This document shows, piece after piece, positions 1 to 64,000 of a DNA stretch of 64,000 nucleotides (position 1 is the stretch's first letter; each line of letters opens with the position of its first letter). This DNA comes from Candidatus Cloacimonadales bacterium (lineage in GTDB: Bacteria; Cloacimonadota; Cloacimonadia; Cloacimonadales; JAFGVF01). The stretch is taken from NCBI GenBank assembly GCA_963663475.2, contig CAXXJV010000001.1:2368001-2432000 (forward strand), written 5' to 3'. The position numbers and the translations under genes are program-made. Under the pieces are notes generated by a model. The model had not been told where the DNA came from and ran no database searches. It was given only the letters and a program-made list of their open reading frames with translations.

Positions 1-1889
1 AACTTATTTGCAGCAAAAGAAAATTCTTGGAGTGATCTAATCTCTTCTTGAGGAATTGAAGATATATCTTCTAAGGCATCTTTTCTCCAAAGGTAAGCAT
101 CTTCCGGTTTATTTTTTTCTAGCCAAAGATAGTTAGCTACAAAATTTGCTAGTATCTCTTGCCAATTCCCACCTTCTTGATTCCAAGTACATTGAGAACT
201 AATCCAGATTTTAGCTAAATCATGTCCAAAAACTCCTGGAGTAATAAAGATATCTTTAGTTCTGAAAACATTATCAGAGACTAGTAACATGTTATCAAAT
301 GACTTATAAGCATTATTTGCCGATTGGATAACAGAAAATGTATCATAACCGAACTGGCCAAAGTATTGACTATAAAGTTCAAAATATTGTTCAGTAAAAT
401 AGAGGTAATCATCTAAAAGAGAATATTCATCTTCAAAGGAATAAAAACTTATTAAAACATCTTTAATATCAGAACTTTTAGTAAAATACAAGTCTCCAAT
501 AATAGAGAAGCCAAACTCTTGATCAAATGATTGCCAAGAATAATAAATAGCATCTTTTTTTTGAGGTGTTATCGTTACTTCAGCAGGAGCAATGAATTTC
601 ATCCTACTTGGTCCTAAGGCATTAACTTTATAGAAAGATTTTTCTCCTAATTTTGCAACAGGATGCCATTTGTATTCTTGTAAATTAAAATGATAAGGTC
701 TTTGTTTATCTTTTGGATAATCATAGATATACACAAACTTTAATTGTCTAGCTTTAGTATTTATCTTGATTCTGTTAAATTCTTTTTTACCCGAAATAAG
801 ATCAAAATCGACTTCTTTTTCACCCTTAAAAACCTTAAGATCTTTAATATCCTTACTAAGTAATAAGGTATTATTATCTAAATCTTGATTGAAGGTAATA
901 ATATCTGAAACTGTTAAAACCTTGGCACTTGGTTCAAAGATAAATGAAATTTCGTGCTCACTTATATTAAGGAATTCTTGACTATCAGCCTTGTTATTAC
1001 TAATTGCAGACTCTTCGTCACGATGGTACATAATAATGTATTCACCTCTTCCATAAAGATTATAGTCCCATTCAAGATTCTTATCTGCTGGTAAAAATAA
1101 GGGGGAAATAGAAGCAATCTCAAGCATGGGGTTTAGAAGTTCTAGCTTTTGATAAATTCCATAGTGATTTCGGGAATGAAAATCTCCATTAATATGAAAT
1201 ATCTTAGCTTTAAGATTATTTTCTAAATAATCAAAGATTGATTCTGCTATTGTATCATCTTTTAAAGAGTGAGCTTGATAAAGTCTATCAATAATTATTG
1301 GGTCTATATCCTCCAAATTGTTGGGAAAGAGAAGACTAATTTCATCAATAAACATTTCTTTATATTCATTTTCAAATAGTTTTAAGACTCTTGCATAATA
1401 CGAACGTTCAGATTCTGATAAGTTTCCTAAAGCTTGATAGCCCTGTTGGGCAACTAAACCACTTATATATATAGGAACATTAGTTGCTAGAACTTTTATA
1501 GAATCCTCTTTAGCAAAATCAATAATTCCAGAATAAGCTTCTTGATAATTAGACCAAAGATTAGCATTAGCATCTAGCTGTTCATAAGAATATTCTCCAG
1601 CTAGGTATTTATTCAAGGCTACTTGGTCATTACGAGCAAAAGCTTCCATACCCAAAACAAAATTGCTATCAGCATAAGTTAATTTCTCTAAAAGTTCTTT
1701 CTCAATCGAGTGAAGGAGAGAATCATCGTGTAATTCACCAAAAAATACAACATCCTTATCTTTTAACTCATCAACTAGATTATCTAAATTTATTTCCAGA
1801 CCAGTCTCTGCTTTAAAGATTTTATATTCCTGACCAAAAGCTATCACACTAAATGATAATATCATTAATAGTAATATTATTTTCTTCAT
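1..1889 (-). CDS. Secreted ChaN-family domain fused to an M1 aminopeptidase-like region with a degenerate zinc motif; 3' end runs off the window
   Basis: Not in the ORF track; read by hand from ATG at 1889 (MKKIILLLMILSFSVIAFGQEYKIF...). N-half has ChaN motifs VFFGELHDD, LGMEAF, KDDTIAESI, HINGDFHS. C-half has GVFGHDLAKIW...GNWQEILANF in the position of HExxH...WxEG. Confidence 0.8.
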   Translation of the reverse strand, partial: MKKIILLLMILSFSVIAFGQEYKIFKAETGLEINLDNLVDELKDKDVVFFGELHDDSLLHSIEKELLEKLTYADSNFVLGMEAFARNDQVALNKYLAGEYSYEQLDANANLWSNYQEAYSGIIDFAKEDSIKVLATNVPIYISGLVAQQGYQALGNLSESERSYYARVLKLFENEYKEMFIDEISLLFPNNLEDIDPIIIDRLYQAHSLKDDTIAESIFDYLENNLKAKIFHINGDFHSRNHYGIYQKLELLNPMLEIASISPLFLPADKNLEWDYNLYGRGEYIIMYHRDEESAISNNKADSQEFLNISEHEISFIFEPSAKVLTVSDIITFNQDLDNNTLLLSKDIKDLKVFKGEKEVDFDLISGKKEFNRIKINTKARQLKFVYIYDYPKDKQRPYHFNLQEYKWHPVAKLGEKSFYKVNALGPSRMKFIAPAEVTITPQKKDAIYYSWQSFDQEFGFSIIGDLYFTKSSDIKDVLISFYSFEDEYSLLDDYLYFTEQYFELYSQYFGQFGYDTFSVIQSANNAYKSFDNMLLVSDNVFRTKDIFITPGVFGHDLAKIWISSQCTWNQEGGNWQEILANFVANYLWLEKNKPEDAYLWRKDALEDISSIPQEEIRSLQEFSFAANK

Positions 1890-1904
1890 TAAATTTTATT
1901 TCCC

Positions 1905-2795
1905 TTACTTATCTTCTCTATGTATTAAGATTAAAAAATCACCTGCATCAGAATATTCAGGACTCCACTCAAGCTTATCTTCAACAGAAAAAGTAACAGG
2001 TGCAATAACAGCAATTTTTAAATTTCCATCCATTAAAGCTAATTTTTGAGCAGTACCTAAAAAGTATCTACTGTGAAAGTCACCATTAATGTGGAGAATT
2101 TTACTTTTAGGATTATCTTGCAAGTATTTGTGCATTGATTCAGCCATAGTATCATCTTTTAGACATTGGGCTTTATAAATATTGAGGATTCTATCTTGGC
2201 CTGTTTTGTTAGGCATACCATGATCAAACATACCTTTCATAGTATTGTAAAATTCTGTTTTATATCTATCATCTAAAACAAGCAAATCTTGGGAAATGTA
2301 TTTCTTTTCATCTTGAGGAATTTCAGCAAGAGCATCTTGACCTTCTTTAGCTAGTAAAGAAGCATATTTCCTTGGGACATTAGCAGCAATTACATCTCTT
2401 TTATGCTTAATAGCAATCTGAAGTAAGGGTTCATAATCTGTCTCGTGATTAGGCCATAAACGAGCTTGTTCTGAGAAATCTTGATAGGATATTTCTCCAT
2501 TAATATATTTATTTAAGATATCTTGATTATCTCTTTCAAACATTTCCATTGATAAAACTATTTCCTTAGCTGATGAAGCTAACTTCTCAAAGAGATCTGC
2601 TTCTAGTTTATGAAGTAAAGCATCATCATGTAGTTCACCAAAAAATATTACATCATAATTTAACAATTCTTTAGTCATGGAAGTTAAATCATAAGGTTTT
2701 CCACTTTCAGCTTCAACAATCTTATATTCTTCAGCAGAAATGCTTGTAAATCCAAGCAACATTATAGAAATCAGGATTAAATTAAAATAAGTCAT
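1905..2795 (-). CDS. ChaN-family (haem/iron-uptake-like) exported protein
   Basis: Signal peptide; motifs FFGELHDD, LSMEMFE, AANVPR, AQCLKDDTMAES, HINGDFHS; paralogous to the N-terminus of the downstream gene. Confidence 0.85.
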   Translation of the reverse strand: MTYFNLILISIMLLGFTSISAEEYKIVEAESGKPYDLTSMTKELLNYDVIFFGELHDDALLHKLEADLFEKLASSAKEIVLSMEMFERDNQDILNKYINGEISYQDFSEQARLWPNHETDYEPLLQIAIKHKRDVIAANVPRKYASLLAKEGQDALAEIPQDEKKYISQDLLVLDDRYKTEFYNTMKGMFDHGMPNKTGQDRILNIYKAQCLKDDTMAESMHKYLQDNPKSKILHINGDFHSRYFLGTAQKLALMDGNLKIAVIAPVTFSVEDKLEWSPEYSDAGDFLILIHREDK

Positions 2796-3424
2796 TTTTC
2801 CTCTTTATGGTATTCAATTTTATTGTTATTAGTTAAATCATCTAACATAGATGTTACACCTTGTAAGATATGTTCAGATATTTTTATTGTAACTTGGACA
2901 TCAATACCAAAATCTGAAGATATGATATCTAAGTCAAATTGTTTGAGTTTATATTGTAAGATATTATTATAATCGTAGCTAGTAGTGATTTTAAAATAGT
3001 GGTAATCAACAAGTTCTTGTCTTTTGTTTAATTCAATCGCTCTTTCAGTTATTCCCCCATAAGCATCAATTAGACCTCTAATCCCCAGCTTAACACCACC
3101 AAAATAACGAGTTACTACTACCACAATATTTGTTAAATCATATTTATTTATAGCATTAAGAATAGGTTTTCCAGCTGTACCAGAAGGTTCACCATTATCA
3201 GAACTATGAGCCCAATCACCTTGTTTGCCTATCACATAAGCCCAACAATTATGATTAGCATTTTTATGTTCTTTACTGATATGAGTTATGAAATCCTTAG
3301 CCTGCTCCACTTGAGTAATATATTTGAGATTAACAATAAATCTGCTTCTTTCTATTTTTTCCTCATAAACTTCTTCATTAGTTATTCTTTGCACATTATC
3401 CTCTATTGATTTATTTCTAATCAC
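2792..3424 (-). CDS. yigZ: YigZ/IMPACT family protein
   Basis: RSRFI, ANHNCWAY, SDNGEPSGTAGKP, VVVTRYFGGVKLG motifs. Confidence 0.92.
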   Translation of the reverse strand: MIRNKSIEDNVQRITNEEVYEEKIERSRFIVNLKYITQVEQAKDFITHISKEHKNANHNCWAYVIGKQGDWAHSSDNGEPSGTAGKPILNAINKYDLTNIVVVVTRYFGGVKLGIRGLIDAYGGITERAIELNKRQELVDYHYFKITTSYDYNNILQYKLKQFDLDIISSDFGIDVQVTIKISEHILQGVTSMLDDLTNNNKIEYHKEEK

Positions 3425-3454
3425 AATAAATATGGATTAAGAATTAAGTCAACT

Positions 3455-4009
3455 TTAATGTGTTTTCTTATCGGAAAAAGAGACTGTATCAAAGATATAG
3501 ACCTTACATTCATCATCTTCCCAAGTAAAAGATGGTAAACCAGCTTGATGACAAACCTCATTTAGAAAAATAACTCTATCAAAATCTCTTTCTATAGCTA
3601 CTTGAGGTAAGAGCAAACCCTGTCCTTCTGGATGATTAACATACAAACCATGCTTGCCTATCTCAATTTCTTGTTTTGTATAAATCTGTTTTAAAGCTGA
3701 GAGAATGCTTATTTGAATTGTTAGGTAAGGCAATTCAAACTTCTCAAGCTTAGGATACTTAGTATTACCTTGAGAGACAGCTTTTGCCAGGTCAATAACA
3801 CTCTCCATTAGACAATCTTGGCTATCAACATAGCCTAGACTTCCTCTTAATTTTTCATCAACAAATATTGTCAAAAAAACACCATGTTTTTCATTTAGTA
3901 TTGCTAGAGGTGGAATTTGATACTTGAATTCTTGTGCTTGAAGATGGTATTCAATAGCCAATCTTGCATTCTGTAAAAGCAACTCTTGAGTTTCATTTGG
4001 TATTTTCAT
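3455..4009 (-). CDS. AMMECR1-domain protein (AmmeMemoRadiSam protein A-like), divergent
   Basis: GVFLTI..LRGSLG, ISILS, IEIGKHGL, GLLLPQVA, C.QAGL pattern. Confidence 0.85.
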   Translation of the reverse strand: MKIPNETQELLLQNARLAIEYHLQAQEFKYQIPPLAILNEKHGVFLTIFVDEKLRGSLGYVDSQDCLMESVIDLAKAVSQGNTKYPKLEKFELPYLTIQISILSALKQIYTKQEIEIGKHGLYVNHPEGQGLLLPQVAIERDFDRVIFLNEVCHQAGLPSFTWEDDECKVYIFDTVSFSDKKTH

Positions 4010-4159
4010 AATTGATCCTTTATCTTGTACTTAGTGTTATCCCTATAGAGACTATGAATAATATCTCTAGGAGAATAAGTGACCTATATTTTGTTTGCTA
4101 ATTATATTAGCAATATAAGCTTATTCAACATCATTTTTATTCGAAATTAAGAATCTTAT

Positions 4160-4197
4160 AAAAAGTAGAGAGTGCAACTAGTTACCTGGTTGCACTC
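4160..4197 (-). terminator. Intrinsic terminator downstream of the phosphofructokinase gene
   Basis: Inverted repeat gagtgcaactag-ttac-ctggttgcactc (4170-4197) just after the stop codon; T-run follows on the minus strand. Confidence 0.65.
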
Positions 4198-4205
4198 AAC
4201 ATTAT

Positions 4206-5417
4206 TTAAAGTATTTTATCAGCTCTAGGAACTCTCAATCTATGGGCTTGTTTGAAACCTGACCCAACTAATGGTCTGCAATAAAAGAGGAAGTCTTGTG
4301 TAACATTATTACCTTCTGGAGTAATAAAGTTATCTGGCATTACTCTTGTTTTTCCAGCTATATCTTCCAATTTTTCTAAAGAATAATTTACTGAATAGTT
4401 ACCTGTTCTTTTGATACTTATTGAGCCATCTAGATTATGCCATATTGCATAGTGAGCAGCTTTCTCCCCTACCTCTCTAGCCTCTTGTTGATCAACATCA
4501 GAAACACAATCTAGGAAGGATCTTTGTAAATAACCAAAAGTATCCGATCTTACTCGAGAAATCTTAAGCTTTGATCTAATTTCATCTGCTAGTAAATCTC
4601 CAAGAGCACCTGTTCCAGATAACTGGACATTTCCATGAGCATCTTTTTCTTGCGATTTAGTAAGTTTAGTGATAATTGGGATACCTTTACCATCTGATAT
4701 ACCTTCAGAAACAGCAATAACACAACGTCCATATTGGGCATATACTTTTTTAACATCTTCCAAGAACTGGCTTATTTTAAACTTCTTTTCTGGTAGATAA
4801 ATCAAATGTGGACCATCATCTGGATACTTCTTAGCTAAGGCTGAAGCTGCAGTTAAGAAACCTGCATGACGTCCCATGACAACTCCAATATAAACTCCTG
4901 GTAAAGCTCGATTATCAAGATTTGCTCCTGCAAAAGCATTTGCTACAAATCTTGCTGCTGAACCAAAACCTGGTGTATGATCATTTAGGACAAGATCATT
5001 ATCAATAGTCTTAGGAATATGAATAGCCCTAAACTCATAAGAAGCTTTTGCTGCTTCATCATTTACGATCCTAACTGTATCTGAGGAATCATTTCCTCCT
5101 ATATAGAAAAAATATCTTACATCATGAGCTTTAAGTACTTTGAACATTTCTTGACAGTACTTAACATCTGGTTTGACTCTTGTTGATAAAAGAGCGGAAG
5201 ATGGTGTTTGAGCAACTTTTTCAAGATTATTAGTAGTCTCTTGACTCAAATCAAAAAAGTTTTCATTTAATATGCCATCAACTCCATGTTCAGCACCATA
5301 AACTCGGGTTACTTGTTGAAATTTACGTGACTCTAAGACTACGCCTACAAGTGATTGATTAATCACTGCAGTAGGTCCGCCACCTTGAGCCACAACAACT
5401 TTTCCTTCTAATTTCAT
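4206..5417 (-). CDS. pfp: 6-phosphofructokinase, predicted pyrophosphate-dependent
   Basis: QGGGPTAVIN, GGNDS, PKTIDNDL, MGRHAG; Asp in GGND and Lys in PKTIDND are the PPi-type signature residues. Confidence 0.85.
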   Translation of the reverse strand: MKLEGKVVVAQGGGPTAVINQSLVGVVLESRKFQQVTRVYGAEHGVDGILNENFFDLSQETTNNLEKVAQTPSSALLSTRVKPDVKYCQEMFKVLKAHDVRYFFYIGGNDSSDTVRIVNDEAAKASYEFRAIHIPKTIDNDLVLNDHTPGFGSAARFVANAFAGANLDNRALPGVYIGVVMGRHAGFLTAASALAKKYPDDGPHLIYLPEKKFKISQFLEDVKKVYAQYGRCVIAVSEGISDGKGIPIITKLTKSQEKDAHGNVQLSGTGALGDLLADEIRSKLKISRVRSDTFGYLQRSFLDCVSDVDQQEAREVGEKAAHYAIWHNLDGSISIKRTGNYSVNYSLEKLEDIAGKTRVMPDNFITPEGNNVTQDFLFYCRPLVGSGFKQAHRLRVPRADKIL

Positions 5418-5453
5418 TTATCCTCCACGAATTATATTTCTATAACTTTATAT

Positions 5454-6383
5454 CTATTTACTCTTATTTAGATCAAGAATCAAAGGCATTCCAGATGCTC
5501 CTGGGTCAGTTGGAGCAATAACGAATGTTGTGTTATTGCTTTCTGCCAGTTCTTTATAAGCTTGGACTGCTTCATATTGTATATAAAGAGGGGTCAATTT
5601 ATCTTGAATAATTTCTTGAGCATCAGCTATACCTTGAGCAGTTACTTTTCTAATCTCAGCATCTTTGGCAGCTTTTTGAAGTTCAAGACTCTTAGTCTCT
5701 AAGTTTTGCTCTTGAACTAATTTATTTTCAATAGAATTTTTAACAGATTGAGGTGGATCTACCTTCCTGATTAAAACCCTGTCTGTTGTGATACCTTTAG
5801 TATCAATTATTTCTTTGAGACCTTGTTCCATTTCTTGGGAGAATTGCTCTCTCTTCTCAATAGTCTCTCTAAAAGAGTATCTTGTTGCTACATTTCTAGT
5901 TATGTTTCTTACTGAAGGCCTGATAATCTTAGCTTTTAGATCATAATTATTTTTAGCAATATTCTTATAAATATCAGTTACTAAATCAGCATTAACCGTG
6001 TACCAGACTGATAAATCTATTGTCAATTCAAGATTATCACGAGTAATTACCTTAATTGCATCATCACCATAAACATCTCCTTCGTTAGGTAGTGATGATA
6101 AGGTGTATTCTTGTAATCTAACTTCAAAACGAACTATATCGATAAAAGGACTTTTTAAGTTAAATCCATCTGCTAGGGTAGTATCTAATACTTTTCCAAA
6201 TAAAACCTGAACACCAACTTCTCCTGGATTAATAATTGTAAAACTCTGAGAAAGTATTATTATAATACCAATCAAAGTTAGAATATTACCAGCAATTTTT
6301 CCATCTTTCTTTACTTGTGATTTCGCTACAAAGAAAACTATCAAACCTAGGGCTACCCCTGCTATTCCTAATAAAGCTATCAT
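5454..6383 (-). CDS. SPFH/Band 7/prohibitin family membrane protein
   Basis: Two N-terminal TM segments, PGEVGV..FGKV, IIRPSVR, coiled C-terminus with AQGIADAQ. Confidence 0.88.
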   Translation of the reverse strand: MIALLGIAGVALGLIVFFVAKSQVKKDGKIAGNILTLIGIIIILSQSFTIINPGEVGVQVLFGKVLDTTLADGFNLKSPFIDIVRFEVRLQEYTLSSLPNEGDVYGDDAIKVITRDNLELTIDLSVWYTVNADLVTDIYKNIAKNNYDLKAKIIRPSVRNITRNVATRYSFRETIEKREQFSQEMEQGLKEIIDTKGITTDRVLIRKVDPPQSVKNSIENKLVQEQNLETKSLELQKAAKDAEIRKVTAQGIADAQEIIQDKLTPLYIQYEAVQAYKELAESNNTTFVIAPTDPGASGMPLILDLNKSK

Positions 6384-6400
6384 ATTATTCTCCTATTTTT

Positions 6401-6961
6401 TTAAAATTTTACAATTATTCCTGCTTGAGGAATGTAAGTATCAATTTTATAATTTGAAGATACAGAAACTGGTAGTTCAGCATTAAAAGAAATAAATCTG
6501 CTTAATTTAAATTCTATACCTATTCCAGGTCCGAAATAGTAAGCATTATCATTTTTAGTCTTTTTAACTGGTGAACCAGATATCTGGCCAGAAACATATT
6601 CCTGGGTATACTTCTTCTTATAATCAATATTCATACTTGCTCCTAAAAAGCAATAAAATCTTGTAAATTCACTCTGTCTTAAAACTCTTAAATACATTCC
6701 ACTAATCCAACCATCAACTTCCCAACCTGTTTTAGTGTTATATTCATTATAATAGGTAACTGGAAATTTAGGAACTTCATCTGCATCTGATAAAAGGCCT
6801 AAGGTAAATTGAAAACCATTTTTTTCGAAAAATTGTCTATAAGCAATCCCAATTCCAGAAACCTTTCCTGCGGTAAAACCTAATCCCCTATCTAAGACAT
6901 TTTCTGAAAAAAGAAAAGCCGTAGATAATAAAACAAGGCAAATTATAATTAATCTCCTCAT
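6401..6961 (-). CDS. Small outer-membrane beta-barrel protein, function unknown
   Basis: Signal peptide, amphipathic beta strands (GPGIGIEFK), C-terminal Phe (GIIVKF); 4-bp overlap with the kinase gene. Confidence 0.65.
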   Translation of the reverse strand: MRRLIIICLVLLSTAFLFSENVLDRGLGFTAGKVSGIGIAYRQFFEKNGFQFTLGLLSDADEVPKFPVTYYNEYNTKTGWEVDGWISGMYLRVLRQSEFTRFYCFLGASMNIDYKKKYTQEYVSGQISGSPVKKTKNDNAYYFGPGIGIEFKLSRFISFNAELPVSVSSNYKIDTYIPQAGIIVKF

Positions 6962-9900
6962 AGAATCTCCTTTTTTATAATCTTTTGTAAAATTTCTTTA
7001 ATATCACTCAATTTAACTGGCTTAGGTAGGAAACCTGCCATGCCAGCATCTATACATTTTTCTTTATCCTCAGGTAATACATTAGCGGTTAGAGCTATAA
7101 CAATAGGAGATTTTTCTTGCATCTTTTCTTTAATAATCTCTGTAGCTTTTAATCCATTAAGAATAGGCATTTGAATATCCATGAAAATAACATCATAATT
7201 ATTTTTCAGTGCCAACTCATAGGCTTCCTGTCCATTCTGAGCTAAATCCGCTGTTATCTGTAATTTTTTAAATAATCTATTCATTAGTTTTTGGTTTATT
7301 AAATTATCTTCAGCAACCAAGACTTTTAGTTTGGTGATATCATCTTCAGTTACATCTTCTTTTTTACTATTCAGGTTACTATTTTCTAAACCAAGCAGTT
7401 TCCTAAAACTCTCATATAACTTCTGTCTGTGAATAGGGTAATTAACAAATTGATATCTTGGTACATTGATATCCTCAATCTGCCTTACCTCTTTAATATC
7501 TTTCAAGAAAACAATTCCGATATTAGTTATATTCAAGTTGGAAATAAATTTATTCACATTATCTGAATATGACTTATAAATAGAGTAATCAATAATAATA
7601 ATATCCCAATCATCAAGGAAAAATTCAATACTATCTAGTGAGTCACTGTCTGCAACCTGGTCAACACTTTTACAATATTTCTTTAGTATTGAATTTAAAT
7701 TATCAAATACATCTTTACTTGAGATAACACCAAGCTTAATATTTTCAAGATATTTAAACTTACTTCTATGTTCAGAAACCAATATTCTAGAATCTGTGGC
7801 AATAGTAAAGCTGACACGTGTTCCAACTCCTAATTTAGACTCTACCCAAATTTTCCCATTAAGATTAGTGATTATTGCTTTGGAGATTGCTAAACCTAAG
7901 CCCGTTCCTGTAACATTTCTAGATTGCTCTGATTCAACTTGTGAAAATGAATCAAAAATAGTTGAAATTTTATCTTCAGGAATTCCAATGCCTGTATCAG
8001 AAATTACAAATTTCAACATTAAAACATTATTATAAGAAGATTCTTTACTAACCTTAACTTGTATTAGACCTTGATTAGTGAACTTATAAGCATTATTGAG
8101 AGTATTTATTAAGACTTGCTTTAGCCTATCAAAATCAGAGTTAATATATGTCGGAACATCTTCGTCTATTATGTAGGCAAGTTTAACATTTTTTTCCTGT
8201 ACTTTCAAAGCTATAACATCCAATGATTTTTCTATACAATCTGACAAGACAAAATCAGAGAAGTTAAATGTATCTTTTCCTGATTCTAATTTTGAGAAAT
8301 CAAGAATATCATTTATGATTCTTAATAGACTTTCACCTGACATTTTTATTGTATCAACATAATCTTGTTGTTCTTCATTCAAATTTGTCTTTGCAAGTAA
8401 ATCTGCCATTCCAATAACACCATTCATAGGTGTTCTGATTTCATGGCTCATGTTTGCTAAAAACTGAGACTTTGTTTTTGCTGTTTTCAAAGCTTGTTCT
8501 GAAGCTACTTTAAGTGCAATATCATGTTCTATAATATCAGTTTTGTCTTGATAAACTCCAAAGACTGCTTCAATATTACTGTGATAAATTACTGGAATAC
8601 CAGTTATAAACATGTTCATTATTTGATTATTCTTAGCTACTCTATTAGCATAAAATTTTACTGTAATACCTGAGGCAACTTTCTTTGTATTATTTTTAGC
8701 TTGTAAAATCTCTGTAGGACTACATAGAAGTTCATCAATGTTTTTACCTTTACATTCTTCAATTGTATAACCAAAGACTTTAGTAAAAGCAGGATTTATC
8801 TTCATAATATTGCTTTCTTTATCCACTAAAGCTATTGCTTCTGGATTTTCAATCATTAACTGATCAATATATATTTTATCCTTGATTAACTTATCAGAAA
8901 TCTCTTTTTTAGAAATTAACATTTTGTTTACAGAATTTGCAATATTTTGGAATTCTTGATATTTTAGCTTATCTTTGGCTATCAACTGGTCATTTTCAAT
9001 TGATTCATGGAAGAAGTTCTCTAAACTATTAAAGAGATTCTTTAAAATTGCTAATATTCGGTTATTTAAAAGGAGGTATATGATTAAAATTAAAAAGATT
9101 AAAGATGAAATGATAATTAGATTTGTGATAACTTTTTGTCTGAACTGATCCCGATCACTTTCAAAGAAGGCATTAATATAGTTTTCATAAATACCTGATG
9201 CAACAATCCAATTCACTTCTGGAATCTTATCAATTTTAACTAAGGCCTTTTCTTTAATACTTGGGTCACCTTCAGAAAAGTGAAAATCAATAAACCCTTC
9301 GCCATTCTTTTGAGTAACCTTAATAGCATCTTCTAATATTTTATCATCAACTTTAGTGGGAGTGTCTAAAATGCTTGGGTTGTTGATAGCAATCTGATTG
9401 TTTATAATAATAAATTTATTAGTCAAAATATCAATGATGTAAAAGAAGCCATAATTACTGTTTTTTAATATCAATATATCATTGAGTAGTTTAGTTTTAT
9501 ATTCATCAACAAAATCATAATAATATTCACCAGTACCAATATACCAGTCGGTACCTTCAATCTTTGAGAGATAAGACCATTTAAGAAATTTACCTTGTTT
9601 TTCAGCACCAGGTTTAAACATCATTCCTTTGAACAGTCCTTCACTTTCATTATCCATAATTACTTGAGCTTTTTCAGTGTACTCGTCATTAGCAATATCA
9701 GTATTCTCAAGTTCAGGAAAAACCGAATTAAATATAATTTTACCAGATTTATCTAATATATAGTAATAACCACGGCCATTAAAGAATTTAGAGACTCTAA
9801 ATGCATTTTCAATATGTTCAAATTTCGTAACATCACTTGCAGTCTTATACTTAGAAAGTATTTTCTCGACAACTAGTTTTCCTTGATCAGTTTTCTTTTT

Positions 9901-10149
9901 TATTTCTTCTATAATTAAATCATCAATTTTGTCATAAGATTGCTGTGTATATCTGACAATCCTATTATTGATATTAGAAAGATTTTTTTGAGAATCTGAA
10001 ATTCTTTTATTGTTCAAGAAATCTAGGTTTCTGGAGTAAAAATAAAAGTCAACAAAGATTGATACAGTAGCTATAATAATTAAACTACTGATGATAATGT
10101 ATAAATTTAATCTCTTTACTCTTACTAAAATCTCTTTATTTTTTTTCAT
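6958..10149 (-). CDS. Hybrid sensor histidine kinase (Cache, TM, PAS, HisKA/HATPase, degenerate REC, REC)
   Basis: FLANMSHEIRTPMNG H-box, NAYKFT, DTGIG, GTGLGL; terminal REC with AEDN, FMDIQMP, PKP; periplasmic GYYYILD Cache-like region. Confidence 0.93.
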   Translation of the reverse strand: MKKNKEILVRVKRLNLYIIISSLIIIATVSIFVDFYFYSRNLDFLNNKRISDSQKNLSNINNRIVRYTQQSYDKIDDLIIEEIKKKTDQGKLVVEKILSKYKTASDVTKFEHIENAFRVSKFFNGRGYYYILDKSGKIIFNSVFPELENTDIANDEYTEKAQVIMDNESEGLFKGMMFKPGAEKQGKFLKWSYLSKIEGTDWYIGTGEYYYDFVDEYKTKLLNDILILKNSNYGFFYIIDILTNKFIIINNQIAINNPSILDTPTKVDDKILEDAIKVTQKNGEGFIDFHFSEGDPSIKEKALVKIDKIPEVNWIVASGIYENYINAFFESDRDQFRQKVITNLIIISSLIFLILIIYLLLNNRILAILKNLFNSLENFFHESIENDQLIAKDKLKYQEFQNIANSVNKMLISKKEISDKLIKDKIYIDQLMIENPEAIALVDKESNIMKINPAFTKVFGYTIEECKGKNIDELLCSPTEILQAKNNTKKVASGITVKFYANRVAKNNQIMNMFITGIPVIYHSNIEAVFGVYQDKTDIIEHDIALKVASEQALKTAKTKSQFLANMSHEIRTPMNGVIGMADLLAKTNLNEEQQDYVDTIKMSGESLLRIINDILDFSKLESGKDTFNFSDFVLSDCIEKSLDVIALKVQEKNVKLAYIIDEDVPTYINSDFDRLKQVLINTLNNAYKFTNQGLIQVKVSKESSYNNVLMLKFVISDTGIGIPEDKISTIFDSFSQVESEQSRNVTGTGLGLAISKAIITNLNGKIWVESKLGVGTRVSFTIATDSRILVSEHRSKFKYLENIKLGVISSKDVFDNLNSILKKYCKSVDQVADSDSLDSIEFFLDDWDIIIIDYSIYKSYSDNVNKFISNLNITNIGIVFLKDIKEVRQIEDINVPRYQFVNYPIHRQKLYESFRKLLGLENSNLNSKKEDVTEDDITKLKVLVAEDNLINQKLMNRLFKKLQITADLAQNGQEAYELALKNNYDVIFMDIQMPILNGLKATEIIKEKMQEKSPIVIALTANVLPEDKEKCIDAGMAGFLPKPVKLSDIKEILQKIIKKEIL

Positions 10150-10164
10150 ATATCCTCTTTTGCA

Positions 10165-10193
10165 ACTTTATTGCAGACTATTCTTACTGTCAA
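10165..10193 (-). promoter_or_regulatory. Putative sigma70-type promoter of the kinase operon
   Basis: Minus strand TTGACA (10193-10188), 17 bp, TAAAGT (10170-10165); AGAGG RBS before ATG 10149. Confidence 0.5.
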
Positions 10194-10300
10194 CTGATTT
10201 AATTTATTTGTGCTCAATAAAAGAAGCAAGATAAAAAAATGGTGAAAATATCTTAAGATTAATATTAATGTTCCAAATTAATGTTACTTTTATTTTTTAT

Positions 10301-10394
10301 AGTTCCTTTACGGTCTATTGGGCCTCTATTAGACCTTACTTAGGCATCTATTGCTAAAGTAAGTAATAGCGACCTGATAGTTACTATATAATTA
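10301..10394. repeat. Degenerate palindromic intergenic element built of 11-bp units (copy A)
   Basis: Units agttcctttac/ggtctattggg/cctctattaga/ccttacttagg/catctattgct, centre aaagta, then agtaatagcga/cctgatagtta. Aligns without gaps to 61147-61240 (60/94 by hand count) and shares ttcctttacggtct with 32176-32189. Confidence 0.6.
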
Positions 10395-10520
10395 CCTTAA
10401 TTATTGCATATAGTCTTGTAGCTGACCTACCATAAAACCTGAAAAGGCAGACTTAAATGCTAATTAACTTTGAGATTTTAGAAAGACTTGTCAGCAGAAC
10501 AAGTAAGAACATTCCTAAGT

Positions 10521-11291
10521 CTATTTTGAATTTCTAAAGTTGATTATCTCGCCAGCTATACTAACAGCGATTTCATAGGGAGTATGAGATCTCATAGCGA
10601 GGCCAATAGGACATCTAACTTTTTGAATAATTTCTTCTGTATGATTTTCAGATAAATATTGTTTTAATTCATGAGCTTTACTCTTACTTCCCATTACCCC
10701 AATGTACTTTATATCTTTATCGATTAGTTGGTTAGTTACAATATTGTCGAATTCATGACCATAAGTCATTATAACAATATAATCAGCAGGACTGATTGCT
10801 ATATTTTCATTTATATGAGTAAAATCTGCTTTAATAAATGTGGTATTCTCTGGGAAATTAGCTGGTTTGAGCCATTGGTCTCGGTCATCGTAAATAGTAA
10901 TATTAAAATCTAATTGTGCTAATAGTCTGGAAAGAGCTTGCGAACAGTGACCTCCACCGAAAATTACAACCCTTTCTTTAACATTAATTGGCTCGACAAT
11001 CAGTTCAATATCGCCACCACAAACCATACCAAGCTCTGCTTGTTTCGAAAGAGGATAAACTAGGGTTATAAATTTGCTAGGTTGTTCCCGTCTAATCTTT
11101 TCAATAATATGATACTCAAGATTTCCACCACCAATAGTTCCAGATATCTCGTCATTATCTTTTGCAATAAGCATCTTTTGGCCTAAACTTCCTGGAGAAG
11201 ATCCTTGTACTTTAGTTACAGTAACAGACCATCCACTTCCGTTATTGGCTAATAAATCCAATAAATGTCTATAATAATTTTTCATTGTCAA
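10521..11291 (-). CDS. xdhC: XdhC/CoxI family molybdenum-hydroxylase maturation factor
   Basis: GSSPG, GTIGGG.LE, LGMVCGG, FGGGH, MTYGH.D, YIGVMGS, CPIGL...TPYEIAVSI. Confidence 0.92.
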   Translation of the reverse strand: MTMKNYYRHLLDLLANNGSGWSVTVTKVQGSSPGSLGQKMLIAKDNDEISGTIGGGNLEYHIIEKIRREQPSKFITLVYPLSKQAELGMVCGGDIELIVEPINVKERVVIFGGGHCSQALSRLLAQLDFNITIYDDRDQWLKPANFPENTTFIKADFTHINENIAISPADYIVIMTYGHEFDNIVTNQLIDKDIKYIGVMGSKSKAHELKQYLSENHTEEIIQKVRCPIGLAMRSHTPYEIAVSIAGEIINFRNSK

Positions 11292-11829
11292 TTAAATCCT
11301 CTTTTCTGTTGATATTTTTCAAAATTCCTGGATCATTTACAGTAATTATCTCTCGCTCACATGTTTTAGTCAAATCTTTTAAAGTTTCACTAATTTTTAG
11401 ATACTGCAAGGCTAATTTAGGCATGATAATAGGGTGTCCTAATTTTTGCTTATAAGCAGGTATGATAAATTTAGAGTTACTTCTAAATTTTAACATTTCT
11501 TCAATAGTAGATTCTTTGACTAAAGGATGATCAATAGGCCAAATAATAATATTATCAAAATCCTTAATCTCTTCAATACCTTTAATTATTGAATCATACA
11601 TATCAAGCTTACTATCACCTATTATAGTAGTAAAAAGTCTCTCTGGATTAATTAAATGATGCAAGTCAGAATTGATAACAGCAAAGACCGACAAGTTAAG
11701 GGAGAGACATTTAGATGTTATAATATCTAAAAAAGTCTCTCCTTTAAATTTTGCTAATGCTTTGTGAGATCCGAATCTTTTACTAGCACCAGCTGATAAT
11801 ATTAAAGCTATTGTTTTACTTGAGAGCAT
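11269..11829 (-). CDS. mocA: Molybdenum cofactor cytidylyltransferase-like nucleotidyltransferase (MocA/YgfJ)
   Basis: LSAGASKRFGSHKAL, PIDHP, GHP, NIN motifs; start probably 11829 (track gives 11850). Confidence 0.8.
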   Translation of the reverse strand: MLSSKTIALILSAGASKRFGSHKALAKFKGETFLDIITSKCLSLNLSVFAVINSDLHHLINPERLFTTIIGDSKLDMYDSIIKGIEEIKDFDNIIIWPIDHPLVKESTIEEMLKFRSNSKFIIPAYKQKLGHPIIMPKLALQYLKISETLKDLTKTCEREIITVNDPGILKNINRKEDLIDNEKLL

Positions 11830-13294
11830 CCAATAGCCCAGTTCGAGCATTAAATTCTTTTATATATTCATCCCATTGATTAACTTGAGAGTACTGAGAA
11901 GTCCAGTAATCTTTTTGATACCATTGGGCATTTAATTCTTCAACAGTCTTTCCTTGTTGTTCAATCCAAGTGAAATATTTCAAATTATGCATTCGGCGTT
12001 TATCATAATAGGTCATTTCAATCATATCATCTGTCTTCACTGCCATAAGATTCTTTTCAAAATGAATATTTGCCATCACATTATTATATTGGCCTTGTTT
12101 TTCACGATATTCTATAACACGTGATTGATACATTTCCATTGAATCAGTTGCCACTGTAAAGATGTAATCATTTTCATCATACTCATAATACTTTGCCATT
12201 TTAATACAACCAAGTAAGTTAGCTATTGATGATACTCCTAATAAATCTAACTTTGATATTAAGTCTTCATCTATGCCTTTTTGTCTGAGTAAGTCATGTC
12301 CTTCTTTTTCATTGAAAAGACGCATTACATTGATAACATCATTATCATCTACAGCGATTGCCATATCCATATTTTTTATGTTATGAATCCATGGAACATG
12401 TTTATCTCCAATACCCTCAATCCGGTGTCCTCCATATCCATTATAGAGCAAAGTAGGACATTGAGTGGCTTCGCCAGCTGCTATTTTCATGTTAGGATAT
12501 ACTTCTTTAAGATAATCTCCAGAACCTAATGTGCCAGCAGAACCCTGAGTTAAGAATAGACCAGAGAAAGTATCACCTTCTCTTTTGATATTTTCAAAGA
12601 CTTCTTGCATAGCAGGTCCAGTAACAGCATAGTGCCAGAGTGGATTACCAATCTCAGCAAATTGATTTAAATTTACTATTGTATCACCTCTTTCATGAAG
12701 AAGTTCTTTTGCTTTATCGTATATTTCTTTAACATTAGATTCACAACCTGGTGTTGCAAAAACCTCTGCACCAATTTCTTTTAACCAATTAAATCTTTCT
12801 GCAGACATCTCTTCTGGTAACACAGCAATAGCTTCACAGCCTAATAGTGATGAATTATAAGCTCCACCTCGACAATAGTTACCTGTTGATGGCCAGAGAG
12901 CTTTTTGAGTAGTTGGGTCAAACCTTCCTGTAACTAGCTTTTCAACTAAAGGGCCAAATGTTGCTCCAACCTTATGAGCTCCTGTTGGAAAAAACTTACC
13001 AATTAGTATTACGATTGGACTCTTCACACCACTTAGTTCAGGTGGAATTACAATGTGATTAACACCTTGATAGCCTCCCCCAAATTTAGTTGGCTCATTC
13101 TTCCATGTTATTCTAAATAGATTTAATGGGTTTAAATCCCACAATCCAACATTTTTTAGTTTATCGACAATTTTATCTGGAATTAGTTCTGGATTTCTCA
13201 TTTGCTCGTATGTTGGGATAATAATATTTCTTTCTTTACAGCGTTGGATTGTATTTTCAAGTACTTTATTTTGTTCTGGTGTTAAGTTTTTCAT
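11816..13294 (-). CDS. PLP-dependent fold-type II enzyme (extended cysteine-synthase-like, 492 aa)
   Basis: FPTGAHKVGA (PLP Lys), PSTGNY, QGSAGT, HRIEGIGDK; substrate unknown. Confidence 0.8.
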   Translation of the reverse strand: MKNLTPEQNKVLENTIQRCKERNIIIPTYEQMRNPELIPDKIVDKLKNVGLWDLNPLNLFRITWKNEPTKFGGGYQGVNHIVIPPELSGVKSPIVILIGKFFPTGAHKVGATFGPLVEKLVTGRFDPTTQKALWPSTGNYCRGGAYNSSLLGCEAIAVLPEEMSAERFNWLKEIGAEVFATPGCESNVKEIYDKAKELLHERGDTIVNLNQFAEIGNPLWHYAVTGPAMQEVFENIKREGDTFSGLFLTQGSAGTLGSGDYLKEVYPNMKIAAGEATQCPTLLYNGYGGHRIEGIGDKHVPWIHNIKNMDMAIAVDDNDVINVMRLFNEKEGHDLLRQKGIDEDLISKLDLLGVSSIANLLGCIKMAKYYEYDENDYIFTVATDSMEMYQSRVIEYREKQGQYNNVMANIHFEKNLMAVKTDDMIEMTYYDKRRMHNLKYFTWIEQQGKTVEELNAQWYQKDYWTSQYSQVNQWDEYIKEFNARTGLLDALK

Positions 13295-13302
13295 TAAATC
13301 TC

Positions 13303-14490
13303 CTAAAAACGATATTTTAAGTTGTTTTGAATTTTACTAATTATTTGTTCTGGTGAATCGAACCTTGTAAGAATAGCCATTGCAGCAATTACAAATGGTT
13401 TAAAGCTAGCTTGATGATAAGTTTCTCTTCGATACTCTTCAAATACTTCTTTTGAAACTTCACCTTGAGAACAACTTACATCAGTTATATCAGCAGGCAA
13501 ACAATGCATGTAGAGAGCTTTTTTATTCTTTGTTAAGTTCATTTTAGCTCTATCACATTCCCAATTAACATATTTTTTGTTATTCTCTAAACAAGATTTT
13601 TCTAATTCATCTAAACCAAGCTTATCTTTGGCCATCAGTAATTCAGTCCTTTCTTGCATTACTTGCATTGGAGCCCATGATTTTGGATAAACAATATCTG
13701 CACCTTGGAAGGCTTCTTCCATAGAATTAGTTATTGAGAATTTAGAGTTTGATTCAGAGGCAATTCTTTTTGCATAATTTATTTCTTCATCAAGTAGATT
13801 ATAACCTTCTGGGTGAGCAAGAGTAACATCCATACCTAAACGTGGAAGTAAAGTAATAATTCCTTGAGGGACTGATAAAGGTTTACCATAACTTGGAGAA
13901 TAAGCCCAGGTCATAGCAACTTTCTTTCCTTTTAACTTGTCAAATCCTCCAAAATAATCTCGAAGTTTAGCTAAATCAGCCATGGTTTGGGTTGGGTGAT
14001 CTATATCACATTGTAGGTTTATTAGACCAGGACGTTGGTGGAGTACCCCTTCTTCGTAACCCATATCTAAGGCATCTGACACTTCTTTCATGTAAGTATG
14101 ACCTTCACCTAAATACATATCATCCCTAATACCAATCATTTCTGCAAGGAAGGATATCATATTAGCAGTTTCTCGAACAGTTTCTCCATGAGCAATTTGA
14201 GATTTAACTTCATCAAGATCTTGTACACCTAATCCTAAAGCATTAGCTGCTGAGGAGAAACTAAATCTAGTTCTTGTTGAATTATCTCGAAAAATTGATA
14301 TAGCCAAGCCGTTATCAAAGACTCTAAATGATTTATGATTTTGGTGGATTAACTTAAGCCAATCAGCGAGAAGAACTGTAGCTTTAATATGATCAAAAGA
14401 CTTATCTTTGGTAAGTAAGAAGTTTCTTCCATAATTATCAAAATTGAAATCCATTATTTTCTCAAATAAATTAGTCATGTTTTCTCTCAT
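13303..14490 (-). CDS. ygeW: YgeW-family carbamoyltransferase
   Basis: FRDNSTRTRFSF, KSQIAHGETVRET, LQCDIDHPTQ, WAYSPSYGKPLSVPQG, YPKSW, MHCLPADI. Confidence 0.95.
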   Translation of the reverse strand: MRENMTNLFEKIMDFNFDNYGRNFLLTKDKSFDHIKATVLLADWLKLIHQNHKSFRVFDNGLAISIFRDNSTRTRFSFSSAANALGLGVQDLDEVKSQIAHGETVRETANMISFLAEMIGIRDDMYLGEGHTYMKEVSDALDMGYEEGVLHQRPGLINLQCDIDHPTQTMADLAKLRDYFGGFDKLKGKKVAMTWAYSPSYGKPLSVPQGIITLLPRLGMDVTLAHPEGYNLLDEEINYAKRIASESNSKFSITNSMEEAFQGADIVYPKSWAPMQVMQERTELLMAKDKLGLDELEKSCLENNKKYVNWECDRAKMNLTKNKKALYMHCLPADITDVSCSQGEVSKEVFEEYRRETYHQASFKPFVIAAMAILTRFDSPEQIISKIQNNLKYRF

Positions 14491-14498
14491 AAACTCTC

Positions 14499-14957
14499 CT
14501 ATTTATAAAATTTTGCAGCTGCAAGTATAGAATCAACAATCTGTTGATATCCTGTACATCTGCATAAGTTAATTTTTATAGCATCTCTAACTTGATCTTC
14601 ACTAGGCTTATTATTCTTTAATAATAAGGCATGTGCTGTGAGGACCATACCAGGAGTACAAAAACCACATTGAACTGCATCATGATCCAGAAATGATTTT
14701 TGCAAGGGGTGAAGTTCATTATTTTCTGACATTCCCTCAATTGTCAATACTTCTTTATTAATAATATCAGATACCAGCATTTTACATGATCTTCTTGCTT
14801 CTTGATCAACTAAAATAGTGCAAGCTCCACAAACACCGATATTACATCCGTTCTTTGTACCTGTTAAATCTAAATCTTCCCTAAGATAAGCTAATAACTG
14901 CTTTTCTAGGTCTGCATTATCTATTGTTATTTTTTTACCATTTATAATTGTTTCCAT
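14499..14957 (-). CDS. 2x[2Fe-2S] subunit of a xanthine-oxidase-family molybdenum hydroxylase
   Basis: GTKNGCNIGVCGACT, QCGFCTPG, NLCRCTGY. Confidence 0.93.
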   Translation of the reverse strand: METIINGKKITIDNADLEKQLLAYLREDLDLTGTKNGCNIGVCGACTILVDQEARRSCKMLVSDIINKEVLTIEGMSENNELHPLQKSFLDHDAVQCGFCTPGMVLTAHALLLKNNKPSEDQVRDAIKINLCRCTGYQQIVDSILAAAKFYK

Positions 14958-17185
14958 AAATCCTCCAACAGCATTGGTAATTTTTTCATTCTCTGGCCAC
15001 TTGCTCTATATATGGCATTAGCTATTGCTGGTGATATAATTTCTAATGCTGGTTCTCCTATACCCTTAGCTCCTGATGGAGTATTTGGGTCTGGATTCTC
15101 TAGCACAAAATCATGAATTCTAGGCAATTCATTTGCTCTATAAATTCTATACTTGTTAAAGTTATCTGTTATAATATGACCATCTTTTATTATTAAGTTC
15201 TCCTTTAAAGCCATTCCTAAACCTTGAACAATTCCTCCATAAATCTGACCAGATAATAGTCCATTATTTATTGCCTTACCAATATCATGAACAGCATAAA
15301 TATTTAAGACTTTCAAATTTTTCCTATCAGTATCAATCTCAATTTCGGCTACTTGAGCACTATAGACATAAGTAAAATATGCTTTACCTGCGCCACATTC
15401 TTCGTCCCAAGTAACTGCTGGAGCTTCGAAACTTCCAAAAGCATAGGGATAAGTACAGTTCTGATACATTATCGACATAGCCTCTTCCCAAGAGATACTC
15501 TTACCTTGTGGACTATTCAATGTATCGTTAAGGTAGATAATTTCATTAGGCTGACAACCTAAATGAGGAGCTATAACATTATTAATAATAACTTTCAGCT
15601 TTTTTATAGCATCCATCAAAGCTCCCCCACCCATTAGAGTACCTCTAGAAGCAACAGTTGTTCCTCCGTCAGGTATCTGTGAAGTAGATGATCTTCTATA
15701 ACGAATTTTTGAGAAAGAAACACCAAGTTCTTCCTGTAAAATTTTCATCATTGCAGTTTCTGAGCCCTGACCATTTTCATGAATAGATACTTCAAGTAAA
15801 ATAGAGCCATCAAACTGAACATTTATTATTGCTGAAGTAAAATCCTTACCTTCGGCTCCTAGACTGCATCCCCTATAGGACATTGCTAAACCTATGCCAT
15901 AGAGTTTTGAGTTATGACTTTTCCCATAAGAAACTTTTTTGATTTTATTAAAGTAATCACTCTCTTTAATTACCTTATCTAAAACTTGATCTAAAGAAAC
16001 AATATGATTATCAAGTTTTTGCTGAGAAACAGTTATTGAATTTTGCCTTAACATATTCTCTTTTCTAAATTCGATAGCATCCTTTCCTAATTTCTCCGCA
16101 ATAATTTCAACAATTTGCTCTATAGCAAAGTTTACTTGCGGAGATCCAAAGCCTCTAAAAGCACCTGTATAAACATTGTTTGTATAAAATGATTTAACAT
16201 CAGTATAGACATGAGGGATTATGTAAGGTCCGCCACATTGAACAGTTGACCTCCAAGTAACCCAAGGAGAAACAGAGGTATAAGCTCCCCCATCTGCTAT
16301 GATATTACATTCTAAAGCATGAATTTTGCCAGCTTTAATGCCAACTTTATAATCCATTTTATAAGGATGCCTTTTATAACTTTCTTTAATCGACCATTCT
16401 CTTGTATAAGTCATTTTTACTGGTCTATTACATAAGAGTGAAGCCAAAGCAGTTCTAGCACATACTATAGCAGCGGTATCATCTTTACCACCAAAACCTC
16501 CTCCCATAGGAATAGTAATAACTTCTATTTCAGAAAGTTTTTTTCCTAGCATGGCTGCAGTAAATCTTCTTGTGGAAAAAGGATGCTGCATTGATCCATA
16601 TACTTCAATAACGCCGTCATCTCTCACTTGACAAACTGCTGCTTCTGCTTCTAGGTAACCATGTTCAACAAAATTACTTTCATAATGATCTTCAAGAATT
16701 AAGTCACACTCTGCAAAAGCAGACTTTGCATCACCCTTTCTTACCTTATGATGATTTATTAAATTGCTTCCATATACTTCATGAATTAATACTTCATCTT
16801 TACTAGCTTCCTCTGGAGAAAGAATTGCTGTTAAAGGCTGGTAAGTCACTTCTATTTTGGGTATAGCTTGCATAGCATGTTCAAGACTGTCAGCCACAAT
16901 AAGGGCTATTACATCTCCCTCATACCTTATCTTATCTTCAGCTAATAAAGAATAATCTTTGCGAATCTGTCCAAACTTCTTAACTCCAGGTATATCAGAA
17001 GCTGTAATTACTTTGACAACCCCTTCACTTAACTCAGCTTTTCCACATACTATGCTTTTAATCTCTGCATGTACCTGATCAGAATATACAGGAACACAAT
17101 GAAGCATACCATATAACTTTATATCGTCAGCATACTTAGCTTTTCCTGTTACTTTTGCAACTCCATCATTTCTCCATTGGGTCAT
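14942..17185 (-). CDS. Molybdopterin-binding catalytic subunit, xanthine dehydrogenase family (second, divergent copy)
   Basis: KVTGKAKYADD, GGGFGGKDD, AFRGFGSPQ, ENGQG, ASRG, GAKGIGEP. Confidence 0.9.
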   Translation of the reverse strand: MTQWRNDGVAKVTGKAKYADDIKLYGMLHCVPVYSDQVHAEIKSIVCGKAELSEGVVKVITASDIPGVKKFGQIRKDYSLLAEDKIRYEGDVIALIVADSLEHAMQAIPKIEVTYQPLTAILSPEEASKDEVLIHEVYGSNLINHHKVRKGDAKSAFAECDLILEDHYESNFVEHGYLEAEAAVCQVRDDGVIEVYGSMQHPFSTRRFTAAMLGKKLSEIEVITIPMGGGFGGKDDTAAIVCARTALASLLCNRPVKMTYTREWSIKESYKRHPYKMDYKVGIKAGKIHALECNIIADGGAYTSVSPWVTWRSTVQCGGPYIIPHVYTDVKSFYTNNVYTGAFRGFGSPQVNFAIEQIVEIIAEKLGKDAIEFRKENMLRQNSITVSQQKLDNHIVSLDQVLDKVIKESDYFNKIKKVSYGKSHNSKLYGIGLAMSYRGCSLGAEGKDFTSAIINVQFDGSILLEVSIHENGQGSETAMMKILQEELGVSFSKIRYRRSSTSQIPDGGTTVASRGTLMGGGALMDAIKKLKVIINNVIAPHLGCQPNEIIYLNDTLNSPQGKSISWEEAMSIMYQNCTYPYAFGSFEAPAVTWDEECGAGKAYFTYVYSAQVAEIEIDTDRKNLKVLNIYAVHDIGKAINNGLLSGQIYGGIVQGLGMALKENLIIKDGHIITDNFNKYRIYRANELPRIHDFVLENPDPNTPSGAKGIGEPALEIISPAIANAIYRASGQRMKKLPMLLEDLWKQL

Positions 17186-18507
17186 ATAATACTTCCTCTT
17201 GGTGTGTTTGTAAGAAATTCTCCATTTTCTACTAAGAAGTCACCACTTTTCATTACCTTATAAATATTTAATGAAGTTGTTAAATCTTCATATGGATTAT
17301 AAATACCTTGTCTTCCTTCAATTGGGTGTTCACGATCAAAATCAATAACAACTAAATCTGCCATTGAACCTTCTTTGATTATTCCTTTATCTGGATATAA
17401 GCCAGCTAGATGGGCAGGTTCTGATGAAAATTTATTTTGCAGAAACTTTGCTTTATCAAAATCTCTATCAAAGATATTCGCTGTTAAATAAGGTATGAAA
17501 TCTAAACCATCAAGTCCGCCTGGAGCCTTAGAATAGAATGTTTTACCTATCATCTTTTGATTGATAGTAAAAGGACAATGATCTGAGGCTATTATATTAA
17601 AATAGTTTAATTTAAAACCTTCAGCTATCTTTCTGGCATTTTCTTTATCTCTGAGTGGAGGCGCACAGATTAATTGCTCTCCATATGACTCAGTATATTT
17701 TGTGTTATCTAAGAAAATGTACTGAGGACAGGTCTCACAACTAACATAATTATTGTATTTAAGTCTGTTAATTAGCTCCATTGCCTCAACAGTTGAGACA
17801 TGAACAATATGGAAATGAGCACCTGTTGAACGAGCAATTCTAAGAATTCTATTAACAGCAGTTAACTCTACAGTTTTAGATCGTACTCGCGATATGTTAT
17901 TTAAAGAAGTCTTGTGTAGTTTTATAGACTTAGTCTTTATCAAGTCATCATCTTCACAATGAACTAATATTAAAACTTGTTTATCAACATATCGTTTAGC
18001 AAATTCTTCTATCTCATGGTAAGTTGAGTATATTCCAGCTTTTTTATAGGTTGTATATAATTTAAAAGTAGTAAAACCTTCTTCTATGAGTTCTGATATT
18101 GTTTTATGGCTTTCTTCATCAAAAGTAGTAGGAGTTAAATGCCAACCAACATCACACCATAAATTATCTTTGGCTTTTTGATGTGTCCTCTCAACTGCTT
18201 GACGTAAACTTTCTCCCTTCCTCTGAGTGATAAAGCTAAATAGACTTGTTATACCATTCTTTAAAGCTACTCTAGTACCTGAATCATAGTTATCAGCAAT
18301 AGGTATTCCGTTTATCTCATCATCTAGATGTACATGAAAATCTATAAAGCCAGGTAAAACAAATTTAAAATCAATATCAGTAACATCCCAGTCAGATTCT
18401 GCTTTAATTTCATCAGCAATTTTTACAATAGTATCTTTATCAATTAATATATCTTGATTTATAATAACATCTTCACTAATTAAGCTACAATTCTTTAATA
18501 GTTTCAT
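17182..18507 (-). CDS. hydA: Cyclic amidohydrolase (dihydropyrimidinase/hydantoinase, HyuA/HydA-like)
   Basis: PGFIDFHVH, FKLY (carboxy-Lys), VHCED, VHVS, ETCPQY, PPLR, SDHCP. Confidence 0.85.
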   Translation of the reverse strand: MKLLKNCSLISEDVIINQDILIDKDTIVKIADEIKAESDWDVTDIDFKFVLPGFIDFHVHLDDEINGIPIADNYDSGTRVALKNGITSLFSFITQRKGESLRQAVERTHQKAKDNLWCDVGWHLTPTTFDEESHKTISELIEEGFTTFKLYTTYKKAGIYSTYHEIEEFAKRYVDKQVLILVHCEDDDLIKTKSIKLHKTSLNNISRVRSKTVELTAVNRILRIARSTGAHFHIVHVSTVEAMELINRLKYNNYVSCETCPQYIFLDNTKYTESYGEQLICAPPLRDKENARKIAEGFKLNYFNIIASDHCPFTINQKMIGKTFYSKAPGGLDGLDFIPYLTANIFDRDFDKAKFLQNKFSSEPAHLAGLYPDKGIIKEGSMADLVVIDFDREHPIEGRQGIYNPYEDLTTSLNIYKVMKSGDFLVENGEFLTNTPRGSII

Positions 18508-18514
18508 TTCACTC

Positions 18515-19651
18515 CTAATAATTTAAAATTGAATTTATATCTTTCAACCCGTGACCTGTAAGTAATAGAACAATCTGTGAATTTTGCATAAATTTATCTG
18601 TAAGATTGAAAATCTCAGCTACAACAGCTGAAGAAGGCTCACAAAATATGCCTGTATTACTAGCTATAATAAATTGGTAATCAACAATATTTTCATCTTC
18701 TACCTCAAGCATAAAGCCAGAAGATTCTTGAATTGCACGGAGAGCTAAGTCTGCACAAGCTGGACTCTTCACAGAAATTGAATCTGCAATTGTATCTGCA
18801 CAATCAAGCGACTTATATTTTCCACTTTTCCAATACCTATAAATCGCGTTAGATTTGTTACTTTGAACTCCAATAATTTTGGGAACAGAAGAAGATATTC
18901 CGAGATCTTGTAAATCTTTAAAGCCCTTATAAAGACCAGAAATAATCACACCATCACCAACAGGAACTACTACATAATCAGGAACTTTATAATTATTTTG
19001 CTTGAAAATCTCGATTGCTGAGCTCTTCTTGCCTTCAATCGTTATTGGATTATAGCCAGTGTTTCTGTTAAGTGTCTTATAAAGACTAGTGTAATTAATT
19101 GATTTTTCATAAGCATCATCATAAGAACCATCTACTAGCTCTAAATCAGCACCGTAAGCAATATTTTGCGCTCTTTTGCCTAATGGGGCTTTTGCAGGTA
19201 TAAAAATTTTAGCTGAAATTTCTGTTGCTGCACAGATTCCAGCTAATGAAGATCCAGCATTTCCTGTTGAAGCACAAACTATTTTATCAATATTGTGGTG
19301 TTTTGCTTGAGCTAAAACCCAGTAAGAAGCTCGGTCTTTATAAGATCCAGTGGGATTAACTGTATCATTTTTTAACCAGATATCTAGATTTACTTTTTTA
19401 CTTAATTTATCAGCATGATAGAAAGGGGTATCACCAACTTTAATGTTGGGCAGATCCTTTTCATTAAAAGGGAAAAATTTGTTAATATCTAGTTCTTCTT
19501 TAATTAAAGCTTTATCATCTTCATCATATATAATTTCTAAGACACCACTAAGCTTATTACCAGGTGTCCACTCTTTACCACAATCATCACATAAGTATTT
19601 GATTTGGTTAATATCATATTCTCTCTTGCACTTACTACATACGTATTTCAT
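18515..19651 (-). CDS. Threonine-synthase-like PLP-dependent enzyme with N-terminal Zn ribbon
   Basis: CxxC...CxxC, GDTP, NPTGSYKDR, ASTGNAG, EGKKS, PVGDG, CEPSSA, LTGHGLKD; embedded in a catabolic operon. Confidence 0.82.
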   Translation of the reverse strand: MKYVCSKCKREYDINQIKYLCDDCGKEWTPGNKLSGVLEIIYDEDDKALIKEELDINKFFPFNEKDLPNIKVGDTPFYHADKLSKKVNLDIWLKNDTVNPTGSYKDRASYWVLAQAKHHNIDKIVCASTGNAGSSLAGICAATEISAKIFIPAKAPLGKRAQNIAYGADLELVDGSYDDAYEKSINYTSLYKTLNRNTGYNPITIEGKKSSAIEIFKQNNYKVPDYVVVPVGDGVIISGLYKGFKDLQDLGISSSVPKIIGVQSNKSNAIYRYWKSGKYKSLDCADTIADSISVKSPACADLALRAIQESSGFMLEVEDENIVDYQFIIASNTGIFCEPSSAVVAEIFNLTDKFMQNSQIVLLLTGHGLKDINSILNY

Positions 19652-19678
19652 AGTTCCTTCATATTTATTTATTATATA

Positions 19679-19711
19679 TTAAAAGATTGAGGACCATTAT
19701 AGTCCTCAATC
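19679..19711 (-). terminator. Stem-loop/terminator internal to the purine cluster
   Basis: Perfect 10-bp stem gattgaggac-cattata-gtcctcaatc (19685-19711), followed by TTTT on the minus strand. Confidence 0.6.
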
Positions 19712-19745
19712 AATTAATAATTTATCATAAGTTTTGTCAATAGCT

Positions 19746-20591
19746 TTAGAACAATTTATAGGTTAAAGATAAACCTGAAGTCTGTTTGAATCTTCCAGTA
19801 TAATCAATTTCTTTATCATATAGAAGTTGAGTATAAACATTGAATGAAAGATATTTGTATAATTGGATACTGACTTCGTTTGTCCATTCTATATCAATTT
19901 GCTTCCAGTCATCATTACCCTCTAAAGCTTCATCTTCTTCTGAGTTGAAAAAAGCTTGGAATAAGAAAAGATTAGAAGTAAATTTTGTTCTTTCTAATGG
20001 GCAAACCCACATGAATTCAGTCACAGATTCAGCACCACCATCTATCATAGGGGCTATACCATAAACATAATTTTCTCTCATAAGAAGACCGGCTCTGGTA
20101 TTTAGAGCTAAACGTTCTTCTTCAAGTATGATTTTAGCAGCACCAATACCTTGAGAGAATCTTGCAGGATCTAAAGCTCTCTTACTTTCACCTTCGAAAA
20201 CAGTTTCAAGTCTGAGTGAAACATAAGGATCTACCCAGCCATCAAAGGTTAATAAGCCTAATGATAAGAAATCAATTTCATCATCTGATTTCCTGGGAGC
20301 TTGCCAACCTGGAGCTTGCATACCTTGTTCATCTTTTTCTGTATCATATATTTGACCAAATTTTAGTTTCAAAGTATTCATAGATCTGAACCAGTATAAT
20401 AATTGCTTATTTGCTGTCATATTTCCTTGAATCAACCAATTAATATTAGATTCTTCTTCACCATCCCAATTATCAGTATAGTAACTTTGAGATAAGGTCC
20501 CTTTTACATCAAAAGAATATTCCCATCTTTCTTGAGCTACTATAGTCCCTAATAACATTGTGATTAATGCAATAAATAGAATTTTCTTCAT
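19746..20591 (-). CDS. Outer-membrane beta-barrel protein (DUF3078/DUF481-like)
   Basis: Signal peptide; SQSYYTDNWDG, LKFGQ, KSDDEID, LLYD, C-terminal LSLTYKLF. Confidence 0.7.
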   Translation of the reverse strand: MKKILFIALITMLLGTIVAQERWEYSFDVKGTLSQSYYTDNWDGEEESNINWLIQGNMTANKQLLYWFRSMNTLKLKFGQIYDTEKDEQGMQAPGWQAPRKSDDEIDFLSLGLLTFDGWVDPYVSLRLETVFEGESKRALDPARFSQGIGAAKIILEEERLALNTRAGLLMRENYVYGIAPMIDGGAESVTEFMWVCPLERTKFTSNLFLFQAFFNSEEDEALEGNDDWKQIDIEWTNEVSIQLYKYLSFNVYTQLLYDKEIDYTGRFKQTSGLSLTYKLF

Positions 20592-20594
20592 TTT

Positions 20595-21797
20595 TTACTC
20601 CTTTAGTGTTTTAATGTAAGAAGTATAGAATGCAGTTGCCTTCCATAAATCTTCTCTTTTCACCTTTTCATTTGGTGCATGTGCTTGATCTTCATCACCA
20701 GGTCCAAATCCTAAACATTTGATTTCAGGATGTTTACCCATAATGAAAACACAGTTAGTACTAAAAGTCCACTTATCAACAAGTGGCTCGTTATTAAATA
20801 TAGAGGAATATCCCTTTTTTGCAACTTTTAAATATTTAGAATCTTCACTCAAAACCCAAGTTGGATAGTATTTTTCTACTGGATATATTTTACCAGTGTA
20901 TGCTTTCTCTTTGTATTCCAGAACCTTAACTTCTGCATCTGGATAACCAGCTAAAGCACAACATTCTTTAAGCTCATTTACAGCTATTTCTTTAGTTTCT
21001 CCATCAGTTAATCTTCTATCACATTGAAGATAAACGTAGTCAGATACTGCACATTGAGATGGAGAATCTGATTTCATCACAGATACTGTAATAGTTCCTT
21101 TGCCTAGGAAATCATCATGTTTCAATCTTTCATTTAATTTTTCAATCTCTAAGGCGATACGAGACATTTTATAGATTGCATTATCGCCTCTTTCTGGAGC
21201 AGAACCATGACATGATATACCCTTAACTTCAATAGATATCTCCATTCTTCCCCTATGACCTCTGTAAATATTACAGCTTGTAGGTTCTGTACTTATTACA
21301 AGTTCTGGCTTAATTCCATCTTCTAAAATTAAATGTTCCCATGCTATGCCATCACAATCTTCTTCCATCACAGTTCCTGTAATAAGGACAGTAAAGTCTT
21401 CAAGAAGATCGTATTTTTTCATCAACCAACCAGCATAAACCATGGAAGCAAGTCCACTCTTTTGATCAGAAGTACCTCTTCCATATACATAAGTATCATC
21501 AATTTCACCACTATAAGGTTCTCTATCCCAGTTAGCAAGATTTCCCTCATAGACAGTATCTATATGAGCATCAATTGCAATTAGTCTTGGTCCGGAACCA
21601 ATTCTACCGATAATAGAACCTAGTTGGTCAATCCTGACTTCATCATAACCTAATTTTTCCATTTCTTCTTTGATTAAGAGGACAACTTCTTTCTCTGTTC
21701 CTGAATGTGATCTACATTTTATTAATCTACTTAAAAAATCTGCAATTTGTGGTTCTATTTCTTGTGATTCTTTTAAAATATTTTCATAGCTTATCAT
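20595..21797 (-). CDS. ygeY: YgeY-family M20 metallohydrolase
   Basis: DAHIDTV, GRGTSDQK, VMEEDCDG, YRGHRGR, SCHGSAPERGDNAIYKM, DKWTFSTN, AHAPNE. Confidence 0.95.
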   Translation of the reverse strand: MISYENILKESQEIEPQIADFLSRLIKCRSHSGTEKEVVLLIKEEMEKLGYDEVRIDQLGSIIGRIGSGPRLIAIDAHIDTVYEGNLANWDREPYSGEIDDTYVYGRGTSDQKSGLASMVYAGWLMKKYDLLEDFTVLITGTVMEEDCDGIAWEHLILEDGIKPELVISTEPTSCNIYRGHRGRMEISIEVKGISCHGSAPERGDNAIYKMSRIALEIEKLNERLKHDDFLGKGTITVSVMKSDSPSQCAVSDYVYLQCDRRLTDGETKEIAVNELKECCALAGYPDAEVKVLEYKEKAYTGKIYPVEKYYPTWVLSEDSKYLKVAKKGYSSIFNNEPLVDKWTFSTNCVFIMGKHPEIKCLGFGPGDEDQAHAPNEKVKREDLWKATAFYTSYIKTLKE

Positions 21798-21798
21798 T

Positions 21799-23115
21799 TT
21801 ATAATCTCTCCCATAATTTTTTTGCTAGTTCACGTGAATGTTTGTTTATATGATGTTGATCAATGAAATCTTCAAACTGATTATTATGCCATAAAATCTT
21901 TCCATTAGATATGGTAGTTGAAACATTTGCCTCAGCAATACCAAAGACTATATGGCCATAGACATTATCCTTATTCAAAGGCGTGATAGGATCGTAATCA
22001 AGAATAATTAAATCTGCAAAATTCCCTTCTTTAATTAAACCAAATTTATCAGTATCCCATAATCTATTAGCTATTGCTGCATTATTTTCTAAGAGTGTTG
22101 AAGCAATTTCCATAAAGCCACAGGAAGGATTGTTTTGCTTAATATGCTGTAACCAGAGAGCAATTCTCATTTCATTACCCATATTATTTGTCATAGCATC
22201 TGTGCCTAGTCCTACTAAAATACCATCATTAATCTGTTTAAGAACATTAGAAATTCCCACAGCATTATTGAGATTAGATTCAGGATTATGTACGATAATA
22301 CCCTGATTTTCTTTTATGATAGCTCTATCAGTATCAGAAATATTCACGCAATGTGCTAAGATTGATTTTTCATTAACAATACCAAATTTTGCCAATCTTT
22401 CTACTACCGACATACCATATTTAGCTTGAGCATCAACTTCATCTGCCTTATCTTCCGAAACATGAATATGATAACCATAAGCTTGAGTATTCTTAGTAAC
22501 AATCTCTTTAAGGGTATCATCTGAAAGAGTAAAAGAAGCGTGAAGTCCTATCAAACCAGTAATATCTGGATTATTATTCTCTTGGATAAAGGAGAAGTTT
22601 TCTAAGATGCCAGCATCTTTAATATCTTGACCATCGCGGTCAGAAATCTCATAACACAAAGAGGCTTTAACACCCATTCTTTCAACAGCCTTAGCAATTT
22701 CAGGCAAAGAATTTGTTACAGCATAAGGGCTAGCATGGTGGTCTATGAAAGTAGTAACACCTTTTTTAATTCCATCCATAATAGCAGTTAATGCACTATA
22801 ATGACTATCCTCTAAGAGAAGTTTCTTATCTAGACGCCACCACATGTTTTCTAGTACTTCTACAAAATTATCAGAAGCTGCTATACCACCAATACCTTTA
22901 GCAAAAGAACTATAAAAATGAGTATGAGCATTTATATATCCAGGCATAACTATCTTATATTTAGCATCAATTACTCTATCAAAAGCATCTTCATTAAGTT
23001 TATCCTTGTTGATACTTTTTATATATTTTCCATCAATCTCTATATTGCTATTTTCCAATAAGATATTACTTTTATCTAAAGTAATTACTCTTGCATTCTT
23101 AATTAATATTTTCAT
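21799..23115 (-). CDS. ssnA: SsnA-family aminohydrolase
   Basis: INAHTHFYS, LENMWWRLD, DHHASP, CYEISDRDG, GLHASFT, HNPESNLNNAVG; start 23115 overlaps the upstream stop (TAATG). Confidence 0.93.
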   Translation of the reverse strand: MKILIKNARVITLDKSNILLENSNIEIDGKYIKSINKDKLNEDAFDRVIDAKYKIVMPGYINAHTHFYSSFAKGIGGIAASDNFVEVLENMWWRLDKKLLLEDSHYSALTAIMDGIKKGVTTFIDHHASPYAVTNSLPEIAKAVERMGVKASLCYEISDRDGQDIKDAGILENFSFIQENNNPDITGLIGLHASFTLSDDTLKEIVTKNTQAYGYHIHVSEDKADEVDAQAKYGMSVVERLAKFGIVNEKSILAHCVNISDTDRAIIKENQGIIVHNPESNLNNAVGISNVLKQINDGILVGLGTDAMTNNMGNEMRIALWLQHIKQNNPSCGFMEIASTLLENNAAIANRLWDTDKFGLIKEGNFADLIILDYDPITPLNKDNVYGHIVFGIAEANVSTTISNGKILWHNNQFEDFIDQHHINKHSRELAKKLWERL

Positions 23116-25577
23116 TAGCTTCTTGCCTCCTCTGGACTTCTTTGACGCATGAATAGGGCTCCGCTGAAACACTTTTGCACGCATATGGAGCAACCAATAC
23201 ATTTACTTGCGTCTGTAACTGGTATTTTGTCTTCATTTAATGTGATAGCTAGATATGGACATCTGCTACAGTTTCCACAATGTTCACATAAATCAGGGTC
23301 AACATCTGAGATTCTCTTTACAGGAGAGATATCCATGAAATCTAGTATTGGACTAGGGAGTGCTACACCTATTAAGTCATCGATACTTTTCATACCTCTA
23401 TCTTTCATCATATAAGCTAAGCCTTGTTCTAAATCTTTAATAACCCCTACTCCATCTTTCATTACTGCAGTACAGAACTGAACTGTCTTACAGCCTAAAG
23501 CAAGGAAATCAGCAGCATCTTTATAGTTCATAGTTCCTCCGTTGCCAGAGATTGTCAGGCCTAAAGGAGCTGCTTTTGATAGGGTAAGATTAGAAATATA
23601 CTTAACAGAATCTCCAGACATACCTACCATTATTCCATCTTCCCATTCCTCTTTAACATCTTTTCTGAAAGCAACACTTGGGAAGGAGTTCGCTAGAGTT
23701 ATACCTGCTTTTTTATTAGAGTATTTGGCAAAAACTTGCTTAATTGCTTCTAAAATAGGAACAATTGAAGTTACTGCTCCAGTTAGTTTGAAAAGTTTAG
23801 GGATTTCAGAATCAGAAACCTCTAATACCCAATCTATCACTTTAGCGGCTAGTTCTGCATTTTGTGAGACAATATCGCCTTCAGTTCCATCTCCACCTTG
23901 AGGACATGATAAACTATACTCAACACCATGAACTTTAGCAGAATCTATAAGCTTAGTATTTGCTTGCCATACAGCCTTATCTTCCTCATCATGACCTGTT
24001 ACTGGTCCACCAGTAGATACTATAGTTAACCTATCTGGGAATTCAGTAATAATGTTCTTAGCATTAGCCAGTACTTTTCTTAGTGGTACTTCAGAAACAT
24101 TATCGCAGTTAGCATAGGTTTCTTGGTTAAACTCGAACATATAATCGTGTGGGATATGGATATCTAAATCATCAAAAGCAGTTTTCATAACAGCTCCAGC
24201 CCAACCAGCCTCATATGCTTTTTTAACTTGGTCATAACCATCAGAAGGTGGTGCAGCTGAAAGAATAAATGGTGATATCATTTCTCTTCCAAAGAAGTCT
24301 GCCTTTATGGAAACATCTTTTGTATAAGTATCTTTGAGCCCCAAATATGATTTAACATGTTTATCAGGTATTTCTGCATCAATGCTTTGTCCGAAACTTC
24401 TTAGAACTTCAACAGCACAGTTGCGACCACTAGCTACAGCTTCCACAACTGTTGTAGCATTATTTCTTAAATCACCACATTTAAAAACTTTACCCTTAGC
24501 AATGTCATTTTCAATACTGGATCTACTACCAACTGCAAAAATAACATAATCGTAAAAATCAGAGTGAAACTCGGTATTAGCTATTTTTTCAATCTTAGAT
24601 AAGTCAAAGTCTCTACCATGTAGTTTTACTCTTTGGCAATGAAGCTTTAAGCCATTTTCATCAGACTCTATTTCTTTAACAATAGTTCTAAAATAATTTC
24701 CAAAATTATTGTTAAGTAACTCTTTTTGCTCTTTTGAATCTAATCTCATTTCAGATAAATTCTCTAAAGTGAAGAAATCAACAACTTCAGCACCACTATT
24801 GACTGCTTTCATACCACAGTCCATTGCTACTGCTCCCCCACCTATAATAGCATATCTGGAATTGTCTTCTAGTTTTGCTAGACTCAAGAATGACTTCCAA
24901 TCATGAGCTAACTCTTTGCCATGAATGTTTAGTTTTATGGCTTGATCTTGACCACTAGCTAGAATAACTGCATCATACATTTCAGCAAACTTATCTAAAT
25001 CCATAATATTTGTTTTGTTATAAACTCTGATATTATCATGATTTATTGCCTGATTAATATCACTTTCCAAAACTTCTTTATTGAGTCTGTATTCTGGAAT
25101 AAAATCACACATACCACCTAAAATATCTTCTCTTTCAAAGATATCAACATTTACTCCATACTGAGCTAAAATATTAGCACATCCTATACCTGAAGGTCCT
25201 CCACCAATAATACCCACTTTCTTTTTTATAGATTCATTTTGCTGGAATTCTGGTTTAAAACCTAAGTCTTTACCCATCTGGATAATCTTAGCTTGTACAT
25301 CAGGAATTTTAATGGGGTTATCAAAAGTTTGTCTGGAACAGGCTGCCATACAATGATAATCTGGACAGACAGAACCACAGATTCCTCCTAGAATATTTTT
25401 TGATAAAATAATTGTAGAAGCTCTTTTTATATCGCTATCAGCCCCATTTTTTACCGCTTTGATAAATTCAGCAGGTGAGCAAGAAACTGGGCAAGCATCC
25501 ATACAAGGCATTTCTTCACAGTAGACACATCTATCTACTTCATTTTTAAATTGGGCATCAGTTAAAAATTTATACAT
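23115..25577 (-). CDS. Single-chain dihydropyrimidine-dehydrogenase-like flavo-Fe-S reductase (GltD/PreT-like + FMN barrel + 2x[4Fe-4S])
   Basis: N-terminal RCVYCEEMPCMDACP and CGSVCP...C; GGGPSG and GGGAVAMD Rossmann motifs; AGWAGAVMKT, SLSCPQG, ISGNGG, VQFCT; C-terminal CxxCxxCxxC and CxxCxxCxxxC; ATG 25577 has an AGAGAGG RBS. Confidence 0.85.
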   Translation of the reverse strand: MYKFLTDAQFKNEVDRCVYCEEMPCMDACPVSCSPAEFIKAVKNGADSDIKRASTIILSKNILGGICGSVCPDYHCMAACSRQTFDNPIKIPDVQAKIIQMGKDLGFKPEFQQNESIKKKVGIIGGGPSGIGCANILAQYGVNVDIFEREDILGGMCDFIPEYRLNKEVLESDINQAINHDNIRVYNKTNIMDLDKFAEMYDAVILASGQDQAIKLNIHGKELAHDWKSFLSLAKLEDNSRYAIIGGGAVAMDCGMKAVNSGAEVVDFFTLENLSEMRLDSKEQKELLNNNFGNYFRTIVKEIESDENGLKLHCQRVKLHGRDFDLSKIEKIANTEFHSDFYDYVIFAVGSRSSIENDIAKGKVFKCGDLRNNATTVVEAVASGRNCAVEVLRSFGQSIDAEIPDKHVKSYLGLKDTYTKDVSIKADFFGREMISPFILSAAPPSDGYDQVKKAYEAGWAGAVMKTAFDDLDIHIPHDYMFEFNQETYANCDNVSEVPLRKVLANAKNIITEFPDRLTIVSTGGPVTGHDEEDKAVWQANTKLIDSAKVHGVEYSLSCPQGGDGTEGDIVSQNAELAAKVIDWVLEVSDSEIPKLFKLTGAVTSIVPILEAIKQVFAKYSNKKAGITLANSFPSVAFRKDVKEEWEDGIMVGMSGDSVKYISNLTLSKAAPLGLTISGNGGTMNYKDAADFLALGCKTVQFCTAVMKDGVGVIKDLEQGLAYMMKDRGMKSIDDLIGVALPSPILDFMDISPVKRISDVDPDLCEHCGNCSRCPYLAITLNEDKIPVTDASKCIGCSICVQKCFSGALFMRQRSPEEARS

Positions 25578-27885
25578 ATAAACCTCTCTTTTTAATATCT
25601 TCAATTGCCAACAAGACAGCTTCCGGAGTTGCTGGCATTTTTAGCTTAATAGTTTCCGGAGACTTAGTTACATAACTTATAGCATTCATTATTGAGAACC
25701 AACCTGCTAAGCCATAAAGGAAAGGTGGTTCTCCCACAGCCTTAGACCCAAGAACACTTGCCTGAGATCTTTCTTTATTTACTTGTTTTACCACGAAATT
25801 TGAACAAACATCACTCATAGTTGGAATTTTATAGGTTGAAGGAGTAGTTGCCATACTTTCTCCTTTGTCATTATATCTTACTTCTTCCATTGTACAATAG
25901 CCTAATCCTTGAACCGTAGCTCCATATATTTGACCTAAATCAATCTCTTTGTTAATAGGAATTCCATTGTCATGAGCAATATAAATTGATTCAAAACTAT
26001 ATTCCCCAGTTAGGATATCAACTTCAGAGACTATTAAGCTCGCGCCATAAACGAAATAATAAAAGGGATTTCCCTTATTTGTAATTTTATCAAAATGTAT
26101 ATCTGGAGTCTTATAAAAACTATGTTCTCCAAGATCAATTCTATTCATATAAGCATAGTGGGCAAGTTCTTTAAAAGTAATTTTCTCATTAGGAAAGTTA
26201 CTAGAATAAACCATATTATCAGCAAAAACAATATCTGTTTCTTGAGTTTGTATTTGATATTTCTCTATTAGTAAATCTACAGCAGCTTTTCTTAATCTAG
26301 CTTTCAAGTTTTCGCTAGCTTGTCTAGCAGCATTTCCATTTAAATCAGAACCTGAAGAAGCTGCAGTAGGAGATGAGTTCCCCACTCTTTTAGTGTTAGT
26401 ACTTTCGCTTCTAACATTATCAATAGAGATACCTAGAGTTTCACTAACAATTGTAGCAACCTTAGTATATAATTGTTGGCCCATTTCAATCCCGCCATGA
26501 CTGAGAGATATAGAGCCATCTGAATATATCCAGATTAAGGCTGATCCTTGGTTTAGGAAAGTAGCGGTAAAAGAGATACCAAATTTACCTGTAACAATAC
26601 CTATTCCTTTCTTTTTATACCTATGCTTCTTATTGAAGTCATTGATTTCAGCTTTTAATTTTTTATAATTAGAAATTGCTTCAAGTTCTTCTAACATCTC
26701 TAAGCCTAAGGCTTCTTTAACTTCCATTCCGTATTGGGTTGTTTGACCTACCCTATAAACATTCTTCTTCCTAATCTCTAGCAAATCCATTCCTAAGGAA
26801 TAAGCAACTTTCTCTAAGGCTAGTTCAGTAGTAATAATTGACTGGGGAGCTCCAAAACCTCGAAAAGCAGTATTAGAAGGCAAATTAGTCCTGTAAGCAG
26901 TTCCTGTAACATGCATTTTAGGGATATAATAACCGCTATCAGAATGAAGTAAACCTCTTTCTAGAATTGCGAATGATAAATCTATATAAGCACCACCATT
27001 TGCCTTTAAGTCTAGCCTATAGTCTAACAACTTTCCTGATTTATTGAATTTTATAGTATAATCATTAACAAACTCATGTCTCTTACCAGTCCAACTAATA
27101 TCATCTTTTCTCTCAAGAGCTAAATACACAGGTTTTTTGAGATTATAAGCTGCAATAGTAGTAATGCCTGCCCAGAGGGTTGCTTGTGCTTCCTTACCTC
27201 CAAAAGCTCCTCCTAACCTTCTCACATCAACAGTAATGTAATTAGAAGATACTCCTAGTAGTCTGGCACATATTTCCTGAACTTCTGAAACAGCTTGTGT
27301 AGAGCTATAGACAGTAAAGTAGCCATTCTCTTCACAATTAACAAAGCATCTTTGTGTTTCAAAATAAAAATGCTCCTGAGCTCCAACTGTTAATTGACCT
27401 GATATTACTTTTAGATCTTCTTCTTGGTCTGGGAAATTGTCTATTCTTTGGAATAGCCTTGTTGGGCCATATTCAGTTTTAGCTTCCACTGCTTGCTGAA
27501 CTTTAAGAATTGCCTTCAAATCTTGGTATTCTACTTTTATTTTTCTACTCAAACTAATAGCAGATTCTAAAGTCTTAGCTACCACAATAGCAATAGGTTC
27601 CCCAACATAATTTACTTGATTTTCAGCTAAAAGAGGTTGCTGGTCACCATTTCCATGAGCAATATTATTTTCTCCAGGAAGGTCTTTATATGTTAAAAGC
27701 TTAACAAAGTTGGGATTATCTTCAATAGCCTGACAATCTATACTAAGTATTTTAGCTTTTGCCTTAGAACTTACCAGTGGATAAGCATATAGGCATTCAG
27801 CTACTCCTTGGGCAATATTCTCAACAAAAGTAGAAGAGCCTTTAACATGTAATTTTCCTGAGAGGTGTTTTGAATTAACTTTCAT
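25570..27885 (-). CDS. xdhB: Xanthine dehydrogenase molybdopterin-binding subunit
   Basis: QEHFYFETQ, RLGGAFGGKE, SNTAFRGFG, KFGISFT, HGGIEMGQ, SPTAASSGSDLNG, SKAVGEPP. Confidence 0.93.
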   Translation of the reverse strand: MKVNSKHLSGKLHVKGSSTFVENIAQGVAECLYAYPLVSSKAKAKILSIDCQAIEDNPNFVKLLTYKDLPGENNIAHGNGDQQPLLAENQVNYVGEPIAIVVAKTLESAISLSRKIKVEYQDLKAILKVQQAVEAKTEYGPTRLFQRIDNFPDQEEDLKVISGQLTVGAQEHFYFETQRCFVNCEENGYFTVYSSTQAVSEVQEICARLLGVSSNYITVDVRRLGGAFGGKEAQATLWAGITTIAAYNLKKPVYLALERKDDISWTGKRHEFVNDYTIKFNKSGKLLDYRLDLKANGGAYIDLSFAILERGLLHSDSGYYIPKMHVTGTAYRTNLPSNTAFRGFGAPQSIITTELALEKVAYSLGMDLLEIRKKNVYRVGQTTQYGMEVKEALGLEMLEELEAISNYKKLKAEINDFNKKHRYKKKGIGIVTGKFGISFTATFLNQGSALIWIYSDGSISLSHGGIEMGQQLYTKVATIVSETLGISIDNVRSESTNTKRVGNSSPTAASSGSDLNGNAARQASENLKARLRKAAVDLLIEKYQIQTQETDIVFADNMVYSSNFPNEKITFKELAHYAYMNRIDLGEHSFYKTPDIHFDKITNKGNPFYYFVYGASLIVSEVDILTGEYSFESIYIAHDNGIPINKEIDLGQIYGATVQGLGYCTMEEVRYNDKGESMATTPSTYKIPTMSDVCSNFVVKQVNKERSQASVLGSKAVGEPPFLYGLAGWFSIMNAISYVTKSPETIKLKMPATPEAVLLAIEDIKKRGLYV

Positions 27886-29350
27886 CAGTCACCTCCATTT
27901 TAAATTTATATAAATGTTTGAAAACATGGTTCCTAATTAATATCTGACGGTACTCAGCTGATCCTCTAATATCACTAATAGGAGTGAACTCATCAGCAAC
28001 TTTATCTGCGACAGAGCCCATATCTATATCTTTTATATGCTTACCTCTTATTTCTAAAGCGATACTTAAAGCTAATTTTGGGTAAGCAGCAACTCCCCCA
28101 AAAGAAAATCGACTTACATTAACAACACCATTATCGTGTTCAATATAGGCAAAGGAGCAGACTGACGATATATCTAATGTCTTTCTCTTAGCAGACTTTT
28201 CAAAATTATAATAACCAGTAATATGTAGCGGAATTATAATCTCTTTTATAAACTCATGTTTTTTCAGAACAGTTTCCTTATAACCCTTGTAGAATTGATC
28301 AATTGAGACTTGCCTTTCTCCCTCATTTCCAAAGAGTATTAATCTAGCATTGAGACCAATTAAAGCTGTAGCACAATCTCCAACTGGTGAAGCATTACCA
28401 ACATTGCCTCCAATTGATGCTATATTTCTTATTTGCTTACTTGCCATTTTACTTGCAACATGGGCAAGACAAGGAAGATGTTGATTAACTAGACTATTTG
28501 TCCTGATTTCCTCTAAAGGAGTTGAGGCACCAATAACTAAATAGTCTCCTTGATATTTTATTTCTTTCATTCCAGGTATGAAACTAATATCTAGATAATT
28601 TTTAAAATAAGTTCGTCTGAGATTACCAACTACATATAAGTCTGTCCCCCCAGAAATAACCTTAATAGTTCCTTTACCTGAAAGCTTGTTAATTACTTCT
28701 TGGTATTTACTTAATGACTTAATTAGATAATAACCTTGAACACCTCTTTCAGAAATAGACTGTTCATTAGTCTCTAAATCATTTATTTTAGCTAGTTCTG
28801 CAAGTGTCTTATTAGCACCAACTAGTTTTGCTGGAAATAAATTATCATGATTATTAGTAAAATACTTTATAATCTCTAAAGCACCTTTAATTATATGAAC
28901 ATAACCTGTACATCTGCATAAGTTACCATTCAAAGATTCTTTCAAATCCTCTTCATTATAAGAATCATTCTCGGCTAAATAAGCAAAGATAGACATAACT
29001 ATTCCAGGTGTACAAAAACCGCATTGAGTGCTATAATTGTTATAAAGTATTTCTTGTATTGGGTGAAGCTGGTCTGCACCATCTGTTAAACCCTCAACTG
29101 TTATTACATGCTTATTTAAAATCTTCTCTGCTGGATATAAACATGAATTTACTGCCCTGTAGGAGATTTTGCCTTTTACATATTCACTTATTGTTACTGT
29201 GCAAGCCCCACAGTCTCCTTCATTGCAAACGGATTTGGTTCCATTTAATTTATATTCATCTCTTATAACTTCTAACAAGGTGGTAGAGGGAGTCACTTCT
29301 AAAGTCTTAACTTCCCCATTCAAAACGAATTTAATAATATTTGTTTGCAT
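27875..29350 (-). CDS. xdhA: Xanthine dehydrogenase Fe-S/FAD subunit
   Basis: CNEGDCGACTV, TQCGFCTPG, GNLCRCTGY, GGTDL, ASKQIRNIASIGGN, DISSV, PISDIRGSAEYR. Confidence 0.93.
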   Translation of the reverse strand: MQTNIIKFVLNGEVKTLEVTPSTTLLEVIRDEYKLNGTKSVCNEGDCGACTVTISEYVKGKISYRAVNSCLYPAEKILNKHVITVEGLTDGADQLHPIQEILYNNYSTQCGFCTPGIVMSIFAYLAENDSYNEEDLKESLNGNLCRCTGYVHIIKGALEIIKYFTNNHDNLFPAKLVGANKTLAELAKINDLETNEQSISERGVQGYYLIKSLSKYQEVINKLSGKGTIKVISGGTDLYVVGNLRRTYFKNYLDISFIPGMKEIKYQGDYLVIGASTPLEEIRTNSLVNQHLPCLAHVASKMASKQIRNIASIGGNVGNASPVGDCATALIGLNARLILFGNEGERQVSIDQFYKGYKETVLKKHEFIKEIIIPLHITGYYNFEKSAKRKTLDISSVCSFAYIEHDNGVVNVSRFSFGGVAAYPKLALSIALEIRGKHIKDIDMGSVADKVADEFTPISDIRGSAEYRQILIRNHVFKHLYKFKMEVTDES

Positions 29351-29364
29351 AAATTCTCTCTTTT

Positions 29365-30585
29365 TTATGTGTTAACTATTCTTCCATTAATATAAACTTC
29401 CTCAATCGCAGAAGCTCCCTCAACAAAAATCAATTGTGACAGTATCTCTTGGGCTGTCTGATCAGGATTAACATTCATAATCAAAAAATCAGCAGACTTT
29501 CCAATCTCTATTGATCCAATTATATCTTCTTTAGAAAGCACTCGAGCAGAACCTAAGGTTGCTAAATAAAAAGCTTCTTCCACTTCTAAAGAATAATTCA
29601 TTTGCATATAGTTAGCCATTTTCATATGATAAAACATATCTAGACAAGTTCCTCCAGCCACATCCGAACCTAAACCAATAGTAAGATTACTGTCAATTAA
29701 TTTTTTATAGGGGAAGGGCCCAGACTTTAAAAAGAAGTTAGAATCAGGACAATGAGCTAGTTTTGTCTTAGTCTTTTCTAACAAAGCAATTTCACTATTT
29801 TCTAAATGAATTGTATGGGCCATAATTGTCTTAGGACCTAAAATGTTAGCTCTATTATAGACATCAGTATAGGATTTTGCTTGAGGGAAAAGCTTTTTCA
29901 CTAAAGCTATTTCATTCTTATTCTCAGAAAGATGGGTTTGAATATAATGGTCATTTTTTTGAGCATAATTACCAATCATTGACATCAAGTTATGACTGCA
30001 TACAGGGGCAAATCTAGGAGTAAAAATATAATCTAAGAGGGGTTTTTTATCCCATTGCTGACAGAGTTCAACAGATTCATCAAAAGACTTTTGGCTATCT
30101 TCTAATAAGTCTTGGGGAGAATTTTGGTCCATACAGACCTTGCCTATCAAGGCACGATAGTTCAATCTTTGAGCTTCTTCAAAAGCAATATTTGTTGCTT
30201 CTTGAGAAACACTTACATAAATTGAGGCACAAGTTGTTCCAGTCTTAATTAAATTCTTAAAAAAATCATTAGCAACTTGTCTAGCATAAAATTTATCATT
30301 GAATTTTGCTTCTTCTGGAAAAGTATAGCTACTTAACCAGTCTAGCAAATCACTCTTGTACCTTCCTCTGATTTTCCATTGGGACAGATGAACATGGGTA
30401 TCAATTAAACCAGGAATGACCAGCTTATCCCTCTTATCTATGATTGATTTGTTGGTTATATCAAAGTCTGTAACTGCTTGTATATTATTAATTTTACTAT
30501 TATCAATTGTTAAAATTACGTCTTTTAAATATTCTACTTCTGTCCTAGAAACTGGATTGAGTATGTTACATCTGATATATTCCAT
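29365..30585 (-). CDS. guaD: Guanine deaminase
   Basis: PGLIDTHVHLSQ, LLDWL..YTFPEE, GKVCMD, TPRFAP, QTHLSEN, HCPDSN..L.SG, GLGSDVAGG. Confidence 0.93.
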   Translation of the reverse strand: MEYIRCNILNPVSRTEVEYLKDVILTIDNSKINNIQAVTDFDITNKSIIDKRDKLVIPGLIDTHVHLSQWKIRGRYKSDLLDWLSSYTFPEEAKFNDKFYARQVANDFFKNLIKTGTTCASIYVSVSQEATNIAFEEAQRLNYRALIGKVCMDQNSPQDLLEDSQKSFDESVELCQQWDKKPLLDYIFTPRFAPVCSHNLMSMIGNYAQKNDHYIQTHLSENKNEIALVKKLFPQAKSYTDVYNRANILGPKTIMAHTIHLENSEIALLEKTKTKLAHCPDSNFFLKSGPFPYKKLIDSNLTIGLGSDVAGGTCLDMFYHMKMANYMQMNYSLEVEEAFYLATLGSARVLSKEDIIGSIEIGKSADFLIMNVNPDQTAQEILSQLIFVEGASAIEEVYINGRIVNT

Positions 30586-30794
30586 ATTTTCCTTCCTTTA
30601 GTCAATCATTCCATTTTTAGGATCATTTAGAATTATGTAAAGTTTTTTTTTGTTTGAACAATGATTTATTACCGAGGAAACTCTTCAACCATCAAGCCAC
30701 CCTCCCCTCTAGCATATCCAAAAAGAACTATACTATAAAGCTGGATAAAATTGGAGAGATGATTTTTACTAAAGGGAGGCAAATAATTAAGATG

Positions 30795-30825
30795 AAAAAA
30801 AAGAGCCTTGCTAGCAAGGCTCTTT
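30795..30825 (-). terminator. Intrinsic terminator of serC
   Basis: Palindrome aaagagccttgctagcaaggctcttt (30800-30825) with a T8 tract on the minus strand. Confidence 0.85.
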
Positions 30826-30849
30826 AACATATATTTCTTAAGCTAATAC

Positions 30850-31938
30850 TTATTGATTATCAGCTTGGAATTTTTTCATAAACTCACCTAAAGCTTTTGC
30901 ACTTTCAAGTGGACATGAGTTATAAACAGATGCACGACAGCCACCAACAGATCTATGACCTTTAAGACCAATCATACCATTAGCTTTAGCTTCAGCGATA
31001 AATTTCTTTTCCAGTTCTTCACTAGCTAATCTGAAAGGAATATTCATAAGAGATCTATCTTCTTTAACAACAGTTCCTTTATAGAAACCATTAGAATTAT
31101 CAATAGCATCATAAATGTAGTTTGCTTTTTTAACATTATGAGCATGAAGTTTATCTAAGCCACCAAAATTATCGATCCATTTTAGTACTTCACCAACAAC
31201 ATAAATATTAAATGCTGGAGGAGTATTAAACATAGAATCTTTATCAATATGAGTTTTATAGTCTAACATAGTTGGAAGATTTTTATTCATTTGATCGATA
31301 ATAGATTTTCTAATGGCAACAAGTGTAACACCTGCTGGACCAACGTTCTTTTGAGCACCGGCATAGATTAAGTCATATTTCTTGAAATCATAAGGTCTGC
31401 TTAAGAAGTTTGAAGACATATCAGCAACTAATTTAACACCTTCAGGAACTTGAGGAGTCTCTGCATATTCAGTACCACGAATAGTATTATTTGTAGTAAT
31501 ATGTAAGAAGGCAGGATTTTCAGAAAGCTTAAATTCTTTTGGAATATAAGTAAAATCTTTGTCTTCTGAAGAAGCAGCTATGTGCATGCCTTTTCCAATT
31601 TTCTTAGCTTCTTTTAAAGCTTTTGTAGCCCAAGTACCTGTATTGATATAATTTCCTTCTTGACCTTCACCAATAAGATTCATAGCAACCATTAAGAATT
31701 GAGTTGAAGCTCCGCCACCAAGAAATAGAATTTCATAGTCATCACCTAAATCCATAACTTTCTTAGCATTTGCCATTGCATCATCAATGATTTGTTGATA
31801 TTCAGCAGAACGATGTGACATTTCCATCACTGAAAGTCCATAACCTTTATAGCTAATTAAGTTAGCTTGAACATCTTTTAATACTTCCACTGGTAATACT
31901 GATGGACCAGCGTTAAAATTGTGAATTCTGTTTTCCAT
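30850..31938 (-). CDS. serC: Phosphoserine aminotransferase
   Basis: HNFNAGPS, MEMSHRS, DMSS, YAGAQKNVGPAG, FNTPP, KGHRSVGG.RAS.YN; ATG 31938 with GGAG RBS. Confidence 0.97.
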   Translation of the reverse strand: MENRIHNFNAGPSVLPVEVLKDVQANLISYKGYGLSVMEMSHRSAEYQQIIDDAMANAKKVMDLGDDYEILFLGGGASTQFLMVAMNLIGEGQEGNYINTGTWATKALKEAKKIGKGMHIAASSEDKDFTYIPKEFKLSENPAFLHITTNNTIRGTEYAETPQVPEGVKLVADMSSNFLSRPYDFKKYDLIYAGAQKNVGPAGVTLVAIRKSIIDQMNKNLPTMLDYKTHIDKDSMFNTPPAFNIYVVGEVLKWIDNFGGLDKLHAHNVKKANYIYDAIDNSNGFYKGTVVKEDRSLMNIPFRLASEELEKKFIAEAKANGMIGLKGHRSVGGCRASVYNSCPLESAKALGEFMKKFQADNQ

Positions 31939-31969
31939 ATTAAAACTCCGTAATTTTATTTTTGATACC

Positions 31970-31998
31970 AAAATATAAATTGCTGATTTCTTTGGCAA
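31970..31998 (-). promoter_or_regulatory. Putative promoter of serC
   Basis: Minus strand TTGCCA, 17 bp, TATTTT. Confidence 0.35.
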
Positions 31999-32151
31999 GG
32001 AAATTTATTAATTATTGAGACTTATTAGTTGATTTTTTATTAGAAGTCTAGTTATTAATTTTTTAAGTAGGCAAATAACACTTATTCTGACCTTATAAAT
32101 TGTTAATTAAATGCACTAATTATAAGCATTTTTTATTAAGATTTGCTCTTT

Positions 32152-32231
32152 TCTCGCTTATACCATCATTTACCCTTCCTTTACGGTCTTTCGATGAAAG
32201 TCCGCTTTTCATCGAAAGACTGTAAAGGAAG
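32152..32231. repeat. REP/MITE-like long palindrome (copy B)
   Basis: Arms 32175-32199 and 32207-32231 (25 bp, one G-T pair), 7-nt loop gtccgct; homologous to 52256-52346. Confidence 0.85.
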
Positions 32232-32783
32232 TATTAATCATCTAATAGTCTTTCTAACAATTGAAACTTTTAAATAGAGATATTGGGCAAGTAGCAATTG
32301 GATTATTCTTCATGCTTCAATTTCTAGTGTTTAACTAAAAAAATAATCTAGAAGTTTTTGCACAGATAGGAGAAATAATCCAGGGAAAGCTAGTGAAGTA
32401 TGAATAAGCTTTTGCTCAAGGCACTTTTTTAACATTTCTCCCTATATTATTATTTTTCAGTGTTTTAAAAACTTCTTTATTAGATCATATTGGCTATTTA
32501 AAAGGGTAAATTTAAAAAATATATGGACAAAATAGTTAATAAAAGACATTTGAAAAGAAAGAAAAAACTTTGCTCTACCGAACCTAATTATTTTGAAATT
32601 AATCTTATAGGCTGATATTTGAGATGAGATACTTTAAAGGTGTTACTCTATAAAGTGCTTTTTCTCTATATTAATGCCTATTTAGTCAATTGGACTGAAC
32701 ATGAAGATTATGTAATTCCTTTTGATTTGTCTTAAGTTCAGCTGAGCATCTTCAAATATTGTTTAACTTTAAGGATATAAATT

Positions 32784-33377
32784 ATGATAGCAGAATTATT
32801 AAAAGGGAAAAAAGTAGTTTTAGCTTCTGCTTCCCCACGCAGAAAAGAAATTTTTAAGAATATTGGGTTAAATCCACTTCACATTCCTTCTAATGTAGAA
32901 GAAGAGATGCTTGACATTGCCCCCTACAAGTTAGTAATGCAGCATTCAGCTAGTAAGGCTAAAGAAGTTGCTAAGCATCTAGACCATAAATGTATAGTTA
33001 TTGGTGCTGATACAGTTGTCGCCCTAGATGGAAAAATCCTAGGAAAGCCATCTAGTAAGTATCAAGCTTATGATTATTTAGAAAAACTTTCAGGTAAACG
33101 TCATCAAGTTTATACAGGTGTGACTATCTGCTACAAGAAATTAGTTAAAACTTTTTATGAAAAAACTTCTGTTGATTTTGACGACTTATCTCATTTCGAT
33201 ATCGAAAATTATATAGAAACAGGTGAAAGCTTTGATAAAGCAGGGGCTTATGGCATTCAGGGATACGGGAGTCAATTTATTAAAAAAATAAGTGGCTGTT
33301 ATTTTAATGTAATGGGCTTTCCAGCTAATAGATTTTATCGTGAAATTAAGAAAATCATGCAAAAAGAGGTCAAATAA
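32784..33377 (+). CDS. maf: Maf family nucleoside triphosphate pyrophosphatase (YhdE-type)
   Basis: LASASPRR, IGADTVV, LGKP, DKAGAYGIQG, NVMGFP. Confidence 0.95.
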   Translation: MIAELLKGKKVVLASASPRRKEIFKNIGLNPLHIPSNVEEEMLDIAPYKLVMQHSASKAKEVAKHLDHKCIVIGADTVVALDGKILGKPSSKYQAYDYLEKLSGKRHQVYTGVTICYKKLVKTFYEKTSVDFDDLSHFDIENYIETGESFDKAGAYGIQGYGSQFIKKISGCYFNVMGFPANRFYREIKKIMQKEVK

Positions 33378-34852
33378 TGAAACTCTATTACAATGCTAAA
33401 TTTTATTCTATGGATTCTACTAAGCAAATTTATCAGGCTATCTTAGTTGAAGATGGACGGATAAAAGAATGTTTTGCTAGCAAACCTAAAATCTCTAGTC
33501 CGGAATATATTGATCTTAAGGGAGCTACAGTTTTTCCAGGTTTCACAGATTCTCATACCCATTCTTTTGAAGGTGGACTTTATAGCATGGGTGCTGATCT
33601 TCAAAAGGCAACTTCTCTAGCTGAAGTATTTGAACTTATTGATAACTCTCCGCTTATAGGTAATTATAAGTTTGCTTTTGGTTTAGATGAGAATCAACTC
33701 CAGGAAAAAAGATTTCCTAGTCTGCAAGAATTAGATAAAATAGTTCCTAATAACCCTCTTCTACTCAGAAGAATAGATGGGCATTCCTGTATAATAAATA
33801 GTCAAGCCTTATCTATTATCAAGTTTCCTCATGATTTACCTAGCAAATTTAATGGTTTACTGAAAAAAGAGGATAATGATATTGCAGCCCATACCTTTCA
33901 TAACACCCTAACAGATGATGCTATAATTGCAGCTTACCAAGCAGCTGATAAGTTAGCTATTAAAGCAGGTCTTACTTGTGTTCACACTATGATTGGAGAT
34001 GCTCAATATTCTTATAATCACTTTCCTCTAATTCAAGATAATCTGGCTAGATTTACAACTCAATTTATTTTATACCCTCAATTCTTTGATGTAGATAAAG
34101 CTTTAGATAGATCTTCTAAAAGAATAGGAGGCTGTATATTAGCTGATGGATCTTTCGGCTCTCATACCGCTGGTCTTACTAAAGCCTATCAAGACCAAAA
34201 TGACAATTATGGTTCATTGTACCAGACTGATGAATTTTGGGAAAGCTTTATTTGGGATGCACACAAGAAAGACCTGCAAGTTGGAGTTCATTGTATTGGT
34301 GATGCAGCAATAAGTCAAATTGTTAATGCATATGTCAAAGCCCAAAAAAGAGCTGAAAAAGACCTTAGACATCAAATAATCCATAATGAATTAATGAGTG
34401 ATGAGTCTTTACAACTTATGAAAGACTATAATATTTCAGCAGTAATGCAACCTATGTTTGATCATTTATGGGGCGGACCTGATAATTTTTATTCTCAAGT
34501 TTTAGGATTAGAAAGAAGTATGCAAACTAACAGATTCAAAACTATACTTGACAAAGGGGTTTTGTTAGCAGGTTCTTCTGACTGGTACATAACTAGTCTT
34601 AACATCTTAGACCAGTTACAAGCTGCTATATCTCATCATAATCCCCAAGAAAAACTTTCTCTTGAACAAGCAATCCAAATTTACACAAGAAATGCTAGCA
34701 GACTTGTAGGTAATGATTCTGAAGGATTTCTCAAAGTTGGTAATTTAGCCAATATGACTGTTTTAGAAAATGACCCCTTCACTAAAGGTAATTTCTTAGA
34801 CAATTCCATCTTAGCAGTCATCTCCCAAGGGGAGCTTATTCATGTTTATTAA
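33377..34852 (+). CDS. Amidohydrolase family 3 (YtcJ-like)
   Basis: PGFTDSHTH, RIDGH, ADGSFGSHTA, HCIGDAA, GSSDW. Confidence 0.88.
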   Translation: MKLYYNAKFYSMDSTKQIYQAILVEDGRIKECFASKPKISSPEYIDLKGATVFPGFTDSHTHSFEGGLYSMGADLQKATSLAEVFELIDNSPLIGNYKFAFGLDENQLQEKRFPSLQELDKIVPNNPLLLRRIDGHSCIINSQALSIIKFPHDLPSKFNGLLKKEDNDIAAHTFHNTLTDDAIIAAYQAADKLAIKAGLTCVHTMIGDAQYSYNHFPLIQDNLARFTTQFILYPQFFDVDKALDRSSKRIGGCILADGSFGSHTAGLTKAYQDQNDNYGSLYQTDEFWESFIWDAHKKDLQVGVHCIGDAAISQIVNAYVKAQKRAEKDLRHQIIHNELMSDESLQLMKDYNISAVMQPMFDHLWGGPDNFYSQVLGLERSMQTNRFKTILDKGVLLAGSSDWYITSLNILDQLQAAISHHNPQEKLSLEQAIQIYTRNASRLVGNDSEGFLKVGNLANMTVLENDPFTKGNFLDNSILAVISQGELIHVY

Positions 34853-35339
34853 ACGAAGAGCAAAGTTCTTAATAGAGCAAGAGTTAGATCTTTTTCCTAA
34901 AGCTACTTTAACTGACTTTTATAAGCTCTTTTATCAAAACTGCTGCGGTAGTCAACATTATCTGCAAGATCTAAATTTTATAAAAAACAGAATTCTTTCA
35001 GAAATTCAGGATATTGAGGAAAAATGTTTTATCTATCCTACTTATGATATTTCTTATCGTTTGAAGGTTAGCAGAATTAGTCTATACTCTATTAAAGTTG
35101 GAAAATATGATATTAGTTTCATAGCTGATGCCTTTTATAAATTAGCAATTGACCCTAATAGATTGACATGTCAAGCTTGGTTAGCCGAATGGGAAAAAAT
35201 TCAAGAACTTATTTTCAATTTAAAACCAGCTATTTTTGATGATTTAACAAGCAAGGATATTTCGCAAGGTCAAGCTCTTCATCATAGTGATATTTATAGA
35301 CTGAATTATCATCCTCATTACAGAATTTGTTCAATTTAG
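34842..35339 (+). CDS. Conserved hypothetical protein
   Basis: Overlaps the upstream gene; motif-like DFYKLFYQ and HHSDIYRLNYHPHYRI. Confidence 0.7.
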   Translation: MFIKRRAKFLIEQELDLFPKATLTDFYKLFYQNCCGSQHYLQDLNFIKNRILSEIQDIEEKCFIYPTYDISYRLKVSRISLYSIKVGKYDISFIADAFYKLAIDPNRLTCQAWLAEWEKIQELIFNLKPAIFDDLTSKDISQGQALHHSDIYRLNYHPHYRICSI

Positions 35340-35343
35340 ATTT

Positions 35344-36243
35344 ATGAGATTAGAAGAACATATAAATTTACTATCTCAAAATTGGAAGAAAAAATACAGG
35401 TGTAAGGTGATGAAAGTTGGACTTAGTCTTGGACTTGTCTGCCCTAATCGGGCCAAGGGATCTTGCATATTCTGCCTACCATCTACCTTTACTGATGCAA
35501 TTAATGATGGCAAGGATATTTCTTTAGAAGAGCAGATAAACCATTTGATACCTAAAATTCAAGGTAATACTAAGGCTAAAAAATTTATAGCTTACCTACA
35601 AGATGAAACTTCTACAGCTTGTTCTCCATCTTTCTTAAAAGATTCACTTGTTAAAATTATAAAAAGCAATATATTTGAAGAAGTGATTATCTCTACCCGT
35701 CCAGATTATCTAAATCATGATATTTTAACAGCTATTAAGAGTGTTGATCTTCCTGTTACTATTGAACTAGGAATGCAAACAATTCATGATGAATCGCTTA
35801 AATGGTTAAATAGAAATCATGAGCACCAGGATAGTATTAAGGCTATTAAACTTTGTGAAGAGTATAATATTCCTCTGGGTATTCACCTAATTTTAGGAAT
35901 TCCTAGTGAAGACAAGTCTATGATTCTGGAAACTATCGATTTCATCAACAAGTATAAAATCATAAAAGATGTCAAATTTCATAACTTAGTAATTTTTGCT
36001 GGGACAAGATTAGCCCAAATTTACTCTGAAGATAAAATCATTAAGTACACAGATTACCTAAACTTACTTGCATTAGTACTTGGTAATCTTTCACCTGAGA
36101 AAACTGTTTCTCGCTTATTCACGTCTAACCTCAGAAGGGACTTAATAGCCATACACCCCTTCCCAGGTATTAAACAAATTTGGCTAAAAGATTTATGGCA
36201 CATTCTTAAGATGAAAAATATTTATCAAGGATCTTTGCTGTAA
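35344..36243 (+). CDS. Radical SAM protein, YhcC/TIGR01212-like
   Basis: CPNR...CIFC, STRPD, IELGMQT, NRNH, HLILG.P.E, VKFHNL. Confidence 0.85.
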   Translation: MRLEEHINLLSQNWKKKYRCKVMKVGLSLGLVCPNRAKGSCIFCLPSTFTDAINDGKDISLEEQINHLIPKIQGNTKAKKFIAYLQDETSTACSPSFLKDSLVKIIKSNIFEEVIISTRPDYLNHDILTAIKSVDLPVTIELGMQTIHDESLKWLNRNHEHQDSIKAIKLCEEYNIPLGIHLILGIPSEDKSMILETIDFINKYKIIKDVKFHNLVIFAGTRLAQIYSEDKIIKYTDYLNLLALVLGNLSPEKTVSRLFTSNLRRDLIAIHPFPGIKQIWLKDLWHILKMKNIYQGSLL

Positions 36244-36309
36244 GAACTTTCGTAAAGTCTTAAATGATAGTTAACTGCAAGCCATATTAAAATATAGTAA
36301 ATAAAATTC

Positions 36310-36338
36310 TTTACAAATTTAAGAATATCTTATATAAT
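36310..36338 (+). promoter_or_regulatory. Near-consensus sigma70 promoter for the HhH-barrel/porin/nucleotidase unit
   Basis: TTTACA (36310-36315), 17 bp, TATAAT (36333-36338), 37 bp before ATG 36376. Confidence 0.65.
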
Positions 36339-36375
36339 GTTATATAAATATGAAAATAATATAATAGGGTACCAT

Positions 36376-39090
36376 ATGAAAAAAATATTGATCGTATTAT
36401 TAGTGATATTTGCTTGGTCGTTCGCACAAGCTCTTATCGATTTAAACACAGCGACACTGGAAGAATTAAAAACTCTTCCTATCACTGAAAAACAAGCTCA
36501 AGATATTTTTGAGTATCGTGAATTTGTTTCTTTCTTTGGGAGTATTTTTGATCTAAGAAAGATTGATTCTATTGATCAAAAAACTATGCTTAGAATCAGA
36601 GAGCAAGTAAAAATCTCACGCTATACTGATACTGACGAAGTTGATGAAAGAAGAGAAGAGATTGGCTATTTGCTTGAGCGACTAGGCGAAAGTGAAGGTT
36701 CTTCAGAAGGCATGAATGATGTTTGGCAAGACTATTTAATGTCTCCCCAAAATATCAATGATATGCTCTATGAAGACTTAATTTCTATTCCTAACGTATC
36801 AGCTGTTGATGCTGTTTCTATCCTTAAGAAACGCAAGAACGGCGATAGATTTGGTAATATTCGTGATATTAGAACCACCCAAGGCATGTCCTATTATGGC
36901 TACTCTAATCTTAGAAGATATGTTTTCTTTGATGATGCAAAAGCTTTAAACAGGGTTTATCTTGATTACCAGTTTAAAATGGAATCTCAAGACTTTGAAG
37001 AAGGTTCAACCGATATGTATAAAGAACCTCAGATCAGAGATACCTACAATGTAGATTATGATGATTTACCAGCAATCTATAACGAAATAAGAAAAAGAGA
37101 TAACTCTTATTATGGTTATTTCAACTTAGATAAATATAATCCAGCTGTTTCTCATAAATTCAGAGCCCGTTATGGTAATAAATATAAATTTGGCTTAATG
37201 GATTTCTCAGATAAAACAATCGACCCTACAATTGATAAGGGTTGGACAAATCTAAGAGATGATGCTAAGTACTACGCTGGTTATGAAGATAAATTCAAAG
37301 CTTATAATGGCTTTGGAGGATCTTACTTTGTAAAAGCTTATGCAGGACATTACAGAGTTACTTATGGTGAAGGCCTTACAATGGAAAATACAGACTACTA
37401 TTCACCACGTAAGACAGGCTTAGGCTTTTCAAAAAGAATCATGGGTATTACTCCAGACTTATCAAAAAGCCAATCAACCGCTCTCAGAGGTGGCGCTGTA
37501 GAAGTTAAAAATGACTACTTTACCTCTTCGTTCTTCTATTCAAAAGCTAAAAAAGATGCTCTTGTTTACATGGAAAAATATGTTGATCAAAATGGTAAAA
37601 CTTGGTCTGTACCTGTTAAAGATGAAAATGGTAATTATCAAGTTTTATCTTACATAAACTCTACCATAAGATTTGATAATGATGACCTAGCTGATGCTGA
37701 GGCCCACTTCAATGAAGAACTAGGTATTCAAGAAGAACAGCATACTGGTGATTTTGCAGGTTATGATGTTGATTATATGAGCTTAGCTCCAAGAAAGAAT
37801 ATCATTAATGAACAAATCATCGGTGGTCATGTTCAATACAATCCAATCATTGGTACCCGTTTAGGTTTTACTACCTATACCGCTACTTACGATAATGCCG
37901 AGTTTGTTGTTCCTGAAAGTGATGATTTAATGCGTCTTTTGATCCGTAATAACAATAACTACAATAAGTGGAAACAACCTAATTCTTCTTTAGCAGCTAT
38001 GTACTCAACTAAAACTGATAAATATGATCGTGACTATAGACGAGTTATCGGTTTCGATGGTGGTACTGTTATTAATAATGTATCAATCGATGGTGAATAT
38101 GCTGAACTTAGTGTTGATGGTGACGATATGAAACTAGGTGATGATCCTAAAGCTTATCTGATTAAAGCCCATACTCAATATAATAATTTCTATTTCTTAA
38201 CCCTTTATAGAAATTATGATTTGGACTTCGATAACCCATACTCTAATGCCTTTGCAGAACAACCTAAATACGATGATACAGTTCTTGATAAAAACATCTA
38301 TGCCCTTGTTAACCCTCTTGTTTCTGATGTTTATCAAAACTCATCTCAAGCTCAAGCTGAAAAAGGTGTTTATTTTGAAACACGTTATCAATTCCATAGA
38401 AACTTTATTCTTGGCAGAACTTACCTTGATATCTTTGAAAGAGTTGCTGATAGTAGAAACACTGTAAGATTCCAAAGTGAATTAGAATACAGAGCCTTCC
38501 ATCAACTTCGCTTTAAATTAAAATATAAGAATCAAGTTAACAGATATGCAGACGATGCTGAAAGAGGTGTTTCTAATACTCAAGAGTATACTCTAAATGC
38601 TCGTATGCTAATGTCTAACAGAAATTTCTTTGAGATTGAATATCGCTATAATACTGTTAAATCTCCCCCATACGTATCTTTAACAAACCCTGTTGAAGAA
38701 GGAGATAATTCTTACGCCCAATCTATGTCCTATATGAATGGAGATTATATTGCAGCAAACTATACCCACTATTTTAGTCCAAAACTTAAAGTCAAAGGTT
38801 CAGTTTGTTTCTGGAATGGTTATGACATCTCTCATTGGGATTGGGAAGATATCGAACTTGATTTCATGGGAGATAGAGGATTTAAGTACTGGTTCTCAGT
38901 CCAAAACAATATTTCCAAAAATATCTACCTAACTTTTAAATACAAAACTAAAATATATAGAACTCAAGAACTCTTCATCAGAAAGTACAATACAACTGAT
39001 GATCCAGGATTCCAAGAGATGCCAACCTACTATGATAGAGTTGAAAAGAAAGATAACACATTTAGATTACAAATTGATTATAGATTTTAA
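36376..39090 (+). CDS. Outer-membrane beta-barrel protein with two ComEA-like helix-hairpin-helix modules
   Basis: Signal peptide MKKILIVLLVIFAWSFAQA; IDLNTATLEELKTLP...FGSIFDLRKI and NINDMLYEDLISIPNVS...FGNIRDI HhH modules; long beta-strand region; C-terminal FRLQIDYRF. Confidence 0.8.
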   Translation: MKKILIVLLVIFAWSFAQALIDLNTATLEELKTLPITEKQAQDIFEYREFVSFFGSIFDLRKIDSIDQKTMLRIREQVKISRYTDTDEVDERREEIGYLLERLGESEGSSEGMNDVWQDYLMSPQNINDMLYEDLISIPNVSAVDAVSILKKRKNGDRFGNIRDIRTTQGMSYYGYSNLRRYVFFDDAKALNRVYLDYQFKMESQDFEEGSTDMYKEPQIRDTYNVDYDDLPAIYNEIRKRDNSYYGYFNLDKYNPAVSHKFRARYGNKYKFGLMDFSDKTIDPTIDKGWTNLRDDAKYYAGYEDKFKAYNGFGGSYFVKAYAGHYRVTYGEGLTMENTDYYSPRKTGLGFSKRIMGITPDLSKSQSTALRGGAVEVKNDYFTSSFFYSKAKKDALVYMEKYVDQNGKTWSVPVKDENGNYQVLSYINSTIRFDNDDLADAEAHFNEELGIQEEQHTGDFAGYDVDYMSLAPRKNIINEQIIGGHVQYNPIIGTRLGFTTYTATYDNAEFVVPESDDLMRLLIRNNNNYNKWKQPNSSLAAMYSTKTDKYDRDYRRVIGFDGGTVINNVSIDGEYAELSVDGDDMKLGDDPKAYLIKAHTQYNNFYFLTLYRNYDLDFDNPYSNAFAEQPKYDDTVLDKNIYALVNPLVSDVYQNSSQAQAEKGVYFETRYQFHRNFILGRTYLDIFERVADSRNTVRFQSELEYRAFHQLRFKLKYKNQVNRYADDAERGVSNTQEYTLNARMLMSNRNFFEIEYRYNTVKSPPYVSLTNPVEEGDNSYAQSMSYMNGDYIAANYTHYFSPKLKVKGSVCFWNGYDISHWDWEDIELDFMGDRGFKYWFSVQNNISKNIYLTFKYKTKIYRTQELFIRKYNTTDDPGFQEMPTYYDRVEKKDNTFRLQIDYRF

Positions 39091-39102
39091 TTGGAGGATT
39101 TA

Positions 39103-40521
39103 ATGTATAGAAAAATTATATTTTTATTACTAACAGTGATGGCTGTTGGAACTTTAAGTAGTTATTCGTTGAATGAGTTTCATTACGGATATAAATTAAA
39201 CACATATGATGCTACAGCTGTTAGTATGGGCAACACTGGAACTGCTGGTTCTTCAAACCCGTTTGGTATAACACTTAATGCCATTAACTCTCTTAATCAA
39301 GAGAATACTTTTGCTTTCGAGACTTCTATTAATGCTAGTAAAGTTGAAGACAAAAGATCTATACCAATGTATAATTCCTTCAACTCTTACATAAATGAAT
39401 CAACATATACTGCACAAGAAGAAATCTTCTATAATCTTGCCGCTGCTCTTACATTTAAACAGCAACTTAATAAAGCCAATAGTATTGGTTTTGGTCTATA
39501 CATGACTCCAAAATATAGCTTTGCTGGTGATTATAATGAAGAGGTTAGAAATAACGATAACTCCAATGATGATAATTTCCCTGCAAAAATCGCTATAAAC
39601 TCAATTGATAATGAAGGAAATCTCTATGCCTACGGTTTCTCTATGGCCTACAAATATTCTTTCGAAAACTTGACTTATTTAAAAAGTTTAGCTTTAGGAG
39701 CAAATATTGAAATGCTTACTGGTAATGCAAAATCAGATAAAACAATTAGATTTACTGATTGGGCTCATACTACTGCAGGTTATGGTAACCTACCTGATTA
39801 TCAAGAAAAATATGACAGAGACTTATCAGGTATAGCAAGTCAGTTGAGTATGAACTACCAACTTAACCATAGAGCAACCTTCTCTCTTGTATATTCACCA
39901 AAAACAACCATCGAAGTAGATGCTAGTTCTAGTATTAATAATTACCTTACTTTTGCAGATTCTACTAGCATGCTTGACTACACCTATACTGGTGCTGATT
40001 CACTTAAGCATGAAATGATGATGGCTGATTATGACCTACCATCTTCCTTCAAATTAGCTTTCCAGCTTAAGCCACGTAACGTGCTTAAAACTACTTTTAA
40101 TGTTGAGGCTGAATTGGTACGTTGGTCTGAAACAAACAAACTATTCGAAGATAAATTTAACTACTACTTAGGTGTCGAACATAAAATTATCGAAACTGTA
40201 CCTGTAAGATTAGGCTTTTCATCTACACAAAGTTATGACATTGCTTATGATAATGAGTATGCATATGCTGTTGAGTTAATGACTCCAAGCGTTGCCCTTG
40301 GTACTGGTTTTGAAATTTCAAAATCACTTAGAGCTGATCTAGGATTTACTTACGGTTTTAGAAAATTTGAAACTCTAGACCTATTCATGGATGAATATTA
40401 TGATTATTCATCACTCTGGCCTAATACTCATATTAATCTCCAAAATCGCGATTGGTCAAATCCTGATACTGTTAAAGAAAACATCTTTGACTTTATGTTC
40501 TCATTAACTTTGGATATTTAA
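39103..40521 (+). CDS. FadL/PorV-like outer-membrane beta-barrel
   Basis: Signal peptide; hatch-like DATAVSMGNTG...NPFG..LN; YLGVEH, PVRLGF, ALGTGF strands; GGAGG RBS at 39093. Confidence 0.65.
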   Translation: MYRKIIFLLLTVMAVGTLSSYSLNEFHYGYKLNTYDATAVSMGNTGTAGSSNPFGITLNAINSLNQENTFAFETSINASKVEDKRSIPMYNSFNSYINESTYTAQEEIFYNLAAALTFKQQLNKANSIGFGLYMTPKYSFAGDYNEEVRNNDNSNDDNFPAKIAINSIDNEGNLYAYGFSMAYKYSFENLTYLKSLALGANIEMLTGNAKSDKTIRFTDWAHTTAGYGNLPDYQEKYDRDLSGIASQLSMNYQLNHRATFSLVYSPKTTIEVDASSSINNYLTFADSTSMLDYTYTGADSLKHEMMMADYDLPSSFKLAFQLKPRNVLKTTFNVEAELVRWSETNKLFEDKFNYYLGVEHKIIETVPVRLGFSSTQSYDIAYDNEYAYAVELMTPSVALGTGFEISKSLRADLGFTYGFRKFETLDLFMDEYYDYSSLWPNTHINLQNRDWSNPDTVKENIFDFMFSLTLDI

Positions 40522-40545
40522 CCTACTAAAACAATAAGGTAAATT

Positions 40546-42186
40546 ATGAAAAAATTAATTATAATTATATCCCTCCTAAGCTTCTTTGCTCTTAATGCTG
40601 AAGATCTTAGACTGGATATTATGTTTACTAATGATGTTCATGGAGGAATATCTCGTGACCAAGCAACCTTTATGAATCCAGAATTTCCACCCCGTTTAGG
40701 TGGTGGAGCTTCTCATGCCACATTAATTAAACATGTAAGAAGCCTGGCTAATGATAAAAGAGATAACTTGCTCCTTGATGCTGGTGACTTCTGGCAAGGA
40801 AAACCAATAGGTACTGTTACCAATGGTGAAGCAATCATAGAATACTATAATATGATAGGTTATGATGCTTTAACTATCGGTAACCATGAGTATGACATTA
40901 AAGAAAAGGAAATTGTAGAAACTCTCGAAATGGCTAATTTCCCTATTCTTTCTTGTAATATCGTAGATAAAAACACTGGAAAACTAGTTGATTATGTGCA
41001 ACCTTACGTCATCATTGAAAAAATGGGAGTTAAAATTGGTTTAATAGGTCTTACAACTATCGATACAAAACTAATGAGCTTCCCTGATAATATTGAAGGT
41101 ATTGACTTTTTAGATGAAATTGAATCGCTAAAAAAATATATTCCTATCGTTAAATCTGAAGGTGCAGATATTATAATTGTCCTTGGACATATGGGGCTTC
41201 CTTACGATCCTGCAGCTTCTTATGAAAAAAGATTTGTTAATGATTCTATGGAGAAAAAACAAAGATACTATGGTTGGGATTCTCAAGAAATCCTCCACTT
41301 TGTCCCTGGTATAGACCTTTTAGTAGGTGGTCATATGCACAAGGGTTTTTCTGAACCATGGGTTGACCCTGTAACTCAAGGTATGGCTGTTCAAGGTTAT
41401 GCTTTTGGATCAAATGTAGGTTGGATTACTTTAAAGATAGATGAAGAGACTAAAACTTTATCTGGTTATGAGCTTCCTTCACTATCAAATGGTCTTATGA
41501 TAACCATGTTTGAAGATGAATTCCCTCTTGATCCTGAGATCAATGCTGCTATTGAAAAGAATAGGAAACTAGCTGAAGCAGGAATGGATGATGTAATCGG
41601 TGTGGCTGAAGTACATCTTCATAGACAAAATGTGGAAGCTCAATCACCTATGGGAAATACTGTCGCTGATGCTATGAGACTGCAAACTAATGCTGACTTC
41701 TCTTTCCTAAATTTAGGTGGTATTAGAGCAGAAATTGGAGCTGGTCCTGTTACTTACAGAGATATCTTTGCAGTTATGCCATTTGATAATCAATTGATTA
41801 CTTTTGAATGTGATGGTAGATTCTTGAAGCAAGTTATTGAAACAAGAATTGAAGGTTCAAGAGCTGGTATGATTTGCTCTGGAGCAAAAGTTACTTTTAG
41901 TAGAGAGAGAGAAAACTTTGATAGAATTACTGAACTTATTATCGGTGGTGAAGAATGGGATCCTGATAAAATTTATACAGTCGCTACTACCGACTTCCTT
42001 ATGGAAGGTAATGCTGGGTTAACCCTCTTAACTAAAGTTCCTGAAGATAAAATTTCCAATAACTATCTGAATCTTCGAGATGCTATTGCTAATCACTTTA
42101 AGCAAAACTCTCCAATAAAGACTAGAATCGACGACCGCTGGATTAGAGATGATAACTCTACTCCTAAAGAATATTTAAGGAAATAA
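40546..42186 (+). CDS. Secreted 5'-nucleotidase/UDP-sugar hydrolase (UshA-like)
   Basis: Signal peptide; TNDVHG, DAGDFWQG, GNHEYD, GGHMH, NLGGIR, MPFDN. Confidence 0.92.
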   Translation: MKKLIIIISLLSFFALNAEDLRLDIMFTNDVHGGISRDQATFMNPEFPPRLGGGASHATLIKHVRSLANDKRDNLLLDAGDFWQGKPIGTVTNGEAIIEYYNMIGYDALTIGNHEYDIKEKEIVETLEMANFPILSCNIVDKNTGKLVDYVQPYVIIEKMGVKIGLIGLTTIDTKLMSFPDNIEGIDFLDEIESLKKYIPIVKSEGADIIIVLGHMGLPYDPAASYEKRFVNDSMEKKQRYYGWDSQEILHFVPGIDLLVGGHMHKGFSEPWVDPVTQGMAVQGYAFGSNVGWITLKIDEETKTLSGYELPSLSNGLMITMFEDEFPLDPEINAAIEKNRKLAEAGMDDVIGVAEVHLHRQNVEAQSPMGNTVADAMRLQTNADFSFLNLGGIRAEIGAGPVTYRDIFAVMPFDNQLITFECDGRFLKQVIETRIEGSRAGMICSGAKVTFSRERENFDRITELIIGGEEWDPDKIYTVATTDFLMEGNAGLTLLTKVPEDKISNNYLNLRDAIANHFKQNSPIKTRIDDRWIRDDNSTPKEYLRK

Positions 42187-42189
42187 GCA

Positions 42190-42870
42190 ATGATAATATT
42201 AGCTATTGATAGTTCAAATAGCTCTGGTAGCATTGCTATCATTAAGAAGAATGACCTAGTATTCAGCTCATTCTTCAATATAAAGATTACGCATTCAGAG
42301 ACTTTAATGCCCGAGATTCATCGGGCATTGAGTCTGTGTAACCTACTTACTTCTGATTTAGATGCCATTGCTATTGCCCAAGGACCAGGCTCTTTCACTG
42401 GTTTGAGAATTGGCTTAGCTACTGCTAAAGGCATTGCATTTGCTCATGAGATTCCTCTTATTCCAATCTCTTCTCTGAAAATTGTCGCTATGAATTACTA
42501 CGGGATAAGTAAAGATATTCTAGTTATGCAAGATGCAAAAATGAAAGAAGTCTATATTGCCCTCTATGATTCAAAATTAAATGAAATCATCCCCCCAACC
42601 TGTATTAAACCTTGTGATGTAGCTAATTTAATTAAAAATCCAACTATTGCTGTTGGTTCTGGTATTGATATCTATAAAGATACCTTACAGGATAACCCTT
42701 ATATTGAGATTAATAATATCTTAGAAAAAAACCTAGCAAAGGCAGAATCAATGTTTTCTATAATTCATATTGAAAATATTCATCCTTCTTTTGACTTCGA
42801 TTTTAATTCTAAACTTCAACCTTATTATATTAGAAAATCTCAAGCTGAAGTAAATCGAAATCAAGCTTAA
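42190..42870 (+). CDS. tsaB: tRNA t6A biosynthesis protein TsaB
   Basis: ILAIDSS, HSETLMP, GPGSFTGLRIGLATAKG, P.YIR. Confidence 0.95.
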   Translation: MIILAIDSSNSSGSIAIIKKNDLVFSSFFNIKITHSETLMPEIHRALSLCNLLTSDLDAIAIAQGPGSFTGLRIGLATAKGIAFAHEIPLIPISSLKIVAMNYYGISKDILVMQDAKMKEVYIALYDSKLNEIIPPTCIKPCDVANLIKNPTIAVGSGIDIYKDTLQDNPYIEINNILEKNLAKAESMFSIIHIENIHPSFDFDFNSKLQPYYIRKSQAEVNRNQA

Positions 42871-42913
42871 TCAGATTATTAAAAATCTGACTAATTGAAA
42901 ATCTGGAGAAATT

Positions 42914-43951
42914 ATGTTATTACAAAGATTGTTTAGTAAAATATCAAATGATATAGCCATTGACTTAGGTACTGCAAATACCTTAGTATATAAAAAGAAT
43001 TCTGGTATTGTTATTAATGAGCCTTCTGTTGTATCTCTTGCAACTGACACTAAGAAAGTGCTCGCTATTGGCGCTGATGCTAAAGAAATGCTTGGCAGAA
43101 ATCCTAATGAAGTTACTGTTATTAAACCCCTAAAAGATGGAGTTATAGCAGACTTTCAGGTTACCGAAATTATGCTTAGAAATTTAATACTAAGGGCTCA
43201 GAAAAATAAGTTCCATATAAGACCTAGAGTTATTGTCTGTGTTCCTTCGGGAATTACGGAAGTTGAAAAAAGAGCTGTTAGAGACTCTGCTCTACATGCA
43301 GGATCACGTGAAGTTTATCTTGTATCTGAACCTATTGCTGCTGCTATTGGAGCTGACTTAATGATTCACAAACCCTATGGTAACTTAGTTATGGATATTG
43401 GGGGTGGTACTTCTGAAATAGCTGTTATATCTCTCTCACATATTGTTGTACATAACTCTATCAGAGTTGGTGGAGACTCTATAGATAGAGATATCATTAA
43501 TCATCTAAGAAAAAAGAATAACCTACATGTAGGTATTCAAACTGCCGAAGATATTAAAAAGAAAATTGGATCTTGTGTCCCACTCAAAGAAGAATTATCT
43601 ATGAATGTTGCAGGAAGAGATATTGTCAGCGGATATCCAGTAACTGTTCAAATCAATTCTGAAGAAATCAGAGAGGCAATAAGTGATACTGTCGATATAA
43701 TGATTGATGCTATAAAAAAACTTTTTGAGAAAACTGCACCAGAACTAGCCTCAGATATCGCTGAAAGAGGTGTTTTCTTAACAGGAGGAGGTGCTTTACT
43801 TAGAGGACTTGATACTAAAATTCAAACTACAGTTGACCTACCTGTTCATGTTGTTCCTGACCCCTTAACCTGTGTTGTAAAAGGTTCAGGTAAAATTTTA
43901 GATAACTTAGAAACTTACAGAGAAGTATTGATTAAAAAAATTGAAGACTAA
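42914..43951 (+). CDS. mreB: Rod shape-determining protein MreB
   Basis: IDLGTANT, PLKDGVIADF, EPIAAAIGA, DIGGGT, LTGGGALL. Confidence 0.98.
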   Translation: MLLQRLFSKISNDIAIDLGTANTLVYKKNSGIVINEPSVVSLATDTKKVLAIGADAKEMLGRNPNEVTVIKPLKDGVIADFQVTEIMLRNLILRAQKNKFHIRPRVIVCVPSGITEVEKRAVRDSALHAGSREVYLVSEPIAAAIGADLMIHKPYGNLVMDIGGGTSEIAVISLSHIVVHNSIRVGGDSIDRDIINHLRKKNNLHVGIQTAEDIKKKIGSCVPLKEELSMNVAGRDIVSGYPVTVQINSEEIREAISDTVDIMIDAIKKLFEKTAPELASDIAERGVFLTGGGALLRGLDTKIQTTVDLPVHVVPDPLTCVVKGSGKILDNLETYREVLIKKIED

Positions 43952-43956
43952 TCATA

Positions 43957-44739
43957 GTGAAAAATTTTTCCTTTATACGATTGATTCTTCTTGCAGTTTC
44001 AATTATTTTTCTTATAGGGAGTGAAGAGAATAAGTTTAAAAAAGCAAACTTCTTCTCTTCTTATATTCTATATCCTTATAGTGAAAGTATTAACTACTTT
44101 CAATCCCTAAAAGAAAAAGAAAAAGAACTTAAAGAAATTACTTACCAACTGTATAAGCAAAAAGTCTATTCAGGGCTTCTCAAAACAGAGTTGATTAAGA
44201 CTAAGTCTAAACTAGGGCTCAAAGATAGATGGTTTTCAGAAGCAGATTCTCTCTTCCTAAGCTTAGATATAATTTCTGCAGAAGTGATATCAAATACTTT
44301 TCCTGTTTATTCAAAAGTTCTCATGCTAAACAAAGGCAAAGACTATAATATTATGGTTAATGATGCCGTAATTTCACAATATGGAATAGTAGGTAAGATT
44401 ATCAGTGTTGGTCCTCAACATTCAATAGTCCTTCCAATTGTTAATTATAATGCTAAATTCTCAATTATGAATAATCGAAATGTTCAGGGAATTCTTAATG
44501 CTGATTATTTAGGTAGTCTTAAAATGAGTTTCATAGAAAAAAATTCAGATATTAATGTTGGTGATACTCTTTATACGTCAAATCTATCTGATATTTTTAC
44601 TAATTACTATGCCCCAGTTGGGAAAGTAGATTCGATTTTTATGGCAGAAAACGAGTTATATTTAGAAGCATATGTTTCTTCATTCACTCAAATTAATAAT
44701 CTCACAAATGTTTTTGTGATTAAAAGGAGTAAAAAATAA
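43957..44739 (+). CDS. mreC: Rod shape-determining protein MreC
   Basis: Follows mreB; TM then coiled coil, LNKG, GIVGKI, VGDTLYTS, PVGKV. Confidence 0.85.
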   Translation: MKNFSFIRLILLAVSIIFLIGSEENKFKKANFFSSYILYPYSESINYFQSLKEKEKELKEITYQLYKQKVYSGLLKTELIKTKSKLGLKDRWFSEADSLFLSLDIISAEVISNTFPVYSKVLMLNKGKDYNIMVNDAVISQYGIVGKIISVGPQHSIVLPIVNYNAKFSIMNNRNVQGILNADYLGSLKMSFIEKNSDINVGDTLYTSNLSDIFTNYYAPVGKVDSIFMAENELYLEAYVSSFTQINNLTNVFVIKRSKK

Positions 44740-45416
44740 TGAAAGATTTTAAACCTGTTAAGGTTGTTAACAACATTAAATACAGAAGAATTCCAATAAA
44801 GACAAGAATATTATCTCCTAATGACGATATTATAGATTTAATCAAAGAATACGTCCTTCCCCTTTACCAGAAGGGTGATATCGTGGCAATGAGTGAGTCT
44901 CCTGTAGCTATTACGCAAGGACGAGCAATTCCTGTTAGTGAACTAAAAATTGGTTGGCTAGCTAATTTTATGTGGAGATTTGTTGCCAAAGTTCCCTATG
45001 GTGTTGGTTTAAGAGCTCCGGAGAGTATGCAATGTGCTATTGATGAAGTAGGCGGATTAAGAATTATATTAGCTGCTGCTATTGCTGCTATTACAAAACT
45101 TTTTGGTATTAAAGGTATGTTCTATAGAGTTGCTGGTATGCAAGCTGCGCTTATAGATGCAGCGACGACATCACCAGTTCCTCCCTACGATAAATGTGTC
45201 ATCAAAGGTCCCAAAAACCCTCAAAAAGTTACCCAAGAAATCTATGATGCTACAAATATTGATACTGTAATTATGGATATTAATGATATCGGTGGTTCAT
45301 GGGCAATTGGTGCAACAAAAAATGTTGATAAGAAATTAGTTGAACTTATTATGAAAGATAACCCGCAAGGGCAAGGAGATGAACTTACCCCCTTCTGTAT
45401 CATTAGGAAAGAATAA
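44739..45416 (+). CDS. CofE-like (F420-0:gamma-glutamyl ligase family) protein
   Basis: IPIKT, GDIVAMSESPVAITQGR, FYRVAG...IDA, DINDIGG, DNPQGQGDELTP resemble the bacterial CofE-like family; 1-bp TAATG overlaps with both mreC and mreD. Confidence 0.7.
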   Translation: MKDFKPVKVVNNIKYRRIPIKTRILSPNDDIIDLIKEYVLPLYQKGDIVAMSESPVAITQGRAIPVSELKIGWLANFMWRFVAKVPYGVGLRAPESMQCAIDEVGGLRIILAAAIAAITKLFGIKGMFYRVAGMQAALIDAATTSPVPPYDKCVIKGPKNPQKVTQEIYDATNIDTVIMDINDIGGSWAIGATKNVDKKLVELIMKDNPQGQGDELTPFCIIRKE

Positions 45417-45907
45417 TGAAGGCCCTCTCTCTTACTATACTTTCTGTATTAAGTCTATATTACCAAACATTAGTATTAAATGAAGTTTCTTTCGTTTACT
45501 TCATTCCTAACATAATAGTATCCTTATTAATATTTAGTCACTTTTACCTACATATTAATTTTCATACATTTCTTTTCTTTTTAATTGGACTTGCTATGGA
45601 TTGCAACAACCCACCCTTGTTTGGGATATACACTTTTAGCTTTATGACATTATCATATCTAATAACACTTATCAAGAATCATATTGATTTAGATATTTTT
45701 GCCAATAAAATTGCTATGATTTCTCTTTCAAATGCTGCTTTTTATATTTTATTCAGTCTAATGTCAGCTATTGTCTATAAGCAAAGTTACCTAGAGATGG
45801 CAATCACTTTCATTGTTAGTAGTGCCCTAAACACTCTTCTTTCTTTTTTGGTTATTTCCTTGTTAGATTTTCTCAGAATGCTCAAATTTGACCCAACTAA
45901 TGAATAA
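45416..45907 (+). CDS. mreD: Rod shape-determining protein MreD
   Basis: Highly hydrophobic 163 aa; PNI, IGLAMD, FGIY; lies before mrdA. Confidence 0.8.
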   Translation: MKALSLTILSVLSLYYQTLVLNEVSFVYFIPNIIVSLLIFSHFYLHINFHTFLFFLIGLAMDCNNPPLFGIYTFSFMTLSYLITLIKNHIDLDIFANKIAMISLSNAAFYILFSLMSAIVYKQSYLEMAITFIVSSALNTLLSFLVISLLDFLRMLKFDPTNE

Positions 45908-47690
45908 ATTTGCTATATCTCAGATTCTTACCCTATTCTTGATTGTAGGCTTTACTATCCTTACCCTAGCGTTAGCAAAACTACAATTAATTGACGGTGA
46001 GCAATATAGTGAATATGCCCATAATAACTATGTAAAAAAAAGTAGAATTGAAGCAAATCGAGGAGAAATTTATGATAGAAATGGACTCCCTATTGCCCAA
46101 AACTATCCAGCTATTCACTTAGCCATAATTCCTGGCTTTATTACAAATGAAGATTCTTTAAAAGCTTTTCTCTTTAGCAAACTGGATATCAACACTGAAG
46201 ATTATGATTCCTTCATTTATGATACCCGATATAGGAAATATCGTGAAAATATTTTTTATGAAAACCTGAATCAAGACCAAGTTGCTAAAATTGCCGAAGA
46301 TATAAATTATTTTCCAGAAATTAGATTCTCGATTAGTAATACTAGAAGATACCATTTACCCAATCATTTTACAGGTTATATTGGCAGAATAAATCAAGAA
46401 GAATATGAAGTACTAAAAGATAAAGACTACCATTATAATAGCTTTTTAGGAAAAACAGGTATTGAAAAAGAATATGAGAGTATTTTAAAAGGTAGCGATG
46501 GAGTACAATTAAATTTAGTTGATGCTAAGGGAAGAAACTTAAATCTCTTTAATTCCATATCTCAAGATAGAGATAATATCAACATCCAACCCAAAAATGG
46601 TATGGACTTATTCCTCACCATTGATCTAGATCTTCAAAAATACATTGATGATACATTCCCTCCTGACTTAAGAGGGGCTGTAGTGGTGATGAACTATGAG
46701 AGTGGTGAGGTCTTAGCCTATGTCTCTCGCCCTGAGTTTGATCAGAATATATTTATGTCTAGAATACCAACTACTATGTGGGATTCAATCAAGGCTGATA
46801 CGACTAAACCATTTTTAGATAGAGTCAGTAAAGCAGTTTATCCTCCTGGGTCAGTCTTTAAGATTGTTCCTGCAGCCCTAGGTTTAGAGAATAATATTGT
46901 TAGCAAATGGACTAAACTAGCCTATTGTGACGGAGGCATGCAAGTTGGTAATAAATATGTAAAGTGCTGGAATCACTATGGACATGGTAGCCTAAATGTC
47001 ATTGATGCCTTAAAAGTTTCCTGTGATGTTTACTTTTATGATCTTTCTTTTAGATTTGATTTAGACGATTTCTGCTACTTTGTTAAAGATTCAATGTTAA
47101 GTGAAAAAACTGGTATCGATATTCCAGATGAAGCAAAAGGCTTCTTCCCCACTAGTAAATGGTATAAGAATACTTATGGAATTTACACATCTATAACAGG
47201 CCATAAAGTTAATTTATCTATTGGCCAAGGAGAAATGTTTATGACTCCTTTGCAAATATGCGCTCTCTATGCTGGTGTTGCGAATAATGGTATTTGGAAG
47301 AAACCTCATCTCTTAAACAAAGCAGTAAGAGAGGATTCTATTTTAACTTTTAGTGATTTCAACGATAATACACAAGTTACTTTGCCTTACAGTCCTGAAA
47401 CTTTAGCAACAATTGAAGAAGGTCTAAGAAGAGTAATTATCAAAAGTGATGGAACAGCCCACTCTCTTAATAGAAAAGGAAGGCTTATATATGGTAAAAC
47501 TGGTTCTGCTGAGCATAAGATTGGAAGATTAACCCATGCTTGGTTTGCTGGTTATGAAAAAGATACAAAGCTTGCTATAACAGTTTTTGTTCAAGAAGCA
47601 GGTGGCGGAGGAAGTGTAGCAGCTCCTATAGCTGGAAAAGTCTTTGACTATTATTACAATAAAGAGGAAGCTAATAATGTTAAGAATTAA
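45900..47690 (+). CDS. mrdA: Penicillin-binding protein 2
   Basis: RGEIYDRNG, GKTGIE; SxxK (PGSVFK), SCD, KTG motifs. Confidence 0.95.
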   Translation: MNKFAISQILTLFLIVGFTILTLALAKLQLIDGEQYSEYAHNNYVKKSRIEANRGEIYDRNGLPIAQNYPAIHLAIIPGFITNEDSLKAFLFSKLDINTEDYDSFIYDTRYRKYRENIFYENLNQDQVAKIAEDINYFPEIRFSISNTRRYHLPNHFTGYIGRINQEEYEVLKDKDYHYNSFLGKTGIEKEYESILKGSDGVQLNLVDAKGRNLNLFNSISQDRDNINIQPKNGMDLFLTIDLDLQKYIDDTFPPDLRGAVVVMNYESGEVLAYVSRPEFDQNIFMSRIPTTMWDSIKADTTKPFLDRVSKAVYPPGSVFKIVPAALGLENNIVSKWTKLAYCDGGMQVGNKYVKCWNHYGHGSLNVIDALKVSCDVYFYDLSFRFDLDDFCYFVKDSMLSEKTGIDIPDEAKGFFPTSKWYKNTYGIYTSITGHKVNLSIGQGEMFMTPLQICALYAGVANNGIWKKPHLLNKAVREDSILTFSDFNDNTQVTLPYSPETLATIEEGLRRVIIKSDGTAHSLNRKGRLIYGKTGSAEHKIGRLTHAWFAGYEKDTKLAITVFVQEAGGGGSVAAPIAGKVFDYYYNKEEANNVKN

Positions 47691-48888
47691 AAACTTTGAT
47701 TTCGGACTTTTCTTTGCTTGGTTTTTGTTAGTTTCTATTGGGATAATTACTATCTACACTGCCTCAATTTCAACTTATGGTGATTACACCCAAATTAATA
47801 ATTATTATATGAAACAGCTAGTCTTTTTCCTGATAATCATTCCAATCTTCTACTTAATACAGAAAATTCCTTATTTTGTTATTGATACACTAATAATACC
47901 AGGTTATATTCTTTCAATTATACTATTAGTTATTGTCTTGTTTACTCCTGAAATAAATGGATCGAATAGATGGATACAGCTGGGTTCTTTCCGCCTACAA
48001 CCTTCTGAAATTGCGAAGATAATGACAATCTTAACAATCAGTAAATTTCTAGCTAAGCCTCATCAAGGTGATGCTAAGAAAATTCTGATTGGTTTCTCTT
48101 TTTCTATCATTCCTATATTTTTAATCATGATTGAACCTGATTTTGGAACAACCTTAGTATTTTGGGTTGTCTTATTTGCTATGCTATTAGCTGCAAAAGT
48201 CCCAATCATTTACCTACTTATCTTAGTTTCTCCAATTGTTTCAATATCATTAGTAATATTTTCATTTTACTGGTCTTTATTTTATATATTAGTTATTGCT
48301 TTCTGCTTATTTAAGTTAAGATTCCATTGGGTTATTCAATCTCTTTCTTTGATTGCTAATGTCTTTGGCTCATTGATTTTTTGGCAGATACTCAAACCTT
48401 ATCAGATAAATAGGATTCTGACTTTCATGGATCCTACTAGAGACCCTCTAGGAGCAGGTTATCAAGTAATACAATCTAAGATTGCTATAGGTTCTGGAGG
48501 TATGTGGGGAAAGGGATTTTTACAAGGAACTCAGAAAAACTTAGATTTCTTACCTGAACACCATACCGACTTCATATTTTCGGTTTATGGAGAAGAGTTA
48601 GGCTTTATGTTATCACTTCTTTTACTAGCCTTATTTTTCTTCTTATTAATAAAAATAATAAAATCAATTGACAAAATATACGTTCTTGAGCGTAAGATAG
48701 CAACAGTTGGTATTTTTACTTTCATTTTCTTCCAACTCTTCGTAAATATTGGAATGAATATTGGAATAGTACCTACTACTGGAGTCCCCCTCCCCTTTAT
48801 TAGTTATGGTGGCTCTAATTTGTTAATTAATTCTGTATCAATTGCTTTGGTACAAAAGTTTCTTGTAGAAAAAGGATTTATGAAATGA
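47677..48888 (+). CDS. rodA: SEDS peptidoglycan glycosyltransferase RodA
   Basis: RWI..G..LQPSE, EPDFGT, GYQVIQS.IAIGSGG, LPEHHTDFIF, PTTGVPLPFISYGGS. Confidence 0.96.
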   Translation: MLRIKNFDFGLFFAWFLLVSIGIITIYTASISTYGDYTQINNYYMKQLVFFLIIIPIFYLIQKIPYFVIDTLIIPGYILSIILLVIVLFTPEINGSNRWIQLGSFRLQPSEIAKIMTILTISKFLAKPHQGDAKKILIGFSFSIIPIFLIMIEPDFGTTLVFWVVLFAMLLAAKVPIIYLLILVSPIVSISLVIFSFYWSLFYILVIAFCLFKLRFHWVIQSLSLIANVFGSLIFWQILKPYQINRILTFMDPTRDPLGAGYQVIQSKIAIGSGGMWGKGFLQGTQKNLDFLPEHHTDFIFSVYGEELGFMLSLLLLALFFFLLIKIIKSIDKIYVLERKIATVGIFTFIFFQLFVNIGMNIGIVPTTGVPLPFISYGGSNLLINSVSIALVQKFLVEKGFMK

Positions 48889-49466
48889 TTAAAAAAATTC
48901 TATTACTGATATTATTGGGATTCATTATGACATCCTGTGCTCGTTTTGCCAAACTTAGAGAAGAGAATTTCTCAAAACATTTATCAAGCAATCTCATTGA
49001 AAATAGTTCTTTTGAAATTTATCAAGACCCATTAGACGCTGACTATCCTGGCTGGATTATTGATAAATTATCTGTTAACAAAGTAGCTATTGATTCTACT
49101 AGAAGCTTCACAGGTAAGAACTGCCTTAAGATCTCTCAAGCGACTAGTGAGATGCAATTAGTAACAAAACCTTTTAGCACCCATTATAGAAATGTCTATG
49201 GAATTAAGTTCTCTGCAAAATCAGTCTTGAGAAAAATCCCTATAGCTATTCACTTTCTTACCTTTTCTGAAAATGGTAAAATTGTATCAAAATATTACAG
49301 AAATGTTACTATTGATACTAACTGGCAAACCTATAGTTTAACTTCTGATTATTTAAAAGTGAATTCAGAGTTTGGTAGAGTGTTTATCACTATTCCTGAA
49401 AATAACTCAGTTCTCTTAATTGATGATGTTACATGTCATATTATTGATTCATACCAGAAAAAATGA
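48885..49466 (+). CDS. Putative lipoprotein with a carbohydrate-binding-module-like beta-sandwich
   Basis: Lipobox-like MTSC; NLIENSSFE...W...G..CL...WQTY...IDDV pattern typical of CBM4/9-like folds. Confidence 0.55.
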   Translation: MIKKILLLILLGFIMTSCARFAKLREENFSKHLSSNLIENSSFEIYQDPLDADYPGWIIDKLSVNKVAIDSTRSFTGKNCLKISQATSEMQLVTKPFSTHYRNVYGIKFSAKSVLRKIPIAIHFLTFSENGKIVSKYYRNVTIDTNWQTYSLTSDYLKVNSEFGRVFITIPENNSVLLIDDVTCHIIDSYQKK

Positions 49467-49519
49467 TGTAACCTGCATTTACTCCTACGTTATACAATAA
49501 AAAAAGATGGAGAAGAAAA

Positions 49520-50962
49520 ATGACAAAATCTTTTAAATATTCAATCGCCTTATTGTTAATGTTGCTTGTATCTACTAGTCTGTTAGCTAAAGCAAAGAGT
49601 CCTTTTGTTGATATAATCAAAGAAAGTAGAGATGCAGTTGTTCAGATAAAAGTAGAAGGAACTATTGCTAATCAGTATAGATCTCCTTTCCAAAATGATG
49701 ATTTTTTTAAATTCTTTTTCCCTCAACAACCACGTGTTAGACCTTATGTATCCTTAGGTAGTGGTTTTATTTTCGATTATGATAAAAATGAAAACATTGC
49801 TTATATACTTACTAACAATCATGTTGTAGAATTAGGTGAAAAAGGAACGATTACTGTTACCTTGGCTGATAAAAATAGTGCTGAGGCTGAAATCGTAGGC
49901 TTAGATCCAGCAACTGATCTAGGAGTAATTAAAATTCAAGTTCCAGAAAATGAGAAGATTACAGTCCTACCTTTTGGTGATTCTTCAGCTTTAGAAATTG
50001 GAGAATGGGCTATTGCAATAGGTAATCCCTTTGGTGATTCAGGACTTGATAGGACTGTAACTGTTGGCGTTATATCAGCCTTAGGTCGTGCAGGTTTGAA
50101 TTTTGGTAATAACTCTCCTGTTTTCCAAGATTACGTGCAGACTGATGCTGCTATTAATCCTGGCAATAGTGGTGGTCCTCTCCTAGATATTGAAGGAAAA
50201 GTAGTTGGAATTAATGCAGCTATTACGAGTACTTCTGGTGGAAATGTTGGTATCGGATTTGCAATACCTTCAAATTTAGCTCAAAAAGTGGCATCTGATA
50301 TTCGTGAATATGGCTATGTTAAAAGAGCTTATCTAGGAATCTTGCCACAGGAAATAAACGAAGATTTAAAAATAAACTTTGATTTAGAAGAATTAGCTGG
50401 TGTTTTAGTAGCTAATGTTGTAGAAGATACTCCTGCAGAAGAGGCTGGTTTGCAAAAAGGTGATATAATCAAAGCTCTTAATGGTACAAAAATACATAAT
50501 ATCCATAAATTCAGAACTGAAATTGCCCACAGCCCAATAAATTCACCTGTAGATATCTCAATTATAAGAGATAAAAAGCACAAGACCCTTCATGCTGTTT
50601 TAACAGAGCATCCAGATTTTAAAGGAGAAGGAGATTATAACTCAAATAAGAAGCAAGAGTCTGTTGGTATAGTAGTAACTGACAGAGATAGTGATTTTGC
50701 TCAAAAATTTACCAATGATTCAGATAAAGGTGTTGTTATTAAGTCTATCATTCCTTCCTCCCATGCAAGCACCACCAATCTACAAGTTGGCGATGTAATT
50801 TTAGAGGTAAATAATGTTCAAGTAGATTCAGTTGAAGAGTTTGAAGATGAAATTAAGAAATCTCTTGATACAGATGATGAGATTAAAAGAATCCTTCTTT
50901 TAGTGGCATCCAAGAACAGGAATAATATTATTTCCTATGTTGCCATAAATATCATGGAATAG
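49520..50962 (+). CDS. degP: DegP/HtrA serine endoprotease with two PDZ domains
   Basis: GSGFI, TNNHVV, DLGVI, QTDAAINPGNSGGPL, two PDZ regions. Confidence 0.95.
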   Translation: MTKSFKYSIALLLMLLVSTSLLAKAKSPFVDIIKESRDAVVQIKVEGTIANQYRSPFQNDDFFKFFFPQQPRVRPYVSLGSGFIFDYDKNENIAYILTNNHVVELGEKGTITVTLADKNSAEAEIVGLDPATDLGVIKIQVPENEKITVLPFGDSSALEIGEWAIAIGNPFGDSGLDRTVTVGVISALGRAGLNFGNNSPVFQDYVQTDAAINPGNSGGPLLDIEGKVVGINAAITSTSGGNVGIGFAIPSNLAQKVASDIREYGYVKRAYLGILPQEINEDLKINFDLEELAGVLVANVVEDTPAEEAGLQKGDIIKALNGTKIHNIHKFRTEIAHSPINSPVDISIIRDKKHKTLHAVLTEHPDFKGEGDYNSNKKQESVGIVVTDRDSDFAQKFTNDSDKGVVIKSIIPSSHASTTNLQVGDVILEVNNVQVDSVEEFEDEIKKSLDTDDEIKRILLLVASKNRNNIISYVAINIME

Positions 50963-50994
50963 GCTTGAAAGCTTTAAACTAAAGATTAATTTAT

Positions 50995-51020
50995 AAAAGA
51001 GCATGGTCACATGCTCTTTT
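50995..51020 (+). terminator. Intrinsic terminator after degP
   Basis: aaaagagcatg-gtca-catgctctttt. Confidence 0.8.
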
Positions 51021-51097
51021 CTTATTAAAGTATTTGCATCTAAGTGCAATTAGATTATTATTTAGAAAAATTAAATATTAAAAAAAGGTGGAGACAG

Positions 51098-52024
51098 ATG
51101 AAATCTTATGACGTTATTATTGTTGGAGGTGGCCCAGCTGGACTTAGTGCTGCTATTTATGCTGCTAGAGGTAATCTTTCCACAGCAGTTTTTGAAAAGT
51201 CATTAATTGGTGGTCAAATCAATGTTACTTATGAAGTAGAGAACTATCCAGGTATTCCTGAAGTTTTAAGTGGTTTTGAGTTATCAGACAGAATTAAACA
51301 ACAAGCTGATAAGTTTGGACCAGAATTCATTGATGAAGAAATTATCAAGATTGATTTTGAAAGTAAAGATGGATATAAAAAGGTCTATACAGAGGATGGC
51401 GAATATTTAGCAAAGACTATAATTATTGCCAGCGGAGCTCAACCTCGTTACCTTGATTGTCCTGGTGAAAAAGAATATACTGGCAAAGGTGTTTCCTATT
51501 GTGCTACTTGTGATGGTGCTTTATATAGAGATAAGGTTGTAGCTGTTATAGGTGGTGGTGATTCAGCCGTTGAAGAAGGTATGTTCCTTACTAAATTTGC
51601 CAAAAAGGTCTATGTTATCCATCGTAGAGATGAATTAAGAGCTGTTAAATCTATTCAAGAAAGAGCTTTCAAAAATGATAAGATGGAATTTATATGGGAT
51701 TCAGTTGTAGAAGAAGTCCAAGGTGAAAATTTCGTAACTAATTTAATTTTAAAGAATAGGAAAACAGGAGAAAAGAGTGATCTTCCAGTAGATGGAATAT
51801 TCATTTACGTAGGAATTTTACCTAACAATGAACTATTAAAAGAAGATATAAAGTTAGATCAATCAGGATTTGTTATCACTAATGAAATTATGGAAACTAA
51901 TGTTAAAGGTGTTTATGCTGTTGGTGATTTAAGACAGACTCCCCTCAGACAGGTTATTACTGCTTGTAGTGATGGGGCTATTGCAGCCTTTTATGCTGAA
52001 AAATTTATTAGTGAAATGGAATAA
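51098..52024 (+). CDS. trxB: Thioredoxin reductase
   Basis: GGGPAG, VENYPG, GVSYCATCDG, GGGDSA, HRR, GD; ATG 51098 with GGTGGAG RBS. Confidence 0.97.
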   Translation: MKSYDVIIVGGGPAGLSAAIYAARGNLSTAVFEKSLIGGQINVTYEVENYPGIPEVLSGFELSDRIKQQADKFGPEFIDEEIIKIDFESKDGYKKVYTEDGEYLAKTIIIASGAQPRYLDCPGEKEYTGKGVSYCATCDGALYRDKVVAVIGGGDSAVEEGMFLTKFAKKVYVIHRRDELRAVKSIQERAFKNDKMEFIWDSVVEEVQGENFVTNLILKNRKTGEKSDLPVDGIFIYVGILPNNELLKEDIKLDQSGFVITNEIMETNVKGVYAVGDLRQTPLRQVITACSDGAIAAFYAEKFISEME

Positions 52025-52051
52025 GTAATAGCACTAACCAACAAATATTCT

Positions 52052-52090
52052 AAGCTGTCTAATATTTTAGTGAATAGACAGCTTTTTTTT
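52052..52090 (+). terminator. Intrinsic terminator after trxB
   Basis: aagctgtcta...tagacagctt stem followed by a T tract. Confidence 0.75.
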
Positions 52091-52255
52091 AGACATTTTT
52101 TTGGGCTAATTTTATAAGAAGTTACATGCAGGTATAGGGAATAAACAGCAATTTATCCCAATAGTCTCTTATACTTTTATAGACTTCTAGAGAATTTCCT
52201 ATTATCCCAGATAGTGTAGTAGGATTTAGGGAAAGTACTATTTGGAAAACCATCT

Positions 52256-52346
52256 TCTTTCTCATTCCATCCTTATTCCTTCCTTTACACTCTTTCGATG
52301 AAACCTGGACTTTCATCGAAAGAGTGTAAAGGAAGGAATAAGGATG
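52256..52346. repeat. REP/MITE-like long palindrome (copy C)
   Basis: Perfect 36-bp arms 52268-52303 and 52311-52346, 7-nt loop cctggac; 11-bp units tctttctcatt/ccatccttatt/ccttcctttac/actctttcgat. Confidence 0.9.
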
Positions 52347-52449
52347 CTACAAGTAAATTCACAAAGGTCTACTGCATTATTTGGGATTATATACTTAATA
52401 GTCTAATATTTTGCTTGACTATTGATTAACTTGCAAGAGAAATTGAAAA

Positions 52450-53952
52450 ATGAAAAAAATAATACTAATAATAGCAATGCTACAGTTTATAAATATTCTT
52501 CTATTTGCTTGTGATATGTTCATGTTACAAGCTATAGACCAGGCACCTTTCTTAACATATCCTAGTTTAAATGGGAATTTTAATGATCCCTATGATTACT
52601 TTGAAGATTTCAAGTCTCTAGCTGATGGTTCTTCAGGCAATAGAGATGGATATGGAATTGTAGCTTATACCATAGATAGTGAAATAGTAAGTAGAGATTA
52701 TATCTGGTATAAGACTGGTATGGGCAATCATTTTGATGCAAACAATCCAGATGAAGCTCTTTATCAAGCAATGAATATTCTTTATGATAATCCTAATATT
52801 GAAAGAGTTTTCGTCCATGCTAGATCTGGTACTGGCGGACAGGGCAGTCATCCATTCATCTTCAATCATAATAATAAGACTTATACTTTCATGCACAATG
52901 GCTATATTTTTAATAATGCCAAAAGAGAATTAATGAATTTCTTAGGTGAGGAGTGGTTCCAAGAATATCCATCTCAATGGTATGGTGAATATGGAGATAC
53001 TTATTCTTTTATTGATAGTGAATTAATTTTTCATTACCTTATAAAGTATATTATCCAATATCCTGAAGATATTTCAAAAGCTTTGAGTATGGCCTTTACT
53101 AACAAGCGAGTAGGTAATATTGATATGGAGTATATGTTCAAGTATAACAATTCTGCTATTCTTAATTTTGTTTTATCTGATGGAATAGATTCCTATGTAT
53201 ATCGCTCTTCTCGCCTATTAGGAACATCCTATAATCTATCCTATCAAGTTTATCCTAATAACTTTCTGGCGATAAAAACCAATACTAATCTAGAAAACAC
53301 AATAGCAAAAAATCAAATGCTTAAATTTTCAAGCTCAGGCCTAATTGATACCTTAAGTCTATCCCCTATCTTACAAACTAATTTTATAAGTAAATATGTG
53401 GAAAAATTAGATAATAATGAATTTAGGTTAAACTGGGAAATTCTTTCAAATCCTAACATTAATAGCTTCAATATCTATCGTTCCAGTAATCGTGATTTCT
53501 CTAATTCAGAGAAAATATCATCCCTAATACCCACTTCACCTAATCAATCTACATTTTCCATTACAGATACATATTCAGCAAGTCAAGACCACTATTACTG
53601 GATAGAGGTTGTCTTTTTAGACAGTTTTAGTGAACTTACATCAAACATTCCATCAGACCAACAAGCTGAACCACCAATTGTTGTTGAAACTTCTGAGATC
53701 ATCTCTTTGTATCCAAATCCCTTTAAAGAAAAATTAAATATTTCTATTGATAGTCAAAATGATTATAAAATTAAAATTTACAATTTAAAAGGTCAGTTAA
53801 TTGATAAGTTACTTTATGAAGGTGAAAAAAATAATCCTCTTATTTGGAACACAGAAAATATTAAGAACCATAAACTTCCTAATGGAATCTACATTCTCAA
53901 GCTTTCAAATGGAGGTAAAAATCAAAGCAGAAAAGTAATGAAAATTAATTAA
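52450..53952 (+). CDS. Secreted class II glutamine amidotransferase-like (Ntn-hydrolase, YafJ/EgtC-like) protein with a C-terminal sorting domain
   Basis: Signal peptide ending LFA-C; DGYG, HARSGT, HPF, FMHNG, DSE motifs; C-terminal YPNPF...IYNLKGQL...NGIYIL. Confidence 0.8.
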   Translation: MKKIILIIAMLQFINILLFACDMFMLQAIDQAPFLTYPSLNGNFNDPYDYFEDFKSLADGSSGNRDGYGIVAYTIDSEIVSRDYIWYKTGMGNHFDANNPDEALYQAMNILYDNPNIERVFVHARSGTGGQGSHPFIFNHNNKTYTFMHNGYIFNNAKRELMNFLGEEWFQEYPSQWYGEYGDTYSFIDSELIFHYLIKYIIQYPEDISKALSMAFTNKRVGNIDMEYMFKYNNSAILNFVLSDGIDSYVYRSSRLLGTSYNLSYQVYPNNFLAIKTNTNLENTIAKNQMLKFSSSGLIDTLSLSPILQTNFISKYVEKLDNNEFRLNWEILSNPNINSFNIYRSSNRDFSNSEKISSLIPTSPNQSTFSITDTYSASQDHYYWIEVVFLDSFSELTSNIPSDQQAEPPIVVETSEIISLYPNPFKEKLNISIDSQNDYKIKIYNLKGQLIDKLLYEGEKNNPLIWNTENIKNHKLPNGIYILKLSNGGKNQSRKVMKIN

Positions 53953-54044
53953 TATTAAAGTAAACTTGCTTTCCAATATTTTTGTAATCTTAGTCAATAG
54001 CTTTTGATATTAATTATTGATGTTAATATTATTAAAAATTATAC

Positions 54045-54074
54045 TTGACATTAAATAACACATTTGAATATTAT
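54045..54074 (+). promoter_or_regulatory. Putative promoter
   Basis: TTGACA, 18 bp, TATTAT; GGAGGG RBS before ATG 54101. Confidence 0.45.
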
Positions 54075-54100
54075 TTTTAAAAATATAGGAGGGCATAATA

Positions 54101-55372
54101 ATGACCTGTTCTAGAAAAGTATTCTTTTTGATTATACTTATTTTTATAAGTATATCTTTATCAGCCGTAAATGTTGGAACTAATCGAGATAATATCCTTT
54201 TAAATTACCAAATTTTTCTTCAAAATGAGACTTTCCCCAAAGAATATCTTCTATCACAAAGAGACAATTTATATCAACCAGATATGGATTCTTTTTATTA
54301 TAGGACAAGCGAACCTAATGAAGAGCCTGTTTTTGCCCCTATAGCTGTAATAGATTACTCCTACTCTGATGATGGTAAGTTGTTATCAACTTCAAATTAT
54401 AATCAACATGTAGGTGGCCAAATCATTCTTTATTCAATCTATAATTATGATTATGAAGATGATTTATTAAAAACTATTGCTCTTGAATCCTACGAAGAGT
54501 TTGAAATACTCATGAATACTACTTATCATAACTATTATTACGATGATAATAATCTTATTGACTTCATATCTAAAACTATGGAAGATGAAGTGGTCTTTGA
54601 GATAGAAGATTACACTTTCAATGATAATGATCTTATAGCAAGAATTGATTACTTTGATGGTAATAATGAGTATATTTCTACTAGTGTCATAGATTATATG
54701 CTTTTTGAGTATGATGACTACTCAAGATTAAGTTCTGTAAAATCATGTAAAATCTATCCTGATAATCAAATTTCTATCAGAAGTCAGTCATATTTTTCCT
54801 ATAATTCCCATGGAAATATTACATCTATTGTTATTGGAGATTCTACTTCTTATAATTATAATGTGCATGAATATTCTTATGATGAAAATAATCTTTTAAC
54901 TAAAATAGACCATTATAGTGTAGCTGGCCAAGAATATTCTTTGGTTTATTATCTAGAAATGATTAATGATGAAAATGGGAATAAATGTCGAGAAAATACT
55001 TACTCTTATGCTTCTGACTCTGATATTCCTTACTGTTCTTCCTATATTACTACAAGTTACTTAGCATTTGTAGCTAATAATAATGTAGAAATCAATCCTG
55101 ACACTAATCTCAGGAACTATCCAAATCCTTTTAATCCTGTTACAACAATTTCTTTCAACTTACAAGCTTTGAATAATCCCTCTTTAACAGTATATAACCT
55201 AAAAGGGCAGCTTGTTAAATCATTCAAAAGTCATAATTACCACTTAGGAGAAAATAAAGTTATCTGGGATGGCAAGGATAATAATGGTAAGAATGTTGCC
55301 TCTGGCCTATACTTCTACCATCTTAAAACAGACTCTTTTACAAAAACAAACAAGATGATATTAATGAAATAG
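54101..55372 (+). CDS. Secreted protein with Tyr/Asp-rich beta repeats and a T9SS-like/FlgD-Ig C-terminal domain
   Basis: Signal peptide; repeated YxYDxxxxL units; NYPNPFNPVTTISF...YNLKGQLV...WDGKD...VASGLYFY. Confidence 0.8.
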   Translation: MTCSRKVFFLIILIFISISLSAVNVGTNRDNILLNYQIFLQNETFPKEYLLSQRDNLYQPDMDSFYYRTSEPNEEPVFAPIAVIDYSYSDDGKLLSTSNYNQHVGGQIILYSIYNYDYEDDLLKTIALESYEEFEILMNTTYHNYYYDDNNLIDFISKTMEDEVVFEIEDYTFNDNDLIARIDYFDGNNEYISTSVIDYMLFEYDDYSRLSSVKSCKIYPDNQISIRSQSYFSYNSHGNITSIVIGDSTSYNYNVHEYSYDENNLLTKIDHYSVAGQEYSLVYYLEMINDENGNKCRENTYSYASDSDIPYCSSYITTSYLAFVANNNVEINPDTNLRNYPNPFNPVTTISFNLQALNNPSLTVYNLKGQLVKSFKSHNYHLGENKVIWDGKDNNGKNVASGLYFYHLKTDSFTKTNKMILMK

Positions 55373-55447
55373 AATAAAAAAAGCTTGTCTAAATCTCTCT
55401 CTAAAATTTCTCTACAACAAATGATTTTTTAGCGGAGAGATTTTTTT

Positions 55448-56380
55448 ATGTACACAAAAAACACACTAGTCCTTGATGAAATGCCTGATTATTTTTGGCA
55501 GCAAGTAAAAAATAATGGATATGAAGTTTTTTTCACAAGTGAAAAACTTCTTTTTTCTGAAGATATTGAGATAATTATTCTGAGAACTAAGTCTGTTATT
55601 ACAGAATCTCATTATAAAAGATTCCCAAATCTAAAATGCATCATACGAGCTGGTTCAGGCTATGATAATATTGATGTAATAAAGGCTAAAGACTATAATA
55701 TTCATGTTCAAAACACACCTCAAGCAAACGTTAATTCAGCCTTTGAACATACCCTAAGCTTAATTTTTTCTTTAATAAAACATCACAAACCCCATAACGA
55801 AAATGTCTTGAATAATCAATGGAGAAATGGAATAGATTCTAACCTAGAAATATCAGATTTACGAGTTCTTGTTGTTGGTTTTGGTCGAGTAGGTTCTTTA
55901 GTGGGTAAGTTCTTCAAAGGTATGGGAGGACAGGTTCGATTTGTTGATCCATATATTGATGCAAATAGTGTAGAAAAAGAAGGAATAAGTGCCACAAGCT
56001 ATGAAGAAGGTCTTTCTTGGGCTAATTTAATAACCTATCATTGTCCATTATATGCTAAAACTGAACACTATTTTGATAAAACAAGTCTTAACTTTATAAA
56101 TAAAGTCTTCATAATAAATGCTGCTCGAGGTGGTATTCTTGATATAGATGCCCTTAATCAAGGAATTAAGGAGGGAAAAGTTCTGGGAGCTGGAATTGAT
56201 GTTATGGAGAATGAACCATGGCAATGTGAAGGCTGGGAAGATAATCCTAAAATTCTTATGACACCTCATACTGGAGCCTTAACAGAAGATGCTAAAATTC
56301 GTTTATCTAAAGAAGCCTATGATGTTTGGGAGCAATTCAACTTTCACAAAAAGCTGATAGCTCCTATCAGGATCTGGTAG
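55448..56380 (+). CDS. D-isomer-specific 2-hydroxyacid dehydrogenase (SerA-like, no ACT domain)
   Basis: RAGSGYDNID, GFGRVG, HCPL, INAARGG, DVMENEP, TPHTGA. Confidence 0.88.
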   Translation: MYTKNTLVLDEMPDYFWQQVKNNGYEVFFTSEKLLFSEDIEIIILRTKSVITESHYKRFPNLKCIIRAGSGYDNIDVIKAKDYNIHVQNTPQANVNSAFEHTLSLIFSLIKHHKPHNENVLNNQWRNGIDSNLEISDLRVLVVGFGRVGSLVGKFFKGMGGQVRFVDPYIDANSVEKEGISATSYEEGLSWANLITYHCPLYAKTEHYFDKTSLNFINKVFIINAARGGILDIDALNQGIKEGKVLGAGIDVMENEPWQCEGWEDNPKILMTPHTGALTEDAKIRLSKEAYDVWEQFNFHKKLIAPIRIW

Positions 56381-56444
56381 ATTATTTTCTTGACTAAATT
56401 AAGAAAAATATAAATTTTAGTAGCAAACTCTTAAAGGAGACTAA

Positions 56445-57632
56445 ATGAAAAAATATTTGTTATCATCTTTTATGATAATTATGATATCTATAATAGGGGC
56501 TCAATCTCACTTTTTTGATATGCGGGTTGGAGATTTTGGTTGTATTACCAGACTTGTTTTTGAGTTCACAGGAAAGGTTGATTACACTAGCAGTGAAAAT
56601 GATAATAGGCTAGCTATAAAGATAAATTCTTTGAAAGAAAGTCGTATCATTTTACCAGTGGAGTCTTCAAATAATATTCAAGAAATCCAGCTTGTGGAAA
56701 GTAAGAACACAGCAGATATTAATATTGACTTTATTTATCCTATCGAAGTTAGTTCATATGCCTATTACAAGGAAAATAAGAACTATATAATTGTTTTTGA
56801 TATTTATGATAAAGCTTATCACGTTGATAAAGAAAAAGGACTAACCAGTCTTTTGTTTAAAGGACAAAAATTTTCACTTGAAAGCTATGATTCTACCATC
56901 AATGAGTTCTCTGCTAAATACCCAAATGACCCCCTAGTAAATTTCTATTTAGGCCGTTTATATGCAACTAATACCACAATGAAGGATAAGGCAATATCTT
57001 TCTTTTCCCAAGTTGATTCCACTTCAGAATTCTATTTTACTGCCCAAGCCTATATTGATAACTTACAAAAGAATAAATTTCCAAGTGGAGAAATAAAACC
57101 TGATTTTCTTATCCCAGCTGATAGTTTAAATTCTACTATTGCAGAGTCTAAGCTGATGGCGGATAGCATGAATACACCAATGAAAGATAATGATCTTGGA
57201 CAAGATGATAATTCATCTAACAAGGAAACAAGAAATAAACAAAGCATTAAAGAAAATACTTCAGATAATATTCAAAACAAGGAAAACACTAGAGAAGAAG
57301 CAGGACTTACCAGCGAAGAAGATATTCAAACTAATATTATTTTGCTAACTGCTTTTATTGTATCTTTAATTTTCAGTCTATTCCTCTTATTTAAAAATTT
57401 AAGAAAAAATATCCAATTAAAAGAATTACAGGCAAAACTAGAAAATAGTGAGTATGAACTTAAAGCGTTAGCAAATAAACTTGAAAAAGGCATTATTGAG
57501 AACAGTAAAACAAAAGATAGAATGATAATCAAGCTTTTTAATAGTGGCTGGAAAGCAGAAGATATTGCTAAAGAACTAAACACTCCTTTAGATATTATCA
57601 ATGCAACGATAAATAAGGAAGGACATCTCTAA
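56445..57632 (+). CDS. Hypothetical bitopic membrane protein (AMIN-like, TPR-like, linker, TM, coiled coil, HTH-like tail)
   Basis: Signal peptide; TRLVFEF...IVFDI; YPNDPLVNFYLGRLY; TM ILLTAFIVSLIFSLFLLF; GWKAEDIAKELN. Confidence 0.6.
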   Translation: MKKYLLSSFMIIMISIIGAQSHFFDMRVGDFGCITRLVFEFTGKVDYTSSENDNRLAIKINSLKESRIILPVESSNNIQEIQLVESKNTADINIDFIYPIEVSSYAYYKENKNYIIVFDIYDKAYHVDKEKGLTSLLFKGQKFSLESYDSTINEFSAKYPNDPLVNFYLGRLYATNTTMKDKAISFFSQVDSTSEFYFTAQAYIDNLQKNKFPSGEIKPDFLIPADSLNSTIAESKLMADSMNTPMKDNDLGQDDNSSNKETRNKQSIKENTSDNIQNKENTREEAGLTSEEDIQTNIILLTAFIVSLIFSLFLLFKNLRKNIQLKELQAKLENSEYELKALANKLEKGIIENSKTKDRMIIKLFNSGWKAEDIAKELNTPLDIINATINKEGHL

Positions 57633-59149
57633 TGATAAAAAAAATTCTTTGCATTAGCTTCATGCTTGTAATATTCTCCATTTGGGCATTTGATGACCTA
57701 ACTTCTAAAGGGGTATCAAGTCCTTATAATAAGGCATTTACTGGAGAAAACTATCAAACAAACTACAAGGTTACAAGTTCCTTAACTACTTATGATTTTC
57801 CATTACATAAACCTCTACTCTCTAATTTAGGAAGAACTTTAACTAACTATTTTATCGCAAAAGATAAAAAACAGTCCCTCTTACTTTACCAAGAAAATGG
57901 GAGACAAGTTGAAGGCCATGTTTTTGGAGGCTTAGAATACTATCAAAATAACGATTCTGATTATTACATTTTACCCTACTATGGTTTTGAAGTAAAAGCT
58001 AAGTATAAATCCCTCTCTTTGGCTGGTAAATGGTGGAAAGGTCATACTAATAAAAATAATGACTATGCTAATAGTAATTATCTCATAAACTCTTGGGTCC
58101 AAAGAGATGATAATATGATTTATATAGATAAAATCCAAGGTGAGATTAAGTATGACATAGCAGATTTTGGTTATCTAGCCTTAAAAAGAGGTAAATTAGA
58201 TATTGCCAGTAATATTGGTGGCTCAATAATCTTAAATGATGAAAAAACTAATGATTACACTTATCTAAACTACCATTACAAGTTTGGTGATTTTTCATTA
58301 GACTTTGCCCATGCCTCTCTTATTGCTGATAGTATTAATACTAGTGGACTTGGCTCAATATCCAAGACTGATGCTCCTGATAAATATCTTGCCTTACATA
58401 GATTTGGCTGGAGACCTTCTGATAATTTCTTCATTTTTGTAGGAGAAGAAATCTTTTATGGAAATAGAAATATTGATTATAATTACTTCCTTCCTGTAGG
58501 TTTTTGGAGAATTACTGAGCATAATCAAGCCGATCGCGATAATATCCTAATTTTCGCTGGAACAGATTATTCTCCTTTTAAAAACCTTTCCTTCTATACT
58601 AATATAATCTTTGATGAACTTTCCAAGAGTAAAATTTTCACTTCCTGGTGGGGTAATAAATATGCCCTACAAACAGGTCTAATGCAGAAAAATATCTACA
58701 CATCTCCCCTCTTTACCTGTAAACATGCTGGCCTAGAATTTACAGCTATCAGACCCTGGATATATACTCATAAATACTTATATACAAAGGCTTCTAATGA
58801 CAACAATCCCCTTGGCTTTGCTGATGGGTCAAATTTACTAAAATACACCTTGGATACTTCATTAGCTTTCTTTAATAATAATATAAATTGGAATATCAAT
58901 GCCTCATATATGCGACAAGGTAGTCAAGGCAACAACTTTTCATTGAATTATGAATATGAAATTGATGACACTGATAATGCAAAAGCTTCCTGGTTAGAAG
59001 GCGAAATTACTGATACTTATAGATTAAAACAAGAGTTAGATTTTTCCTTCCTCTACAGTCATAGAATTAAACTATCTTATGAGTTGAGTAAAATAAGAAA
59101 AAGCTCTTCAGAGTCTGAAATTGTTATAGGCTATCAAACTAGATTCTAA
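57632..59149 (+). CDS. Outer-membrane beta-barrel, capsule assembly Wzi-like
   Basis: Signal peptide; KYLALHR, GEEIFYG, DN.LI, IRPWIYTH, PLG...GSN; C-terminal GYQTRF. Confidence 0.6.
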   Translation: MIKKILCISFMLVIFSIWAFDDLTSKGVSSPYNKAFTGENYQTNYKVTSSLTTYDFPLHKPLLSNLGRTLTNYFIAKDKKQSLLLYQENGRQVEGHVFGGLEYYQNNDSDYYILPYYGFEVKAKYKSLSLAGKWWKGHTNKNNDYANSNYLINSWVQRDDNMIYIDKIQGEIKYDIADFGYLALKRGKLDIASNIGGSIILNDEKTNDYTYLNYHYKFGDFSLDFAHASLIADSINTSGLGSISKTDAPDKYLALHRFGWRPSDNFFIFVGEEIFYGNRNIDYNYFLPVGFWRITEHNQADRDNILIFAGTDYSPFKNLSFYTNIIFDELSKSKIFTSWWGNKYALQTGLMQKNIYTSPLFTCKHAGLEFTAIRPWIYTHKYLYTKASNDNNPLGFADGSNLLKYTLDTSLAFFNNNINWNINASYMRQGSQGNNFSLNYEYEIDDTDNAKASWLEGEITDTYRLKQELDFSFLYSHRIKLSYELSKIRKSSSESEIVIGYQTRF

Positions 59150-59154
59150 ACAAA

Positions 59155-60198
59155 ATGACCATAATCTTTTTAATTTTTCTGATCATAACCTTTGTTCATA
59201 TTATTCTAGGACTGGCTCTTTTCCGCCAATATCCCACAATTAATGATTATCTGCATAGCTTTTCAATAGTTGTAGTGGCTCATAATGAAGAACAAATGCT
59301 TAGCCCTCTTCTTGAATCTCTCTTAGCTATAGATTATCCTGTGGAAAAACTTGAAATAATCCTAGTTGATGATTTGTCAACAGACAGTACTTTTTCACTT
59401 ATTGCTGATTATGCTAGTAAATATCCATTTATCAAAGCTATCATAACTGATCAGAAGTATTCAGATTATAAGGGTAAAAAAGCTGGACTACAAACAGCTC
59501 TAGATCTAGCTCAGAATGAAATTGTAGTTTTTACTGATGCAGATGCTCTTGTTCCTAAACAATGGCTAAAAAGCCATAACTCCCTGTTCACCTCTCAAAC
59601 AGGAATGGTTATCGGCTATATTAGAGGAGAAAATATCAAAGGCTTAAAGCGCTACAAAAGAATCTTCTCATCTGGACTTTTTGCTTCCTTATGCAGTCTG
59701 GGATCAGCATTTTCCTGTTCTGGTGGAAATTTAGCTATTAGGAGACTTGCTCTCAAGCAAGTAGATGGTTATGCAAGTATAAAAGACTTCCCTTCTGGTG
59801 ATGACAAACAAATGCTAAATTTGATTAAAGCAAGTAAATACAAGATTGCTTATAATTCGCAAATAAAAGTTATCGAAAGACAAAGAAACCTAACTTCTGA
59901 ACAAGCTTATCAACAAGCTATCAGACACTATGGAAAAGTTGCAATTTCAAGTAAGACTTATCAAATTGGCTTTATTATAACAAGCCTTTTTTATCTATCT
60001 ATCCCTGTGATTGTCTTTTTTCAGCCTTCAATCTTATTTCTATTTTGGTTAGGAAATATATTCTTTTACTTTTGTGCCTCTTTGCTTCATAAAGAAAAGA
60101 TTTATCTGGAAGATATTTTTCTTACCATCATTTATCCATATTATATGTTATATTTTTCCTGTTTAGGAACATTCACTGAGGCAAAATGGAAAAAGTAA
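59155..60198 (+). CDS. Family 2 glycosyltransferase, membrane-bound
   Basis: VAHNEE, VDDLSTD, GKK, FTDAD, GGNLA, SGDD, QAIRH; terminal TM helices. Confidence 0.9.
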   Translation: MTIIFLIFLIITFVHIILGLALFRQYPTINDYLHSFSIVVVAHNEEQMLSPLLESLLAIDYPVEKLEIILVDDLSTDSTFSLIADYASKYPFIKAIITDQKYSDYKGKKAGLQTALDLAQNEIVVFTDADALVPKQWLKSHNSLFTSQTGMVIGYIRGENIKGLKRYKRIFSSGLFASLCSLGSAFSCSGGNLAIRRLALKQVDGYASIKDFPSGDDKQMLNLIKASKYKIAYNSQIKVIERQRNLTSEQAYQQAIRHYGKVAISSKTYQIGFIITSLFYLSIPVIVFFQPSILFLFWLGNIFFYFCASLLHKEKIYLEDIFLTIIYPYYMLYFSCLGTFTEAKWKK

Positions 60199-61058
60199 AA
60201 AAAAGCATCGGATTCTTTTTGAAAATTTCGATTTCTCTAGTAATCTTAGTTTTTATTTACTCAAAAATTGATATTAATGCTTTTCTTAGCAATATCAAAC
60301 AACTATCATTCATTACTTTAACATTACTCATAATTACAGCCTTATTAAAACATATTACCCAAGGTTTGAACTGGTATTATGCACTAACTATTAATACTAA
60401 ATACAAACCTAGCCTCCATGAAATTATTAAATCCTACTTGATAGGTCTTTCATTAGGCTTTGTCTTACCTGGTGGTCACGCTACCTATGGTAAAATGTAT
60501 TTTATCCAAAATTCCAAAAAAGCTACTTTTGCTTCTGTCTTGATTGAGAAGTTTTTCCAAACTTGGGGAAATCTCTTTTATGCTTCTTTTGCAGTAATTT
60601 ACTTCTTTAAAGATCTAGCCTTTTGGTTAAAATTATTTATACCTCTAACTGTTACCATCTCTCCCCTTCTTTTACTAGCCTTTATCTATTTTATCCCAAA
60701 ATTTAGAATCCATCTACCTGTTCTTAAGAAAATCTTTCCTAAAATAATACTTTCTCAAATGATTTATATCCCACTTACCATTGTTCAGTATTGGTTAATT
60801 TTAATCTCATTTACAGATATATCCTTTTTCCACACCTGTATTTCAACAACATTAATCTTATCATCGAATGTTATTCCAATAACATTTTCAGGTTTAGGAC
60901 TCAGAGAATATTTTGCTATAAAAGTTCTTGCCCAATATGGTATTACTAATACTGCTGCAGTAACTGTTGCCCTGCTAATCTTCTTCATTAATATGCTATT
61001 ACCAGCTCTCATCGGAGTTATCTACATAATCAATCATAAAAAAAATGATAATCTTTAG
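60186..61058 (+). CDS. Lysylphosphatidylglycerol-synthase-TM/flippase-like (UPF0104) membrane protein
   Basis: Multi-TM; LPGG, IEK, IPITFSGLGLRE. Confidence 0.82.
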   Translation: MEKVKKSIGFFLKISISLVILVFIYSKIDINAFLSNIKQLSFITLTLLIITALLKHITQGLNWYYALTINTKYKPSLHEIIKSYLIGLSLGFVLPGGHATYGKMYFIQNSKKATFASVLIEKFFQTWGNLFYASFAVIYFFKDLAFWLKLFIPLTVTISPLLLLAFIYFIPKFRIHLPVLKKIFPKIILSQMIYIPLTIVQYWLILISFTDISFFHTCISTTLILSSNVIPITFSGLGLREYFAIKVLAQYGITNTAAVTVALLIFFINMLLPALIGVIYIINHKKNDNL

Positions 61059-61146
61059 TAATTCGTCTATAACTCACTCCAACATGACTTTATAAACTAA
61101 CTATCCATTTACTGAAAATTCTTGTCCACTTTTTGGAGGGATACAT

Positions 61147-61240
61147 TATTTCTTTATACTCTATTAGGCCTCTATTAAGGGTTCATTACTTCTCCATTAG
61201 CTTTATAACTAATAGCCCCCTGATAGATAAGATATATTGG
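61147..61240. repeat. Degenerate palindromic intergenic element built of 11-bp units (copy D)
   Basis: Units tatttctttat/actctattagg/cctctattaag/ggttcattact/tctccattagc, centre tttata, then actaatagccc/cctgatagata; colinear with 10301-10394. Confidence 0.6.
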
Positions 61241-61462
61241 AGTAATCTACATTACATGAACTTACATAGATAAAAGAGGTGTCTTAACCTTGCATAAGAT
61301 TTGCTTATAGGCAATTAAATTATACTGTCTGCTTTTCATTATCTTAGATTATCTAATGCTGTAATTAACTTACCGACTTCTCTCTGAATCAATTTAACTT
61401 GACAGATTAATACCTCTAAATTAATTAAATTACTTATGATTATTACGTAAATTGGAGATATA

Positions 61463-61927
61463 ATGTATAACACTATTCAAGGCGAACTTATAGTTCAAGA
61501 AACTGCATTCTGCATTGTTGTAAGTAGGTTCAATGAATTTATTAGCAGCAAGTTACTTTCTGGAGCAATAGACTGTTTGCTACGTCATGGAGCAAATGAA
61601 AAAGACATAACAGTTGTGTGGGTACCAGGAGCTTTTGAAATTCCTGTAACCGCTAAGAAAATTGCTAAGACAAACACTTATCAAGCTATTATTTGTTTAG
61701 GAGCTGTGATTCGTGGAGCTACACCTCATTTTGATTATGTAAGTAATGAAGTAGCTAAAGGCGTTGGAGCTGTTGGTTTAGAATTTGAAACACCAGTGAT
61801 ATTTGGTATTTTAACTACAGACTCAATTGAGCAAGCAATAGAAAGAGCAGGTACAAAAGCTGGTAACAAAGGCTGGGATAGTGCATTAACTGCAATTGAA
61901 ATGACAAATTTATTCCAAAGGATATAG
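61463..61927 (+). CDS. ribH: 6,7-dimethyl-8-ribityllumazine synthase
   Basis: [37 protein letters not shown]. Confidence 0.98.
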
Positions 61928-61934
61928 TATAAGA

Positions 61935-62390
61935 ATGGGTATGCGGAGAAAAGGAAGAGAAATCTCTTTACAGGTATTGTATGCATTAGACTTTCCAGAT
62001 AAAACAGAAAGTATTGATTCTTACACTGCCTTAAACAACTATGCCGATCAATTAGACAGTTTATGTTTAGAAGCTGATATTAAAAATTCATCTTCAGTCT
62101 ATGAATTTGCCTTAGATTTAGTAAAAAATACACTTCTTAATTTAGATGAGATTGATCAACTAATTAAAGAACAATCTGAAAATTGGGAATTTAGTAGAAT
62201 AGCTCTTGTAGATAAAAATATTCTCAGAATGGCCACTTACGAAATTGTCTATAAAAGGGTACATCCTGCTATTATCATTAATGAAGCAATTGAGATTTCA
62301 AAAAAATATAGCACCGAGAACTCTGGAAGATTTATTAATGGGATTCTAGATTCTATCTTTAAAAAGGTTAAAGAAACATTCAATGAATAA
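61935..62390 (+). CDS. nusB: Transcription antitermination factor NusB
   Basis: RRKGRE..LQ.LY, NW...RI..VD..ILR, INEAIEISKKYS, FINGILD; follows ribH. Confidence 0.96.
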   Translation: MGMRRKGREISLQVLYALDFPDKTESIDSYTALNNYADQLDSLCLEADIKNSSSVYEFALDLVKNTLLNLDEIDQLIKEQSENWEFSRIALVDKNILRMATYEIVYKRVHPAIIINEAIEISKKYSTENSGRFINGILDSIFKKVKETFNE

Positions 62391-63276
62391 ACTTAATTGC
62401 AGTATCGGTATTATTGTCTATAATGAAGCCAAAAATATTGGTAATCTCTTAGAAAGAGTAACATCAGAAGAATATCCTGATGTCCATATAGATGAAATAA
62501 TTGTAGTATCAAGTGGTTCTACAGATGGTACTGATGAACTTGTAGATTTTTATGTTAAGCATGATTCTAGGGTAAAACTATTTACTGAGTCTGAAAGAAG
62601 TGGAAAATCATCTGCCATCAACATCTTTTTGAAAAATGCTAAGAATGAGCTTGTAATTATTGAAAGTGGAGATACAATACCTGCTAAAGGAACAATAAGA
62701 AAGCTAATAATACCCTTCAGAGATGCTGAAATCGGAATGACTGGTGGACGTCCTGTTCCAATTAATACCAGTATAACATTCCCTGGTTATGCAGTTAATC
62801 TCTTATGGAAACTACACCATAAAATGGCCTTAAAATCTCCTAAATTAGGAGAAATGATTGCTTTTAGAAAAGTCTTTACTTCAATACCTCCTGAAAGTGC
62901 TGTTGATGAAGCTAGCATTGAAGCTCTCATAAACGAAAATAAGCTAAAAAAATTATATATCCCTGATGCAATAATTCATAATAAAGGACCTGAAGATATT
63001 AAAGGTTTTATTAAACAAAGAAAAAGAATTGAAACAGGTCATTTATGGTTAACCAAAAAACACAAATATCAGGTAGTATCCCAGAAAAAATCCATTCTGT
63101 TAGACCTAATGATAAGTGAAATTATTGAAAATCCCATCGATATACCTAAAATTTTTGCAGTAATGCTTGTAGAAATATATGCTAGATTACTAGGTAAGAT
63201 CGATTATTATATTAAAGGTAAGAATCCCACAACTTGGGAAATCATTGATTCAACCAAAAATCTTAGAAAAGGTTAA
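62383..63276 (+). CDS. Family 2 glycosyltransferase
   Basis: YNEAKNI, GSTDGT, GKSSAIN, VDE, QRKR. Confidence 0.85.
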   Translation: MNKLNCSIGIIVYNEAKNIGNLLERVTSEEYPDVHIDEIIVVSSGSTDGTDELVDFYVKHDSRVKLFTESERSGKSSAINIFLKNAKNELVIIESGDTIPAKGTIRKLIIPFRDAEIGMTGGRPVPINTSITFPGYAVNLLWKLHHKMALKSPKLGEMIAFRKVFTSIPPESAVDEASIEALINENKLKKLYIPDAIIHNKGPEDIKGFIKQRKRIETGHLWLTKKHKYQVVSQKKSILLDLMISEIIENPIDIPKIFAVMLVEIYARLLGKIDYYIKGKNPTTWEIIDSTKNLRKG

Positions 63277-63279
63277 GTA

Positions 63280-64000
63280 ATGCTATCTCTTATTCCCAAA
63301 ATAATTGCTTATAAAATGTTTAAAAATATAGGTATTCCACATATAATGCCTATGAACTATACTGTTTCTTTACTTTACGAATGTAATTCCCGTTGTTCGA
63401 CTTGTAATATCTGGAAAAAACGTAGCAAAAGACTCACTGCTCAAGAGTATCGTAAGATTTTTAAAAAAATTGGTCATTCTCCTTATTGGATAACTTTTAG
63501 TGGTGGTGAACCGTTTCTCAGAGATGATATCGCAGATGTTGTCACTAATATTTATGATGTTTCCAAACCAAAAATTATTAATATTCCTACAAATGGAATA
63601 CTAACAAAAAAGATTGTCGATAATGTTAAAATCATATCTAATCACTGCAAGAAAAGCCAGATTGTGATTAATCTATCAATTGATGGTATTGGTAAGGAAC
63701 ATGATGACATTAGAAGGGTTCCTGGAAATTATGAAAAGGTTATCAGAACCTTCAAAACATTAAAAAAACTAAACATAAAAAACGTATCCATTGGTATTCA
63801 TACAGTAATATCGAACTTCAATGTTAGTAATTTCTCTAATATTGCTCGTACTCTCATTGATATGAATCCAGATTCATATATAACCGAAATTGCTGAAGAA
63901 AGAAATGAATTAGATACTATTAATGCTAATATCACTCCTAATATGATTAAATATCGTTCAGCTATTGATTATTTGATTCATAAGATAAAGAACAGTAAGT
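63280..64000 (+). CDS. Radical SAM protein, truncated by the window end
   Basis: Not in the ORF track; read from ATG 63280: MLSLIPK...ECNSRCSTCNIW (CxxxCxxC), FSGGEPFLR, PTNG, SIDG...HDDIR. Confidence 0.88.
   Translation, partial: MLSLIPKIIAYKMFKNIGIPHIMPMNYTVSLLYECNSRCSTCNIWKKRSKRLTAQEYRKIFKKIGHSPYWITFSGGEPFLRDDIADVVTNIYDVSKPKIINIPTNGILTKKIVDNVKIISNHCKKSQIVINLSIDGIGKEHDDIRRVPGNYEKVIRTFKTLKKLNIKNVSIGIHTVISNFNVSNFSNIARTLIDMNPDSYITEIAEERNELDTINANITPNMIKYRSAIDYLIHKIKNSK

Follow-up and report, generated by a model that had tools for sequence, protein, structure and literature searches.

An unnamed fold-type II PLP enzyme family in YgeX-less urate clusters: a candidate for a variant ending of the reductive urate pathway

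Which enzyme would complete urate breakdown in a gene cluster that lacks YgeX? The reductive urate pathway was elucidated only in 2025, and YgeX defines its end. As described in the main texts of the reports, phosphorolysis by YgeW and hydrolysis by YgeY lead from 2,3-diureidopropionate to albizziin and 2,3-diaminopropionate, and in the last step YgeX yields pyruvate and ammonia (10.1101/2025.05.19.654654; 10.1101/2025.04.24.650524; PMC12990295). The stretch of DNA analysed here, 64,000 nucleotides from a Candidatus Cloacimonadales genome (the window), carries a cluster of this kind in which another PLP enzyme, here called PLP492, follows ygeW (Table 1). Our best reading is that the PLP492 system is a variant ending of the known urate pathway, in a family without a prior name.

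Table 1. Features of the urate cluster in the window.
Feature	Position	Strand	Basis
XdhC-like maturation factor	10521-11291	minus	TIGR02964 150 bits, under cut-off
MocA/YgfJ-like nucleotidyltransferase	11269-11850	minus	TIGR03310 66 bits, under cut-off
PLP492, 492-aa fold-type II PLP enzyme; CysK/CBS-like core with conserved N- and C-terminal extensions	11816..13294	minus	ATG-started ORF
YgeW knotted carbamoyltransferase	13303..14490	minus	NF005538 615.4 bits (cut-off 453); TIGR03316 597.4 bits (cut-off 500)
Mo-hydroxylase 2Fe-2S subunit, 152 aa	14499-14957	minus	ORF
Mo-hydroxylase large subunit, 747 aa	14942-17185	minus	pucD/xdhB-type matches 420-434 bits, under cut-offs
HyuA-like hydantoinase/dihydropyrimidinase	17182..18507	minus	TIGR02033 276.6 bits, under cut-off of 393
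ThrC-like PLP enzyme, 378 aa, N-terminal Cys-rich ribbon	18515..19651	minus	PALP 238 bits; thrC TIGR00260 161.8 bits (cut-off 167.1)
YgeY family M20 hydrolase	20595..21797	minus	NF009555 539 bits, over cut-off
SsnA aminohydrolase	21799..23202	minus	NF005540 512.3 bits, TIGR03314 465.5 bits, both over cut-off, residues 32-467
GltD-like + PreA/DHODH-like + ferredoxin reductase, 829 aa, in YgfK/UacX position	23115..25604	minus	PreA NF006183 197.7 bits (residues 433-819); YgfK TIGR03315 137 bits (residues 29-400), far under cut-off
Second xanthine-dehydrogenase-type enzyme: Mo subunit (771 aa) and FeS/FAD subunit (491 aa)	25570..29350	minus	subunit labels from reading of translations and BLAST cross-matches, not a family scan

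The locus is identified as a reductive urate cluster by SsnA, YgeY and YgeW, which score above curated cut-offs, together with a hydantoinase, a reductase and a Mo hydroxylase; every gene of the operon-like run at 10521-30585 lies on the minus strand. SsnA translation probably begins around residue 30 of its ORF as listed. The initial annotation had placed the PLP enzyme directly after ygeW, and this is borne out: ygeW, above both of its model cut-offs, lies directly upstream with an 8-nt gap to the PLP492 start, and the MocA/YgfJ-like gene overlaps the PLP492 3′ end by 35 nt. Its statement that no YgeX-like sequence is present was correct for the window and failed for the genome, where contig 2 carries an unlinked YgeX-like gene of 409 aa, the genome's only TIGR03528 match (494.6 bits, cut-off 532.25). 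Carbamate kinase is absent from the cluster, with a kinase 2.3 Mb away. Profile searches of this genome returned no CysK, CysE, ThrB, homoserine dehydrogenase or further ThrC; the best score for the CysE (serine acetyltransferase) model TIGR01172 was 31.4 bits (cut-off 210.65), that for ThrB was 42.9 bits (cut-off 168.25), and homoserine dehydrogenase had no matches at all. Because these enzymes are missing, PLP492 and the ThrC-like enzyme are unlikely to be biosynthetic; the missing homoserine dehydrogenase and ThrB rule out the ThrC-like gene as the biosynthetic threonine synthase of this organism.

The PLP492 interval is coding on the minus strand, and its plus-strand translation is full of stops. 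The initial annotation rightly described a fold-type II protein with three characteristic motifs, which lie in FFPTGAHKVGA (Lys108), WPSTGNYCRGG and GGHRIEGIGDKH. The sole Pfam family on the protein is PALP PF00291 (62.6 bits, gathering cut-off 35, residues 103-333). The top NCBIfam model is cysK, and scores fall below all CysK/CysM equivalog cut-offs (108.9 bits against 350.95 for TIGR01139, 107.3 against 344.15 for TIGR01136, and 47.1 against 394.2 for TIGR01138). The PALP match combined with a sub-threshold cysK score indicates a fold-type II enzyme, yet no CysK equivalog. The YgeX model TIGR03528 is not among the nine NCBIfam matches at E ≤ 1e-5, nor does OrtB, the 2-amino-4-oxopentanoate thiolase beta subunit (NF040741), match at that threshold; the SbnA model TIGR03945 gave 49.7 bits, under its cut-off of 349.95.

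The AF2 model of PLP492 (pLDDT 90.5, pTM 0.92) retrieved beta-cyanoalanine synthase, CysK and CBS as best Foldseek matches (3vc3, 8sru, 6c2h; TMt 0.79-0.84), and the closest named PDB sequence match was CysK 8t2c (E 1.7e-23). The PLP site is intact. An alignment of 30 sequences drawn from several phyla shows K108, S136-T-G-N139, N210-Q-F, G251-S-x-G-T255, H290-x-I-E-G-I-G and S355 to be invariant; by analogy with CysK, K108 is presumably the Schiff-base lysine and G251-S-x-G-T255 presumably the phosphate loop. Within the PLP492 core clade, C141-R142 in the Asn-loop are invariant as well. The long terminal extensions reported earlier were also confirmed, in that alignment to CysK-type chains spans only about 316-358 of the 492 residues and invariant positions occur all the way from P27 to N482. 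They comprise roughly 75-100 additional conserved residues per end (about 170 in total), and neither the PDB sequence search nor Foldseek found a solved structure spanning them.

As a working definition, proteins of the PLP492 family are approximately 460-500 aa long and combine a CysK-like core with a conserved extension at the N-terminus and a C-terminal HNLKY-TW-EQQG block, all of which the 30-sequence alignment locates in PLP492 itself. At least 594 species genomes carry a member. Database searches yielded more than 8000 relatives, and the best 120 share 70-95% identity across 97-100% of the length, which shows that the ORF did not arise by chance. Identity across phyla is 57-73%. Full-length representatives (461-562 aa) are 31-60% identical, and subfamilies at 33-46% identity retain the family blocks; one of these, 41-46% identical to PLP492 and with the family motifs kept, directly adjoins SsnA (L105, L113). 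ESM Atlas matches consist of unnamed PALP clusters of 481-490 aa and nothing else. No literature on the family was found, the main texts of both pathway papers included; their supplementary tables might list such genes. PLP492 thus appears to represent a distinct, uncharacterised and highly conserved branch of the CysK/CBS superfamily that is widespread and unnamed.

Gene neighbourhoods associate this branch with purine catabolism. Among 80 PLP492 loci from other species, none has a YgeX-like gene within 10 kb, and the neighbours are ThrC-like genes (32-36 loci), carbamoyltransferases (24-25), carbamate kinase (20), Mo hydroxylases (19-20), hydantoinases (17-18), SsnA-like genes (12-14) and YgeY (11-12). 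At least one purine-cluster marker occurs in 31 of the 41 loci spanning more than 15 kb, and 30 of the 80 have none. The most constant partner is the ThrC-like gene, found within two genes on either side in 30 of 73 loci; the initial annotation had not linked this gene to PLP492. The distance between YgeW and PLP492 is below 1 kb in all 25 genomes examined among the highest entries of the YgeW table; in six genomes of one family (f13) the two are not adjacent. Spirochaete loci place PLP492 beside a 2-hydroxyacid dehydrogenase and sugar genes. At a single locus (L022), a protein with three RidA domains directly follows PLP492, which fits an aminoacrylate-releasing enzyme.

The distribution across genomes was cross-tabulated in an own-phylum sample (201 genomes) and a Clostridia-type sample (251 genomes). 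In the former, PLP492 is found in 163 genomes, the ThrC-like gene in 164, SsnA in 111, YgeW in 112 and a YgeX-like gene in 19; among the 111 SsnA-positive genomes, 104 have PLP492 and eight a YgeX-like gene. One family (f3, 88 genomes) has no YgeX at all, with PLP492 in 69, SsnA in 71 and YgeW in 68. Near SsnA in the Clostridia-type sample (within 15 kb), the relationship is mostly either/or (PLP492 in 13 genomes, YgeX in seven, both in one), such that canonical clusters read YgeY-YgeW-CarbKin-YgeX-SsnA and contain neither PLP492 nor a ThrC-like gene (L114, L116, L117), and PLP492-type clusters have PLP492 and the ThrC-like gene and no YgeX (L106-L111). The mutual exclusivity with ygeX that the initial annotation proposed to test holds for most clusters of the Clostridia-type sample and is incomplete at the level of genomes, 28 of 191 PLP492 holders having both (19/163 in the own phylum, 9/28 in the Clostridia-type sample), with a single same-cluster case, on one contig stretch (G209). 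The proposed replacement of YgeX fares similarly. Cluster context and the counts near PLP492 and SsnA favour it, but the unlinked YgeX-like gene in this genome, the co-occurrence elsewhere and the loci outside purine clusters show that it is not a clean one-for-one swap. At the thresholds used, 29 of 57 SsnA-positive Clostridia-type genomes have neither enzyme; in 16 of these, the surroundings of SsnA hold mostly Mo hydroxylases and ABC transporters, and the lack of lower-pathway genes there means that no third pathway ending is revealed. Two of the 16 have 33%-identical PLP492 matches, one keeping the family motifs (L128) and the other an ordinary CysK-type protein of 356 aa (L132).

We propose that PLP492 has been co-opted for the later steps of the reductive (2,8-dioxopurine) urate pathway. 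In YgeX-less clusters, it would take the alpha-amino acid supplied by the adjacent carbamoyltransferase, a 3-N-substituted alanine such as albizziin or diaminopropionate, and expel the beta-nitrogen group to give a PLP-aminoacrylate intermediate that would feed pyruvate and ammonia. The ThrC-like PLP enzyme would act beside it, and may take another substrate or the other enantiomer. We give about an even chance to the core of this proposal, that PLP492, alongside its ThrC-like partner, handles YgeW-released albizziin/diaminopropionate toward pyruvate and ammonia. We infer the chemistry, the way the work is shared with the ThrC-like enzyme and, from the neighbours only, the substrate. The initial annotation had also suggested a lyase that releases urea from albizziin; nothing found supports urea release, and the retention of YgeY in the cluster speaks against such a shortcut.

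The ThrC-like enzyme could equally be the YgeX substitute, and its sequence would qualify it for the lyase step no less than PLP492. Its family profile matches solved threonine synthases at 267-304 bits and threonine/serine dehydratases at 98-115 bits. CysK-type enzymes usually catalyse beta-replacement rather than pyruvate release, and members of the CysK superfamily typically hold the aminoacrylate for a second nucleophile. It is conceivable on these grounds, if rather doubtful, that YgeX is in truth replaced by the ThrC-like enzyme and that PLP492 performs a beta-replacement on the same aminoacrylate chemistry, e.g., making cysteine from sulfide and diaminopropionate, albizziin or serine, or exchanging the beta-substituent. 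Matches of the window's ThrC-like protein to IlvA (NCBIfam, 131.7 bits) and to threonine/serine dehydratase models (79-132 bits, IlvA included), and of one homologue, weakly, to diaminopropionate ammonia-lyase (NF006058, 57 bits), point the same way, as do the absence of canonical CysK here and in most of the phylum (present in 14/201) and the single stretch with both PLP492 and YgeX (L102), which would be expected of enzymes with differing roles. However, PLP492 is also present in 13 of the 14 genomes with CysK, a lack of complementarity on which PLP492 as a stand-in for absent CysK was rejected; several PLP492-type clusters have no nearby ThrC-like gene (L094, L099, L101, L105, L113), and the neighbours examined include no sulfur-assimilation genes.

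That PLP492 and the ThrC-derived enzyme together form a new two-PLP-enzyme ending with non-YgeX chemistry is unlikely. Such an ending may involve a C-N lyase expelling urea or carbamate from (D-/L-) albizziin, or resolution of the D-configured intermediates by the pair, and the ureido group could sit in what is the phosphate pocket of threonine synthases. A complex of the two enzymes predicted from family alignments had a score of 0.00 (mark 0.32), values that speak neither for nor against binding.

More improbable is a housekeeping role in amino-acid metabolism, as an atypical cysteine synthase, an O-phosphoserine sulfhydrylase or a serine/cysteine lyase, with an incidental or regulatory link to purine clusters. 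PLP492 is near-universal in its phylum, even in a family (f2) where all eight genomes have it, next to RmuC and an OTC-like gene, and only one of eight has SsnA and one of eight YgeW; stand-alone loci adjoin a SerA-like dehydrogenase, an EamA transporter or RmuC, and the identity across phyla is typical of central enzymes. An incidental link is nevertheless hard to reconcile with the Clostridia-type sample, where SsnA is present in 22 of 28 PLP492 holders and in 57 of 251 genomes overall, or with operon-level adjacency to YgeW, OTC-like genes, carbamate kinase, SsnA and ThrC-like genes that recurs in six groups (Cloacimonadota, Chloroflexota, Clostridia, Halanaerobiales, Spirochaetia and Lentisphaeria records), and CysE is absent from this genome. 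Finally, it is very improbable that PLP492 is a Mo-cofactor maturation enzyme of cysteine/selenocysteine desulfhydrase type giving the S/Se ligand to XdhC-bound cofactor, for despite adjoining MocA and/or XdhC in the window, L100 and L101, lying near XdhC in L039, L042, L106, L110 and L111, and having H2S-producing Fn1055 among its Foldseek matches (rank 20), it has XdhC within two genes in only 3 and MocA in 2 of 73 loci, as against 30 for the ThrC-like gene, many SsnA-containing Mo-hydroxylase clusters lack it (L118-L127), and known cofactor sulfuration is performed by fold-type I NifS-like desulfurases.

If the proposed role holds for most YgeX-less anaerobes, surveys of urate degraders that rely on YgeX, or on any PALP-domain neighbour, would misjudge pathway completion. 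It would also give an unnamed conserved family in hundreds of species a testable role, and would provide a second natural system in which to ask in what order the ureido groups are cleaved and which stereochemistry albizziin and diaminopropionate have.

Compared with known enzymes, PLP492 is nearest in sequence and fold to CysK, beta-cyanoalanine synthase and CBS, sharing with CysK/CBS the Asn-loop, the Gly-rich phosphate loop, the HxIxGIG motif and the Ser at the pyridine nitrogen, and differing by its additional terminal residues and scores far under equivalog cut-offs. The Lys motif of CysK is S-x-K-D-R, and reads SLKDR in the CysK-type protein of L132, whereas PLP492 has AHKVG, with STGNYCR in the Asn-loop; its genome also lacks CysE, and it is encoded among purine-catabolism genes. 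DcsD (O-ureido-L-serine synthase) and SbnA (diaminopropionate precursor synthase) are CysK-family enzymes that act on ureido- or amino-substituted beta-positions, but they are biosynthetic, have about 300-340 aa without extensions, and occur in other contexts; PLP492 is no closer to them than to ordinary CysK, the DcsD chain 3x44 ranking 28th among its fold matches. With the reductive urate pathway of E. coli, C. sporogenes and C. difficile, the window shares SsnA, YgeY and YgeW, all over cut-off, and HyuA-like, YgfK/UacX-like and XdhD-like genes, and it differs in having two other PLP enzymes instead of YgeX and carbamate kinase. As far as its main text describes, a published neighbourhood analysis scored 'YgeX' via Pfam PF00291, so that YgeX, PLP492 and ThrC-like enzymes would not be separable there. 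PLP492 has the same PLP fold type as YgeX (TIGR03528) and the same slot after ygeW in the urate cluster, but belongs to a different fold-type II branch, usually accompanied by a second PLP enzyme and sometimes found alongside YgeX itself. This comparison takes ygeX to follow ygeW in E. coli. Such an order is consistent with the gene list in PMC12507026. PLP492 is proposed to be a functional analogue of YgeX at the end of the pathway.

PLP492, our working name for a 492-aa fold-type II PLP enzyme and its family, carries all three motifs noted in the initial annotation (PTGAHK, PSTGNY and HRIEGIG) in its translation, and its sole Pfam domain is PF00291 (fold-type II PLP; 62.6 bits, residues 103-333). 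Its placement directly after ygeW also held: 8 nt separate the start of its ORF from the stop of a YgeW carbamoyltransferase scoring 615 and 597 bits, each above its NCBIfam cut-off. At the 3′ end, PLP492 shares 35 nt with a MocA-like gene. The top NCBIfam match of PLP492 was cysK (108.9 bits vs a cut-off of 350.95), with lower scores on the CBS, SbnA, CysM and cysteate synthase models, and the same scan matched neither the YgeX (diaminopropionate ammonia-lyase) nor the OrtB model. The long N- and C-terminal extensions described earlier are borne out by a 30-sequence alignment, in which invariant columns span P27-N482, both extensions included, with a conserved C-terminal block HNLKY-TW-EQQG. 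The AlphaFold2 model is confident (pLDDT 90.5, pTM 0.92); its Foldseek matches (beta-cyanoalanine synthase, CysK, CBS, DcsD, Fn1055; TMt ~0.8, TMq ~0.55) cover only ~316-358 columns, so that the extensions are without a solved counterpart. A word-indexed search returned at least 8000 scored relatives, of which the best 120 (70-95% identity, 486-503 aa) are named just "pyridoxal-phosphate dependent enzyme" or "cysteine synthase". Among 50%-identity representatives, an exhaustive HMMER search yielded 293 matches at E<=1e-30, many of them fragments, with full-length subfamilies at 31-60% identity and 461-562 aa. Relatives in the ESM Atlas were nothing beyond unnamed clusters, and a full-text literature search on the family found nothing. 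These data show that PLP492 is a genuine and intact fold-type II PLP enzyme and that the family to which it belongs is a distinct one without a name.

The surrounding genes, labelled from ORF translations with NCBIfam and Pfam scans, make up a variant reductive urate (2,8-dioxopurine) cluster, in which every gene in 10521-30585 is on the minus strand. The first in the direction of transcription, a guanine-deaminase-like amidohydrolase, XDH FeS/FAD and Mo subunits and a PreA/GltD-type reductase, are followed by the SsnA aminohydrolase, the YgeY hydrolase, a DUF3078 protein, a threonine synthase-like (ThrC-like) PLP enzyme and a HyuA-like hydantoinase, and then by a second Mo subunit, its 2Fe-2S subunit, YgeW, PLP492, MocA and XdhC. 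The reductase scores far below the YgfK cut-off (137 vs 835 bits), and its counterparts elsewhere in the phylum have ~1010-1090 aa. The HMM match of SsnA begins at residue 32, and its true start is probably an internal Met near residue 30 of the listed ORF. A possible role of the DUF3078 protein is that of an outer-membrane channel taking up purines. A sensor kinase lies just downstream of the cluster. Carbamate kinase, which directly adjoins PLP492 in many related clusters, is encoded ~2.3 Mb from the YgeW cluster.

Features of the urate-type cluster and of related loci (window coordinates unless another contig or locus is named)
Feature	Position	Strand	Remarks
Hybrid sensor kinase, 1063 aa	6958-10149	minus	PAS, histidine kinase core, receiver domain; read from translation
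PLP492, 492-aa ORF	11816..13294	minus	
ThrC-like PLP enzyme, 378 aa	18515-19651	minus	N-terminal Cys-rich ribbon; between YgeY/DUF3078 and HyuA
DUF3078 protein, 281 aa	19746-20591	minus	Signal-peptide-like start; between YgeY and ThrC-like gene
SsnA, listed ORF	21799-23202	minus	Overlaps upstream reductase by 88 nt
Reductase in YgfK position, 829-aa fusion	23115-25604	minus	GltD-like N-half, PreA/DHODH-like C-half, ferredoxin motif
Carbamate kinase	same genome, contig 1, 38396-39325		399 bits; sole copy over cut-off
YgeX-like gene (L001), 409 aa	same genome, contig 2, 371020-372204		TIGR03528, 494.6 bits vs cut-off 532.25
RidA (L-PSP) protein, 433 aa	L022 (Cloacimonadales record), 11503-12801		Three tandem domains; directly downstream of PLP492 homologue
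HTH (XRE) + cupin regulator, 182-185 aa	L106-L111, e.g. L109 8227-8778		After PLP492/ThrC-like pair; xanthine/uracil permeases nearby

Neighbours were counted by tblastn and ORF clustering over the best 80 of at least 594 stretches with a PLP492 relative (GTDB contigs, one genome per species). These 80 show 57-73% identity to PLP492 and come from Cloacimonadota, Bacteroidales, Spirochaetia, Caldisericaceae, Anaerolineae and other Chloroflexota, Clostridia, Halanaerobiales, Lentisphaeria, KSB1 and others. The ThrC-like enzyme was near PLP492 in 32-36/80 loci, a carbamoyltransferase (YgeW or a 330-aa OTC-like type) in 24-25, carbamate kinase in 20, a Mo hydroxylase in 19-20, a dihydropyrimidinase/hydantoinase in 17-18, an SsnA-like gene in 12-14, a FAD subunit in 12-13, a YgeY-like gene in 11-12 and a YgeX-like gene in 0/80. 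Within +-2 genes, the 73 loci whose PLP492 ORF was recognised (an antisense ORF masks it in the remaining seven) held the ThrC-like gene in 30 cases, hydantoinase in nine, carbamate kinase in eight, an SsnA/GuaD-like gene in seven, a carbamoyltransferase in six, XdhC in three and MocA in two. At least one purine-cluster marker occurred in 50/80 loci and in 31 of the 41 longer than 15 kb; many of the 30 loci with none are short contigs. PLP492 is thus shown to be tied at operon level to YgeW/OTC-like transferases, carbamate kinase, SsnA and, foremost, the ThrC-like enzyme, in clusters nearly always without YgeX. Some clusters (L086-L091, L095, L096) combine two OTC-like carbamoyltransferases with carbamate kinase and no YgeY, and here both ureido groups could be kept as carbamoyl phosphate.

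Across 201 genomes of the same phylum (an identical set for every gene, cross-tabulated by genome), PLP492 was found in 163, the ThrC-like gene in 164, YgeW in 112 (107 over cut-off), SsnA in 111 at E<=1e-100 (80 over cut-off), YgeX-like genes in 19 (2 over cut-off) and CysK/CysM in 14. Per-family tallies of the ThrC-like gene approximately mirror those of PLP492. PLP492 is present in 104/111 SsnA-positive genomes, the other seven being 82-97% complete, and in 13/14 CysK holders. In family f3 (88 genomes), the counts were PLP492 69, SsnA 71, YgeW 68, ThrC-like 73 and YgeX 0. YgeW and PLP492 lay <1 kb apart on the same contig in 25/25 genomes checked down the YgeW table, and far apart in six genomes of f13. 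Family f2 has PLP492 in 8/8 genomes vs SsnA and YgeW in 1/8 each, with the gene order PLP492-RmuC-OTC-like, and f5 has PLP492 in 45/52 and SsnA in only 5 at E<=1e-100. The fetched f5 loci hold a variant cluster of an SsnA-like gene (34-35% identity), a 1031-aa reductase, two OTC-like transferases, carbamate kinase, PLP492, the ThrC-like gene and Mo/FeS/FAD subunits. The f2 and f5 counts weigh against a simple pathway role for PLP492.

A sample of 251 Clostridia-type genomes contained PLP492 in 28 (19 at >=52% identity, nine at 41-46% in a subfamily of ~465 aa), YgeX in 33 and SsnA in 57. SsnA accompanied 22/28 PLP492 holders vs 14/33 YgeX holders, and nine genomes had both PLP492 and YgeX. The 57 SsnA-positive genomes divided into 14 with PLP492 only, six with YgeX only, eight with both and 29 with neither; 16 SsnA neighbourhoods from genomes with neither held mostly Mo hydroxylases and ABC transporters, and mostly no lower-pathway genes. 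Canonical loci (L114, L116, L117) read YgeY-YgeW-CarbKin-YgeX-SsnA, with no PLP492 or ThrC-like gene, and PLP492-type loci (L106-L111) read [YgeY-OTC-like]-PLP492-ThrC-like-(HTH+cupin regulator)-[hydantoinase or xanthine/uracil permease]-Mo/FAD/FeS-SsnA, where the HTH + cupin protein is likely the cluster's ligand-sensing regulator. The 43% subfamily directly adjoins SsnA and keeps the family motifs, with G-I at the core clade's invariant C141-R142.

Profile searches of the genome holding the window found no CysK/CysM over cut-off and no CysE; its three cysK-model fold-type II matches are PLP492, the ThrC-like enzyme and the YgeX-like gene. No other ThrC, no ThrB and no homoserine dehydrogenase were found there, and the absence of the last two makes a biosynthetic role for the ThrC-like enzyme unlikely. 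Its family profile lies near real threonine synthases (2zsj, 304 bits; 6cgq, 299 bits), and the enzyme is apparently a threonine-synthase derivative that was recruited.

We propose that the substrate of PLP492 is the alpha-amino acid that the carbamoyltransferase releases (albizziin or diaminopropionate), with the reaction proceeding via an aminoacrylate intermediate, and that the PLP492/ThrC-like pair would form a YgeX-independent pathway ending. Either enzyme of the pair may be the one that yields pyruvate: CysK-type chemistry favours beta-replacement, and the ThrC-like enzyme resembles dehydratases. One lone case, the three-RidA-domain gene in L022, hints that aminoacrylate is released. The initial annotation had suggested a replacement of YgeX, with mutual exclusivity as its test. 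In the Clostridia-type sample, exclusivity is mostly seen locally: PLP492 lies within 15 kb of SsnA in 13 genomes, YgeX in seven, and both only in one (G209; SsnA-ThrC-like-PLP492, four other genes, the first sigma-factor-like, then YgeX). At the genome level, 19/19 YgeX-like holders of the phylum have PLP492. The absence of any YgeX-like sequence is correct for the 64-kb window but not for the genome, whose contig 2 has a YgeX-like gene unlinked to the urate cluster, between an outer-membrane-protein-like ORF (read from translation) and a large ORF; 5/6 other genomes of the genus share such a gene, rare as it is in the phylum. Replacement is favoured by the lack of YgeX-like genes near PLP492 and their presence in only 8/111 SsnA-positive genomes of the phylum; however, PLP492 is found outside purine clusters, and it co-occurs with YgeX in 28/191 holder genomes, this one included, so the replacement is not strictly one-for-one. 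The urea-releasing shortcut, also suggested initially, is argued against by the retained YgeY and, in other clusters, the paired OTC-like transferases. Overall, the observation was confirmed and its interpretation partly supported.

In the papers that describe it, the reductive urate (2,8-dioxopurine) route ends with YgeX (10.1101/2025.05.19.654654; PMC12507026; 10.1101/2025.04.24.650524; PMC12990295). Alternative PLP enzymes receive no mention in the searched text of the two pathway papers; gene content may be listed in their supplementary tables. One paper colours "YgeX" neighbours by PF00291 (PMC12507026), by which YgeX, PLP492 and the ThrC-like enzyme would all be merged. In sum, this is the known pathway in a variant form, resting on an uncharacterised enzyme family. 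The proposed ending is directly testable and, if true, would correct the inference of urate-degrading capacity from genome sequences.
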